From the NCBI GenBank assembly GCA_947487845.1, contig CANKYC010000002.1, forward strand, positions 1-34,718: a DNA stretch of 34,718 nt. The letters are read 5' to 3'. Below the pieces are notes generated by a model. That model searched no databases. It was given only the letters and a program-made list of their open reading frames with translations, and was not told the origin of the DNA. Origin of the DNA: Rickettsiales bacterium (GTDB lineage: Bacteria > Pseudomonadota > Alphaproteobacteria > Rickettsiales > UBA1997). Every line of letters starts with the position of its first letter. Within the stretch, counting starts at the first letter, position 1. Position numbers and translations under genes: made by a program. Positions 1 to 34,718 of this stretch are shown piece after piece.

Positions 1-478
1 CACCGATTTCATTATTCACGGTCATGATTGAAACCAAGCAGGTTTTATCAGTAATCGCGGCTTCTAATTCTTTTAAATCAACCAAACCATTTTGCTGAAC
101 TGGTAAGAATGTAACGCTAAATCCTTCTTGCTCTAAGTCGCGCGCCGAATTGATAATACATTTATGTTCGGTGTAAGTTGTGATAATATGATTTTTACCA
201 GTCGCGCCGTAAAAATGGGCGACACCTTTAACCGCAATATTATTTGATTCAGTCGCTCCCGACGTAAAGAAAATTTCTTTTGGGTCAGCGCCAATTAAAT
301 TAGCCACTTGTTTACGAGCGATTTCGACCAATTCTTCAGCTTTCCAGCCAAGAGAGTGCGTGCGCGAATGCGGATTGCCATAATCTTCTTTCATGGTTTT
401 TACCATCACGTCAATAACGCGTGGATCCATTGGGGTTGTTGATTGGTAATCGAGATAGATTGGAAGTTTAATAGTCAC
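1..478 (-). CDS. iscS: Cysteine desulfurase IscS, N-terminal part only; the gene runs off the left edge of the window.
   Basis: Not in the ORF track because it is truncated. Reverse-complement translation from GTG at 478..476 reads [49 protein letters not shown]...[21 protein letters not shown], a canonical IscS N-terminus. It starts 1 nt after the stop (480-482) of the upstream desulfurase paralogue. Confidence 0.85.
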
Positions 479-479
479 T

Positions 480-1592
480 TTAATATTTAATTTTTTTATA
501 AAAATCGCTCCAGACTTTGATGAATTTTTCAATTTCATCTTTGGTGTTTTCAATTCCTAAACTTACGCGAATGGCGCTGGTTGAAAAAGCTGGTTCAATG
601 CCCATGGCTTTTAAAATTCTTGATGCGGTTAAAGTGCCAGAAGAGCAGGCGGGGCCAGCGCTAACACAAATTCCGTTTAAATCGAAATTAATTAATTGAG
701 TTTGGCTGTCAGCGTTTTTGGTGGCGATATAGCTGGTGTTTGGAAGGCGGTCAATTTCTTGAGAAAAAATCACCACATTTTCATTGGTGATTTTTTGAAT
801 TTCGCTTTCTAAAAAGTCGCGCAAATTTTTGACATTTTCGTAAAGACTGATTTTTTTTGCCGCTAATTTACAAGCTTCACCAAATCCGCTAATTCCCGCG
901 ATATTAGTGGTTCCGGCGCGTTTAGATTTTTCTTGTTTACCACCAAAAATTAATGGTTTTATATCGAAACCTTTTCTCATCAAAAGCGCGCCAACTCCTT
1001 GCGGGCCGTTGATTTTATGCGCTGAAATTGAAGCGAAATCAACATTTAATTTTTCCAAATCAACAGCAATTTTTCCAACAGCTTGAACGATGTCGCAATG
1101 AAATAATCCGCCTTTTTGGTGAACTAATTTTGCCATTTCTTCAATTGGTTGAATAGCGCCAGTTTCATTATTGGCGAGCATCACGGAAGCGAGGAAATTT
1201 CCGTTCTGATTGGCGATTTTATTTTTGAAATCTTCAATATCGATCAAGCCGTTTTTTAAAGCTTTAACTTCAATAATTTCCTTATTTTCTGGGCGACAAT
1301 TATAAACGGCGGAATGTTCAAATTCGCAAAAGATTATTTTTTTTACATCAACGCCAAACATCAACATATTGGTGGCTTCAGTGGAACTGCTGGTAAAAAT
1401 CACTTCGTAATTTTGAGCGTTAATTAAATTTTTTAATTCTTGTCTGGCATCTTCAACCAATTTTGTAGCTTTGCGACCCAATTGGTGACTTGAAGAATTA
1501 TTCAATGGCAGTTGATAAACTTCATTCATTTTAGCCAATGCTTCCGCAGCTAATTTAGTGGTTGAATTGTAGTCGAGATAAATCATTTGCAT
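480..1592 (-). CDS. NifS-like cysteine desulfurase (class V aminotransferase), a second paralogue upstream of iscS.
   Basis: 370-aa ORF. It has a PLP-lysine context ([17 protein letters not shown]), a catalytic Cys loop (SAGPACSSG) and [11 protein letters not shown]. An alternative ATG at 1586 would give an ATGA overlap with the upstream stop. Confidence 0.85.
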
Positions 1593-1984
1593 ATGCTGCT
1601 AAGTGAAATCGAGTTTAAATATTCGTAAATTTTATTTTCCAAACCAGACCATAAATGATGGGTTTTGCATTTGATATCTTCATTAACGCAGCTTTTTTGA
1701 ACATTGTTGCAGCGCGTCATTTTTATTGGTTCGCCGATGGCTTTGATAATTTCGGCGACCGTAACTATGTTGCGATTTTTTCCTAAAATATAACCACCAC
1801 CCGGGCCTTTAACTGATTCAACGATGCCTGATTTTCTAAGACTGGCAAAAATTTGCTCCAAATAGGAAAGCGAGATTTTTTGGCGTTTAGAAATTGTTAG
1901 CAATGAAACCGGTTGATTGGATTTATTGTCGGCAATTTCGATTACTGCCATAACGGCGTAGCGGGCCTTGGTTGTTAAAATCAT
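1583..1984 (-). CDS. iscR: Rrf2-family transcriptional regulator, IscR-like.
   Basis: 133-aa ORF with the N-terminal winged helix typical of Rrf2 (MILTTKARYAVMAVIEIA...ISLSYLEQIFASLRKSGIVESVKGPGGGY). A C-terminal Cys triad (RCNNVQKSCVNEDIKC) could ligate an Fe-S cluster. It is the first gene of the desulfurase operon. Confidence 0.75.
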   Translation of the reverse strand: MILTTKARYAVMAVIEIADNKSNQPVSLLTISKRQKISLSYLEQIFASLRKSGIVESVKGPGGGYILGKNRNIVTVAEIIKAIGEPIKMTRCNNVQKSCVNEDIKCKTHHLWSGLENKIYEYLNSISLSSICK

Positions 1985-2024
1985 GATTTTTTAGGATTTT
2001 TTTTATACCAAAGCTACTTCAAAC

Positions 2025-2186
2025 TATACCAAATTAACTATCTCTTGATAGCGCTAACGAAGTATTTTTGAGGAAAAATTGCGACTGAAAATGTAAGCTG
2101 TATCAAGTGATACAGCGTCATTTTCTGAGCAAATTTTTACCAAAAAGACGAAGTTAGCGCTATCAAGAGATAGTTAATTTGGTATA
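2025..2186. repeat. AT-rich palindromic element, family A copy 1 (about 162 bp).
   Basis: Perfect 34-bp terminal inverted repeat: tataccaaattaactatctcttgatagcgctaac (2025-2058) versus its complement ending at 2186. The inner arms are imperfect. The central hairpin is gctgtatc-aagt-gatacagc (2097-2116). The right arm overlaps the last 8 codons and stop of the GT4 gene. Confidence 0.85.
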
Positions 2187-3347
2187 TCCCAACAAACTTG
2201 CGTAAACTTTTAAAGTCTCGTTACACATTTTTTCATTTGAAAAATTATCCGTCACATTTTTCCTAGCATCAATTCCGATTTTATCAGCTTCATCTTTTGG
2301 CATTTCTAAAACTTGATCAATCACTTTAGCAAAACCTTCCACATCACCAACTTCAACTAAGAATCCGGTTTTGCCGTCAATTATGGTTTCTAAAGCGCCA
2401 CCAATTTTAGTTGCGATAATAATCCGATTTGATGCCTGCGCCTCAATTGCAATGCGGCCGAAAGCCTCGGCGCGAACGCTTGGACAAACCGCTAAATGCG
2501 AAAGCGCATAAGCAGTTGGCATATCCTTACAAACGCCAACTATACGCACTTTTCCTTCCAATTTTTTATCAATAATTTTGCCTTCGAGCTTTTTTCTAAA
2601 TTGCTTGTGACCATGATCCGAACCAACCATCACGCATAAAAAATCAGATTTAACTTTGGTTAATGCCTCAATCAAGAATTCATGTCCTTTCCAGGCCGTA
2701 AAACGCGCTGGCATTAAAATGATTTTTTTATCATCTGGCAAATGCCATTTTTTACTCAAATCTATAATGCGGTTTTTTGAAACTTTTGCGTAATTAAAAT
2801 AGCCTAAATCTGCGCCGCGTTGAATTACCGTAGTTTTTGCCTCACGATATTCGCTATAATTTTGGGATAAATAATTTTTGATAAAATCAGAAACCGCAAT
2901 CACCGCATCAGCTTTTAACATGATAGAATTGTAAGCTCTTTTGGGAGGAAAAATTTTCCATTTCCAGAATTTTAATGAGTAAGTTCCATGAACCGTCGCG
3001 ACTAATTTTGTAGCGGTTTTTTTACAAGCGAAATAGCTGCTCCACATTGACGCTCTAGAGCGCACATGAATAATATCAACATTGTTTTCTTTAATCAGTT
3101 TGGCCAGTTTTTTATTATTAAAATAAATTGTGATCGGATTTTTGCTATGCACCGGCAACTCAATATGTTTGATGCCAGCTTCGCGTAATTGATAAACCAA
3201 AATTCCACCTTTCGAAACAACAATTGGTTCAAAATCAGCTTTTTTTAATGCTTTAGCAATATCAATAGTTCCGCGCTCAACTCCACCGCTTTCTAGGGCT
3301 GGCAGTATCTGCATTACTACCGTTTTTTTTCTTTCAGAATTTTCCAT
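2163..3347 (-). CDS. Glycosyltransferase family 4 (GT-B, RfaG/group-1 type).
   Basis: 394-aa ORF. The N-terminal ESGGVERGTIDIAKAL motif and the C-terminal SVRAEAFGRIAIEAQASNRIIIATKIGGALETIIDGKTGFLV (EX7E-type region) are typical of GT4 enzymes. Confidence 0.8.
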   Translation of the reverse strand: MENSERKKTVVMQILPALESGGVERGTIDIAKALKKADFEPIVVSKGGILVYQLREAGIKHIELPVHSKNPITIYFNNKKLAKLIKENNVDIIHVRSRASMWSSYFACKKTATKLVATVHGTYSLKFWKWKIFPPKRAYNSIMLKADAVIAVSDFIKNYLSQNYSEYREAKTTVIQRGADLGYFNYAKVSKNRIIDLSKKWHLPDDKKIILMPARFTAWKGHEFLIEALTKVKSDFLCVMVGSDHGHKQFRKKLEGKIIDKKLEGKVRIVGVCKDMPTAYALSHLAVCPSVRAEAFGRIAIEAQASNRIIIATKIGGALETIIDGKTGFLVEVGDVEGFAKVIDQVLEMPKDEADKIGIDARKNVTDNFSNEKMCNETLKVYASLLGYTKLTIS

Positions 3348-3357
3348 GATTTAAAAA

Positions 3358-4626
3358 CTAGAGTATGATTGTTTCTTCGCGCTTAGGGCCAGTTGAAATT
3401 ATCGAAGCTTTAATGCTGCAAAGATCTTCGATTCTTTTAACATAATTACGGGCTTTTTGCGGCAATTCGGCCAGCGTTTTTGCGCCAAATGAACTTTCTT
3501 GCCAACCTTCCATTTCTTCGTAAATCGGCTCGATTTGATCCCACAAATGATTGGCTTGTGGCAAGTAATCAAAGGTTTTGTCGCCAATTTTATAACCAAC
3601 ACAAATTTTGATTTTTTCTAATTTATCAAGCACATCAAGTTTAGTTAAGGCAACTTCTTTTACTGAAGAAAGTTGAATTGACTGACGAACCAGAACCGCA
3701 TCAAACCAACCACAACGCCTGTCGCGACCAGTTACAGTTCCAACTTCTTTTCCTTCAATACGTAAAAAATTTCCAATTTCACATTCAAGCTCGGTTGGAA
3801 AAGGGCCGGATCCGACTCGAGTTGTGTAAGCTTTTAAAATGCCAATTGTTTTGTGCAAATCAGCAACTCCCAAACAAGAACCAAGAGCAATTTGACCCGC
3901 CATTGTGTTGCTTGAAGTTACAAAAGGATAAGTTCCGTAAGTCACGTCGAGCAATGCTCCTTGCGCACCTTCAAACATTACATTAGCAAATGAATTAAGC
4001 TTTTTAGCAATTTCAAAAGCTGGTTTGGCGTGAGTCAAAAGACGAGCGCGAACTGGCTCTAATTCAGCAATAATTTGTTCAATTTTCACAATTTCTGCGC
4101 CCAAACTTTTGCGCAAAAGATTGTGATAAAAAAGTAAATTTTCTAAACGTTCAGTTAAAATTTTATCATCCATCAAATCACAAATGCGAACCGCTCTGCG
4201 CCCCGCTCTATCTTCATAAGCTGGCCCAATTCCCCGTCCCGTGGTTCCAATTTTTTTCTCGCCTTTTTTGCTTTCTAAAAGTTGGTCTAATTCGCGATGA
4301 ACTGACAAAATTAAACAAGCATTTTCAGCAATCGCTAATTTTTCTGATTCAATTTTAATTCCAGCTTCTTCAATTTTTTTTATTTCAGAAAAAAGTGCGA
4401 TTGGATCAACAACCACGCCGCTTCCAATTACTGAAAATTTTCCACGAATTATTCCCGATGGCAGCAAACTTAATTTGTAAGTTTTATCTCCCACTTTAAT
4501 TGTGTGACCAGCATTATGACCACCCTGAAAGCGCACAACTGCATCAAATTTATCTGCCAAAAAATCTACGATTTTTCCTTTACCTTCATCGCCCCATTGC
4601 AGACCGATTATTGCTGTATTTCCCAT
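3358..4626 (-). CDS. purA: Adenylosuccinate synthetase.
   Basis: P-loop GLQWGDEGKGKIVD, plus GTTGRGIGPAYEDRAGRR and TRVGSGPFPTE. The ORF opens at 4638, but MGNTAIIGLQWGDEGKGK from the ATG at 4626 matches the canonical PurA N-terminus and avoids overlap with the upstream gene. Confidence 0.95.
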   Translation of the reverse strand: MGNTAIIGLQWGDEGKGKIVDFLADKFDAVVRFQGGHNAGHTIKVGDKTYKLSLLPSGIIRGKFSVIGSGVVVDPIALFSEIKKIEEAGIKIESEKLAIAENACLILSVHRELDQLLESKKGEKKIGTTGRGIGPAYEDRAGRRAVRICDLMDDKILTERLENLLFYHNLLRKSLGAEIVKIEQIIAELEPVRARLLTHAKPAFEIAKKLNSFANVMFEGAQGALLDVTYGTYPFVTSSNTMAGQIALGSCLGVADLHKTIGILKAYTTRVGSGPFPTELECEIGNFLRIEGKEVGTVTGRDRRCGWFDAVLVRQSIQLSSVKEVALTKLDVLDKLEKIKICVGYKIGDKTFDYLPQANHLWDQIEPIYEEMEGWQESSFGAKTLAELPQKARNYVKRIEDLCSIKASIISTGPKREETIIL

Positions 4627-4630
4627 TTTA

Positions 4631-4864
4631 CTATTCATCCTTCATTTGATTTTTAATGCCAAATATTACCGAATTGACCGCGGTTTTTTTCTCAGTTGTA
4701 AAATATTTGCTGCAATAAGGACAAACCACGAAATCATTTTTGCCCATATTCAAATAAACCAAAGGATGACCTGATGTTCCTTTTCCGCCATCACAGGAAA
4801 CTTTTTTCGAATCGACATGCACGATTTCAAGCGGGCTGTTTTTAGGATTAATTTGAGGATTCAT
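4631..4864 (-). CDS. Small zinc-finger protein (zf-CHCC type, NDUFS6-like).
   Basis: The ORF 4631..4939 is probably over-extended, with a likely ATG at 4864 (MNPQINPK...). The core VSCDGGKGTSGHPLVYLNMGKNDFVVCPYCSKYF matches the C-x-H...C-x-x-C pattern of the alphaproteobacterial/mitochondrial NDUFS6-like domain. Confidence 0.65.
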   Translation of the reverse strand: MNPQINPKNSPLEIVHVDSKKVSCDGGKGTSGHPLVYLNMGKNDFVVCPYCSKYFTTEKKTAVNSVIFGIKNQMKDE

Positions 4865-4977
4865 TTTAAAAATTGAGAGATTAGAAATTGCTTGTTGTAA
4901 GTTTGATAAAAACAAACGATCACAACCTAAATTGCGCAAACAAGTTTTTCAATCTAAGTTTTTAAAGTTAAACGAAT

Positions 4978-6765
4978 ATGAAAAAAATCTTCTCATTATT
5001 TTTGGCGCTACTATTTTTAAAAGCTGGAAGTGCCGGCGCCGCAAGCAGCGATTGGCATGAAAACCAAAGCAAAGGCGCTAAAACAAGATTGATCGCCAGC
5101 TATTACAAAAATCAGGCTGGAGAAAAAAAATTAATCGCCGGCATAGAATTTAAAATTGCCTCAGGTTGGAAAATTTATGGATCTGATTCTGATGGAATTG
5201 GAATGCCGCCAAGTTTTGATTTTACCAATTCTAAAAACCTCGCAAAACACACAATTTTCTGGCCTCAAGCAATTGCTGAAGAAGAAAAAATTGGCGATGA
5301 AAAATTCGCTTATTCTTCTTACAAAAATGAAGTTATAATCCCGATTGAAATCGACTTAAAGCAACCGGATCAAGCGGTTGAACTCAATGTTCAGCTTAAT
5401 TACGGATTATGCAAAGAAATCTGTGTTCCGGCAAGTGAAAACTTTACTTTACAAATTCCTGATGAAATCGACACCATTTCTTTAAGCGAAATCCAGAAAT
5501 TTTTTCCTACTCAAATCAGCGATGAAAAAGAAACGCCAAAGCCGACGACTAATAATTTAGCCTTATTTTCGGCAATTTTATTGGCAATTTTCGGTGGGGC
5601 AATTTTAAATATCATGCCCTGCGTTTTACCGGTTTTATCAATTAAATTAATTTCGGTAATTCGTCATTCTGAATCCGAAATTTCTCACATCCGCTTTTCA
5701 TTTTTATCGACCATAATCGGTATTTTATCTTGCTTCGTGATCTTCGCGCTTTGTGCCTCAATCATAAAATTAACCGGAAATTCTTTGGGCTGGGGATTGC
5801 AATTCCAAAACCCTTATTTCCTGATTTTCTTAATTGTGATTTTAATTATTTTCGTCGGCAATTTACTGGGAGTTTTTGAAATTAATTTTGACCGTTTTTT
5901 AGCCACAACTCTTAATAAAAAAATCAGTAACGAAGAAGAAAAGAAAAACATTTTCTTGCCTAATTTTCTTTCTGGAATTTTAGCAGTTTTGCTTGCGACA
6001 CCTTGTTCGGCGCCATTTTTAGGTGCGGCAATTTCGTTTGCTTTGGTTCAAAGTTTTTTTGTGATTTTTCTGATTTTCTTTTTTATCGGTATCGGTTTTT
6101 CTCTGCCTTATTTTATACTTATTTTTGCGCCAAAATTAGTTTATATTTTACCACGCCCGGGAAATTGGATGATTCAAATCAAGCAGCTAATGGCAGGTTT
6201 ATTGGCGGCAACAGTGATTTGGCTAATTTATGTTCTGTCGCATAATATCGGCGCTCTTCCGGCATTTTTAGCCGGAATAATTGCGGTCGCGATTCTCGCC
6301 TGCTTTAAAATTAAAATGGAATTTTTCAAATTTCTGGCAATTGCAACGCTAGTAATTTCAAGCTTTCTATTGCCGATGAAGTTGCAAAAACAACAAAAAA
6401 TTTCCAAAGATTCTTATGAAAGTTTTTGGATAGAATTTGACGAAGCTAAACTTCACCAATTAATAATTGAAGGCAAAACCGTGGTGGTTGATATTACGGC
6501 AGATTGGTGTTTGAGCTGCAAATTCAATAAAATCCGAGTTTTACAAAATAAAGAAGTTATAGCGAAATTAAATGGCGGCGACATTATTGCGATGCGCGGC
6601 GACATCACCAAACCCAATGAAAAAATCATAAATTTCTTGCACAAAAACAATCGTTTCGCGATTCCATTTAACGCAGTTTACGGACCAAAAGCACCTGATG
6701 GCTTATTAGCAAGCGAGCTTTTGACCAAGAAAGAACTCTTCGAATTAATTGAAAAAGCACAATAA
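4978..6765 (+). CDS. dsbD: DsbD/ScsB-family thiol:disulfide reductase (periplasmic N-domain, CcdA-like membrane core, C-terminal thioredoxin).
   Basis: 595-aa ORF with a signal peptide. The N-domain shows GWKIYGSDSDGIGMPPSFDF and NYGLCKEICVP. The membrane Cys residues sit in MPCVLPVL and TPCSAPFLG. The C-terminal thioredoxin motif is DWCLSCK. Confidence 0.85.
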   Translation: MKKIFSLFLALLFLKAGSAGAASSDWHENQSKGAKTRLIASYYKNQAGEKKLIAGIEFKIASGWKIYGSDSDGIGMPPSFDFTNSKNLAKHTIFWPQAIAEEEKIGDEKFAYSSYKNEVIIPIEIDLKQPDQAVELNVQLNYGLCKEICVPASENFTLQIPDEIDTISLSEIQKFFPTQISDEKETPKPTTNNLALFSAILLAIFGGAILNIMPCVLPVLSIKLISVIRHSESEISHIRFSFLSTIIGILSCFVIFALCASIIKLTGNSLGWGLQFQNPYFLIFLIVILIIFVGNLLGVFEINFDRFLATTLNKKISNEEEKKNIFLPNFLSGILAVLLATPCSAPFLGAAISFALVQSFFVIFLIFFFIGIGFSLPYFILIFAPKLVYILPRPGNWMIQIKQLMAGLLAATVIWLIYVLSHNIGALPAFLAGIIAVAILACFKIKMEFFKFLAIATLVISSFLLPMKLQKQQKISKDSYESFWIEFDEAKLHQLIIEGKTVVVDITADWCLSCKFNKIRVLQNKEVIAKLNGGDIIAMRGDITKPNEKIINFLHKNNRFAIPFNAVYGPKAPDGLLASELLTKKELFELIEKAQ

Positions 6766-6772
6766 TTTAAAT

Positions 6773-8236
6773 ATGACAAACCTTACAACTCTAAATCTTC
6801 GCCAAACTCTTGAAGGATTAAAATCAAAAAAATTTTCAAGCTTAGATGTAACTTCAGCTTACATAAAAAACATTGAAGCCAGCCGCAATCTCAACGCTTT
6901 TATCACCGAAACTTTCGATTTTGCTTTGGTTCAAGCTAAAAAATCCGATGCAAAAATTAACGCTGGAAGTGGCGGGGAATTAGAAGGAATTCCTTTGGGC
7001 ATTAAAGATCTCTTTTGCACCAAAGATATTCGCACCACTTCTGCTTCAAAAATGCTAGAAAACTTTGTTCCAACTTACGAATCAACAGTCACCCAAAAAC
7101 TTTTAAATGCCGGTTCAGTTACACTCGGAAAATTAAACATGGATGAATTCGCCATGGGTTCCGCCAATACCAACAGCTATTTCGGGCCAGTTATCAACCC
7201 TTACAAAAAGAAAAATTCTAACGAAGATTTAGTTCCCGGCGGCAGCTCTGGCGGATCAGCAGCAGCAGTTGCGGCCAATTTATGTTTAGGCGCCACAGGT
7301 TCCGACACTGGCGGCTCAATTCGCCAACCAGCTTCTTTCACTAACATAGTTGGCGTAAAACCAACTTACGGACGCTGTTCACGTTACGGAATGATTGCTT
7401 TTGCCAGCTCGCTTGATCAAGCCGGAATTTTCGCTAAAGATGTTTATGATGCCGCGCTTTTACAACGCGTGATTTCAGGCTTTGATGTTAAAGATTCAAC
7501 TTCGGTAAATATTGCGGTTCCACAATTTGAAGCACTTTTAAATTCAAATATTAAAGGCAAGAAAATCGGCATTCCGCAAGAATATTTTGTTGCCGGAATG
7601 TCAGAAGAAATCATCCAACTTTGGAATCGCGGTAAAGAAATTTTACAAAAACGCGGCGCTGAATTAGTAGAAATTTCTCTGCCTCATACTCAATATGCTT
7701 CTGCGGTTTATTATGTTTTGGCCTCGGCTGAATGCTCGTCAAACCTAGCGCGCTTCGATGGCGTGCGTTATGGATTTAGAGCCGAAGGAACCAATTTATC
7801 TTTAGAAGAAATGTATGAAAAAACCCGCGATCAAGGCTTTGGCGATGAAGTTAAAAGAAGAATTTTAACCGGAACTTATGTTCTTTCGGCTGGTTTTTTT
7901 GACGCTTATTATAAAAAAGCCCAAAGAGTTCGACGCCTTGTTTTGCAAGACTTCAACGATGCTTTCAAAAAGGTTGATGTGATTTTAACGCCAACAACTC
8001 CAAGCGCTGCGTTTCCGATCAATCAATCAAAAGAAGTGGGAAATTCTGATCCAGTAAAAATGTATTTAAACGATGCCTTCACAATTCCGGTAAACTTGGC
8101 CGGCTTGCCGGCGCTTTCAGTTCCCGCCGGTTTTGACAAGGATGGATTACCTTTGGGATTGCAATTAATTGCCAAACATTTTGATGAACAAAATATGTTT
8201 GATGTGGCTTTGGCGATTGAAGAAGATTCTAGATAA
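6773..8236 (+). CDS. gatA: Glu-tRNA(Gln)/Asp-tRNA(Asn) amidotransferase subunit A.
   Basis: Amidase signature GGSSGGSAAAVAA...GSDTGGSIRQPASF. The ORF opens at 6749, but the ATG at 6773 lies just after the dsbD stop (6763-6765) and gives a typical GatA N-terminus. Confidence 0.93.
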   Translation: MTNLTTLNLRQTLEGLKSKKFSSLDVTSAYIKNIEASRNLNAFITETFDFALVQAKKSDAKINAGSGGELEGIPLGIKDLFCTKDIRTTSASKMLENFVPTYESTVTQKLLNAGSVTLGKLNMDEFAMGSANTNSYFGPVINPYKKKNSNEDLVPGGSSGGSAAAVAANLCLGATGSDTGGSIRQPASFTNIVGVKPTYGRCSRYGMIAFASSLDQAGIFAKDVYDAALLQRVISGFDVKDSTSVNIAVPQFEALLNSNIKGKKIGIPQEYFVAGMSEEIIQLWNRGKEILQKRGAELVEISLPHTQYASAVYYVLASAECSSNLARFDGVRYGFRAEGTNLSLEEMYEKTRDQGFGDEVKRRILTGTYVLSAGFFDAYYKKAQRVRRLVLQDFNDAFKKVDVILTPTTPSAAFPINQSKEVGNSDPVKMYLNDAFTIPVNLAGLPALSVPAGFDKDGLPLGLQLIAKHFDEQNMFDVALAIEEDSR

Positions 8237-9654
8237 TGAAAATAGCCGTCATCGGAGCGGGGCCAGCTGGATTAACTGCCGCCTATCAACTTTGTAAAAA
8301 AGGAATTGATGTCGAAATTTTTGAAAGTAGCGATGCAATTGCCGGAATGGCAAAAACAATATCACTTTGGGGCCAGTTTGTTGATCTGGGTCCGCACCGC
8401 TTTTTTAGTTCCGATCCGCGAGTAAATAAAATTTGGCTCGAAGCCATTGATGGGCAATATCAAGTGGTCAAACGTTTAACCCGCATTTATTACAAAAAAA
8501 CTTTTTTCAATTATCCGCTAAAAGCCTTTAACGCCCTGCGAGGACTTGGTGTCATTGAAGCCGCGCATTGCGTCATGAGTTACGTTCAAGTAAAAATTTT
8601 TCCGATAAAAAACAATTCTACCTTTGAATCATGGGTAACAAATAGATTTGGCAAAAGGCTTTTTGAAATATTTTTTAAATCTTACAGCGAAAAATTATGG
8701 GGCATTTCTTGTAGAGAATTAGATGCTGATTTTGCTGCCCAAAGAATTAAAAATTTCTCCCTTTTTGAAGCGATAAAATCAGCGATTTTGCCACAAAAAA
8801 ATTTCAAACATAAAACTTTGATTGATGAATTTGTCTATCCCAATAAAGGCGCTGGTCAAGTTTACGATAAAATGGCACAAAAAATTCTTGAATTTGGCGG
8901 CAAGTTAAATTTAAAAACTCCGGTTTTGGCAGTTAAACTAGCAACTGAGAATTCTTTGGCATCAATTACACTTGAAGATGAAAAAGAAATCGAATTTGAT
9001 CATATTATTTCTTCAATGCCATTAACCGCTCTAGTAAATAGTATAAAAGCTCCACAAGAAATTAAGGATTGCGCTAAAGAGTTAAAATTTCGCAATACGA
9101 TTTTAGTTTTTTTACAAATTAATGCTGACAATCTTTTTGCCGATCAATGGCTGTACATACATTCAGAAAACCTAAAAACCGGACGCATCTCAAATTTCAG
9201 AAACTGGACTTCTTCAATTAATAACGGCCAGTCTCAAACCATTTTGTGCCTAGAATTTTGGTGCAACGATGAAGATGAAATTTGGTCATTTAAAGATAAA
9301 AAACTAACAGATCTTGCCACCCAAGAAATTTATGAAACTGGTTTGGTTCCAGTCAATTCAGTTCTTGATGGCAAAGTTATTCGCGTACCAAAATGCTACC
9401 CAGTTTATAAAACTGGTTATAAAAAATATTTGCAGCCGGTACAAAAATTTTTATCAACCCAAAAATCACTTTCGGTTATTGGTCGATATGGTTCATTTAA
9501 ATATAATAACCAAGATCACAGCATATTGATGGGATTACTAGCGGCAGAAAATATTTGTGAAAATGCCAATCATGATCTTTGGAATATTAATACCGATTAC
9601 GAATATCAGGAATCAAGCAGCATTACCGCCACTGGTTTAGAGAAAATAAAATGA
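8236..9654 (+). CDS. FAD/NAD(P)-binding oxidoreductase (amine-oxidase / UDP-galactopyranose-mutase-like superfamily).
   Basis: 472-aa ORF with an N-terminal dinucleotide fold (MKIAVIGAGPAGLTAAYQL...EIFE). The layout GPHRFFS...TRIYYKKTFFNYPL resembles Glf-like flavoenzymes. The start overlaps the gatA stop (TAATG). Confidence 0.6.
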   Translation: MKIAVIGAGPAGLTAAYQLCKKGIDVEIFESSDAIAGMAKTISLWGQFVDLGPHRFFSSDPRVNKIWLEAIDGQYQVVKRLTRIYYKKTFFNYPLKAFNALRGLGVIEAAHCVMSYVQVKIFPIKNNSTFESWVTNRFGKRLFEIFFKSYSEKLWGISCRELDADFAAQRIKNFSLFEAIKSAILPQKNFKHKTLIDEFVYPNKGAGQVYDKMAQKILEFGGKLNLKTPVLAVKLATENSLASITLEDEKEIEFDHIISSMPLTALVNSIKAPQEIKDCAKELKFRNTILVFLQINADNLFADQWLYIHSENLKTGRISNFRNWTSSINNGQSQTILCLEFWCNDEDEIWSFKDKKLTDLATQEIYETGLVPVNSVLDGKVIRVPKCYPVYKTGYKKYLQPVQKFLSTQKSLSVIGRYGSFKYNNQDHSILMGLLAAENICENANHDLWNINTDYEYQESSSITATGLEKIK

Positions 9655-9658
9655 GTAC

Positions 9659-10642
9659 ATGAAAAAAATTTTAATCACTGGTGGCGCTGGATATATCGGC
9701 TCACAAACTTCTAAATTGCTAGCGTTGGATGGTTATGAACCGGTTTGTTTTGATAATCTTTCTACAGGACATGCTGAATTTGTAAAATGGGGGCCTCTGG
9801 AAATTGGCGATTTGCATGATTGCTCGAAGATTACCAAAATTATTAAACATTATCAGCCAATTTGCGTTATACATTTTGCTGGCAATTCCTATGTTGGTGA
9901 ATCAATTTCTAATCCACAAAAATATTACCACAATAATGTCGGTGGCACTTTGTCACTTTTAAATGCGATGCAAAATGCAAACTCGAAAAACCTTATTTTC
10001 TCCAGCAGTTGTACAACTTATGGCGTTTGCGACGGAGTGAAAATTGACGAAACGACAATACAAAAACCGATTAATCCTTATGGCAAAAGTAAGTTGATGG
10101 TTGAAAAAATTCTTTTTGATCTAGCTAATCAAGGAAAATTATCTCAAATTACTTTGCGTTATTTTAATGCCGCCGGAGCAGACAAAGACTGTGAAATCGG
10201 CGCCAAACACAATCCAGAAACTCGACTCATTCCTTTGGCAATAAATTCTGCCAAAAATGGAGTTGAATTAGAAATTTTTGGCACCGATTTTTCAACAAAA
10301 GACAAAACTGCAATTAGAGATTATGTACATGTCGAAGATCTGGGAAGGGCTCATATTCTAGCTATGAAGCTTTTATTATCTAAAAATATTAATTCTGATT
10401 TTATTAATCTAGGCAGCGGAATTGGAAGTTCAGTTTTAGAAATAATCAACAATTTAAAAAAACTCGGACTTACCGTAAATAGTCGCAACATGCCGCGCCG
10501 CATTGGCGATCCGGCTAGTCTGGTTGCCGATATTTCAAAGGCAAAAAAAGTTTTAAATTGGGAGCCGAATTATAATATTACAGAAATTTTGCAGTCGGCA
10601 ATTTTGTGGAATGAACGTCAATTAAATCTTAAAAAACATTAA
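9659..10642 (+). CDS. galE: UDP-glucose 4-epimerase.
   Basis: 327-aa ORF with ILITGGAGYIGS, the catalytic YGKSK, RYFNAAGA and the DYVHVEDL pattern of GalE. Confidence 0.88.
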   Translation: MKKILITGGAGYIGSQTSKLLALDGYEPVCFDNLSTGHAEFVKWGPLEIGDLHDCSKITKIIKHYQPICVIHFAGNSYVGESISNPQKYYHNNVGGTLSLLNAMQNANSKNLIFSSSCTTYGVCDGVKIDETTIQKPINPYGKSKLMVEKILFDLANQGKLSQITLRYFNAAGADKDCEIGAKHNPETRLIPLAINSAKNGVELEIFGTDFSTKDKTAIRDYVHVEDLGRAHILAMKLLLSKNINSDFINLGSGIGSSVLEIINNLKKLGLTVNSRNMPRRIGDPASLVADISKAKKVLNWEPNYNITEILQSAILWNERQLNLKKH

Positions 10643-12415
10643 ATTAGAATCAGCTGAAAACAATGGCAACTCTTGGGATATCTGCTTTAATTGTTTAGTA
10701 AATTGTCTTACCTCTGACCAACTAAATTTTTCTGCCATTATTTTTTGGTTTAGGTAAATTCCGCTAAATCCCTTACTTTTAATTTCAAAAATAAAATCTT
10801 CAAAATTCATTTTCACAACTTCATGCTGCCATAAATTGCTTGGGCGACCCGCAATTGCAGGATAAGACCAGCGCAAATTCTTTGAATGTAAATATCCTCC
10901 CAACAAATCATAAGGTTCAGCATTTTCTGGAAAATCTATAACTGGAAGCACAAAAATCATCGCATCTTTTGGCATTGTAGATTCGATTTTTTGCACAAAA
11001 TCACGATCAGAAATAAATGCGCTTTTTACTTTTTCACTTTGGGGAATTGACGCCGAAACCTTTCCCACTTGATCAAAAATTGCTAATGTCGAAATTATTA
11101 AAATAGCAATTTTAGCAAAAAGTTTTTTCTTCTTAACCGCTTTGTCAAAAATAATTGCCATTATAAATAATGAAAAAAATGCGATAAAAATTGAAAAGCG
11201 TGCGTGGCTACGAATTAACGGAAAAGGAATTACAACGAACATCACAAAACCGCCAATTGTGGCAAATAAAACTGACAATAAATTTAAACCCGCCAAATTT
11301 GAAATTAGGTTTTGGTCATTTTCATTTAAGGAATATTTCTTGATCGTTTTTTGAAAAACCGATTTTTCACCAGCATGATTTTGGGCAAATAACCATAATA
11401 TTAAAAATAAAAAACCTGTTGAAGCAAGAATGCCAAGGCTTTCTGATCCTTGTTCAAAATTTTTCAAAGATATTTCGTCAAAAAGAAAGCGCAGGTTTCG
11501 CAAATAGTCGATGTAATGATTGGCAACCGGTAAAAATAAATTAATGATTTTTAAACCGTAATATTCGCTTTCAATTGGATCCCTATTTACAACGCTTGCG
11601 TTTCCTCCATTGTGAAACCAATAAATAAATGACGGCAAACAAAGCAAGAAAAGCATAAAAATTATTATGCCACAAAGCGCGACCGAGGAAGGAATATTGC
11701 TGATAAAATTATCTTTTTTTAAATTACGCAAAAACCAAGCAAAAATAAAAATTACTATCGCATATAAAGCGTAATAAATGCCATTGGCGGCGATAAAACA
11801 ACAATAAGAAGCGGCAATAAAAAACGAGGGATTTAGTGCAAAGCAAAGTTGATTTTTTTTATTGCAAGAAATTATCTGAATTTTATCGGTTATGATCCAA
11901 AGCGCCAACATTACAATCAGTGGAATTGCCATGTAATTTGACAAAAAAACATGTGTCTCATTGCGTGAAAAATGATAGGGGGTAAAGGCATATAAAACAC
12001 TCACGATTATCGCGCTGAAAACCGATATTTTAAAACTACGCAGAACCGCAAAAGACGAAGCCGAAATTAAGGCAAAACTGGAAATAAAAAAACAATTTAT
12101 GACCCAAAATGGACTAGAGGAAAAAAGTGTAAAAAACTTGACGACTAGAAAATGTATTGAGTCAGTCTGAAGCGGAAAATCATAAAGATTAAATTTCCCG
12201 AGCGATTGAGGAAATCCGATATAATCATTAGTTAAAAACCAGCGATTATCAATCACACTTTTCATTTCAAAAATGCAAAAAAGCGTATCACCAGAATAAT
12301 CGAAAATCGGTAAGTTTAAATCAATTTTCCAAATCTGAAAAAGAATGGCAAAAATTAACAAAGATAAAACTGGAGCGGCGCTATATTGAAGAATATTTTT
12401 TAAAAGCTTATTCAT
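10622..12415 (-). CDS. Large polytopic membrane protein with a C-terminal extracytoplasmic domain; candidate GT-C-fold (YfhO-like) glycosyltransferase.
   Basis: 597-aa ORF with more than 10 hydrophobic helices. An N-terminal loop (DYSGDTLFCIFEMKSVIDNRWFLTNDYIGFP) resembles the first external loop of YfhO-type proteins. There is a soluble tail of about 130 aa. The function call is inference only. Confidence 0.4.
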   Translation of the reverse strand: MNKLLKNILQYSAAPVLSLLIFAILFQIWKIDLNLPIFDYSGDTLFCIFEMKSVIDNRWFLTNDYIGFPQSLGKFNLYDFPLQTDSIHFLVVKFFTLFSSSPFWVINCFFISSFALISASSFAVLRSFKISVFSAIIVSVLYAFTPYHFSRNETHVFLSNYMAIPLIVMLALWIITDKIQIISCNKKNQLCFALNPSFFIAASYCCFIAANGIYYALYAIVIFIFAWFLRNLKKDNFISNIPSSVALCGIIIFMLFLLCLPSFIYWFHNGGNASVVNRDPIESEYYGLKIINLFLPVANHYIDYLRNLRFLFDEISLKNFEQGSESLGILASTGFLFLILWLFAQNHAGEKSVFQKTIKKYSLNENDQNLISNLAGLNLLSVLFATIGGFVMFVVIPFPLIRSHARFSIFIAFFSLFIMAIIFDKAVKKKKLFAKIAILIISTLAIFDQVGKVSASIPQSEKVKSAFISDRDFVQKIESTMPKDAMIFVLPVIDFPENAEPYDLLGGYLHSKNLRWSYPAIAGRPSNLWQHEVVKMNFEDFIFEIKSKGFSGIYLNQKIMAEKFSWSEVRQFTKQLKQISQELPLFSADSNLMFFKI

Positions 12416-12488
12416 TTAATTTTCACTTTTTTTAATTTGTGTAATCCATGGACATCCTACAACCATAGCATGTAACTTGGTTTTTATT

Positions 12489-12640
12489 ATGGCGCTGTCG
12501 CGTAAATCAACTTTTTCGTCGAACTTTTCGCAATTCTAAATTTTTTGAAACGCACGTACATCTAAGGTACGTTTACCTTTCAAAAAATTTAGAATCACAA
12601 AAATTTCTTAGAAAAATTTGATTTACGCAACAGCGCCATT
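12489..12640. repeat. AT-rich imperfect palindrome, element B (about 152 bp).
   Basis: The left arm atggcgctgtcgcgtaaatcaa...ttctaaattttttgaaa pairs with the complement of the right arm ...tttcaaaaaatttagaa...ttgatttacgcaacagcgccat. The centre is acgtac-atctaag-gtacgt. Confidence 0.8.
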
Positions 12641-12674
12641 ATTTCTAGCCTCGTGTTAACTATCAATAGATTGC

Positions 12675-12802
12675 GCCAAACAAACTATCTTTTGATAACT
12701 ACTAAATTCGTCCCTTTGGTACAAATTTGTTCGCCTTATCAGTCGCAATTTTTCCTCAAAAATCCTTTGCCAAAAACTATAAAAAGATAGTTTTTTTGGT
12801 AT
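12675..12802. repeat. AT-rich palindromic element, family A copy 2 (inverted relative to copy 1, with a central deletion).
   Basis: The reverse complement cataccaaaaaaactatctttttatag...ggatttttgaggaaaaattgcgactga...gaacaaatttgtaccaaagggacgaatttag...atcaaaagatagtttgtttgg aligns along its length with 2025-2186. The right end overlaps the last 8 codons and stop of the GT-C gene. Confidence 0.8.
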
Positions 12803-14396
12803 GTATCTTGGTAAGTTCTAGTTTTTTTAGAACATAGAGCGATTTCTTATCGTCTTGCTTAATCAAGTTGTAATTCTGATTCAGAAATTGGCAGGAATTA
12901 TAAGCCTCCAAAGTAGATACTCCGATTATTTTTAAATATATTCCGTGGTTACTATAATCGGTTAATTCTTGGCAAAAATATTTAGGGTAAAAAAAGACGA
13001 TAAAAGAACTGTCGCTTGGCATTTTATTTACAAGTAGCATTGGTGATTCTGGTTGATATTTTACAGTCATGGCAAAAATTTTTGTATCATATTTTTGCAT
13101 CAGATCAAGAATGTCTGCCGTATTATTCCCAATATTTTTCTGATAGAGATTATAGTGATTTACAGTTTCAAAATTACGGTCACAGAGAATTAACGCCAAA
13201 GCTACAATCAATGTTTTTAATCTTCCTACTGAGAATGAAATTAGAGAAGAAGTGTTTTTGAAAATGATGTAAAAGGCGAATGGCATAAAACCTTCTAACA
13301 TTCGATAGCCGCCGATTTCGTATAAAACAGTGATTGCAATCAGCAAAATTGCGTAGAAGAAAAATATGCAAAATGATTTAGATAATTTCCATGACTGTGG
13401 CGAGAGGATCAGCCATATTTTTAATCTTAGAAAATAGAAAAAAAATGCGACCAGTGAAATTAAGAATAGGTAAAACTGCGGCATAAAAAAGGGGTCGGTA
13501 AAGCTATATGCAACGCGTGTCAAATTATTTGCTACTTTGCTTAATAACAATTGGTAATCGATCTTAAGATCAAGATAGCATGGTTCCATGCGGTCTCTTT
13601 GGAAATAAAATAAATCCAAATTCTGGTAGCAATATTGGTAAACGGCATATGGAAGTAAAATACAGGCGATAAGAAAAATTAATAATTGCCATTTACCTTC
13701 TTTTTTATCCTCTTCTTCTTCTCTAAACCTTTCTGGTAGTAGGCGATAAAGCAAACAAAAGACTGGAATCAAAATATAAAAATTACGCGCCAATATCAAA
13801 ACGGTAATCGCCAAAAAGTAACAAAGAATTAATAAAAAACTGTCACGTCTTTTGGAATATAAACCAAGGTAAAAACATAAAGTAGCAAGCGCAGGACAAA
13901 ATATTTCTTTTCCCGTGTCCAAGGCATAGATAAATAGTGGCGAGAAAAAAAATGCACTCAAACAAATTGCTAAAGATTTTTTGCGGGTGACGTAGTTTTG
14001 TAAAATAAGATGAGACGAATAAAGAAAAACGACGCAAAGCAGAAATTGCGAAATTAGCGCAACAAAAAATTGGTTATTATAAATGTAAAAAAATCCGGAA
14101 AGAAAGATGGGGTATATAGGGAAGTGATAAGGCTTGATTTTATTTAAATCATAATTTACTTGGGCAATTTGATCAAATGCGAAATCTAAAATCGCCCCAG
14201 AAATACTATGCAAACTTGATTTGTCGTAAATTCTTTGAGCAATACTAAGATATTGCCAAGAATCATTGTCAATCATTAGGGGATTGGCTTCAGAGACAAA
14301 TGAAAGAATACCAAGAACCGCCAACACAAAAGCAGATATTATTACTAAATCCCAATAGGAATTGGCAAAAAATTTATTTTTGAGTTTTGTGGTCAT
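12777..14396 (-). CDS. Polytopic membrane protein, GT-C-like (ArnT/PMT-type) glycosyltransferase candidate.
   Basis: The ORF 12777..14474 is probably over-extended. The ATG at 14396 gives MTTKLKNKFFANSYWDLVIISAFVLAVLG (signal anchor). The first loop, DNDSWQYLSIAQRIY, resembles the acidic D-x-x-Y-x-x-x-A motif of GT-C enzymes. There are many TM helices. Confidence 0.5.
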   Translation of the reverse strand: MTTKLKNKFFANSYWDLVIISAFVLAVLGILSFVSEANPLMIDNDSWQYLSIAQRIYDKSSLHSISGAILDFAFDQIAQVNYDLNKIKPYHFPIYPIFLSGFFYIYNNQFFVALISQFLLCVVFLYSSHLILQNYVTRKKSLAICLSAFFFSPLFIYALDTGKEIFCPALATLCFYLGLYSKRRDSFLLILCYFLAITVLILARNFYILIPVFCLLYRLLPERFREEEEDKKEGKWQLLIFLIACILLPYAVYQYCYQNLDLFYFQRDRMEPCYLDLKIDYQLLLSKVANNLTRVAYSFTDPFFMPQFYLFLISLVAFFFYFLRLKIWLILSPQSWKLSKSFCIFFFYAILLIAITVLYEIGGYRMLEGFMPFAFYIIFKNTSSLISFSVGRLKTLIVALALILCDRNFETVNHYNLYQKNIGNNTADILDLMQKYDTKIFAMTVKYQPESPMLLVNKMPSDSSFIVFFYPKYFCQELTDYSNHGIYLKIIGVSTLEAYNSCQFLNQNYNLIKQDDKKSLYVLKKLELTKIHTKKTIFL

Positions 14397-15315
14397 GCTT
14401 CTGATAAATGCCTTCAATAATTGTATAAGGACGAGGCTTAATTTCGGTAAATATTTTCGCCAGATAGATTGCAATCACGCCAAGACTCATGGTAATGACT
14501 CCAGCGACAAACCATAGCGAAACCATAATTGACGACCATCCTTCGATACTGACTGACTGAAAGAATTTTTTATAAAGTAGGCAAAATCCGAAGACAGCGG
14601 AACAAGAAGAGATGAGGATTCCGAGATAAAAAATATAGTAAAGAGGCTTGGAACTGAAGGAAGTTATGGAATCAACTGCCAAAGAAACTCGGCGCAAAAA
14701 GTTGTAACTTCTTTCACCTTTGCGGCTGGTTTTTTTAATAAAAATATATGATTGCTTAAAGCCATTTAAAGCCTTGATTCCTGCGAGATAAACTCCTTGC
14801 TCGCGATACTTCACCAATGATTCGACATATCTTTTGCTCATCAGTGACGAGGTGCATAAATTTTTGGCAATTTTCTGATTTGATAAAAAATTAAAAACTG
14901 GATAGAATAATCCATCAAATTTTTTTTCGATTAAGCCGCCCTTTCTAGCCTTAATTACAGAGTTGATGCAGTCATCGCCACCTTGAATAATTTTTTGGTA
15001 GAATTTTTCTAATTCTTCCGGCTGCTCTTCCAAATCACAATCAATTGTGAATATATAGTCTCCCTGCGCATGTTCCATGCCCGTCATAATTGCTTTGTGA
15101 TGGCCAAAATTTCGTGATAGGTTAATCAACTTACTCTTCTCATCTTGATTAATAATCTCTCTTAACACCCTTAAAGATTCATCCGGACAACCGTCATTTA
15201 CAAAAATAATTTCGTAATCATCGGTAATTTTTTTTACCGCATTACTCATGCGCAAATGAAACTCTCTCAAAAATTCTGTTGATTTGTAAGTGGTTGTTAC
15301 GATCGATAATTTCAT
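14374..15315 (-). CDS. GT2 polyprenyl-phosphate glycosyltransferase (ArnC/GtrB/DPM1-like).
   Basis: 313-aa ORF with LSIVTTTYKS...YEIIFVNDGCPDES...SRNFGHHKAIMTGMEHAQGDYIFTIDCDLEEQPE and two C-terminal TM helices, the typical architecture of this family. Confidence 0.8.
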   Translation of the reverse strand: MKLSIVTTTYKSTEFLREFHLRMSNAVKKITDDYEIIFVNDGCPDESLRVLREIINQDEKSKLINLSRNFGHHKAIMTGMEHAQGDYIFTIDCDLEEQPEELEKFYQKIIQGGDDCINSVIKARKGGLIEKKFDGLFYPVFNFLSNQKIAKNLCTSSLMSKRYVESLVKYREQGVYLAGIKALNGFKQSYIFIKKTSRKGERSYNFLRRVSLAVDSITSFSSKPLYYIFYLGILISSCSAVFGFCLLYKKFFQSVSIEGWSSIMVSLWFVAGVITMSLGVIAIYLAKIFTEIKPRPYTIIEGIYQKHDHKTQK

Positions 15316-15320
15316 ATTTA

Positions 15321-16253
15321 TTAGTCAGCTTCTTTATTAATTATGTTATTTTTTAAAACTATCCGACCCATGCCATCAATATCTTCTCTGGTTTTTTCTA
15401 AAGCCATTTTTCCTTTGATAACTGAATTTGCAAAATCAATTCCGACGGGATTTTTATTTTTTGGATTTTTTGCCAGAAGCAAGCGCACTGAAATTCTTGG
15501 ATTGTCTTTTTCTGTCGGTTTCGTGCCATGAAGCAAAAATGAATTCCACATCGCACAATAGCCAACAGAACCAGTCATTAATTGGGCTTCACATTGTATA
15601 GAATTTCTTTCGTCATCTTCATAAATATATTTTTTATCACTAATTTTTTTTAATTTATGAGGAAAAGTTGTCGCCCCAAGCAAGTGAGATTTTGGAATAA
15701 TGTGTAAAGGTGATTCTTTGCTAGAAACGTCATGAAGATAAATGTAGCAAGTGATAAATGTTGATGGATCAAGTTCGGAGCGGTTTTTTGGCCAATCTAT
15801 TAAATCTTGGTGATAATCAATTCCGCGAAAATAAGTAATATCTCGATATTGTGGCTTTATGTAAATTCCTAAATTTGCAATATTAGCGCCAGAAATTTTT
15901 TCTAAAACCCACTGAGGCAACCAAGATTCCGGAACGGCGCAAACAAGCTTGTTAATCACGATTTCATAATCATCACCGATCATAAGTTTAATGGCAGCGA
16001 GCAGTTCCTTATTAGAAAAAATAAAATCATTTTTTAATTCTTCGAATAAGGAAAATCTTTTTTTTGGATTCACGCCCCAATGAGAATTGACGTTTTTATA
16101 CTCCTCTTCTGTAATAAAAATATCTTTCCCAAACTCTCTTTTTGAATAAAGTTCTCTTAGCATTTCAGCGCAATCTTGCGCCTTGAAAATATTGCCAAAA
16201 ATATAGATTCCGTCTGCTTGAAAAGATTTTACGATGTCGGAGCGAGAATGCAT
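15321..16253 (-). CDS. Fe(II)/2-oxoglutarate dioxygenase, phytanoyl-CoA dioxygenase (PhyH) family.
   Basis: 310-aa ORF with an HxD facial-triad motif in GIDYHQDLIDW, a distal His in WNSFLLHGTKP and a downstream Arg in PRISVRLL. Confidence 0.65.
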   Translation of the reverse strand: MHSRSDIVKSFQADGIYIFGNIFKAQDCAEMLRELYSKREFGKDIFITEEEYKNVNSHWGVNPKKRFSLFEELKNDFIFSNKELLAAIKLMIGDDYEIVINKLVCAVPESWLPQWVLEKISGANIANLGIYIKPQYRDITYFRGIDYHQDLIDWPKNRSELDPSTFITCYIYLHDVSSKESPLHIIPKSHLLGATTFPHKLKKISDKKYIYEDDERNSIQCEAQLMTGSVGYCAMWNSFLLHGTKPTEKDNPRISVRLLLAKNPKNKNPVGIDFANSVIKGKMALEKTREDIDGMGRIVLKNNIINKEAD

Positions 16254-16254
16254 A

Positions 16255-16791
16255 TTATCGAGATTTATTGAGATATTCTTCTTGCAAAATCGACATGATT
16301 ATTACGTTCTTATATTCGCCATTTTTGAATAATTCTTGGCGCAAAATCCCATCTTTTTTAAAACCATATCTTTGATGAAAAGTTATAACTTTTTTGTTAT
16401 CTTCTATTACTTTGCACCATAATTTATTCAGGTTAAGATGCAGGAAAGAGTAGTCTAAAATCAACTTTTCAACTTGAGATCCTGCATTGCTTATCTTGGC
16501 TTTTTTATCAATAAAAAATCTGCTAAATTCACAATTTTTATTACGATAATCGATATTGATTAAAGAGACGGTTCCGATTGGACGATTGCCTTCATTTAGC
16601 GCAATGACATAATTAAATTCAGTGCTAGTTCTGGTATATTTTTCCCACCAAGCCTTTTGCATCTCTTGACTGTAAGGCTCAAATTCACCAAAAAAATTGT
16701 AATTTTCAGGATTGGGGCGGATTGTCATCAAAAAATCGAGATCGCTCGGTTCATAATAACGCAAATGCAATATTTCATTTTTTAGAAACAT
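16255..16791 (-). CDS. GNAT-family N-acetyltransferase (WecD/PseH/RimL-like).
   Basis: The ORF opens with TTG at 16800; the ATG at 16791 (MFLKNEILHLRYYEPSDLDFL) is more likely. The acetyl-CoA motif region HQRYGFKKDGILRQ is present. It lies directly downstream of a WecE-like aminotransferase. Confidence 0.7.
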   Translation of the reverse strand: MFLKNEILHLRYYEPSDLDFLMTIRPNPENYNFFGEFEPYSQEMQKAWWEKYTRTSTEFNYVIALNEGNRPIGTVSLINIDYRNKNCEFSRFFIDKKAKISNAGSQVEKLILDYSFLHLNLNKLWCKVIEDNKKVITFHQRYGFKKDGILRQELFKNGEYKNVIIMSILQEEYLNKSR

Positions 16792-16812
16792 GTTTAGCAA
16801 ATATAAGATTAA

Positions 16813-17970
16813 TTAAGTTGAGAATTTTTTAAAAAATTCTTTGATATTTGTGGTTACTTTTTGGCATTCGCTTTCCCTCAAAGAATGAAATATAGGCAAT
16901 CGTAAAATTCTTTCAGAATGGCTCGTAGTATATCTATCATCGCCAACAAATTCCCCAAATTGCTTTCCGATTTTTGTAGAATGAAGCGGAATATAATGAA
17001 AAACCGCTAAGATATTTTGCTGCATTAAAAAAGTAATCAGCTGGCTTCTTTGTTCCATAGTTTTTGTTTTGATCCAAAATATGTGAGCGTTGTTCTCATT
17101 GCGCTGCGGAATATTTTGAACATCAATAATTCCTGCTTTCTCGAGCTCCAGCAATTCACTTTTATAAAAATTCCAGATCTTGAGCCTTGCGGCTTTTACT
17201 TCAGCTAGTTTCTGTAATTGATAAAATAAAAATGCAGCGCTGATTTCACTCATCATGTAATGACCGCCAATGCTAAACCAAGAATATTTATCAACCAAAC
17301 CAAGAAGGAATTTGGATCGATTAGTGCCTTTTTCCCTTAGTATTTGAGAATCCTCAATAAATTCAGGATTATTAATTATCAGGCATCCGCCCTCACCAGC
17401 AGAGGTAATATTTTTAGTTTCATGAAATGATATTGTAGCTAAATCACCAAAACTGCCGAGCGGCTTATTATCAAAGCTCGCATCTATCGATTGCGCCGCA
17501 TCTTCGATCAAAAAAATTTGATGGCGATCGCAAACCTGACGCAAAATATTTAAATCAGAACTAATACCGCCATAATTTACCGCGATGATTGCTGCGGTAT
17601 TGGGAGTAATTGCCGCTAAAACCAAAGACTCGTCAATATTCATGCTATCAGGCTTCACATCGACGAACTTAATGCGAAATCCAAACTTGGCAAAACTATT
17701 GGCCGTAGAAACAAAAGTATAACTCGGCATTATCACTTCTGGAGCCTGAGATTTAGAGCGAGATTTTAATATCAAGGCGCACATTTCAAGGGCTGACGTA
17801 CATGAGTTTGTAAGAAAAACTTTTGCAAAACCATATCGCTCTTCCAAAAATTTTTCGCAAGATTTGGTAAATTCTCCGTTTCCCGAAATGTGTAGAAAAT
17901 TATTCTCAAACTTTTCCGTCAAAAAAGTTAATTCTTCCCCTAAAAATAAAGGCTTATTAAATGGTATCAT
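16813..17970 (-). CDS. DegT/DnrJ/EryC1-family sugar aminotransferase, WecE (dTDP-4-keto-6-deoxyhexose 4-aminotransferase)-like.
   Basis: 385-aa ORF. It begins MIPFNKPLFLGEELTFL and has the PLP-lysine context ISFHETKNITSAGEGGCLIIN, both very close to the pattern I recall for E. coli WecE. Confidence 0.8.
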   Translation of the reverse strand: MIPFNKPLFLGEELTFLTEKFENNFLHISGNGEFTKSCEKFLEERYGFAKVFLTNSCTSALEMCALILKSRSKSQAPEVIMPSYTFVSTANSFAKFGFRIKFVDVKPDSMNIDESLVLAAITPNTAAIIAVNYGGISSDLNILRQVCDRHQIFLIEDAAQSIDASFDNKPLGSFGDLATISFHETKNITSAGEGGCLIINNPEFIEDSQILREKGTNRSKFLLGLVDKYSWFSIGGHYMMSEISAAFLFYQLQKLAEVKAARLKIWNFYKSELLELEKAGIIDVQNIPQRNENNAHIFWIKTKTMEQRSQLITFLMQQNILAVFHYIPLHSTKIGKQFGEFVGDDRYTTSHSERILRLPIFHSLRESECQKVTTNIKEFFKKFST

Positions 17971-17994
17971 TTTCTCTTTTTTCTAAAATTAGAT

Positions 17995-19911
17995 TTATCT
18001 CTTCTCCAAAATCTGTTTTTTCGCCGTTTCAATAAACTCTTCCACGCTCATAACTTTTTGCGATTCCTCGCCTAATTTACGCACTGAAACCGAGCCATTT
18101 TCGGCTTCTTTTTTTCCAATTGCTAAAATATATGGAACTTTTTTCAAAGAATGTTCGCGGATTTTATAATTGATTTTTTGCGCGTCAAAATCGCCTTCAA
18201 CCCTAAATCCCGCCGCTTTCAATTTTTCAAAAACTTGCGCGCCATAAGTGTCGGAATCATTAGTAATTGTAGCGATAACCATTTGAGTTGGTGCCAGCCA
18301 AAGTGGAAATTTTCCAGCATAATTTTCAATCAACATGCCGATAAATCTTTCAAAACTTCCAAGAATTGCGCGATGCAACATAACGGGACGTTTTTTGGTT
18401 CCGTCGCTTGCGATATAGCTGGCATCAAGCCTTTCTGGCAAAATGAAATCGGCTTGCAAAGTTCCGCATTGCCATTCGCGCTTGATTGCGTCAACTAAAG
18501 TAAACTCAAGTTTTGGCCCATAAAATGCACCTTCACCCGGATTAATTTCACATTCCAAACCGGCCGCTTTCACAGCTTCAAACAAAGCTGCTTCAGCCTT
18601 ATCCCAAGTTTCATCTGTTCCAGCGCGCACTAGCGGGCGGGTTGAAAATTTAACTTTCACATTTTCAAAACCAAAATCACTATAAACTTCTTTTAACAAT
18701 TCACAAAATGCCACAGTTTCAGAATTAACCTGACTTTCTTCGCAAAAAATATGGGCATCGTCTTGCGTAAAGGCGCGCACGCGCATGATTCCATGAAGCG
18801 AACCCGAAGATTCGTTGCGATGACAAGAGCCAAATTCGGCCATTCTAAGCGGCAATTGACGGTAAGATTTTAACTCTTGGTTAAAAATTTGAATATGCCC
18901 CGGACAATTCATTGGCTTCACCGCCAGAGTTCTTTCTTCGCTTTCAGCAATAAACATATTTTCGCGGAATTTTTCCCAATGCCCCGATTTTTCCCACAAA
19001 ACTTTATCAATTAATTGCGGAGTTTTTACTTCAACGTAATTATTTTTTTCGAGTTTAGCGCGAATATAATTTTCAATTTCGCGAAAAATTGTCCAACCTT
19101 TCGGGTGCCAAAACACTGATCCTACGGCTTCTTCTTGAATGTGAAATAAATCCATTTCGCGGCCGATTTTACGGTGATCTCTTTTTGCCGCTTCTTCCAA
19201 AACATGCAGATAATTTTTTAAACTTTCTTCACTTTCCCAAGCTGTTCCATAAATTCTTTGCAACATTTCATTTTTGGCATCGCCGCGCCAGTAAGCGCCA
19301 GCCAGTTTCATCAATTTAAAATGTTTGATGTGAGAAGTTGAAGGCGCGTGCGGCCCGCGACAAAGATCGATAAAATTACCTTGTCTGTACAAAGTAATAT
19401 CTTGATCTTGAGGAATTGAAGAAATGATTTCGGCTTTATATTTTTCGCCAATTGATTGAAAGAATTTCACCGCGTCGTCACGCTTCCAAACCTCGCGCAC
19501 CAAGACTTCGTCGCGTTTTACAATTTCGCGCATTTTATTTTCAATTTTTTCTAAATCATCCAAAGCGAAAGGATTTTTGCAGGCAAAATCATAATAAAAT
19601 CCATTTTCAATTGCTGGCCCGATTGTAACTTGCGTTTCGGGAAATAATTCTTTCACCGCTTCCGCCATTAAATGCGCCGCGTCATGACGAATAATATCCA
19701 AAGCATCCGCGCCACTTTTGGGCGTGATAATTTCAATTTTTGCATCAGTTTCAATTGCCCGCGATAAATCGCGCGCCTCACCATTTACCTTGATTGCCAA
19801 AGCAACTTTAGCCAAAGAAATTGAAATTGATTTGGCGATTTCAACACCAGAAATTCCACGAACAAATTCACGCGCAGCGCCGTCTGGAAAAGTGATTTTA
19901 ATTTGGGACAT
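17995..19911 (-). CDS. thrS: Threonyl-tRNA synthetase.
   Basis: 638-aa ORF with an N-terminal TGS domain ([11 protein letters not shown]), the editing-domain [11 protein letters not shown], class II core motifs (FRGPHAPST-like [44 protein letters not shown]) and an anticodon-binding tail. Confidence 0.96.
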
Positions 19912-19957
19912 TGTTTAAAAAATTTGAATCAGATTGCTATAAAATGCATCTTCAAAG

Positions 19958-21484
19958 CTACTTACACCAGTGCAAGGAAAAATTTCCTTTATCCATATAT
20001 TTCTGGTCGCATTGGTCTAAAATTTCTTTTGGTATCACCCCAACATTGCTAAATGGATATTCGGGGCGCATTACCACCACTTGATTGCCATTAACAAAAT
20101 AGCTCACCAACATTGCAGCTGAATTATTTTGTTTTGGCATATCGAGACATTCTTTAAAATGCCTGCTTCCCGGCAATAAATATTCCAATTCAAAATTGCT
20201 ACCACAAGCAAAGAGAGTTACTCCTCGAGCTTCGAGCGCTTTAACTTCTTCTACAATTTCTAGCTGCTCTTTTAATTTGTCAGTTTTTTCAAAGTTAAAA
20301 TTAAAATCATAATTAATCATAACCAATCTTCCGATTACCAAAAAGAAAATCAGGAAAGATGTAATTGCCGAATGCAATTGGTTTTTATAATCAATATTTG
20401 CCACCATCGCAGCGAGACAGACGCAAAAATAAAGAAGACCAGTCATAAAATGGCGATAAGAACCAACCGCGGAAAAATTTATCCACCAAATCAGATGAAT
20501 AACAAAACATCCAAATAAAGTAACCGCTATTAAGCTAGAAGTTGAATGGCGCTTTAAAGAAAAACAGGAGATTAGAATTATTGATAAAAGAGGGTAAAAA
20601 CAGCTCACACCAAAAATTGCATTTAAACTGGAAAAACGTTGCCAAGGATTATTTTCAACTGCGCCTATTATTTTATAAAATGCAGCACTATCAACTTGGA
20701 ATTCTTTATATTCTCGCCAACCCAAACTTAAGATTTTTACTATCTCAAACATAAAAATTGGCGCGATAACTGCGGCAGCCGCAAATGTTAAAAGCTTTAT
20801 TTTTTTAGAAATAATTATTTTTTTATCACAAATAGTTCGCAGCGCAAAAATTAAAGATACTGTTGCAACCGCGAGAGCTGTGATGGTTTTTGCCATTATA
20901 GCTAAACCAAGAAATAATCCGCCTGCTAAGATTTTTTTCCAATTTGTGGTTGCTGGTAATAATAAAAATATTCCAGATATAACGCAAAGCGCTGCCGGAA
21001 CCTCGCCCATTAACAAATGCCACAAAGCTATGTTATCATTGGTCTCAATCCCAAAAGACTCTTCATTGCCAGTAGAAAATAACAGACAAAAAAACAAGGC
21101 TAAAAAACAAAATAGCCATTTTTTTTCTTTCTCAAAAATAGTATCAGCGGCAATAAAAATTATGAAAATTAAACTCCAGATCAAAAAAACATTAGCTAAA
21201 CTTATAGCCCAATAAGTATTTCCAAAAAGAAAAATTGCAGCCGCAGCTGGGAGCACTACTGTTGGACCCGCAGTTGCGATTAAGTAACTAAAAGGATATA
21301 ATTTATCAAACATAGCGGCGCTATATCCTTCACTATTAAGCATGTTTTTTGCCAATTGCGCAAAGCCAGCATCATCTCGCCAAACTGGATAGAAAAAAAC
21401 GCTGTAAATTTGCAAAAACAATAAAATTAGAGCTAGTCCGAGAGCTAAAGTTTTTGGATAGCTCAATTTAAAAAATATTTTCAA
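19958..21484 (-). CDS. ArnT/PMT-like GT-C membrane glycosyltransferase, paralogue 2.
   Basis: 508-aa ORF with an apparent TTG start. The first-loop motif is VWRDDAGFAQLAKNMLNSEGY, and there are multiple TM helices. It is clearly paralogous to 21498..22985 along its full length, including the C-terminal ACGSNFELEYLLPGSRHFKEC. Confidence 0.65.
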   Translation of the reverse strand: MKIFFKLSYPKTLALGLALILLFLQIYSVFFYPVWRDDAGFAQLAKNMLNSEGYSAAMFDKLYPFSYLIATAGPTVVLPAAAAIFLFGNTYWAISLANVFLIWSLIFIIFIAADTIFEKEKKWLFCFLALFFCLLFSTGNEESFGIETNDNIALWHLLMGEVPAALCVISGIFLLLPATTNWKKILAGGLFLGLAIMAKTITALAVATVSLIFALRTICDKKIIISKKIKLLTFAAAAVIAPIFMFEIVKILSLGWREYKEFQVDSAAFYKIIGAVENNPWQRFSSLNAIFGVSCFYPLLSIILISCFSLKRHSTSSLIAVTLFGCFVIHLIWWINFSAVGSYRHFMTGLLYFCVCLAAMVANIDYKNQLHSAITSFLIFFLVIGRLVMINYDFNFNFEKTDKLKEQLEIVEEVKALEARGVTLFACGSNFELEYLLPGSRHFKECLDMPKQNNSAAMLVSYFVNGNQVVVMRPEYPFSNVGVIPKEILDQCDQKYMDKGNFSLHWCK

Positions 21485-21497
21485 TGTGATTCTTATA

Positions 21498-22985
21498 TTA
21501 CTCGCACTTAAAAATTGAGAAGTTTGCGGTTGTCAAATATTCTTCCTTGCAGCGCCCCAATATCTGATTTGGAAGATTGATAAATTTTCCCATATATTGA
21601 TTATGCTTGATAAAAAGCACCTTTTGCGGCTCCACAAAGAAATTGACCAGCATTACTTTTTGAGGGACGTAATTTTCAAAGAAGTGCCCGCATTCCTCAA
21701 AGTTGCGAGATTTTGGCAACAAATATTCGAGCTCAAAATTATTACCGCACGAAATCATTTTAAAATCCTGCTTCTGAAGAGTTTTTATCTCTTCAACCAC
21801 CATTTTCTGCTCTTGTAGGCTTGGATTATCATTAAGCATTATTGTAATTTCACTCGGATAAGAAACCAGTAAAGAGATGATAAAAGCAGAAACAAAAAAC
21901 ATCTGAAATTGTTTTTTATACTCAAGCTTACAAATCAACAAAAAAATTCCCGCGAAGTAACAAAAACAACCTATTGATAAATGCCTAAAAGCGTATGGAA
22001 TTGCATAATTTATCCACCAAGTTACTTGTAAAAAAGAGGCGAGAAGCAGCGCCATTCCCGCTAAAAAATAAGGAGAATTAAGATTCTTTTTACCAGAGGA
22101 ATAAATTATATAAATCGTAGTTGGCAAGATTGTAAGCGCAGCTAATCCAAAATATCCTACTAAACTTGGCAATGAAGAGAGAAATGGCTTTTCAAAAAAA
22201 GCATTTGTGCGGTAAAAATTTAAATTTTGTTGATGCAATTCTAAATAATCTTTCCAACCCAACGCAATAATCTTGATTGACTCAAAAAGAAAATAAGGCG
22301 CAACAAAACACAAAACCGGAATTGCAATCCACATAATCGGTTTTCTGTCAAAGAGTATCCTCGCCGTCACCATTATTAAAATCGCTGACGCAGAAATGGC
22401 GGAAAGGGTTTTAATAATCAACGCCAGCCCAAGCATTATACCGCCACTTACTAATCTGGATTTATCAAGATTTTTGAAAGAAAAAATTAAAGCTGCTAAA
22501 ATAACAAGAAGTGTGGTCGGAATTTCACCCATTAACCTCATCCACAAATATAATTTTACACCCCCATCGCCACGGGAAAAAAATAACATCATGAATAATG
22601 TTAAAAAGCAAAATGCCCATTTTCTTTTTTCACCAACGACTTCTTTGGAAGCGATAAAAATTGCAAAAAGTAAAACCCAAATCAGTAAAACTGCGGTCAA
22701 TCCGGGAACCCAGTAATAATTTCCAAAAATAAAAATCATTACAGCCGCAGGCACTATTAACGCCGGACCCGAGGAAATGCCATAATGAAATTTATAATCT
22801 TGATCAAAAAAAACCGCGCTAAATCCATTGCCATTCGCCAAATTTTTTGCAACGCTGGCAAAAAATGCATCGTCTCGCCAGACCGAAAAATTGAAAACAC
22901 CATATATCTGATATAAAAACAAAGAAGCCGCCAAAACAATCAACGCATATTTAAAAAAATTATTTGGTCGAAAATCGCAATTCAT
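21498..22985 (-). CDS. ArnT/PMT-like GT-C membrane glycosyltransferase, paralogue 1.
   Basis: 495-aa ORF with the first-loop motif VWRDDAFFASVAKNLANGNGF and multiple TM helices. The C-terminal region reads SCGNNFELEYLLPKSRNFEEC. The start overlaps the stop of the upstream methyltransferase (ATGA). Confidence 0.65.
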   Translation of the reverse strand: MNCDFRPNNFFKYALIVLAASLFLYQIYGVFNFSVWRDDAFFASVAKNLANGNGFSAVFFDQDYKFHYGISSGPALIVPAAVMIFIFGNYYWVPGLTAVLLIWVLLFAIFIASKEVVGEKRKWAFCFLTLFMMLFFSRGDGGVKLYLWMRLMGEIPTTLLVILAALIFSFKNLDKSRLVSGGIMLGLALIIKTLSAISASAILIMVTARILFDRKPIMWIAIPVLCFVAPYFLFESIKIIALGWKDYLELHQQNLNFYRTNAFFEKPFLSSLPSLVGYFGLAALTILPTTIYIIYSSGKKNLNSPYFLAGMALLLASFLQVTWWINYAIPYAFRHLSIGCFCYFAGIFLLICKLEYKKQFQMFFVSAFIISLLVSYPSEITIMLNDNPSLQEQKMVVEEIKTLQKQDFKMISCGNNFELEYLLPKSRNFEECGHFFENYVPQKVMLVNFFVEPQKVLFIKHNQYMGKFINLPNQILGRCKEEYLTTANFSIFKCE

Positions 22986-23689
22986 TTAGATTCAACCTCG
23001 ACGGAAAACATATATTGAGCGCAAGCGATAGCTCTAAAAAAAGGAATTGTTTCAACTGTTTTTTCAAAAAATTTCAAAAAATTTGCCGCTTTATCTGGAC
23101 AAAAAAACGGCACTAATCCCACAAATTCATCAAAAACTATTGTGCCGTCATATTTTTCAAAAATCCGGCGCAGACTTGCCGGATTAAATGATTGTTCGCC
23201 ATGTTCGATGTGATAGCGCGAAGTTTTTTCAATAATTTTTAAAATCGGACTATAACCATTTGGCTCCATCACCAAAATTTTTTTTGCTAATTTACAGGCA
23301 ATTTCAATGCCTTTTTCCAGGTCAGGAAGATGATGTAAAACACCGCGCAAAACCGCTATGTCATATGGCTCTTGCGGAATTTCCATTTGATATAAATCTA
23401 CACATTCGAAACGTAAATTTTTAACTTCTTTATATTTTTTGGCCGCTGCTTTAACCGCATTTTCTACTGGATCAATTGCCACAACCAAAGCAGGTTTTTG
23501 CTGCGCCAACTCATAACTATAAGTTCCATCACCACAACCAATATCAATTATTTTTTTCCCAGTAAAAATATCCATCGCCAAAATTGATTTGCTGATACGG
23601 GCATTGGACATGCGACCAGAAAGGGCTTGGGTTGTATAAGCATAACCACCAAATTCATTAACATCTTGCGAAAAAGCTTTATTAGTCAT
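22982..23689 (-). CDS. Class I SAM-dependent methyltransferase.
   Basis: The ORF 22982..23734 is probably over-extended. The ATG at 23689 (MTNKAFSQD...) lies 1 nt after the upstream stop at 23691-23693. Motif I is IIDIGCGDGTYSYELA, and VLHHLPD is the post-motif II region. Confidence 0.8.
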   Translation of the reverse strand: MTNKAFSQDVNEFGGYAYTTQALSGRMSNARISKSILAMDIFTGKKIIDIGCGDGTYSYELAQQKPALVVAIDPVENAVKAAAKKYKEVKNLRFECVDLYQMEIPQEPYDIAVLRGVLHHLPDLEKGIEIACKLAKKILVMEPNGYSPILKIIEKTSRYHIEHGEQSFNPASLRRIFEKYDGTIVFDEFVGLVPFFCPDKAANFLKFFEKTVETIPFFRAIACAQYMFSVEVESK

Positions 23690-23690
23690 T

Positions 23691-25670
23691 CTATTTTCCA
23701 AAAATATTTTTAGAGACATCAATAGCCACAACATTGCCGCGCCTAATCAAACTCTTGCGAATAAAATGCGGACGACTTTTTACTTCTTCAAAAATCTTGG
23801 CAATATATTCGCCAATAATACTGATCGCAAAAAGATTTAATGAACCAAAAAATGTTACCAAAACTATTGTAGTTGTGACGCCACGTGGCGCAGATTCGGG
23901 GAAGAAATATTTAAGTAAGATTTGCGCAACCATTACGAATCCCGAAACAAATAACATCACCCAACCAAAAGCGCTAAGGATGTTGAGTGGGACGTAGCTG
24001 AATGAAAAAATCCCTTTTTTCGCCCAACCTAAATTCTTAAAAATGCTATTTGTGGTGCGACCAAATTTTCTTTCGGGGCGAATATAATCAACGCCAGTTT
24101 GTTTGAAGCCAGCATAAGCGCGAAGCCCGCGCAAAAATAAATCGCGCTCTTGAAAACGCAGTAAAACTTCAACAACTTTTTTATCCATCAACGCAAAATC
24201 TCCGGCATCATGTGGAATTTTTATATAGGAAAAAGCGGCAAAAAGACGGTAGAAAATTTTGTAAAAAACTCGCATGTAAAAAGGCGCGTCGCGACTTACG
24301 CGACGACCGTATACAACTTCATATCCCTCGCGCCATTTTTGCACAAATTGTTCAATCATTTCTGGCGGATCTTGCAAATCACCATCCATCAAAACACAAC
24401 CATTTTTAGTTGCTAAATCAAGACCACTTTTAAAAGCAGCTTGTGATCCAAAATTTCTGGAATGAGTAATTCCAATCACATGTTCATCATGTTCGGAAAT
24501 TTTTTGAATCACTTCTTCGCTATCATCGGGAGAACCGTCATTTACAAAAATAATTTCGTAGTCGAGCTTTAATTTTTGCATCACTTTTGTAATGCGCTCA
24601 TACATTTCAGGAATTGCTTGCGCGTCTTTATAACAAGCAATTATCACTGAAACTGAATGAACGTCATCAAGCTCATCGCGCTTACGCTTGGTTGCGCGCT
24701 TATCCAAATAAACTTCGAGGTTTTCTTTGACCCAAATAGTGGTTTTAAGCAAACCTTCTTCAAAATAAGTTTTGGCGTTCCAGCCTAAAATTTGCGCCGC
24801 TTTATTTGAATTTGAATACCAATTAGTTACGTCCCATTTATGCGCGGGATAATTAAATTTAGGCTCGCCTTTAATTTCATAAATTTTCTGCGAAATTTCG
24901 GCAATATCGCCAATCGTGGTTTTGGTTCCCGTTCCAATGTTAAAAGATTCGCCGTAAAAATTTTGTGGCAGCGCAAAAGCAGCATCAATAAAGGCTTCGC
25001 AAGCATCATCAATATATATGAAATCGCGTGAAATATCGGGATTGGTTAAAGTTGTAAATTCTTTTTGCAAACCTTTTAAAATAACTTGCGGAATCAAACG
25101 CGATGAATCTTCAAAAGGCCCGTAAACCGAATAAAGACGCAAGTTGGCAATTTTCATGCCCTTTTTTTTGCCATAAAAATGAATCAGATTAGAAATCGCC
25201 GCTTTAGTAACCGCATAATGACTATTGGCATTTAAAGTCGCGTCTTCTTTGGGCGCAGCCGATTCGTCGCCATATTCGGAAGAACTTCCAGCATTAATAA
25301 AACAATCAATTTGACGCTGAAAACAGGCTTCAATTAAACGTTGGGTAAAAATTACATTAGTTTCGTAAATGCGCTCTTCATCATTTTGAAAATCGTAAGC
25401 GCCGTAAGAAATGCAGTTAAAAATAGTTTGGGCTTTGGTCTGATTTAAGGCTAAATCAAGCTTGTCTTTCACCAGCAAATCTCCAGCAATTATATGCTTG
25501 GAATCAATGTCTTCAAGCCGCCAATTTGGCAATTTAGAACTGGTTGCAAAAACATCATTGCGATATTGCAACAACATACGCAGCAAATTTGCGCCGATAA
25601 AACCACTGGCTCCAAGTACGAGAATTGGCCCTTTAAGAGTAACAATTTTTTGAGCGAGAGTTTGAGTCAT
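23691..25670 (-). CDS. Fusion protein: an N-terminal extended-SDR NAD-dependent sugar epimerase/dehydratase and a C-terminal GT2 polyprenyl-phosphate glycosyltransferase with TM anchors.
   Basis: 659-aa ORF. Residues about 1-320 carry VLGASGFIGANLL (GxxGxxG) and YAVTKAA (YxxxK). Residues about 335-659 carry VSVIIACYKD...YEIIFVNDGSPDDS...SRNFGSQAAFKSGLD...LMDGDLQDPPE plus two C-terminal TM helices, as in ArnC/GtrB. Confidence 0.8.
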   Translation of the reverse strand: MTQTLAQKIVTLKGPILVLGASGFIGANLLRMLLQYRNDVFATSSKLPNWRLEDIDSKHIIAGDLLVKDKLDLALNQTKAQTIFNCISYGAYDFQNDEERIYETNVIFTQRLIEACFQRQIDCFINAGSSSEYGDESAAPKEDATLNANSHYAVTKAAISNLIHFYGKKKGMKIANLRLYSVYGPFEDSSRLIPQVILKGLQKEFTTLTNPDISRDFIYIDDACEAFIDAAFALPQNFYGESFNIGTGTKTTIGDIAEISQKIYEIKGEPKFNYPAHKWDVTNWYSNSNKAAQILGWNAKTYFEEGLLKTTIWVKENLEVYLDKRATKRKRDELDDVHSVSVIIACYKDAQAIPEMYERITKVMQKLKLDYEIIFVNDGSPDDSEEVIQKISEHDEHVIGITHSRNFGSQAAFKSGLDLATKNGCVLMDGDLQDPPEMIEQFVQKWREGYEVVYGRRVSRDAPFYMRVFYKIFYRLFAAFSYIKIPHDAGDFALMDKKVVEVLLRFQERDLFLRGLRAYAGFKQTGVDYIRPERKFGRTTNSIFKNLGWAKKGIFSFSYVPLNILSAFGWVMLFVSGFVMVAQILLKYFFPESAPRGVTTTIVLVTFFGSLNLFAISIIGEYIAKIFEEVKSRPHFIRKSLIRRGNVVAIDVSKNIFGK

Positions 25671-25672
25671 TT

Positions 25673-26566
25673 TTAATTCAATTTGAAGGCGCTAATTACA
25701 GTTTCTTTGGTTAATTGTGATTCTTGGCGATGAAAATTTTGCGAGCCGTAAAATCCAGAAACATAACCTTGAGCGTGAAGATGTAAAAAAGATTTTAACG
25801 CAATATTTTTTGCAAGAATTTTGGCGGCAATCATTTGCCCAATTCCGCCTTGCGCCACATGTTCTTCTAATACGCAAAGTTTTTTGTTTGATATTTCTTG
25901 CGCTAATTCTTGAGGAAAATCATCGAACAAAGGAAGTTCGCCAAGCACCCAAATTGTTGGGCGCGCGTCCGCTTCTTCGCTTTGAAAATCATAAAGCAAA
26001 TTGCTCGCAATCGAGCCAGTTACAATCAAAACTCCCAAATCGCCATCAAGAACTTTGCGCCATTTTGCGTAAGAAATTTCTGCTGTTTTTTGCGCCAAAC
26101 CCAGACGTAAAAAAGCTGGTTTATTTAAATCAGAAATTCGTGAAATCATCGCGCCAATATCAAAATCAAATGCCGGAATAAAAGCGTGCATATTTTGTAA
26201 GCACAAAAGCGAACCATAATCTTCAATCGCATGATGAGTTGCGCCCATAACGCCGTAGCCATAACCGCCACCATTTCCAATCAAAGTTACCGGTAAATTA
26301 TGCAGACAAATATCGTTGCGGATTTGTTCAAAAGGCCGCGCATAAATAAAAGGTGAAATGCTGTAACAAAAAACCGACAAACCAGTTTTAGCAATTCCAG
26401 CCGCTGTTGAAACCATGTTTTGTTCGGCAATTCCGGCATTTATAAAATGATCTTTCATAACTTCGCGCAGCGGTTCGAGCGCTTTAAAACCCAAATCTCC
26501 AGTTAAAAAAACAAAAGGTTTTTTGGCGAAAGCCTTAATCATTTCAGCGCAAAAAATTTCTCTCAT
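25673..26566 (-). CDS. Split transketolase, C-terminal (pyrimidine-binding) subunit.
   Basis: 297-aa ORF with INAGIAEQNMVSTAAGIAKTG and GATHHAIEDYGSLLCLQNM. The start overlaps the stop of the N-subunit gene (ATGA). Confidence 0.8.
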   Translation of the reverse strand: MREIFCAEMIKAFAKKPFVFLTGDLGFKALEPLREVMKDHFINAGIAEQNMVSTAAGIAKTGLSVFCYSISPFIYARPFEQIRNDICLHNLPVTLIGNGGGYGYGVMGATHHAIEDYGSLLCLQNMHAFIPAFDFDIGAMISRISDLNKPAFLRLGLAQKTAEISYAKWRKVLDGDLGVLIVTGSIASNLLYDFQSEEADARPTIWVLGELPLFDDFPQELAQEISNKKLCVLEEHVAQGGIGQMIAAKILAKNIALKSFLHLHAQGYVSGFYGSQNFHRQESQLTKETVISAFKLN

Positions 26567-27435
26567 AAATTTTCGATTTCCTTTTTTGCTTTGTTATAAA
26601 GTTCATCATTAAGCGGCAAATAATGCCATTGCATCTGGTTTTCCATAAATGAAATTCCGTGGCCTTTTATTGTTTTCATCAAAAAAATTTGCGGACGATT
26701 TGAAGCGCGAGAAAGTTTTTTTAAATCCGCTTCTTCATGACCATTAATTTCGGTAATTTCAAAACCCGTATTTCCCATTGAAATACGGGGTGGGGATCCC
26801 CGCAAAGCGGGGCGCGACTCGTGTCGCGTTTCCGTATCCCGAAGGGATAAAGGACTTTCAAAATTAAAAACGGCAAAAATTTCATGCAGTTTTTTTAAAT
26901 TTAACGAAGCAATTTCTTCAGTAGTTCCAAAACCTTGCAAGCCGTTGCAATCAATAATTACGGTGACATTTTTTAGCTGCTGATGATTTAAAAAAACCAA
27001 CGCTTCAAAATTACTGCCTTCTTGCCATTCGCCGTCGGACATTAAACAAAAAATTCGCCCTTCTTTTTTTTGTAATTTATTTCCTACAGACATCCCGCAA
27101 GCAAGCCCCAAGCCGTGCCCCAGACTTCCAGTGGCAAAAGGAATTTCCGCAATCCAGTTTGGTACCGGATGTCCGGCAAGTTTAGTTTGATCTTTATGAA
27201 AAGTTAAAAGTTGTTCATCAGAAATTTTTCCAACCGACCATAAAGCAATATAAAGCGCACCCGCAGCGTGACCTTTGGACAAAATAAAATGATCTTCTTT
27301 TTGCATGATATTGTGATGCAAATAAAGAATTGCATCAAGCGAAGAGAGGTTTCCGCCAATGTGACCAACTTTGGCTTCAAAATGCATTTTGAGCAATCGC
27401 AGGCGCGCTTGTTTTTGCAGCTCTGGGAATATCAT
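26563..27435 (-). CDS. Split transketolase, N-terminal (ThDP-binding) subunit, carrying an in-frame 33-codon repeat insertion.
   Basis: 290-aa ORF with LSKGHAAGALY, GSLGHGLGLACG and the ThDP motif SDGEWQEGSNFEAL...NGLQ. The segment SPLSLRDTETRHESRPALRGSPPRISMGNTGFE is encoded by a GC-rich cassette. Confidence 0.8.
   Translation of the reverse strand: MIFPELQKQARLRLLKMHFEAKVGHIGGNLSSLDAILYLHHNIMQKEDHFILSKGHAAGALYIALWSVGKISDEQLLTFHKDQTKLAGHPVPNWIAEIPFATGSLGHGLGLACGMSVGNKLQKKEGRIFCLMSDGEWQEGSNFEALVFLNHQQLKNVTVIIDCNGLQGFGTTEEIASLNLKKLHEIFAVFNFESPLSLRDTETRHESRPALRGSPPRISMGNTGFEITEINGHEEADLKKLSRASNRPQIFLMKTIKGHGISFMENQMQWHYLPLNDELYNKAKKEIENL
26765..26863. mobile_element. GC-rich multi-hairpin cassette (91-bp core plus one copy of an 8-bp direct repeat) inserted in frame in the transketolase N-subunit gene.
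   Basis: TTTCAAAA at 26757-26764 and 26856-26863 flanks the core. The core is 54/91 G+C by hand count. It contains four consecutive stem-loops: 26765-26789, 26798-26812, 26813-26828 and 26835-26849. Confidence 0.6.
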
Positions 27436-27614
27436 TAAAAAATTTATTAAGATTTTGGACGCGTTTTTTTAAAACTATTTAGACATGTCAGACTTTCAAT
27501 AAAGAATGATATTCTAAAAACAAAAAATTGATTGCAGTTTTGTAACTAAATTTGTTTGATGCGCGTCTTCAAAAAAATCTCACAATAATTCTTTTTAGAA
27601 GCGTTTTTTATTGG

Positions 27615-27690
27615 GGGGCTATAGCGCAGTTGGTAGCGCGCTTGCATGGCATGCAAGAGGTCACGAGTTCGACTCTCGTTAGCTCCACCA
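27615..27690 (+). tRNA. tRNA-Ala (anticodon GGC), CCA encoded.
   Basis: The 76-nt cloverleaf is GGGGCTA TA GCGC AGTTGGTA GCGC G CTTGC ATGGCAT GCAAG AGGTC ACGAG TTCGACT CTCGT TAGCTCC ACCA. It has the G3:U70 Ala identity pair, and the anticodon arm is identical to the E. coli tRNA-Ala(GGC) pattern. Confidence 0.95.
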
Positions 27691-27831
27691 GCCTTCGCTC
27701 TTATGAGCTTCGGCTGGCAGGCCAGCCCAACGGGCGGGACTGACGGACGGAGATCGTTAGAGCGAAGGCTGCCCGCCATAGCTCCCGAGGCAAAAACTCG
27801 GAGCTTATGTTCATCCAAAGCGACGGCGGGC
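27691..27831 (+). other. GC-rich, highly structured trailer directly abutting the tRNA-Ala 3' end; a candidate ncRNA or a relic of an inserted element.
   Basis: A perfect 10-bp long-range stem joins gccttcgctc (27691-27700) and gagcgaaggc (27760-27769), enclosing the hairpin ggctgg-cagg-ccagcc (27712-27727). A 7-bp stem joins gcccgcc (27771-27777) and ggcgggc (27825-27831), enclosing the imperfect hairpin 27778-27808. The composition contrasts sharply with the AT-rich flanks. Confidence 0.35.
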
Positions 27832-28027
27832 TTTACCAACAAACTTATACTAATTTCTTATCACCCTAAGAAAATGTATTACACCTACATCCTAAAATTG
27901 ATCCCCAATCCATACCAATCCCATATCAGCTATACCAAAGCCACTTAAACTCAAACAGTTTGTTTGCTATTTCAGTAACTTGAAAAAGATGGGATTATTT
28001 AAAAAAAATTTCATTTTATTTTAGCAT

Positions 28028-28246
28028 CGCAAAACCCCCCAACCCCCCTTAACAGGGGGGCTTTATCCGAGTTCGATCTCAAAAAGCCCCCTTAACAGAG
28101 AAGCTTTATCCGAGTTCGATCTCAAAAAGCCCCCTTAACAGAGAAGCTTTATCCGAGTTCGATCTCAAAAAGCCCCCTTAACAGAGAAGCTTTATCCGAG
28201 TTCGATCTCAAAGCCCCCCTGTTAAGGGGGGTTGGGGGGTTTTGCG
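28028..28246. repeat. Element with perfect 34-bp terminal inverted repeats enclosing four tandem 43-bp repeats.
   Basis: The left TIR is cgcaaaaccccccaaccccccttaacaggggggc (28028-28061), the exact reverse complement of 28213-28246. Tandem units start at 28044, 28087, 28130 and 28173. Units 2 and 3 are identical, unit 1 has 3 differences, and unit 4 is 2 nt shorter. Confidence 0.9.
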
Positions 28247-28354
28247 AATTTGAATTATTATGCCAAAGCAAAATGGTCGCGTTTCAAATAGCTTTGGTAT
28301 ATATCCACATTTAAATTTCACCCAACTCCAAATCGTAATCACCATTTTTAAAAA

Positions 28355-29665
28355 ATGACTAAGCAAAAAATCTCAATTTTCTGGTTTCGTCGCGACCTAC
28401 GGCTGGAAGACAATGCCGCATTATGGCAGGCTTTAAAAGCGGGGAATAAAATTCTGCCTATTTTTATTTTTGATAAAAATATTCTTGAGCATCTTGAAAA
28501 TAAAAAAGATGCCCGCGTTTTATTTATTCACCAAGAAATTTCGCGCTTGAAAAAAGAGTTGGAAAAACATGGTTCGTCACTGCGCGTTTTTTACGAAACT
28601 CCGCTCGCAGCTTATAAAAAAATAATCGCCGAATATGATGTGGCTGAAGTTTTTGCTAATCGCGATTACGAACCATACGCCAGAGCGCGTGACAAAGAAA
28701 TTTATGAATTTCTAAAATCACATAAAATTGATTTTAAAAGCCGCAAAGATCATGTGATTTTTGAAAAAAATGAAATTCTTAAAGATGACGGCAAGCCTTA
28801 CGTTGTATTTACGCCGTACAGCAAAAAATGGAAAAGCAGCGCTAATGATTTTTTCTTAAAAAAATATCCCAGCGAAAATTACTTAAAAAATCTTTATCCT
28901 TGTTCCGCTTTTGAACTGCCGAAAATTTCTGAAATTGGTTTTGTTGATTTTGATTTTGCTTATTTTCCCAAACGCGAACCCGACATCAAAATAATTGAAA
29001 ACTATGGCGCTAACCGCGATTTTCCTAGCGTCAAAGGCACCAGCCGCTTAAGTTTACATCTGCGTTTTGGAACAATTAGCATTCGCCGCGTTTGTCAAAT
29101 TGCTTCTGTAATAAGCGAAAAATGGCTTAATGAATTGATCTGGCGCGATTTTTACCAAATGATAATGTACCACTTTCCTTATTGCGCCAACAGCTCATTC
29201 AAGCCGCAATATGACAAAATAAAATGGCGTAATGACAAAGAGGAATTCAGAAAATGGTGCGCTGGCAAAACCGGTTATCCAATTGTTGATGCGGGTATGC
29301 GCGAACTCAACGAAACCGGCTTCATGCACAATCGCGTACGCATGATTGTTGCTAGTTTTTTATGCAAACATCTTTTGATTGATTGGAGTTGGGGTGAAAA
29401 ATATTTCGCGCAGAAACTTCTTGATTACGAGTTGGCGAGCAATGTTGGCGGATGGCAATGGACTTGCGGCAGCGGTTGCGACAGCGCGCCATATTTTCGC
29501 ATTTTTAATCCCGACAGCCAAACTGAAAAATTTGATCCCGAATTTAAATATATCAAAAAATGGGTTCCAGAATTTGCCGATAAATCTTATGAAAAGCCGA
29601 TGGTTGATCACAAACTCGCCCGCGTCAGGTGCCTTGAAACCTACAAAATGGCGCTTGTTTCTTAA
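28355..29665 (+). CDS. phr: Deoxyribodipyrimidine photolyase / cryptochrome-family flavoprotein.
   Basis: 436-aa ORF with the N-terminal ISIFWFRRDLRLEDNAAL and a C-terminal FAD-binding region (WRDFYQ, GYPIVDAGMRELNETGFMHNRVRMIVASFL, GGWQW). Confidence 0.9.
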   Translation: MTKQKISIFWFRRDLRLEDNAALWQALKAGNKILPIFIFDKNILEHLENKKDARVLFIHQEISRLKKELEKHGSSLRVFYETPLAAYKKIIAEYDVAEVFANRDYEPYARARDKEIYEFLKSHKIDFKSRKDHVIFEKNEILKDDGKPYVVFTPYSKKWKSSANDFFLKKYPSENYLKNLYPCSAFELPKISEIGFVDFDFAYFPKREPDIKIIENYGANRDFPSVKGTSRLSLHLRFGTISIRRVCQIASVISEKWLNELIWRDFYQMIMYHFPYCANSSFKPQYDKIKWRNDKEEFRKWCAGKTGYPIVDAGMRELNETGFMHNRVRMIVASFLCKHLLIDWSWGEKYFAQKLLDYELASNVGGWQWTCGSGCDSAPYFRIFNPDSQTEKFDPEFKYIKKWVPEFADKSYEKPMVDHKLARVRCLETYKMALVS

Positions 29666-30646
29666 CTAATTACTTAAAAAAGCAATTATTTTGTCGAACT
29701 CATTTAAGAACGAGCCATTTACAACCAAAAAAATAATTACTGTCGCCAAGCTTAGAAATATAAGTCGAGAACCCGTAAAACAAATTCGATCTCCCCACGC
29801 AATTTGAACTTTTGGCGCGCTGCTTAATTGTTCAAATTTTTTATAAAGCAAAACCCGATAACAAGTGTGAAGTGGTAAAAATAAAAAAGTGAATAGCAAA
29901 AAGTTAAGCAAAATAATTGTTAAGCGATTTTGCAAACCAAGATCTGAAATTTTGATACATGATCCAACTAAAACCAAAGTAAAAACCGTGATAAAAAGAG
30001 AACATAAAATCATCGCGCTCGGATTTTCACTAGCATATTCGCGGCTTTCCAGCATTGCGCTGGTGGCATTTTCATTTTTTGCGGATATCGAAGGAAGCGC
30101 CACAAAATAGCGAAATCCCAATAATAAAGAAGCTAATTGTAAAACTTCGACCATCGCAAATTTATATATTTTCTTAAAGCCTGATTTCAAAGGCTTTAAA
30201 CCATCTTCATTACGAAAATAATTATTCACAATTTCTAAATAAGATGAACGCAACCAGATAAAAAATATCAGAAAAATAATAATTTCGATAATTGGCAAAA
30301 TATTTACCACGCCAATATTTTGTAGGATCGAAACCGAGTTAAAATATTTATTAATTTTTGCTTCAAAAAAAATAAGTGAAAATAAAATCACTAAAAATAT
30401 CACGCTTAAAACTGTATTTACCTTCAAAAAAGTCAGGCTGTTTTTGCTCAAAATTTTCGTTGCGCCGCGCAAAATTGATGTAGCTTTTAGCTTAGTTTCA
30501 TCAAGAAGTTTTTCCGATTCTGGCTTTAATTTAACAGTTTCATATGAGTTTTGAGACAAGCTTTCATCAACAAGCAAAGGCTTTTCCAGCGATTGTTCGA
30601 GATTAGAAATAAAATCTGGCGTTTGATTTTCAGAAGAGTTTTTCAT
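29666..30646 (-). CDS. Hypothetical polytopic membrane protein with no recognisable family.
   Basis: 326-aa ORF with an acidic or polar N-terminal region of about 70 aa followed by about 6 hydrophobic helices. It lies downstream of hemW on the same strand, and its stop abuts the photolyase stop. Confidence 0.5.
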   Translation of the reverse strand: MKNSSENQTPDFISNLEQSLEKPLLVDESLSQNSYETVKLKPESEKLLDETKLKATSILRGATKILSKNSLTFLKVNTVLSVIFLVILFSLIFFEAKINKYFNSVSILQNIGVVNILPIIEIIIFLIFFIWLRSSYLEIVNNYFRNEDGLKPLKSGFKKIYKFAMVEVLQLASLLLGFRYFVALPSISAKNENATSAMLESREYASENPSAMILCSLFITVFTLVLVGSCIKISDLGLQNRLTIILLNFLLFTFLFLPLHTCYRVLLYKKFEQLSSAPKVQIAWGDRICFTGSRLIFLSLATVIIFLVVNGSFLNEFDKIIAFLSN

Positions 30647-30654
30647 ATTTATTT

Positions 30655-31821
30655 TTAAATTAGCGCTTCACAAACTTTGGTGATGATTGAATTAGTTAGA
30701 AGCCGCGCATGATTTGGGATTTTTATCGAATCAATTGTAACTTCTATTAAACCATGATTTGCAAGCATTTGTAGCTTTTTTTTATCAAAAATTTGCGCAA
30801 TGTTTCTTTTAAAATGAGTTTGAAAAATTTGATCATCAATTCCTTGCGGCAAGCGCAAACCCATTAAAATCAACTCTTCGAGCAATTCTACGCTTGAAAT
30901 TTTTTCCATTTTCTGAATTCCAGCGCCAATTTCTTGGGCTTTTTTTAACCAGCTTAAAGGCTCATGAAGCATTGTTATTGCTGATCTTTCAAGATCATCT
31001 TCCAAATAAATTCGCGAATGCGCGCCAGCGCCAATTCCTAAGTAATCGCCGCCTTGCCAATAAACTAAATTATGGCGCGATTCAAAATTTTTCTTGGCAT
31101 AATTGGAAATTTCATAAAGCTCGAAACCAGCGTCAGACGTGATTTGATTGGTCATTTCATAAAAATCTGCCGATAAATTTTCATCCGGCATTTCAAATTC
31201 TTTACGCGCAAATTGAGTATAAAATTTAGTTCCGCGTTCTATCGTTAATTGATAAAGCGAAAGATGTTTAGTACCAAAATTTATGGCGCGCGCCAGTTCA
31301 TTTTTCCATTCTTGCAACTCTTGTTTTGGTCTGGCGTAAATTAAATCGAAAGAAAAATTATCGAAAATTTTTGCCGCCAATTCAATTACCGAAATTGCTT
31401 CTTTTGCCGAATGTTCGCGACCTAAAAATTTTAAATCGGCATCATTTAAAGCCTGAATTCCAATTGAAAGTCGATTGACACCAATTTCTCTTAAAGCCTT
31501 GAAATTCTTGCTTTCCGATGATGTTGGATTTGCTTCCAAAGTGACTTCACAATTTTCATCAATTTCCCAAAGTGCGGCAATTTTTTTTAAAATTCCTTCC
31601 ACCAAAAATATCGGCATTAATGACGGCGTTCCGCCACCAAAAAAAATTGTTTTTACTTTACGCTTCGAAATTTTCGTCGCAAAAAAATCAAGTTCGCGCT
31701 CATAAGCCTGCAAAAATTTTTCATGTTCAACTTCGTCGCGCACATGCGAATTGAAATCGCAATAAGGACATTTCGATTTGCAAAAAGGATAATGAATATA
31801 GATGGATAAAGGTTTTCTCAC
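30655..31821 (-). CDS. hemW: Radical-SAM heme chaperone HemW / HemN-like coproporphyrinogen III oxidase family.
   Basis: It has the CxxxCxxC motif in YIHYPFCKSKCPYCDFNS and GGGTPS. The ORF extends to 31998, but that extension overlaps the divergent FTR1 gene and does not look like protein. GTG at 31821 gives (M)RKPLSIYIHYPFC, the usual HemW N-terminus. Confidence 0.8.
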   Translation of the reverse strand: MRKPLSIYIHYPFCKSKCPYCDFNSHVRDEVEHEKFLQAYERELDFFATKISKRKVKTIFFGGGTPSLMPIFLVEGILKKIAALWEIDENCEVTLEANPTSSESKNFKALREIGVNRLSIGIQALNDADLKFLGREHSAKEAISVIELAAKIFDNFSFDLIYARPKQELQEWKNELARAINFGTKHLSLYQLTIERGTKFYTQFARKEFEMPDENLSADFYEMTNQITSDAGFELYEISNYAKKNFESRHNLVYWQGGDYLGIGAGAHSRIYLEDDLERSAITMLHEPLSWLKKAQEIGAGIQKMEKISSVELLEELILMGLRLPQGIDDQIFQTHFKRNIAQIFDKKKLQMLANHGLIEVTIDSIKIPNHARLLTNSIITKVCEALI

Positions 31822-31897
31822 AAATTGTCTTGATCTAATTAAAATTTTGATAAATGTTCTCGTTTCGTTTTTTCCCAAATAAAAATCTTCACAAAAA

Positions 31898-32698
31898 ATG
31901 CTGCAAATCGCAATCGTAGTTTTTCGCGAAATACTCGAAATTTCTCTTATCGTCGGAATTTTAACCGCCGCAACCAAAGACATTTCTGGTCGCGGCAAAT
32001 GGATTTCTAGCGGTTTATTGCTAGGAATTATCGCTTCTTTAGGTTTGGCTTTTTCAACTGATAAAATCTCTGAAAGCTTGGATGGAATGGGTCAGGAATT
32101 TTTTAACGGCCTAATTTTAATTTCCGCTTCTGTGATGATTGGATGGACTGTTTTATGGATGCAAAAGCATGCCAAATCTATTTCCGGCGAATTAAAACGT
32201 TTAAGCAATTCAATTCGCGATGGTCATAAACCGCTTTACGCTTTATTGGTTGTAGTATTTTTATCAGTTTTGCGCGAAAGCGCTGAAATCGTGCTTTTCA
32301 CTTATAGTTATTATGTTTCTGGAACCGGAATTGGCGAAATTATTTTAGGACTTTTTATAGGAATCACTTTTGGCGCAACCGCCGGAATTGCACTTTATTT
32401 CGGAATTTTAAAAGCTTTCGGAAAATATTTTTTCATTGTCACAACTTGGATTTTAATTTTTTTAGCAGCAGGAATTGCCGCTCAAGGAATCGGCTTTTGG
32501 ATTAATGCTGGCATTGTTGCGCCGCTTGCAAATCCAATTTTTGACAGCTCGCAGATTTTATCGCAACATAGTGTTTTTGGGAAGTTTTTGAATATCTTTT
32601 TTGGCTATATCGATCAACCGGCGGGAGCGCAATTGATTGCTTATTTGGTGACTTTGACGGTTTTGGTTTTGGGACTTAGAATCGCGAAGAGAATATAA
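31898..32698 (+). CDS. FTR1/EfeU-family high-affinity iron permease.
   Basis: 266-aa ORF with 7 predicted TM helices and two REXXE motifs: FREILEISL near the N-terminus and LRESAEIVLF in TM4. Confidence 0.8.
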   Translation: MLQIAIVVFREILEISLIVGILTAATKDISGRGKWISSGLLLGIIASLGLAFSTDKISESLDGMGQEFFNGLILISASVMIGWTVLWMQKHAKSISGELKRLSNSIRDGHKPLYALLVVVFLSVLRESAEIVLFTYSYYVSGTGIGEIILGLFIGITFGATAGIALYFGILKAFGKYFFIVTTWILIFLAAGIAAQGIGFWINAGIVAPLANPIFDSSQILSQHSVFGKFLNIFFGYIDQPAGAQLIAYLVTLTVLVLGLRIAKRI

Positions 32699-32704
32699 AA
32701 AAAT

Positions 32705-33706
32705 TTACAATTTCTTCGCCACTTCAACCGCGCCGTAACTAATAACCGCGCTGGCGCCAGCTCTTTTAAAAGACGTCAAACTTTCATAAAAAGCCGCATC
32801 AAAATCAAAAGCACCTTTTTCTGCCGCAAATTTTAACATCGCATATTCACCGCTAACTTGATAAGCAATTACGGGCAATTTAAAATTTTGTGAAACTTGC
32901 GAAACCACGTCTAAGTAAGGCATTCCCGGTTTTACAATTATCATGTCCGCGCCTTCGGCAACATCAAGCGCCACTTCACGCAAAGCTTCTTGCGAATTTC
33001 TGAAATCCATTTGATAAGTTTTTTTGTCAGATTTTTTTAGGTTATTAACTGAACCAACGGCGTGACGAAATGGCCCGTAAAAACTAGAGGCATATTTCAC
33101 CGCGTAAGACATCAGCGCAACATCGCTAAATCCTTGATCGTCAAGCGCATCGCGAATTATGCCAATTCTACCGTCCATCATGTCGGAAGGGGCGATAATA
33201 TCGCAACCAGCTTGCGCTTGAACCAAAGCTTGTTGGCATAAAATTTCAATCGTGGCATCATTTTCGACATAGCCATTTTCATCAATAATTCCGTCGTGAC
33301 CGTGAGTTGTGTAAGGATCAAGCGCCACGTCAGTAATCACGCCGATTTCCGGCACCGCATTTTTAATTTCGTAAATAGCGCGACACATTAAATTTTTGGA
33401 ATTTATCGCCTCTTTTCCGTTAAAACTTTTTAACTTTTGATCAAGCGCGGGAAACAACATCAAAGCAGGAATACCAAGCTTTCGCGCCTCTTTAGCTTTT
33501 TTCACAATCAAGTCGATTGAAAGACGCGAAACGTCAGGCAAATGGGAAATTTTTTCTTCTTTATTTTTGCCTTCAATTACAAAAAGTGGCAAAATCAAAT
33601 CGCTTGGTAAAAATGTGTTTTGCGCAGTTAAATCACGAATCCACGCCGATTTACGATTGCGCCTTAAACGAACTCTTGGAAATGAATTATCCGATGAATA
33701 TGTCAT
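32705..33706 (-). CDS. hemB: Porphobilinogen synthase (delta-aminolevulinate dehydratase), Asp-rich (non-zinc) type.
   Basis: 333-aa ORF with RLRRNR, DVALDPYTTHGHDG (Asp in place of the Cys-rich zinc site), the active-site lysines in SYAVKYASSFYGPFR, and IVKPGMPYLD. Confidence 0.95.
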   Translation of the reverse strand: MTYSSDNSFPRVRLRRNRKSAWIRDLTAQNTFLPSDLILPLFVIEGKNKEEKISHLPDVSRLSIDLIVKKAKEARKLGIPALMLFPALDQKLKSFNGKEAINSKNLMCRAIYEIKNAVPEIGVITDVALDPYTTHGHDGIIDENGYVENDATIEILCQQALVQAQAGCDIIAPSDMMDGRIGIIRDALDDQGFSDVALMSYAVKYASSFYGPFRHAVGSVNNLKKSDKKTYQMDFRNSQEALREVALDVAEGADMIIVKPGMPYLDVVSQVSQNFKLPVIAYQVSGEYAMLKFAAEKGAFDFDAAFYESLTSFKRAGASAVISYGAVEVAKKL

Positions 33707-33782
33707 TATTGTTTGAAATCGAAAATTTTAAAAAATAGCTTACGTTCATTCAAAATTAATCCCCATTCACTTATAAAGTTCC

Positions 33783-34583
33783 ATGAAAAATATCTTAGAA
33801 GAAATTTATCAGCATAAGTTGATCGAAGTTAGAAATCGTAAGAAAGAACTCGTAGTTCAAGAAATTTGCGCCCGCATTAAATGTTTAGAAAATCCGCCAC
33901 GGAATTTTTTTGCTGCTTTAAAACAAAAAAGTGAACGACTTGAAGCTGGCTTAATTTGCGAAATTAAAAAAGCTTCGCCTTCGCATGGCGTGATCCGCGA
34001 AGATTTTAATCATTTAACTATCGCCAAAGAATATGCCGAAGGCGGCGCAACTTGTCTGTCAATTTTGACTGACGAAAAATATTTCATGGGCAGCGACCAA
34101 TATTTGAAAGAAGTTCGCCTAATTTCAAATCTGCCGATTTTGCGCAAAGATTTTATGGTTGATACTTACCAAATTTATGAATCAAAAATGTTGGGCGCTG
34201 ATTGTATTTTATTGATTGTAGCAATGCTTGATGATGCAAAATTGCAAGAGCTTGAACAATGCGCACTTGATTTGGGATTATCAGTTTTAATTGAAGTTCA
34301 TGATGAAGCAGAATTACAGCGCGCAAGTAAGCTGAAAAGCAAATTGCTGGGCATTAATAATCGTGATTTAAAAACCCTGAAAGTTGATTTACAAACTTCC
34401 CTATTTTTATCAGAAAAAGTTCCAGCTGATTATGTTTTAGTTTCAGAAAGTGGAATTAAAGATGCGCTGGATGTGGATTTATTACAACAGGCGGGAATCA
34501 ATTGCTTTCTGATTGGCGAACATTTTATGAGACAAAAAGATATTGCTAAAGCGGTGAAAGATATTTTGATTAGACACTGTTAG
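33783..34583 (+). CDS. trpC: Indole-3-glycerol-phosphate synthase.
   Basis: 266-aa ORF with ICEIKKASPSHGVIREDF, LSILTDEKYFMGS, ILRKDFMVDTYQIYESKMLGADCILLI, EVHDEAEL and INNRDL. Confidence 0.92.
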   Translation: MKNILEEIYQHKLIEVRNRKKELVVQEICARIKCLENPPRNFFAALKQKSERLEAGLICEIKKASPSHGVIREDFNHLTIAKEYAEGGATCLSILTDEKYFMGSDQYLKEVRLISNLPILRKDFMVDTYQIYESKMLGADCILLIVAMLDDAKLQELEQCALDLGLSVLIEVHDEAELQRASKLKSKLLGINNRDLKTLKVDLQTSLFLSEKVPADYVLVSESGIKDALDVDLLQQAGINCFLIGEHFMRQKDIAKAVKDILIRHC

Positions 34584-34586
34584 CTA

Positions 34587-34718
34587 ATTATTTTTATTCC
34601 AGATTTTGGCATATTTTGAGCGCTTTTTTGGTAAAATTTCGAAAAATATCTGGATATATTTTGAGAAATTTTACCAAAAAATAAGCCGAAATAGGACGAA
34701 ATATGGAATAAAAATAAT
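34587..34718. repeat. AT-rich palindromic element C (at least 132 bp; it reaches the window edge).
   Basis: The termini attatttttattcca (34587-) and tggaataaaaataat (-34718) are perfect inverted repeats. The inner arms ttttttggtaaaatttc and gagaaattttaccaaaaaa pair. The core ttttggtaaaa(a)ttt is shared with family A. It starts 3 nt after the trpC stop. Confidence 0.8.

What the first reader, a model, noticed from the sequence alone, without database searches (positions are those of the whole stretch)
19958..27435. Operon combining a split transketolase, an SDR::GT2 fusion, a methyltransferase and two tandem GT-C paralogues: a lipid-linked sugar pathway that fits no textbook route
Seen in the sequence: six minus-strand genes are packed with ATGA overlaps or gaps of 1-13 nt.
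- TktN, 27435-26563.
- TktC, 26566-25673.
- SDR::polyprenyl-P GT2 fusion, 25670-23691.
- SAM methyltransferase, 23689-22982.
- GT-C paralogue 1, 22985-21498.
- GT-C paralogue 2, 21484-19958.

Established knowledge:
- ArnC/GtrB/DPM1-type GT2 enzymes load a sugar onto polyprenyl phosphate.
- ArnT/PMT/Emb-type GT-C enzymes use such lipid-linked donors on the periplasmic face.
- ThDP transketolases move two-carbon ketol units.

Inference: the operon would build a C2-extended or branched, possibly methylated, sugar on a polyprenyl-phosphate carrier. It would then transfer that sugar to two acceptors, or to two positions (lipid A, LPS core, or protein). The set lacks the formyltransferase, deformylase and ArnEF of the Arn pathway. 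It also lacks GtrA, and the DprE1/E2 pair of the arabinan route. It therefore does not match the pathways I know.
Basis: partly seen in the sequence, partly recalled or inferred. Interest (0 to 1): 0.75.

Follow-up and report, generated by a model that had tools for sequence, protein, structure and literature searches.

The report
Transketolase-linked lipid-carrier sugar glycosylation operon
An uncultured Rickettsiales bacterium carries a six-gene operon that joins a modified transketolase pair to the enzymes that load a sugar onto a membrane lipid carrier and transfer it outside the cell; its core recurs across at least a dozen bacterial phyla, and nothing I could search describes what sugar it makes.

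Summary
Six tightly packed minus-strand genes (27435-19958) encode TktN, TktC, an SDR::GT2 fusion, a class-I methyltransferase and two paralogous membrane proteins.

- **GT-C paralogues:** neither has a Pfam or NCBIfam match. An AlphaFold model of the first (pLDDT 90.5) matches ArnT and other GT-C enzymes. An invariant Asp-Asp pair follows the first predicted membrane helix.
- **Dedicated transketolase:** this is not a housekeeping enzyme. Across 79 species from more than 12 phyla, TktN and TktC sit beside the fusion in about 90% of loci. A methyltransferase sits there in about two thirds.
- **Altered active site:** the pair keeps all cofactor and catalytic residues. Two canonical substrate-site residues are replaced family-wide (His to Gly 69/69, Asp to Met 64/69).
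- **Variable partner:** the GT-C gene differs between lineages.

Best reading: an NDP-sugar is oxidised by the SDR domain, given a two-carbon unit by the transketolase and methylated. It is then loaded onto polyprenyl phosphate and transferred in the periplasm. Only domain identities, synteny and fold are shown here; the chemistry is inferred.

No curated family cut-off was met, and nine literature searches found no description. I rate it a new variant of a known kind, of moderately high interest.

The parts
26563..27435 (-). TktN: ThDP/Mg-binding (PP) half of a split transketolase-like enzyme. It carries a 99-nt in-frame palindromic insertion at about 26767-26865.
   Evidence: Pfam Transketolase_N E 7e-18. 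Best solved relative is the N chain of the Carboxydothermus split transketolase 6yak, 137 bits. The three catalytic His positions, the Mg-binding Asn and the C-terminal His are kept in 71/71 family members, and the Mg-binding Asp in 70/71; GDG is SDG in 69/71. The insertion is absent from L007, L008 and L009.
25673..26566 (-). TktC: pyrimidine-binding plus C-terminal half of the split transketolase-like enzyme.
   Evidence: Pfam Transket_pyr E 6e-20. Matches 6yaj/6yak C chain at 81 bits, and DXS at about 44 bits. The ThDP-activating Glu is kept in 69/69. Family-wide substitutions: ATHAG His to Gly 69/69, GEDG Asp to Met 64/69, Ser to Gly 69/69.
23691..25670 (-). Fusion of an NAD-dependent extended SDR (residues about 14-320) with a GtrB/ArnC/DPM1-type polyprenyl-phosphate GT2 (about 335-640, with two C-terminal membrane helices).
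   Evidence: Pfam Epimerase E 3e-44 and Glycos_transf_2 E 3e-28. The GT2 half matches GtrB sll0501 (5ekp) at 214 bits and ArnC at 136 bits. The SDR half matches UDP-GlcA 4-epimerases 6zl6 and 6kv9 at 85-91 bits. Invariant across 19 sequences: G20/S22/G23/G26, D39, Y152 and K156, R215-D216-F217, and D429-G-D-L-Q-D-P-P436. Foldseek confirms an extended SDR plus GtrB.
22982..23689 (-). Class-I SAM-dependent methyltransferase. An alternative start lies at 23734.
   Evidence: Methyltransf_31/23/25/12/11, E 1e-14 to 1e-17. A class-I methyltransferase lies within 300 nt downstream of the fusion in 43 of 74 species loci (Pfam on cluster representatives). No informative solved relative.
21498..22985 (-). 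GT-C-fold glycosyltransferase, paralogue 1: about 13 predicted membrane helices plus a C-terminal mixed alpha/beta domain.
   Evidence: No Pfam or NCBIfam hit. AlphaFold pLDDT 90.5, pTM 0.92. Foldseek best hits are ArnT 5f15 (E 9e-7, TM 0.58), ALG12, AglB, AftB, ALG9, PglB and EmbA/B. D38 and D39 (WRDDA), directly after the first predicted helix, are invariant in 39 homologues; C494 is invariant and C479 at least 90% conserved.
19958..21484 (-). GT-C-fold glycosyltransferase, paralogue 2 (TTG start).
   Evidence: 34% identical to paralogue 1 over the full length, E 1e-84, and keeps the WRDDA motif. The tandem pair is also in L007. Only one homologue was found in L086 and in L009.

Best explanation
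The operon is an extracytoplasmic glycosylation system of the 'polyprenyl-phosphate sugar synthase plus GT-C transferase' kind. Its sugar is custom-built by a dedicated transketolase-like enzyme.

Proposed sequence (steps 1-3 and 5 are inferred; step 4 rests on family assignment; the enzyme assignment in step 6 rests on fold):
1. The N-terminal SDR domain binds a common NDP-sugar and oxidises it with NAD+ to a keto- or aldehydo-sugar. A dehydration or decarboxylation may accompany this.
2. The TktN/TktC heterodimer forms dihydroxyethyl-ThDP from a central ketose phosphate or hydroxypyruvate. It adds this two-carbon hydroxyacetyl unit to the new carbonyl, giving a C-branched or chain-extended sugar.
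3. The methyltransferase methylates the product.
4. The C-terminal GT2 domain transfers the finished sugar to polyprenyl phosphate at the inner face of the membrane.
5. The lipid-linked sugar is flipped by an unidentified factor.
6. The two GT-C paralogues transfer the sugar in the periplasm to two acceptors or two positions, or act as a heterodimer.

The TktN-TktC-SDR::GT2(-MT) core is an ancient, mobile cassette. The GT-C partner is swapped to suit each lineage's envelope.
For: **Identities**
- Domain and motif evidence for all six proteins.
- GT-C fold from a high-confidence model.

**Functional linkage of the transketolase to the fusion**
- Among 79 species-level loci from Acidobacteriota, Planctomycetota, Bacteroidota, Armatimonadota, Chloroflexi, Paenibacillus, Myxococcales, Bdellovibrionaceae, Verrucomicrobia, Fibrobacteres and Alpha-, Beta- and Gammaproteobacteria, TktN is within 3 kb on the same strand in 67/72 and TktC in 69/76. 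A methyltransferase is there in 49/74.
- The same cassette turns up in four loci found through the protein database: a cyanobacterium (Aphanizomenon, L001), Capsulimonadaceae (L003), an unnamed 2.5-Mb contig (L004) and the window relative L086.
- In Cytophagales the fusion sits between TktN and TktC.

**The transketolase looks catalytic but has a new substrate site**
- The ThDP-activating Glu is kept in 69/69. All five conserved His positions and the Mg-binding Asn are kept in 71/71, and the Mg-binding Asp in 70/71.
- The canonical substrate-site His (to Gly, 69/69), Asp (to Met, 64/69) and Ser (to Gly, 69/69) are replaced.

**The SDR domain probably takes an NDP-sugar**
- It keeps the NAD motif, the Y-x3-K pair and the R-D-F motif. 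That motif is typical of NDP-sugar-binding extended SDRs (the reading of the motif is my own knowledge).

**No dedicated precursor supply**
- No nucleotidyltransferase, Ugd or GtrA recurs with the cassette, which fits a common precursor.

**Variable GT-C partner**
- 62 of 80 loci have a large polytopic membrane protein within 7 kb, falling into 58 sequence clusters. Four of ten sampled gave weak or borderline PMT_2 matches.

**Chemical precedent**
- Split-gene transketolases are proposed to add hydroxyacetyl to a keto-sugar in miharamycin and amipurimycin. ThDP enzymes such as YerE branch 4-keto NDP-sugars (PMC12247030).
Against: - No step of the chemistry is demonstrated, here or in any paper I found.
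- The SDR reaction type is unresolved. The nearest solved relatives are 4-epimerases, which do not release a keto product. The invariant Glu132 in SSSEYG lies one position away from the catalytic Glu of UXS, ArnA and GMD-type enzymes.
- The fusion model is poor (pLDDT 70) and says nothing about channelling.
- The miharamycin precedent is itself unproven.
- The order of steps could differ, with tailoring on the lipid-linked sugar.
- No flippase was identified.
- TktN in this genome carries a 33-residue insertion whose effect on activity is unknown.
- The survey covers the 80 best of at least 595 matches, so the adjacency frequency may be lower among more distant fusions.
Confidence: 0.5

Rival explanations
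1. Same components, different order. The GT2 domain first makes an ordinary polyprenyl-phosphate sugar. The fused SDR domain, the transketolase and the methyltransferase then tailor the lipid-linked sugar at the cytoplasmic face, much as DprE1/DprE2 epimerise decaprenyl-phospho-ribose or ArnD deformylates Und-P-Ara4FN.
For: - Fusing the SDR to a membrane-anchored GT2 places it at the membrane.
- Family-wide loss of the canonical sugar-phosphate-binding His and Ser in TktC fits a non-standard, possibly lipid-phosphate-bearing, substrate.
- One Arg of the substrate channel is invariant in 69/69 and could bind the lipid phosphate.
Against: - The SDR domain keeps the R-D-F and C-terminal R-x-W-D motifs that in characterised relatives bind the nucleotide of an NDP-sugar (own knowledge).
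- TktN, TktC and the methyltransferase show no membrane segments (sequences).
Confidence: 0.2
2. The transketolase-like pair does not build a C-C branch on the sugar. One option is that it transfers a glycolyl (C2) unit to an oxygen or nitrogen, as the two-component transketolase Rif15 does in rifamycin L formation. Another is that it makes or consumes a small-molecule precursor used by the other enzymes.
For: - Two-component transketolases with non-classical transfers are reported in secondary metabolism. The papers were listed (PMC6002545 on rifamycin; tetrahydroisoquinoline papers). The details of those reactions come from my own knowledge, as I did not open the papers.
- The substrate-site substitutions show only that the substrate is not canonical.
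Against: - The near-obligate pairing with an oxidoreductase domain is most simply explained by the SDR creating the carbonyl acceptor.
- No carrier protein, lipoyl domain or other acceptor protein recurs in the neighbourhood.
Confidence: 0.15
3. The TktN/TktC pair is the organism's housekeeping pentose-phosphate transketolase and merely lies upstream of an ordinary Gtr/Arn-type modification operon.
For: - The closest solved relative is a genuine split transketolase, 6yak.
- All cofactor and catalytic residues are present.
- I could not search the rest of this genome for a second transketolase.
Against: - Adjacency to the fusion holds in about 90% of 79 species from more than 12 phyla, including an arrangement with the fusion between the two halves.
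- The canonical substrate-site His and Asp are replaced family-wide.
- Scores lie far below the NCBIfam transketolase cut-offs: 180 plus 54 bits against 488.
- Carriers include Paenibacillus, Methylobacterium, Hydrogenophaga and cyanobacteria. These are known to have full-length transketolases (own knowledge, not tested here).
Confidence: 0.03
4. The locus is a divergent copy of a pathway that is already characterised: Arn (Ara4N), Gtr (glucose), Pgf (protein O-glycosylation) or RgtE/LpsL (galacturonic acid).
For: - The GT2 half resembles PgfS (234 bits) and ArnC (155 bits).
- The SDR half resembles UDP-GlcA 4-epimerases, as LpsL does.
- Pgf also has an epimerase and two GT-C proteins (own knowledge).
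Against: - Every curated cut-off is missed.
- None of those systems contains a ThDP enzyme or a methyltransferase.
- ArnA's formyltransferase, ArnB, ArnD, ArnE/F and GtrA are all missing from the operon.
- The fusion is 57-60% identical across phyla, marking it as its own orthologous group.
Confidence: 0.04

Closest known systems
Three-component periplasmic glycosylation systems (GtrA/GtrB/GtrV; Gram-positive GacI-GacL, SccN-SccM, CsbB-YfhO)
   Same: A GtrB-type GT2 with C-terminal membrane helices makes a polyprenyl-phosphate monosaccharide. A GT-C enzyme transfers it outside the cytoplasm. The GT-C part is the variable, acceptor-specific component.
   Different: No GtrA flippase gene is present. 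The GT2 is fused to an SDR. A transketolase pair and a methyltransferase are core members, implying that the sugar is synthesised de novo rather than taken from the UDP-Glc or UDP-GlcNAc pool.
Arn pathway for lipid A aminoarabinose (ArnA, B, C, D, T, E/F)
   Same: An SDR oxidises an NDP-sugar to a keto intermediate that is then tailored. An ArnC-like GT2 loads it onto undecaprenyl phosphate. An ArnT-like GT-C transfers it. ArnT is the best structural match for paralogue 1.
   Different: The tailoring enzyme is a ThDP transketolase plus a methyltransferase, not a transaminase plus a formyltransferase. The SDR is fused to the GT2, not to a formyltransferase. ArnD and ArnE/F are absent. The ArnC cut-off is not met and no NCBIfam family, ArnT included, matched either paralogue.
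Streptococcus mutans Pgf system (PgfS, PgfM1, PgfE, PgfM2)
   Same: It combines a GtrB-type GT2, an SDR epimerase and two large membrane proteins (the last point is my own knowledge). PgfS is the best NCBIfam hit for the GT2 half, at 234 bits.
   Different: The score is below the PgfS cut-off of 500. Pgf has no transketolase or methyltransferase, and its epimerase is a separate protein.
Split-gene transketolases proposed for sugar branching in miharamycin and amipurimycin; ThDP branching enzymes YerE, ErwE and KbDH
   Same: An oxidoreductase is thought to create a keto-sugar, and a two-subunit transketolase is proposed to add a hydroxyacetyl unit (PMC12247030). YerE-type enzymes add C2 or longer units (up to about C8) to 4-keto NDP-sugars for O-antigens.
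   Different: Those transketolases are known only from Streptomyces secondary-metabolite clusters and remain biochemically unproven. None is linked to a polyprenyl-phosphate GT2 or a GT-C. YerE belongs to a different ThDP superfamily (decarboxylase type).
Mycobacterial decaprenyl-phospho-arabinose route (UbiA-type transferase, DprE1/DprE2, Emb/Aft GT-C)
   Same: A sugar is remodelled by redox chemistry in connection with a polyprenyl-phosphate carrier, and several paralogous GT-C enzymes use it. AftB and EmbA/B are structural matches.
   Different: That route starts from PRPP and a prenyl transferase, not a GT2. It uses an FAD oxidase and a reductase, with no ThDP enzyme.

Membership tests
Transketolase (EC 2.2.1.1, pentose-phosphate type) | ThDP/Mg2+ binding motif (G-D-G ... 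N) and the cofactor-activating Glu | tested here: met
   Asp kept in 70/71, Asn in 71/71 and Glu in 69/69. The first Gly of GDG is Ser in 69/71.
Transketolase (EC 2.2.1.1, pentose-phosphate type) | Conserved catalytic histidines of the ketol-transfer site | tested here: met
   The His residues in GH(I/P)GG, SKGHA, GHP, WH and (A/G)(T/S)H are kept in 69-71 of 69-71 members. The mapping to E. coli H26, H66, H100, H261 and H473 comes from memory.
Transketolase (EC 2.2.1.1, pentose-phosphate type) | Substrate-channel residues that bind the sugar phosphate and the acceptor 2-hydroxyl (E. coli H461, S385, D469) | tested here: not met
   Measured against the genuine split transketolase 6yak: His to Gly 69/69, Ser to Gly 69/69, Asp to Met 64/69.
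Transketolase (EC 2.2.1.1, pentose-phosphate type) | Score at or above the curated NCBIfam equivalog cut-off | tested here: not met
   The best model, NF004559, gives 180 bits for TktN and 54 bits for TktC against a cut-off of 488. DXS models also fall below their cut-offs.
Polyprenyl-phosphate glycosyltransferase (GT2; GtrB/ArnC/DPM1 type) | GT-A domain with the D-x-D-L-Q-x-P-P metal and donor motif | tested here: met
   Glycos_transf_2 E 3e-28. D429-G-D-L-Q-D-P-P436 is invariant in 19 sequences. Matches GtrB 5ekp at 214 bits with about 35% identity.
Polyprenyl-phosphate glycosyltransferase (GT2; GtrB/ArnC/DPM1 type) | C-terminal transmembrane helices anchoring the catalytic domain | tested here: met
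   Long hydrophobic helices are predicted at 560-589 and 598-631, with moderate confidence. The alignment to GtrB runs through to residue 638.
Polyprenyl-phosphate glycosyltransferase (GT2; GtrB/ArnC/DPM1 type) | Membership of a characterised equivalog (ArnC or PgfS) | tested here: not met
   ArnC scores 155 bits against 529, and PgfS 234 against 500.
Polyprenyl-phosphate glycosyltransferase (GT2; GtrB/ArnC/DPM1 type) | Transfer of a sugar from an NDP-sugar to polyprenyl phosphate | not testable with these tools
   This needs an enzyme assay or lipid LC-MS.
Extended SDR acting on NDP-sugars | GxxGxxG NAD motif, a catalytic Ser/Thr and the Y-x3-K pair | tested here: met
   G20, S22, G23, G26, D39, S130, S131, Y152 and K156 are invariant; S129 is at least 90% conserved. 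Epimerase domain E 3e-44.
Extended SDR acting on NDP-sugars | Reaction class: 4-epimerase, 4,6-dehydratase, decarboxylase or oxidoreductase | tested here: inconclusive
   The best sequence matches are UDP-GlcA 4-epimerases, at only 85-91 bits. Structural matches span epimerases, dehydratases and a decarboxylase. The SSSEYG motif has an invariant Glu offset by one position from the UXS/ArnA/GMD Glu. The loop at 133-148 is modelled poorly.
GT-C fold glycosyltransferases | Multi-helix membrane fold shared with ArnT, PglB, ALG, Emb and PMT enzymes | tested here: met
   Model pLDDT 90.5. The top 19 Foldseek hits are all GT-C enzymes. ArnT gives E 9e-7 and TM 0.58.
GT-C fold glycosyltransferases | Conserved acidic motif in the first extracytoplasmic loop | tested here: met
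   D38 and D39 (WRDDA), directly after the first predicted helix, are invariant in 39 homologues and present in both paralogues. That this loop faces the periplasm is inferred from GT-C topology.
GT-C fold glycosyltransferases | Sequence membership of a described family (Pfam PMT_2, ArnT or others) | tested here: not met
   No Pfam or NCBIfam hit for either paralogue. Three of ten distant relatives sampled gave sub-threshold PMT_2 hits, E 2e-4 to 2e-3.
Arn (Ara4N) lipid A modification pathway | ArnA formyltransferase domain, ArnB transaminase, ArnD deformylase and ArnE/F flippase together with ArnC and ArnT | tested here: not met
   None of these is in the operon. The only aminotransferase in the window is a WecE-type enzyme (489 bits) in a separate, variable cassette beyond thrS.
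Gtr-type three-component system | A GtrA-family small flippase encoded with GtrB and the GT-C | tested here: not met
   There is no room for one in the operon. A GtrA query hit only its own locus, L003, among the 88 loci.

The most novel reading that the evidence does not exclude
The TktN-TktC-SDR::GT2-MT cassette is a widespread biosynthetic route, found in at least 12 phyla and not described in anything I could search. In this reading a transketolase-family enzyme adds a two-carbon unit to an oxidised nucleotide- or lipid-linked sugar. The result would be a previously unknown branched or higher-carbon, methylated monosaccharide, delivered on polyprenyl phosphate to lineage-specific GT-C enzymes. 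That would be the first ThDP-dependent step in any lipid-carrier glycosylation pathway, and a new class of envelope modification.
Probability: 0.4. Interest if true: 0.8.

Novelty: new variant of a known kind. Interest (0 to 1): 0.66.

Why it matters
Polyprenyl-phosphate sugar plus GT-C systems decorate lipid A, O-antigens, teichoic acids, arabinans and proteins. They control antibiotic resistance, phage receptors and antigenicity. Every characterised example uses a sugar taken from, or lightly edited from, the nucleotide-sugar pool.

Here a ThDP carboligase is welded by synteny to the lipid-loading enzyme across much of the bacterial tree. The fusion protein is 57-60% identical between phyla. 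That points to one conserved but unknown sugar.

Identifying it would do three things:
- Add a new monosaccharide and a new enzyme logic to bacterial glycobiology.
- Give the first physiological role and substrate for a ketone- or aldehyde-accepting split transketolase, which interests biocatalysis as a route to tertiary alcohols.
- Annotate thousands of currently generic 'epimerase/glycosyltransferase' and 'transketolase subunit' genes.

The question can be tested directly, because cultured carriers exist: Dyadobacter, Spirosoma, Paenibacillus silviterrae, Methylobacterium cerastii, Hydrogenophaga and Undibacterium.

Tried and rejected
1. **Housekeeping transketolase.** Rejected on synteny and active-site substitutions.
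2. **A module-specific GT-C family conserved across phyla.** Rejected.
   - hhalign of the window family against eight partner families gave probabilities of 1.4% or less.
   - The family HMM hit only L007 and L009 among the survey loci (L001-L085).
   - More distant family members, P0155 and P0160, sit in unrelated neighbourhoods.
3. **Reaction class of the SDR.** Left unresolved.
   - Sequence matches, Foldseek matches and the SSSEYG motif were all inconclusive.
   - The AlphaFold model of the fusion was too poor to show how the two domains sit relative to each other (pLDDT 70, pTM 0.53).
4. **Methyltransferase specificity from solved structures.** Only generic class-I hits.
5. **Recurrent precursor-supply or flippase genes.** Ugd, RmlA and GtrA do not recur.
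6. **Promoter and terminator scan of 17800-28400.** Counts did not exceed the shuffled controls, so the operon boundaries rest on gene spacing only.
7. **Rfam.** Only the tRNA; no TPP or other riboswitch.
8. **Whether the 565-aa and 597-aa neighbours are GT-C.** Profile comparison was inconclusive, at 32% and 0.2% probability.
9. **Nine literature searches.** None describes this module. The hits for Actinoplanes wps-2 and the Anabaena transketolase all4052 are unrelated contexts.

Full report
**Observation.** Reading the junctions directly shows ATGA overlaps at TktN/TktC and at MT/GT-C1. The other three junctions have gaps of 2, 1 and 13 nt. The methyltransferase has two possible starts. The ATG at 23689 lies one base after the fusion's stop codon, and a longer ORF begins at 23734. 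GT-C2 starts with TTG.

Pfam and NCBIfam confirm Transketolase_N, Transket_pyr, Epimerase plus Glycos_transf_2, and class-I methyltransferase domains.

**The two membrane proteins.** They are real paralogues, 34% identical from end to end with E 1e-84.
- The word-indexed search found 41 relatives, none annotated.
- In the alignment, Asp38-Asp39 (WRDDA), directly after the first predicted helix, is invariant. Cys494 is invariant and Cys479 nearly so, in the C-terminal domain.
- An AlphaFold model built on that alignment is confident (pLDDT 90.5, pTM 0.92).
- Its best matches in the PDB are ArnT (E 9e-7, TM 0.58), then ALG12, AglB, AftB, ALG9, PglB and EmbA/B.

The GT-C fold is therefore supported. 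An exhaustive profile search shows the family is actually large: 1,993 representatives at E 1e-3 or better. Three of ten sampled members gave sub-threshold PMT_2 similarity.

**The fusion.**
- The GT2 half is closest to GtrB of Synechocystis (5ekp, 214 bits) and to ArnC (136 bits).
- It has the invariant DGDLQDPP motif.
- Two long hydrophobic helices are predicted at its C-terminus.
- The SDR half has the NAD motif, Asp39, Tyr152 and Lys156, and an R-D-F motif.
- The SDR half is closest to UDP-glucuronate 4-epimerases, but at only about 90 bits.
- Structural matches cover epimerases, dehydratases and a decarboxylase alike.
- Its reaction class is open.

The fusion is very well conserved. The best 120 database hits are all 645-699 residues long with both domains. 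In a 19-sequence alignment, members from unrelated phyla were 57-60% identical to the window protein.

A scan of one genome per GTDB species found at least 595 relatives of the fusion. It also identified the window as the MAG 'Rickettsiales bacterium CE-Jul18-71' (99% identity).

I called ORFs in the 80 best loci and searched them with family HMMs.
- TktN lies on the same strand within 3 kb of the fusion in 67 of 72 loci with enough flank.
- TktC does so in 69 of 76.
- A class-I methyltransferase does so in 49 of 74, and in 43 of those it is within 300 nt downstream.

The carriers span Acidobacteriota, Planctomycetota, Bacteroidota, Armatimonadota, Chloroflexi, Paenibacillus, Myxococcales, Bdellovibrionaceae, Verrucomicrobia, Fibrobacteres and three proteobacterial classes. 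A cyanobacterial example (Aphanizomenon) came from the protein database. In Cytophagales the fusion lies between TktN and TktC. Four loci found independently through the protein database show the same cassette with precomputed Pfam labels.

An alignment of about 70 family members against the genuine split transketolase 6yak gives a clear picture.
- Kept: the ThDP-activating Glu (69/69), all five conserved His positions and the Mg-binding Asn (69-71 of 69-71), and the Mg-binding Asp (70/71).
- Replaced: the His of ATHAG by Gly (69/69), the Asp of GEDG by Met (64/69), and a substrate-channel Ser by Gly (69/69).

From memory, the three replaced positions correspond to E. coli H461, D469 and S385, which bind the sugar phosphate and the acceptor's 2-hydroxyl.

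The proteins also miss every NCBIfam transketolase and DXS cut-off. The pair is thus a dedicated, neofunctionalised transketolase-family enzyme, not a pentose-phosphate enzyme parked upstream.

**What is conserved and what is not.** The core is TktN, TktC and SDR::GT2, usually with a methyltransferase. The GT-C partner varies.
- 62 of 80 loci have a large polytopic membrane protein within 7 kb.
- These proteins fall into 58 sequence clusters.
- Four of ten sampled gave PMT_2 matches, from E 5e-8 to 8e-4; two passed the Pfam cut-off.
- None shows profile similarity to the window's family.

Within the window's own clade, L007 (fusion 88% identical) has the same tandem pair. L086 has a single GT-C gene, and only one homologue was found in L009. 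So only some close relatives carry the tandem pair, which points to a clade-restricted duplication. Several other lineages also carry two membrane proteins next to the cassette (L004, L010 and L014). No Ugd, nucleotidyltransferase or GtrA recurs. This suggests that the starting sugar is a common nucleotide sugar and that flipping is not done by a dedicated encoded protein.

**Mechanism.** Domain identities, fold, synteny and the active-site signature are shown. The rest is inferred.

I think the most likely course is this:
1. The SDR domain oxidises a common NDP-sugar to a carbonyl intermediate.
2. The transketolase adds a dihydroxyethyl (hydroxyacetyl) unit taken from a ketose phosphate or hydroxypyruvate.
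3. The methyltransferase modifies the product.
4. The GT2 domain loads it onto polyprenyl phosphate.
5. After flipping, the GT-C enzymes transfer it to envelope acceptors.

The nearest chemical precedent is the split-gene transketolase proposed to branch a keto-sugar in miharamycin and amipurimycin. A 2025 review stresses that this has not been shown in vitro. It also says such transketolases had been predicted only in Streptomyces (PMC12247030). YerE-type ThDP enzymes do branch 4-keto NDP-sugars for O-antigens (same review).

Two alternatives remain open. Tailoring could occur on the lipid-linked sugar. Or the C2 unit could be transferred to a heteroatom, as with Rif15 (paper listed; the reaction is from my own knowledge). 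I give the main reading about 0.5.

**Comparison with known systems.** In architecture this is a Gtr/Arn-type 'lipid-linked monosaccharide plus GT-C' system. It is not a member of the Arn, Gtr, Pgf or Rgt pathways.
- Curated cut-offs are missed.
- The accessory enzymes that define those pathways are absent.
- None of those pathways contains a ThDP enzyme.

Nine full-text searches found no description of the cassette. The library lacks most subscription journals, so an existing description cannot be excluded.

**Surroundings.** Every gene from 27435 down to 10622 is on the minus strand. After the operon come, in order:
- thrS;
- a WecE-type dTDP-4-amino-4,6-dideoxygalactose transaminase (489 bits, above its cut-off);
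- a PseH-like GNAT;
- a PhyH-family dioxygenase;
- a second GtrB/ArnC-like GT2;
- two large membrane proteins of 565 and 597 aa.

In L007, thrS is followed directly by the 597-aa protein (82% identical). The transaminase-to-565-aa block is therefore a separate, variable cassette. The link from the operon through thrS to the 597-aa-type protein also holds in L086.

**Verdict.** Novelty: a new variant of a known kind. Interest is moderately high. The cassette is widespread, internally coherent, biochemically unprecedented for a lipid-carrier pathway, and testable in cultured bacteria.

Noticed in passing
window 26767-26865 (inside TktN, minus strand): A 99-nt in-frame insertion adds 33 residues (ESPLSLRDTETRHESRPALRGSPPRISMGNTG). 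Its GC content is 51% against about 37% nearby. It folds into four hairpins (-45 kcal/mol over 117 nt) and is flanked by TTTGAA-like repeats. It is present in L006, from the same species, but absent from the closest relatives L007, L008 and L009 and from the 70-species consensus. It looks like a Rickettsia-palindromic-element-type insertion into a coding gene.
   Followed up: partly
window 27689-27771 and 28012-28262: A GC-rich palindrome abuts the 3' end of tRNA-Ala(GGC) (27615-27690, plus strand). Further on, about four copies of a 43-nt tandem repeat (28041-28255) are bracketed by 53-nt inverted repeats. Both lie in the gap between the operon and a photolyase-like gene.
   Followed up: no
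window 12486-12642, 2025-2186, 34587-34718: Three more long inverted repeats (58-65-nt arms, 81-86% complementary) lie in or next to intergenic regions, two of them running a few bases into a flanking gene end. One arm sequence recurs at 12736-12767. This suggests a family of palindromic elements scattered through the genome.
   Followed up: no
window 12777-17970 (minus strand): A second lipid-linked-sugar cassette lies beyond thrS. It holds a WecE-type transaminase (above the NCBIfam cut-off), a PseH-like GNAT, a PhyH-family dioxygenase, a second GtrB/ArnC-like GT2 and a 565-aa membrane protein. The whole block is missing in relative L007, so it is a variable insertion. No 4,6-dehydratase for it is visible in the window.
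   Followed up: partly
window 17995-19911 (thrS) and 10622-12415: thrS sits between glycan genes rather than in the usual thrS-infC-rpmI-rplT arrangement. The order GT-C, thrS, then a 597-602-aa membrane protein is conserved in L007 and L086. In L086 that membrane protein has a faint DUF6311 label.
   Followed up: partly
L086 3960-6080: In one relative, a 706-aa Gly_rich_2 protein is inserted between TktC and the fusion. That locus has only one GT-C gene.
   Followed up: no
L061-L068, L072, L074, L075, L080, L082 (Cytophagales and Spirosomataceae): The gene order is TktN, fusion, TktC, with a PMT_2 GT-C upstream. A 564-aa unannotated membrane protein and an Acyl_transf_3 O-acyltransferase lie downstream. 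This is a distinct, conserved version of the cassette.
   Followed up: partly
window 19958-22985 and proteins P0162-P0300: The window's GT-C family has no Pfam model, although it has 1,993 representatives at 50% clustering. The word-indexed search had found only 41. Distant members sit in unrelated neighbourhoods.
   Followed up: partly

Follow-up and report, generated by a model that had tools for sequence, protein, structure and literature searches.

A GC-rich four-hairpin cassette in a split transketolase gene, probably a copy of a new MITE family of freshwater Rickettsiales-type bacteria

A 91-nt GC-rich cassette lies in frame within the gene for the N-terminal subunit of a split transketolase in the 34.7-kb stretch of Rickettsiales DNA analysed here (the window, meaning the whole of that stretch). 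[quoted passage not shown] Closely similar copies at many unrelated sites, an empty allele of the same gene and 8-bp duplications of host sequence support the original prediction of a non-autonomous mobile element of a possibly new family.

An in-frame insertion and its empty allele

The original prediction described two copies of an octamer around a 91-bp core with 54/91 G+C, and four stem-loops packed within that core. The repeats and the composition were confirmed (Table 1). The core has 59 % G+C, against 36.3 % over the window; together with a second island at 27662-27808, which has an equal peak (0.70 per 60 nt), it stands out most strongly in GC content. The four hairpins fold exactly where they had been placed, with a minimum free energy of -47.8 kcal/mol for the core on the + strand (z = -4.0) and of -49.8 kcal/mol on the - strand, which is the mRNA strand (z = -5.9); none of 200 shuffles reached the fold stability of the core.

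Table 1. Coordinates and parts of the insertion in the transketolase N-subunit gene
Feature	Position	Strand	Details
8-bp target-site duplication, left copy, TTTCAAAA	26757..26764	+	Octamer single in the empty allele (L001)
8-bp target-site duplication, right copy, TTTCAAAA	26856..26863	+	Single in the empty allele; duplications at other copies
Core of the probable MITE, 91 nt, CCCGTAT...AAAGGAC	26765..26855	+	Antiparallel to the host gene
Core termini			CCCGTATGTCCC... (left), ...GGGATAAAGGAC (right)
Terminal hairpin 1, left imperfect terminal inverted repeat	26765..26789	+	10-bp stem, 5-nt loop; fold
Hairpin 2, CCCCGC-AAA-GCGGGG	26798..26812	+	6-bp stem; fold
Alternative palindrome, GGGGATCCCC	26792-26801	+	Overlaps hairpin 2
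Hairpin 3, CGCGAC-TCGT-GTCGCG	26813..26828	+	6-bp stem; fold
Hairpin 4, right imperfect terminal inverted repeat	26832..26855	+	6-bp stem at 26835-26849, TATCCC-GAA-GGGATA, plus outer CC/GG pairs
Host gene, N-terminal (ThDP-binding) subunit of split transketolase, 290 aa	26563..27435	-	Pfam PF00456 (6.7e-18); PDB 6yak, split-chain transketolase (9.7e-39); 257-aa orthologues
Partner gene, C-terminal (pyrimidine-binding) transketolase subunit	25673..26566	-	Downstream; Pfam PF02779, ORF coordinates

Core and duplication together amount to 91 + 8 = 99 nt, or 33 codons, and the host ORF runs uninterrupted across the element, as had been claimed, its product reading ...AVFNFE SPLSLRDTETRHESRPALRGSPPRISMGNTGFE ITEINGHEE.... 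The insert corresponds to residues 194-226 or 192-224, the placement being ambiguous through the duplicated Phe-Glu. Orthologue alignment bears out the view that these 33 residues were inserted: precisely this segment is missing from relatives with 93-95 % identity, and the nearest orthologues are all 257 aa long, against 290 aa here.

An empty site was also found. In a 90-95 % identical relative (L001), the octamer occurs once (TTTTGAAA) and the core is absent, the filled and empty alleles differing by exactly 99 nt. This single octamer contradicts the idea that the direct repeats belong to the element and not to the host sequence. The filled transketolase allele is present in several samples and one MAG (L002, L003, L012 and L070), and a second site is polymorphic, being filled in L024 and empty in the window (~31862-31870). 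Within the window, neither a repeat search nor blastn with 7-nt words detected a second copy of the element.

Copies, target sites and ends of the element

Related genomes contain many further copies, and each of these is flanked by an 8-bp duplication of its own. The searches yielded 69 copies that differ in their flanks, from ~55 distinct sites. These numbers are lower bounds owing to the search route, as all copies beyond the window were located via exact matches to a 24-mer from the right half of the element or via near-identical peptides. Copies at other unrelated sites are 90-97 % identical, the invariance of their right half being partly an artefact of the 24-mer search. The window core agrees with a consensus derived from 53 copies at 88 of 91 positions and scores 102.6 bits (nhmmer), and 59 of the 69 copies are exactly 91 nt long. 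The duplication is perfect in 50/69 copies and has one mismatch in 10/69. Its octamer varies from site to site within a symmetric, AT-rich target motif, A|AAAWTTWW|T (logo from 55 distinct sites), with 97 % A+T inside the duplication, an A before it at 47/55 sites and a T after it at 45/55.

The exact 24-mer gave 28 matches on 27 stretches from eight MAGs, at least ten of these matches being held by UBA2645, and it was matched in 37 freshwater metagenome stretches. The titles of the eight MAGs name Rickettsiales, Alphaproteobacteria or, for four of them, Rickettsia typhi or Rhizobium; these last four are probably mislabelled. The 24-mer search returned no match in genomes of the genus Rickettsia, blastn found no match among the plasmids and phages of PLSDB and INPHARED, and an exact search of IMG/VR gave no match to the element. 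The element is a family not annotated before, carried by freshwater Rickettsiales-type bacteria.

Each end of the element is itself a hairpin, and the two ends form imperfect terminal inverted repeats with 16/26 terminus-anchored matches (equalled in 2/20000 shuffles), the outermost 2-4 nt being unmatched. Compensatory double changes across copies were observed at 5 of the 10 pairs of terminal hairpin 1, and none were seen in hairpin 2. Stem mismatches compatible with G-U pairing are equally common on both strands (20 on +, 21 on -), with no indication that a functional RNA is made from one of them. No Rfam family, group I/II introns and ribozymes included, was matched at the gathering threshold, and an E-value search of Rfam returned chance-level matches only (E 0.22 and 0.88).

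In the explanation we prefer, the element is a GC-rich cassette of four hairpins with a constant length of 91 nt, whose related end hairpins would jointly form the imperfect terminal inverted repeats. It would be mobilised in trans by a transposase cutting the above target motif with an 8-bp stagger, repair of which would yield the 8-bp duplication; the type of this transposase, and whether the element is active at present, are matters of inference. In the transketolase N-subunit (TktN), the insertion would lie in the loop that joins helix 180-188 to the strand toward G232-H233, and the 33-residue peptide may be carried as a disordered surface loop.

Neither an autonomous element with matching ends nor solo MITE ends outside full copies were detected in ~0.7 Mb of related loci. 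An IS4-family transposase beside a partial copy in L013, the only such gene seen next to a copy, was considered as the parent and rejected, the IS ends being unrelated to those of the MITE. The full IS occurs in L075 (1011-2723) and also in L076, and has perfect 17-bp end repeats (CCACACCCGTCGAAAGT). In L013, this IS stops exactly where the MITE sequence resumes (~core position 46-47), which shows that it inserted into a MITE copy.

Fate of the host gene and reading through the element

The original prediction left two outcomes open for the enzyme, tolerance or inactivation, and our data favour the former. Had the insertion inactivated the gene, the open frame would be a short-lived accident and the locus a young pseudogene. 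The position of the 33-residue insert, which lies seven residues before the invariant Gly-His (G232-H233) of the active-site region, could be read in this way, as could two other family insertions that seem to break ORFs (L043 and L066). Against this, two filled alleles that have diverged from one another (dS 0.046) differ by seven synonymous and no nonsynonymous changes outside the insert, a pattern with a neutral chance of ~1.5e-5 as calculated from site counts. The ORF is intact, as is the operon, in which the stop of the host gene and the start of the partner gene share 4 nt, and the filled allele recurs in several samples and a MAG. Omega between the filled and empty alleles is 0.095. Judged by these sequence comparisons, the host gene remains under purifying selection, and we consider a young pseudogene improbable.

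The AlphaFold prediction agrees with the suggested surface loop: the domain is folded with high confidence and the insert forms a loop of low confidence on it. The host fold, at pLDDT ~95, is predicted to be undisturbed, while residues 194-220 fall below 50, a disordered-loop prediction which means only that the model has no information on the insert. The intact ORF, the retained partner overlap and the seven synonymous against zero nonsynonymous changes thus favour an insert that is tolerated rather than inactivating, with the modelled fold pointing the same way, and the loop-bearing enzyme presumably works.

The transketolase gene is one of several hosts of this kind. At least seven further domain-bearing genes have open frames that continue across the element, in four different frames; in-frame hosts include genes for a cyclopropane-fatty-acid synthase, a PBP5-type carboxypeptidase, a histidine kinase, a dioxygenase, BioD and a host-attachment protein, and element peptides from four frames lie inside the unrelated proteins P0121-P0127. 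Read-through copies within genes account for ~10/55 sites, a sizeable minority. As the core is free of stop codons in five of its six reading frames and the inserted length is always 99 nt, insertion into a gene usually gives a read-through protein with an added 33-residue peptide. These properties were singled out post hoc and are only modestly unusual, at least five open frames occurring in 4.8 % of shuffles and a 3n length having a one-in-three chance.

It is possible, if unlikely, that the element is adapted to intragenic life and is not an ordinary MITE merely tolerated there. The basis offered for such an adaptation is its 33-codon size, the five open frames and the flexible Pro/Gly/Arg/Ser-rich peptides that come from the GC-rich hairpins.

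Relation to known elements and significance

REP/REPIN palindromes are, like the 91-nt element, short, GC-rich, numerous and non-autonomous hairpin repeats, and an element of this type moved by a RAYT (an IS200-like Y1 transposase) would fit the multiple short hairpins, the absence of a cognate IS and the compensatory changes that keep the terminal hairpin, as expected for hairpin-recognising enzymes. However, REP/REPIN sequences are extragenic and without target duplication, whereas 60/69 copies of the 91-nt element have a perfect or near-perfect 8-bp host duplication at a symmetric target, and many copies are intragenic. To our knowledge, REP/RAYT and IS200/IS605 transposition leave no target duplication. 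A non-exhaustive search of the loci revealed no RAYT gene, and we regard this origin as very unlikely.

Removal of the 33 residues after transcription or translation, in the manner of an intron or intein, draws on the fold of the mRNA strand, on which the octamers pair and close a compact four-hairpin junction (the -49.8 kcal/mol structure described above); such pairing would bring both junctions together. Even so, the chance of splicing appears slight indeed. The Rfam searches returned neither self-splicing introns nor ribozymes, intein motifs are absent, and the 33-aa peptide, far too short for an intein, matches no family. The lack of strand bias among the stem mismatches argues against selection on a one-strand RNA, and gene callers in many datasets read the element through in four frames. 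Finally, a lineage-specific expansion of a transketolase loop by local duplication or slippage, with nothing mobile involved, might be proposed from the single copy in the window and from the growth of enzyme surface loops in some lineages, but it has next to no chance of being correct, as the many copies and their site-specific duplications refute it: the same 91 nt occur at ~55 other unrelated sites with their own 8-bp duplications, the empty allele differs by precisely the core plus the duplication, and the insert is 59 % G+C in a 36 % G+C genome.

The preferred reading, an RPE-like MITE, draws on two groups of known elements. Rickettsia palindromic elements were reportedly described by Ogata et al. 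in 2000 and 2002. NCBIfam should include the TIGRFAM domain models RPE1-RPE5; no NCBIfam model matched the peptides of the five stop-free frames or four host proteins (E up to 10), and at this protein level the element showed no homology with any RPE class described so far. The likeness to RPEs raised in the original prediction is apt in that the hosts are Rickettsiales MAGs, and does not extend to detectable homology with RPE domains. According to the literature consulted, RPEs comprise approximately RPE-1 to RPE-10, palindromic Rickettsia repeats of 100-150 nt (PMC4316617, PMC1779305, PMC10969869). As described there, they share with the 91-nt element the character of short palindromic selfish repeats of Rickettsiales that are both intergenic and intragenic, keep the frame while adding a peptide at fold-compatible positions, have no known transposase and have subfamilies amplified within single lineages. 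ORF-preserving insertion of this sort was found here in TktN and the other domain-bearing genes listed above. The 91-nt element differs in its hosts, which are freshwater environmental Rickettsiales MAGs and not the genus Rickettsia, in being GC-rich and 91 nt long (99 nt with the duplication) and perhaps in its clean 8-bp duplication and fixed 3n size.

Bacterial MITEs with IS partners include the Correia elements of Neisseria, and most MITE families are largely intergenic. Yeast mitochondrial mobile GC clusters, an analogy raised in the original prediction, are likewise GC-rich palindromic cassettes of an AT-rich genome with AT-rich targets, sometimes in coding sequence; they belong to another domain of life, are unrelated in sequence and are likened to the 91-nt element by description. 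In Orientia, the mISOt elements are MITEs with known IS partners (PMC2575882). Both mISOt and Correia elements resemble the 91-nt element in being small, non-coding and present in many copies, with a target-site duplication, strain polymorphism and nesting with other repeats; terminal inverted repeats are a further, less clear-cut likeness. Small non-coding size, dispersed copies and a fixed-length duplication of host sequence place the 91-nt element with MITEs, but unlike mISOt and Correia elements, it has no cognate IS with the same ends in the 0.7 Mb of loci and its terminal repeats are weak, and in contrast to mostly intergenic MITE families it is read through in genes at ~10/55 sites.

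In-frame palindromic elements have been described essentially in Rickettsia, with one report in Wolbachia, and this family extends them to environmental freshwater Rickettsiales. Its sharp boundaries, 8-bp duplication, symmetric target and natural allele pairs, features that the literature consulted does not describe for classical RPEs, make it feasible to study how the element transposes and to look for its transposase. The occurrence of one 33-residue cassette, in four frames, in transketolase, BioD, histidine kinase and other proteins constitutes a natural test of protein tolerance. In annotation, predicted proteins become longer through the element and spurious extensions arise at N-termini; gene calling in these MAGs would benefit from masking it. 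If the element does prove to be adapted to life within genes, protein-coding palindromes would be no peculiarity of the genus Rickettsia but an old Rickettsiales-wide strategy, one that would include lineages that may be free-living, and the 8-bp duplication and symmetric target would provide a first handle on RPE-type movement.

Insertion site and empty allele in the transketolase gene

The 8-bp direct repeats TTTCAAAA reported in the original prediction are present, and the core between them contains 54 G+C in 91 nt, in a window with 36.3 % G+C overall. The element is one of the two strongest GC islands in the window, the other having an equal peak of 0.70. RNAfold returned all four predicted hairpins in place, with a stability that none of 200 shuffles reached (z = -4.0, plus strand; -5.9, minus strand). 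In the minus-strand (mRNA) fold, the octamers pair with one another as well, TTTTGAAA being nearly self-complementary. Repeat search and blastn detected no second copy within the window.

The host ORF on the minus strand is uninterrupted, as predicted, and encodes SPLSLRDTETRHESRPALRGSPPRISMGNTGFE between ...AVFNFE and ITEINGHEE. It matches Pfam PF00456, with 6yak ('N-terminal component of the split chain transketolase') as the top PDB hit; it is the ThDP-binding N-terminal subunit of a split transketolase, and the C-terminal subunit gene comes next with a 4-nt overlap. Of 7561 homologues, the window protein is the sole one of 290 aa with the insert residues; a length of 257 aa, shorter by exactly 33, is shared by the following four (93-95 % identical outside the gap) and by nearly all of the rest. 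The alignment opens a clean 33-column gap, confirming that the 33 aa are an insertion.

The closest 257-aa orthologue is encoded on the related locus L001, which over 9 kb has a nucleotide identity of 90-95 % with the window. This empty allele carries the octamer once (...GTTTTTAA TTTTGAAA TTAC...), and the filled allele reads ...GTTTTTAA TTTTGAAA [91 nt] TTTTGAAA TTAC..., a pairing characteristic of insertion with duplication of an 8-bp target site. Filled alleles were also found in other samples and one MAG (L002, L003, L012 and L070). Of these, L002 and L003 were aligned at the site, and a single nucleotide within the element separates them from the window; L012 (MAG 'Rickettsiales bacterium CE-Jul18-71'; 99.3 % identical to the window) has the very same insertion. 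Gene content differs between the empty strain L001 and the filled strain L002 downstream of a conserved epimerase/glycosyltransferase gene, where methyltransferase genes vary in number and size; this variable region is probably part of a surface-polysaccharide locus.

Coordinates of the element, its copies and other features in the window and related loci
Feature	Location	Detail
Direct repeats	window 26757-26764, 26856-26863	8 bp
Host ORF	window 26563-27435	minus strand
Second GC island	window 27662-27808
tRNA-Ala(GGC) gene	window 27615-27690
GC-rich structured stretch	window 27689-27830	~140 nt, directly after the tRNA
Inverted repeat in this stretch	window 27689-27771	40-nt arms
Tandem array with inverted arms	window 28012-28262	43-nt unit, about 4.5 times (28041-28255)
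AT-rich foldback elements	window 2025-2186, 12486-12642, 34587-34718	about 130-165 nt, inverted arms 58-65 nt
Foldback (family of window 12486-12642) with nested insertion	L073 816-1060	split at 912/1004
GC-rich MITE copy in this foldback	L073 913-1003	duplication AAAAATTT
Second polymorphic site, filled	L024 3091-3197	duplication TTCTTATT
Second polymorphic site, empty	window 31862-31870 (approx.)
Tandem dimer of the element	L038 2469-2658	shared middle duplication AAAATAAT
IS4-family IS	L013 1-1497; L075 1011-2723	384-aa DDE transposase
Variable region	L001 6789-9960; L002 4444-8218
Element-bearing loci with doubtful labels	L017, L018, L020, L023, L025, L029, L033, L036; L014, L016, L027, L028

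Copies, host genomes and target sites

A protein database queried with concatenated element translations returned seven unrelated proteins containing the translated cassette in four different reading frames, including a host-attachment protein, a BioD-like protein and a histidine-kinase fragment. As DNA, the copies in these genes are 90-96 % identical to that in the window, and every one of them lies between 8-bp direct repeats of its own. Further copies were collected by exact scan for the invariant 24-mer GTGTCGCGTTTCCGTATCCCGAAG, which gave 28 matches on 27 stretches of eight MAGs (one genome per species, bacteria and archaea) and 37 stretches in JGI metagenomes; there was no match in IMG/VR. 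An HMM built from the first copies and run over all loci yielded 87 hits, resolving to 69 copies with distinct flanks (family consensus CCCGTATGTCCCATTGACATACGGGATGGGGATCCCCGCAAAGCGGGGCGCGACTCGTGTCGCGTTTCCGTATCCCGAAGGGATAAAGGAC). Most (59/69) are exactly 91 nt; the duplication is perfect in 50 and has a single mismatch in 10, the remainder being truncated or decayed.

A second presence/absence polymorphism, filled in L024 (Rickettsiales bacterium UBA2645) and empty in the window, lies in an intergenic spacer upstream of a conserved gene. Copies of one genome share diagnostic variants that define subfamilies (e.g. GGGGTTCCCC and GCAAGGCG in UBA2645), which points to amplification inside lineages. 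Between genomes, element copies are 90-97 % identical whereas syntenic host DNA is only 74-79 % identical; the high copy identity implies that the family was active recently, that it moved between lineages or that its source copies are strongly constrained.

The titles of the eight MAGs name three Rickettsiales, one Alphaproteobacteria, two 'Rickettsia typhi' and two 'uncultured Rhizobium'. The element-bearing records under the last two names are 'Rickettsia typhi' ME-21oct19-9 and MsE-30apr19-74 and 'uncultured Rhizobium sp.' SRP285395_co1_350 and _351. Loci of MsE-30apr19-74 (L025) and SRP285395_co1_350 (L004/L027) are syntenic with the window at 74-79 % identity; these labels are therefore probably wrong, and the MAGs appear to be environmental Rickettsiales.

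At 55 distinct sites, the duplicated octamer is 97 % A+T, preceded by A in 47 and followed by T in 45, giving the symmetric motif A|AAAWTTWW|T. Staggered cleavage by a transposase dimer yields a symmetric target and a fixed-length duplication, and from these two features we infer that the element would have been inserted in this way. Its ends are related hairpins: the terminus-anchored left 26 nt and the reverse complement of the right 26 nt share 16 matches, a score reached in only 2/20000 shuffles, and the terminal inverted repeats are therefore real, yet imperfect. In the terminal hairpin, 5/10 pairs show two-sided changes that retain pairing (e.g. CCCG/CGGG to CACG/CGTG, CTCG/CGAG or CCCC/GGGG), a covariation exceeding all 500 shuffles and all slid controls; invariance of the right half is uninformative because copies were picked through the 24-mer there. 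G-U-compatible stem mismatches are equal between strands (20 vs 21), a pattern that points to constraint acting on DNA (or both strands) rather than on a one-strand RNA.

The element inside genes

Since 91 + 8 = 99, each insertion contributes 33 codons. Stop codons are absent from five of the six reading frames of the core, and 4.8 % of dinucleotide shuffles have five or more frames open. Regarding the 3n size and open frames as adaptations is attractive, although the statistics are post hoc and the joint chance is roughly 1-2 %. About 10 of the 55 sites lie deep within ORFs in which the element is read through, and about a dozen are no more than a few codons away from a predicted start; copies there may be 5'-UTR insertions extended through by gene callers. 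A few coincide with stop codons, an ORF is apparently truncated at two sites (L043 and L066), and the remaining sites are intergenic. The read-through hosts are real genes and include a cyclopropane-fatty-acyl-phospholipid synthase (the insert divides its Pfam match into two parts), a PBP5-type D-Ala-D-Ala carboxypeptidase, a histidine kinase (insert between HisKA and HATPase domains), an intradiol-dioxygenase-like protein and BioD. The L038 tandem dimer is in frame, adding 66 residues to a 767-aa multi-pass membrane protein ORF without a Pfam match.

For transketolase, AlphaFold2 (116-sequence alignment) returned a confident model with a mean pLDDT of 88.9 and a pTM of 0.86. Blocks flanking the insert score 93-98, and residues 194-209 and 211-220, which score <50, are modelled without regular structure, looping out between helix 180-188 and strand 226-231. 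The invariant Gly232-His233 follows this strand, placing the insert in the model at the strand end opposite to that reaching the conserved region. The dN/dS of the host gene against the empty allele is 0.095. Between the window and L002, both filled (dS 0.046), there are seven synonymous and no nonsynonymous differences outside the insert, showing that purifying selection on the gene has continued since the insertion; the sole difference within the insert is nonsynonymous (Pro to Arg), and the insert shows no sign of constraint. The original prediction had left open whether the enzyme was inactivated or the insert tolerated as a loop; this pattern of selection argues against a pseudogene and favours a tolerated loop.

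Mobilization and relationship to known elements

An IS4-family IS adjoins a partial copy in L013. Its end coincides exactly with the point at which the MITE sequence continues (about core position 46-47); it is therefore a nested insertion and was rejected as the parent. Complete IS copies (L075 and L076) end in perfect 17-bp repeats, CCACACCCGTCGAAAGT, unrelated to the MITE; that in L075 also has a divergently oriented PRiA4_ORF3-like gene, and relatives are annotated in Ca. Tisiphia and a Rickettsia endosymbiont. No solo MITE ends were found across 0.7 Mb of gathered loci. Duplications of 8 bp are produced by several IS families.

Other repeats also occur in the window. The tRNA-adjacent stretch combines an inverted repeat with a second stem (-75.6 kcal/mol, z = -6.0). 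No Rfam family matches it, and L037 contains a partial match of 86 % identity; the stretch may be either a further GC-rich element or a scar left by integration at the tRNA. Inverted arms of 53 nt, rich in runs of C and G, enclose the 43-nt array; related arrays occur in L002, L060, L044 and L048, which makes it a further repeated element family. Each foldback has copies, mostly 93-99 % identical, at L023, L047, L073, L051, L066, L039, L052, L007 and others, and these genomes therefore hold several palindromic MITE-like families besides the GC-rich one. One L073 foldback is itself split by a GC-rich copy.

Rickettsia palindromic elements (RPEs), which are selfish palindromic repeats of short length (~100-150 nt), insert into coding sequences as well as RNAs and intergenic regions, leaving ORFs undisrupted (PMC4316617; PMC1779305; PMC10969869). 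In function, our element shows the same phenomenon. Membership in one of the described RPE classes, compared at the peptide level, is not supported. The element peptides had no match, at E up to 10, in NCBIfam, which we take to hold the TIGRFAM RPE1-RPE5 domain models. The 24-mer was absent from genomes of the genus Rickettsia in the one-genome-per-species scan, and the element had no match in plasmids, phages or Rfam. In the searched literature on environmental Rickettsiales MAGs, one paper mentions UBA2645, and the word 'palindromic' was not found. Other Rickettsiales own MITE families with cognate ISs, as in the Orientia genome (PMC2575882), and these are unrelated to the element.

The empty site, multiple copies and 8-bp duplications bear out the proposal of a non-autonomous mobile element of a possibly new family: the segment is a single copy from a new RPE-like family of coding-compatible MITEs in freshwater Rickettsiales. 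The family offers an unusually clean transposition signature and natural filled/empty allele pairs, and extends 'protein-coding palindromes' past the genus Rickettsia.
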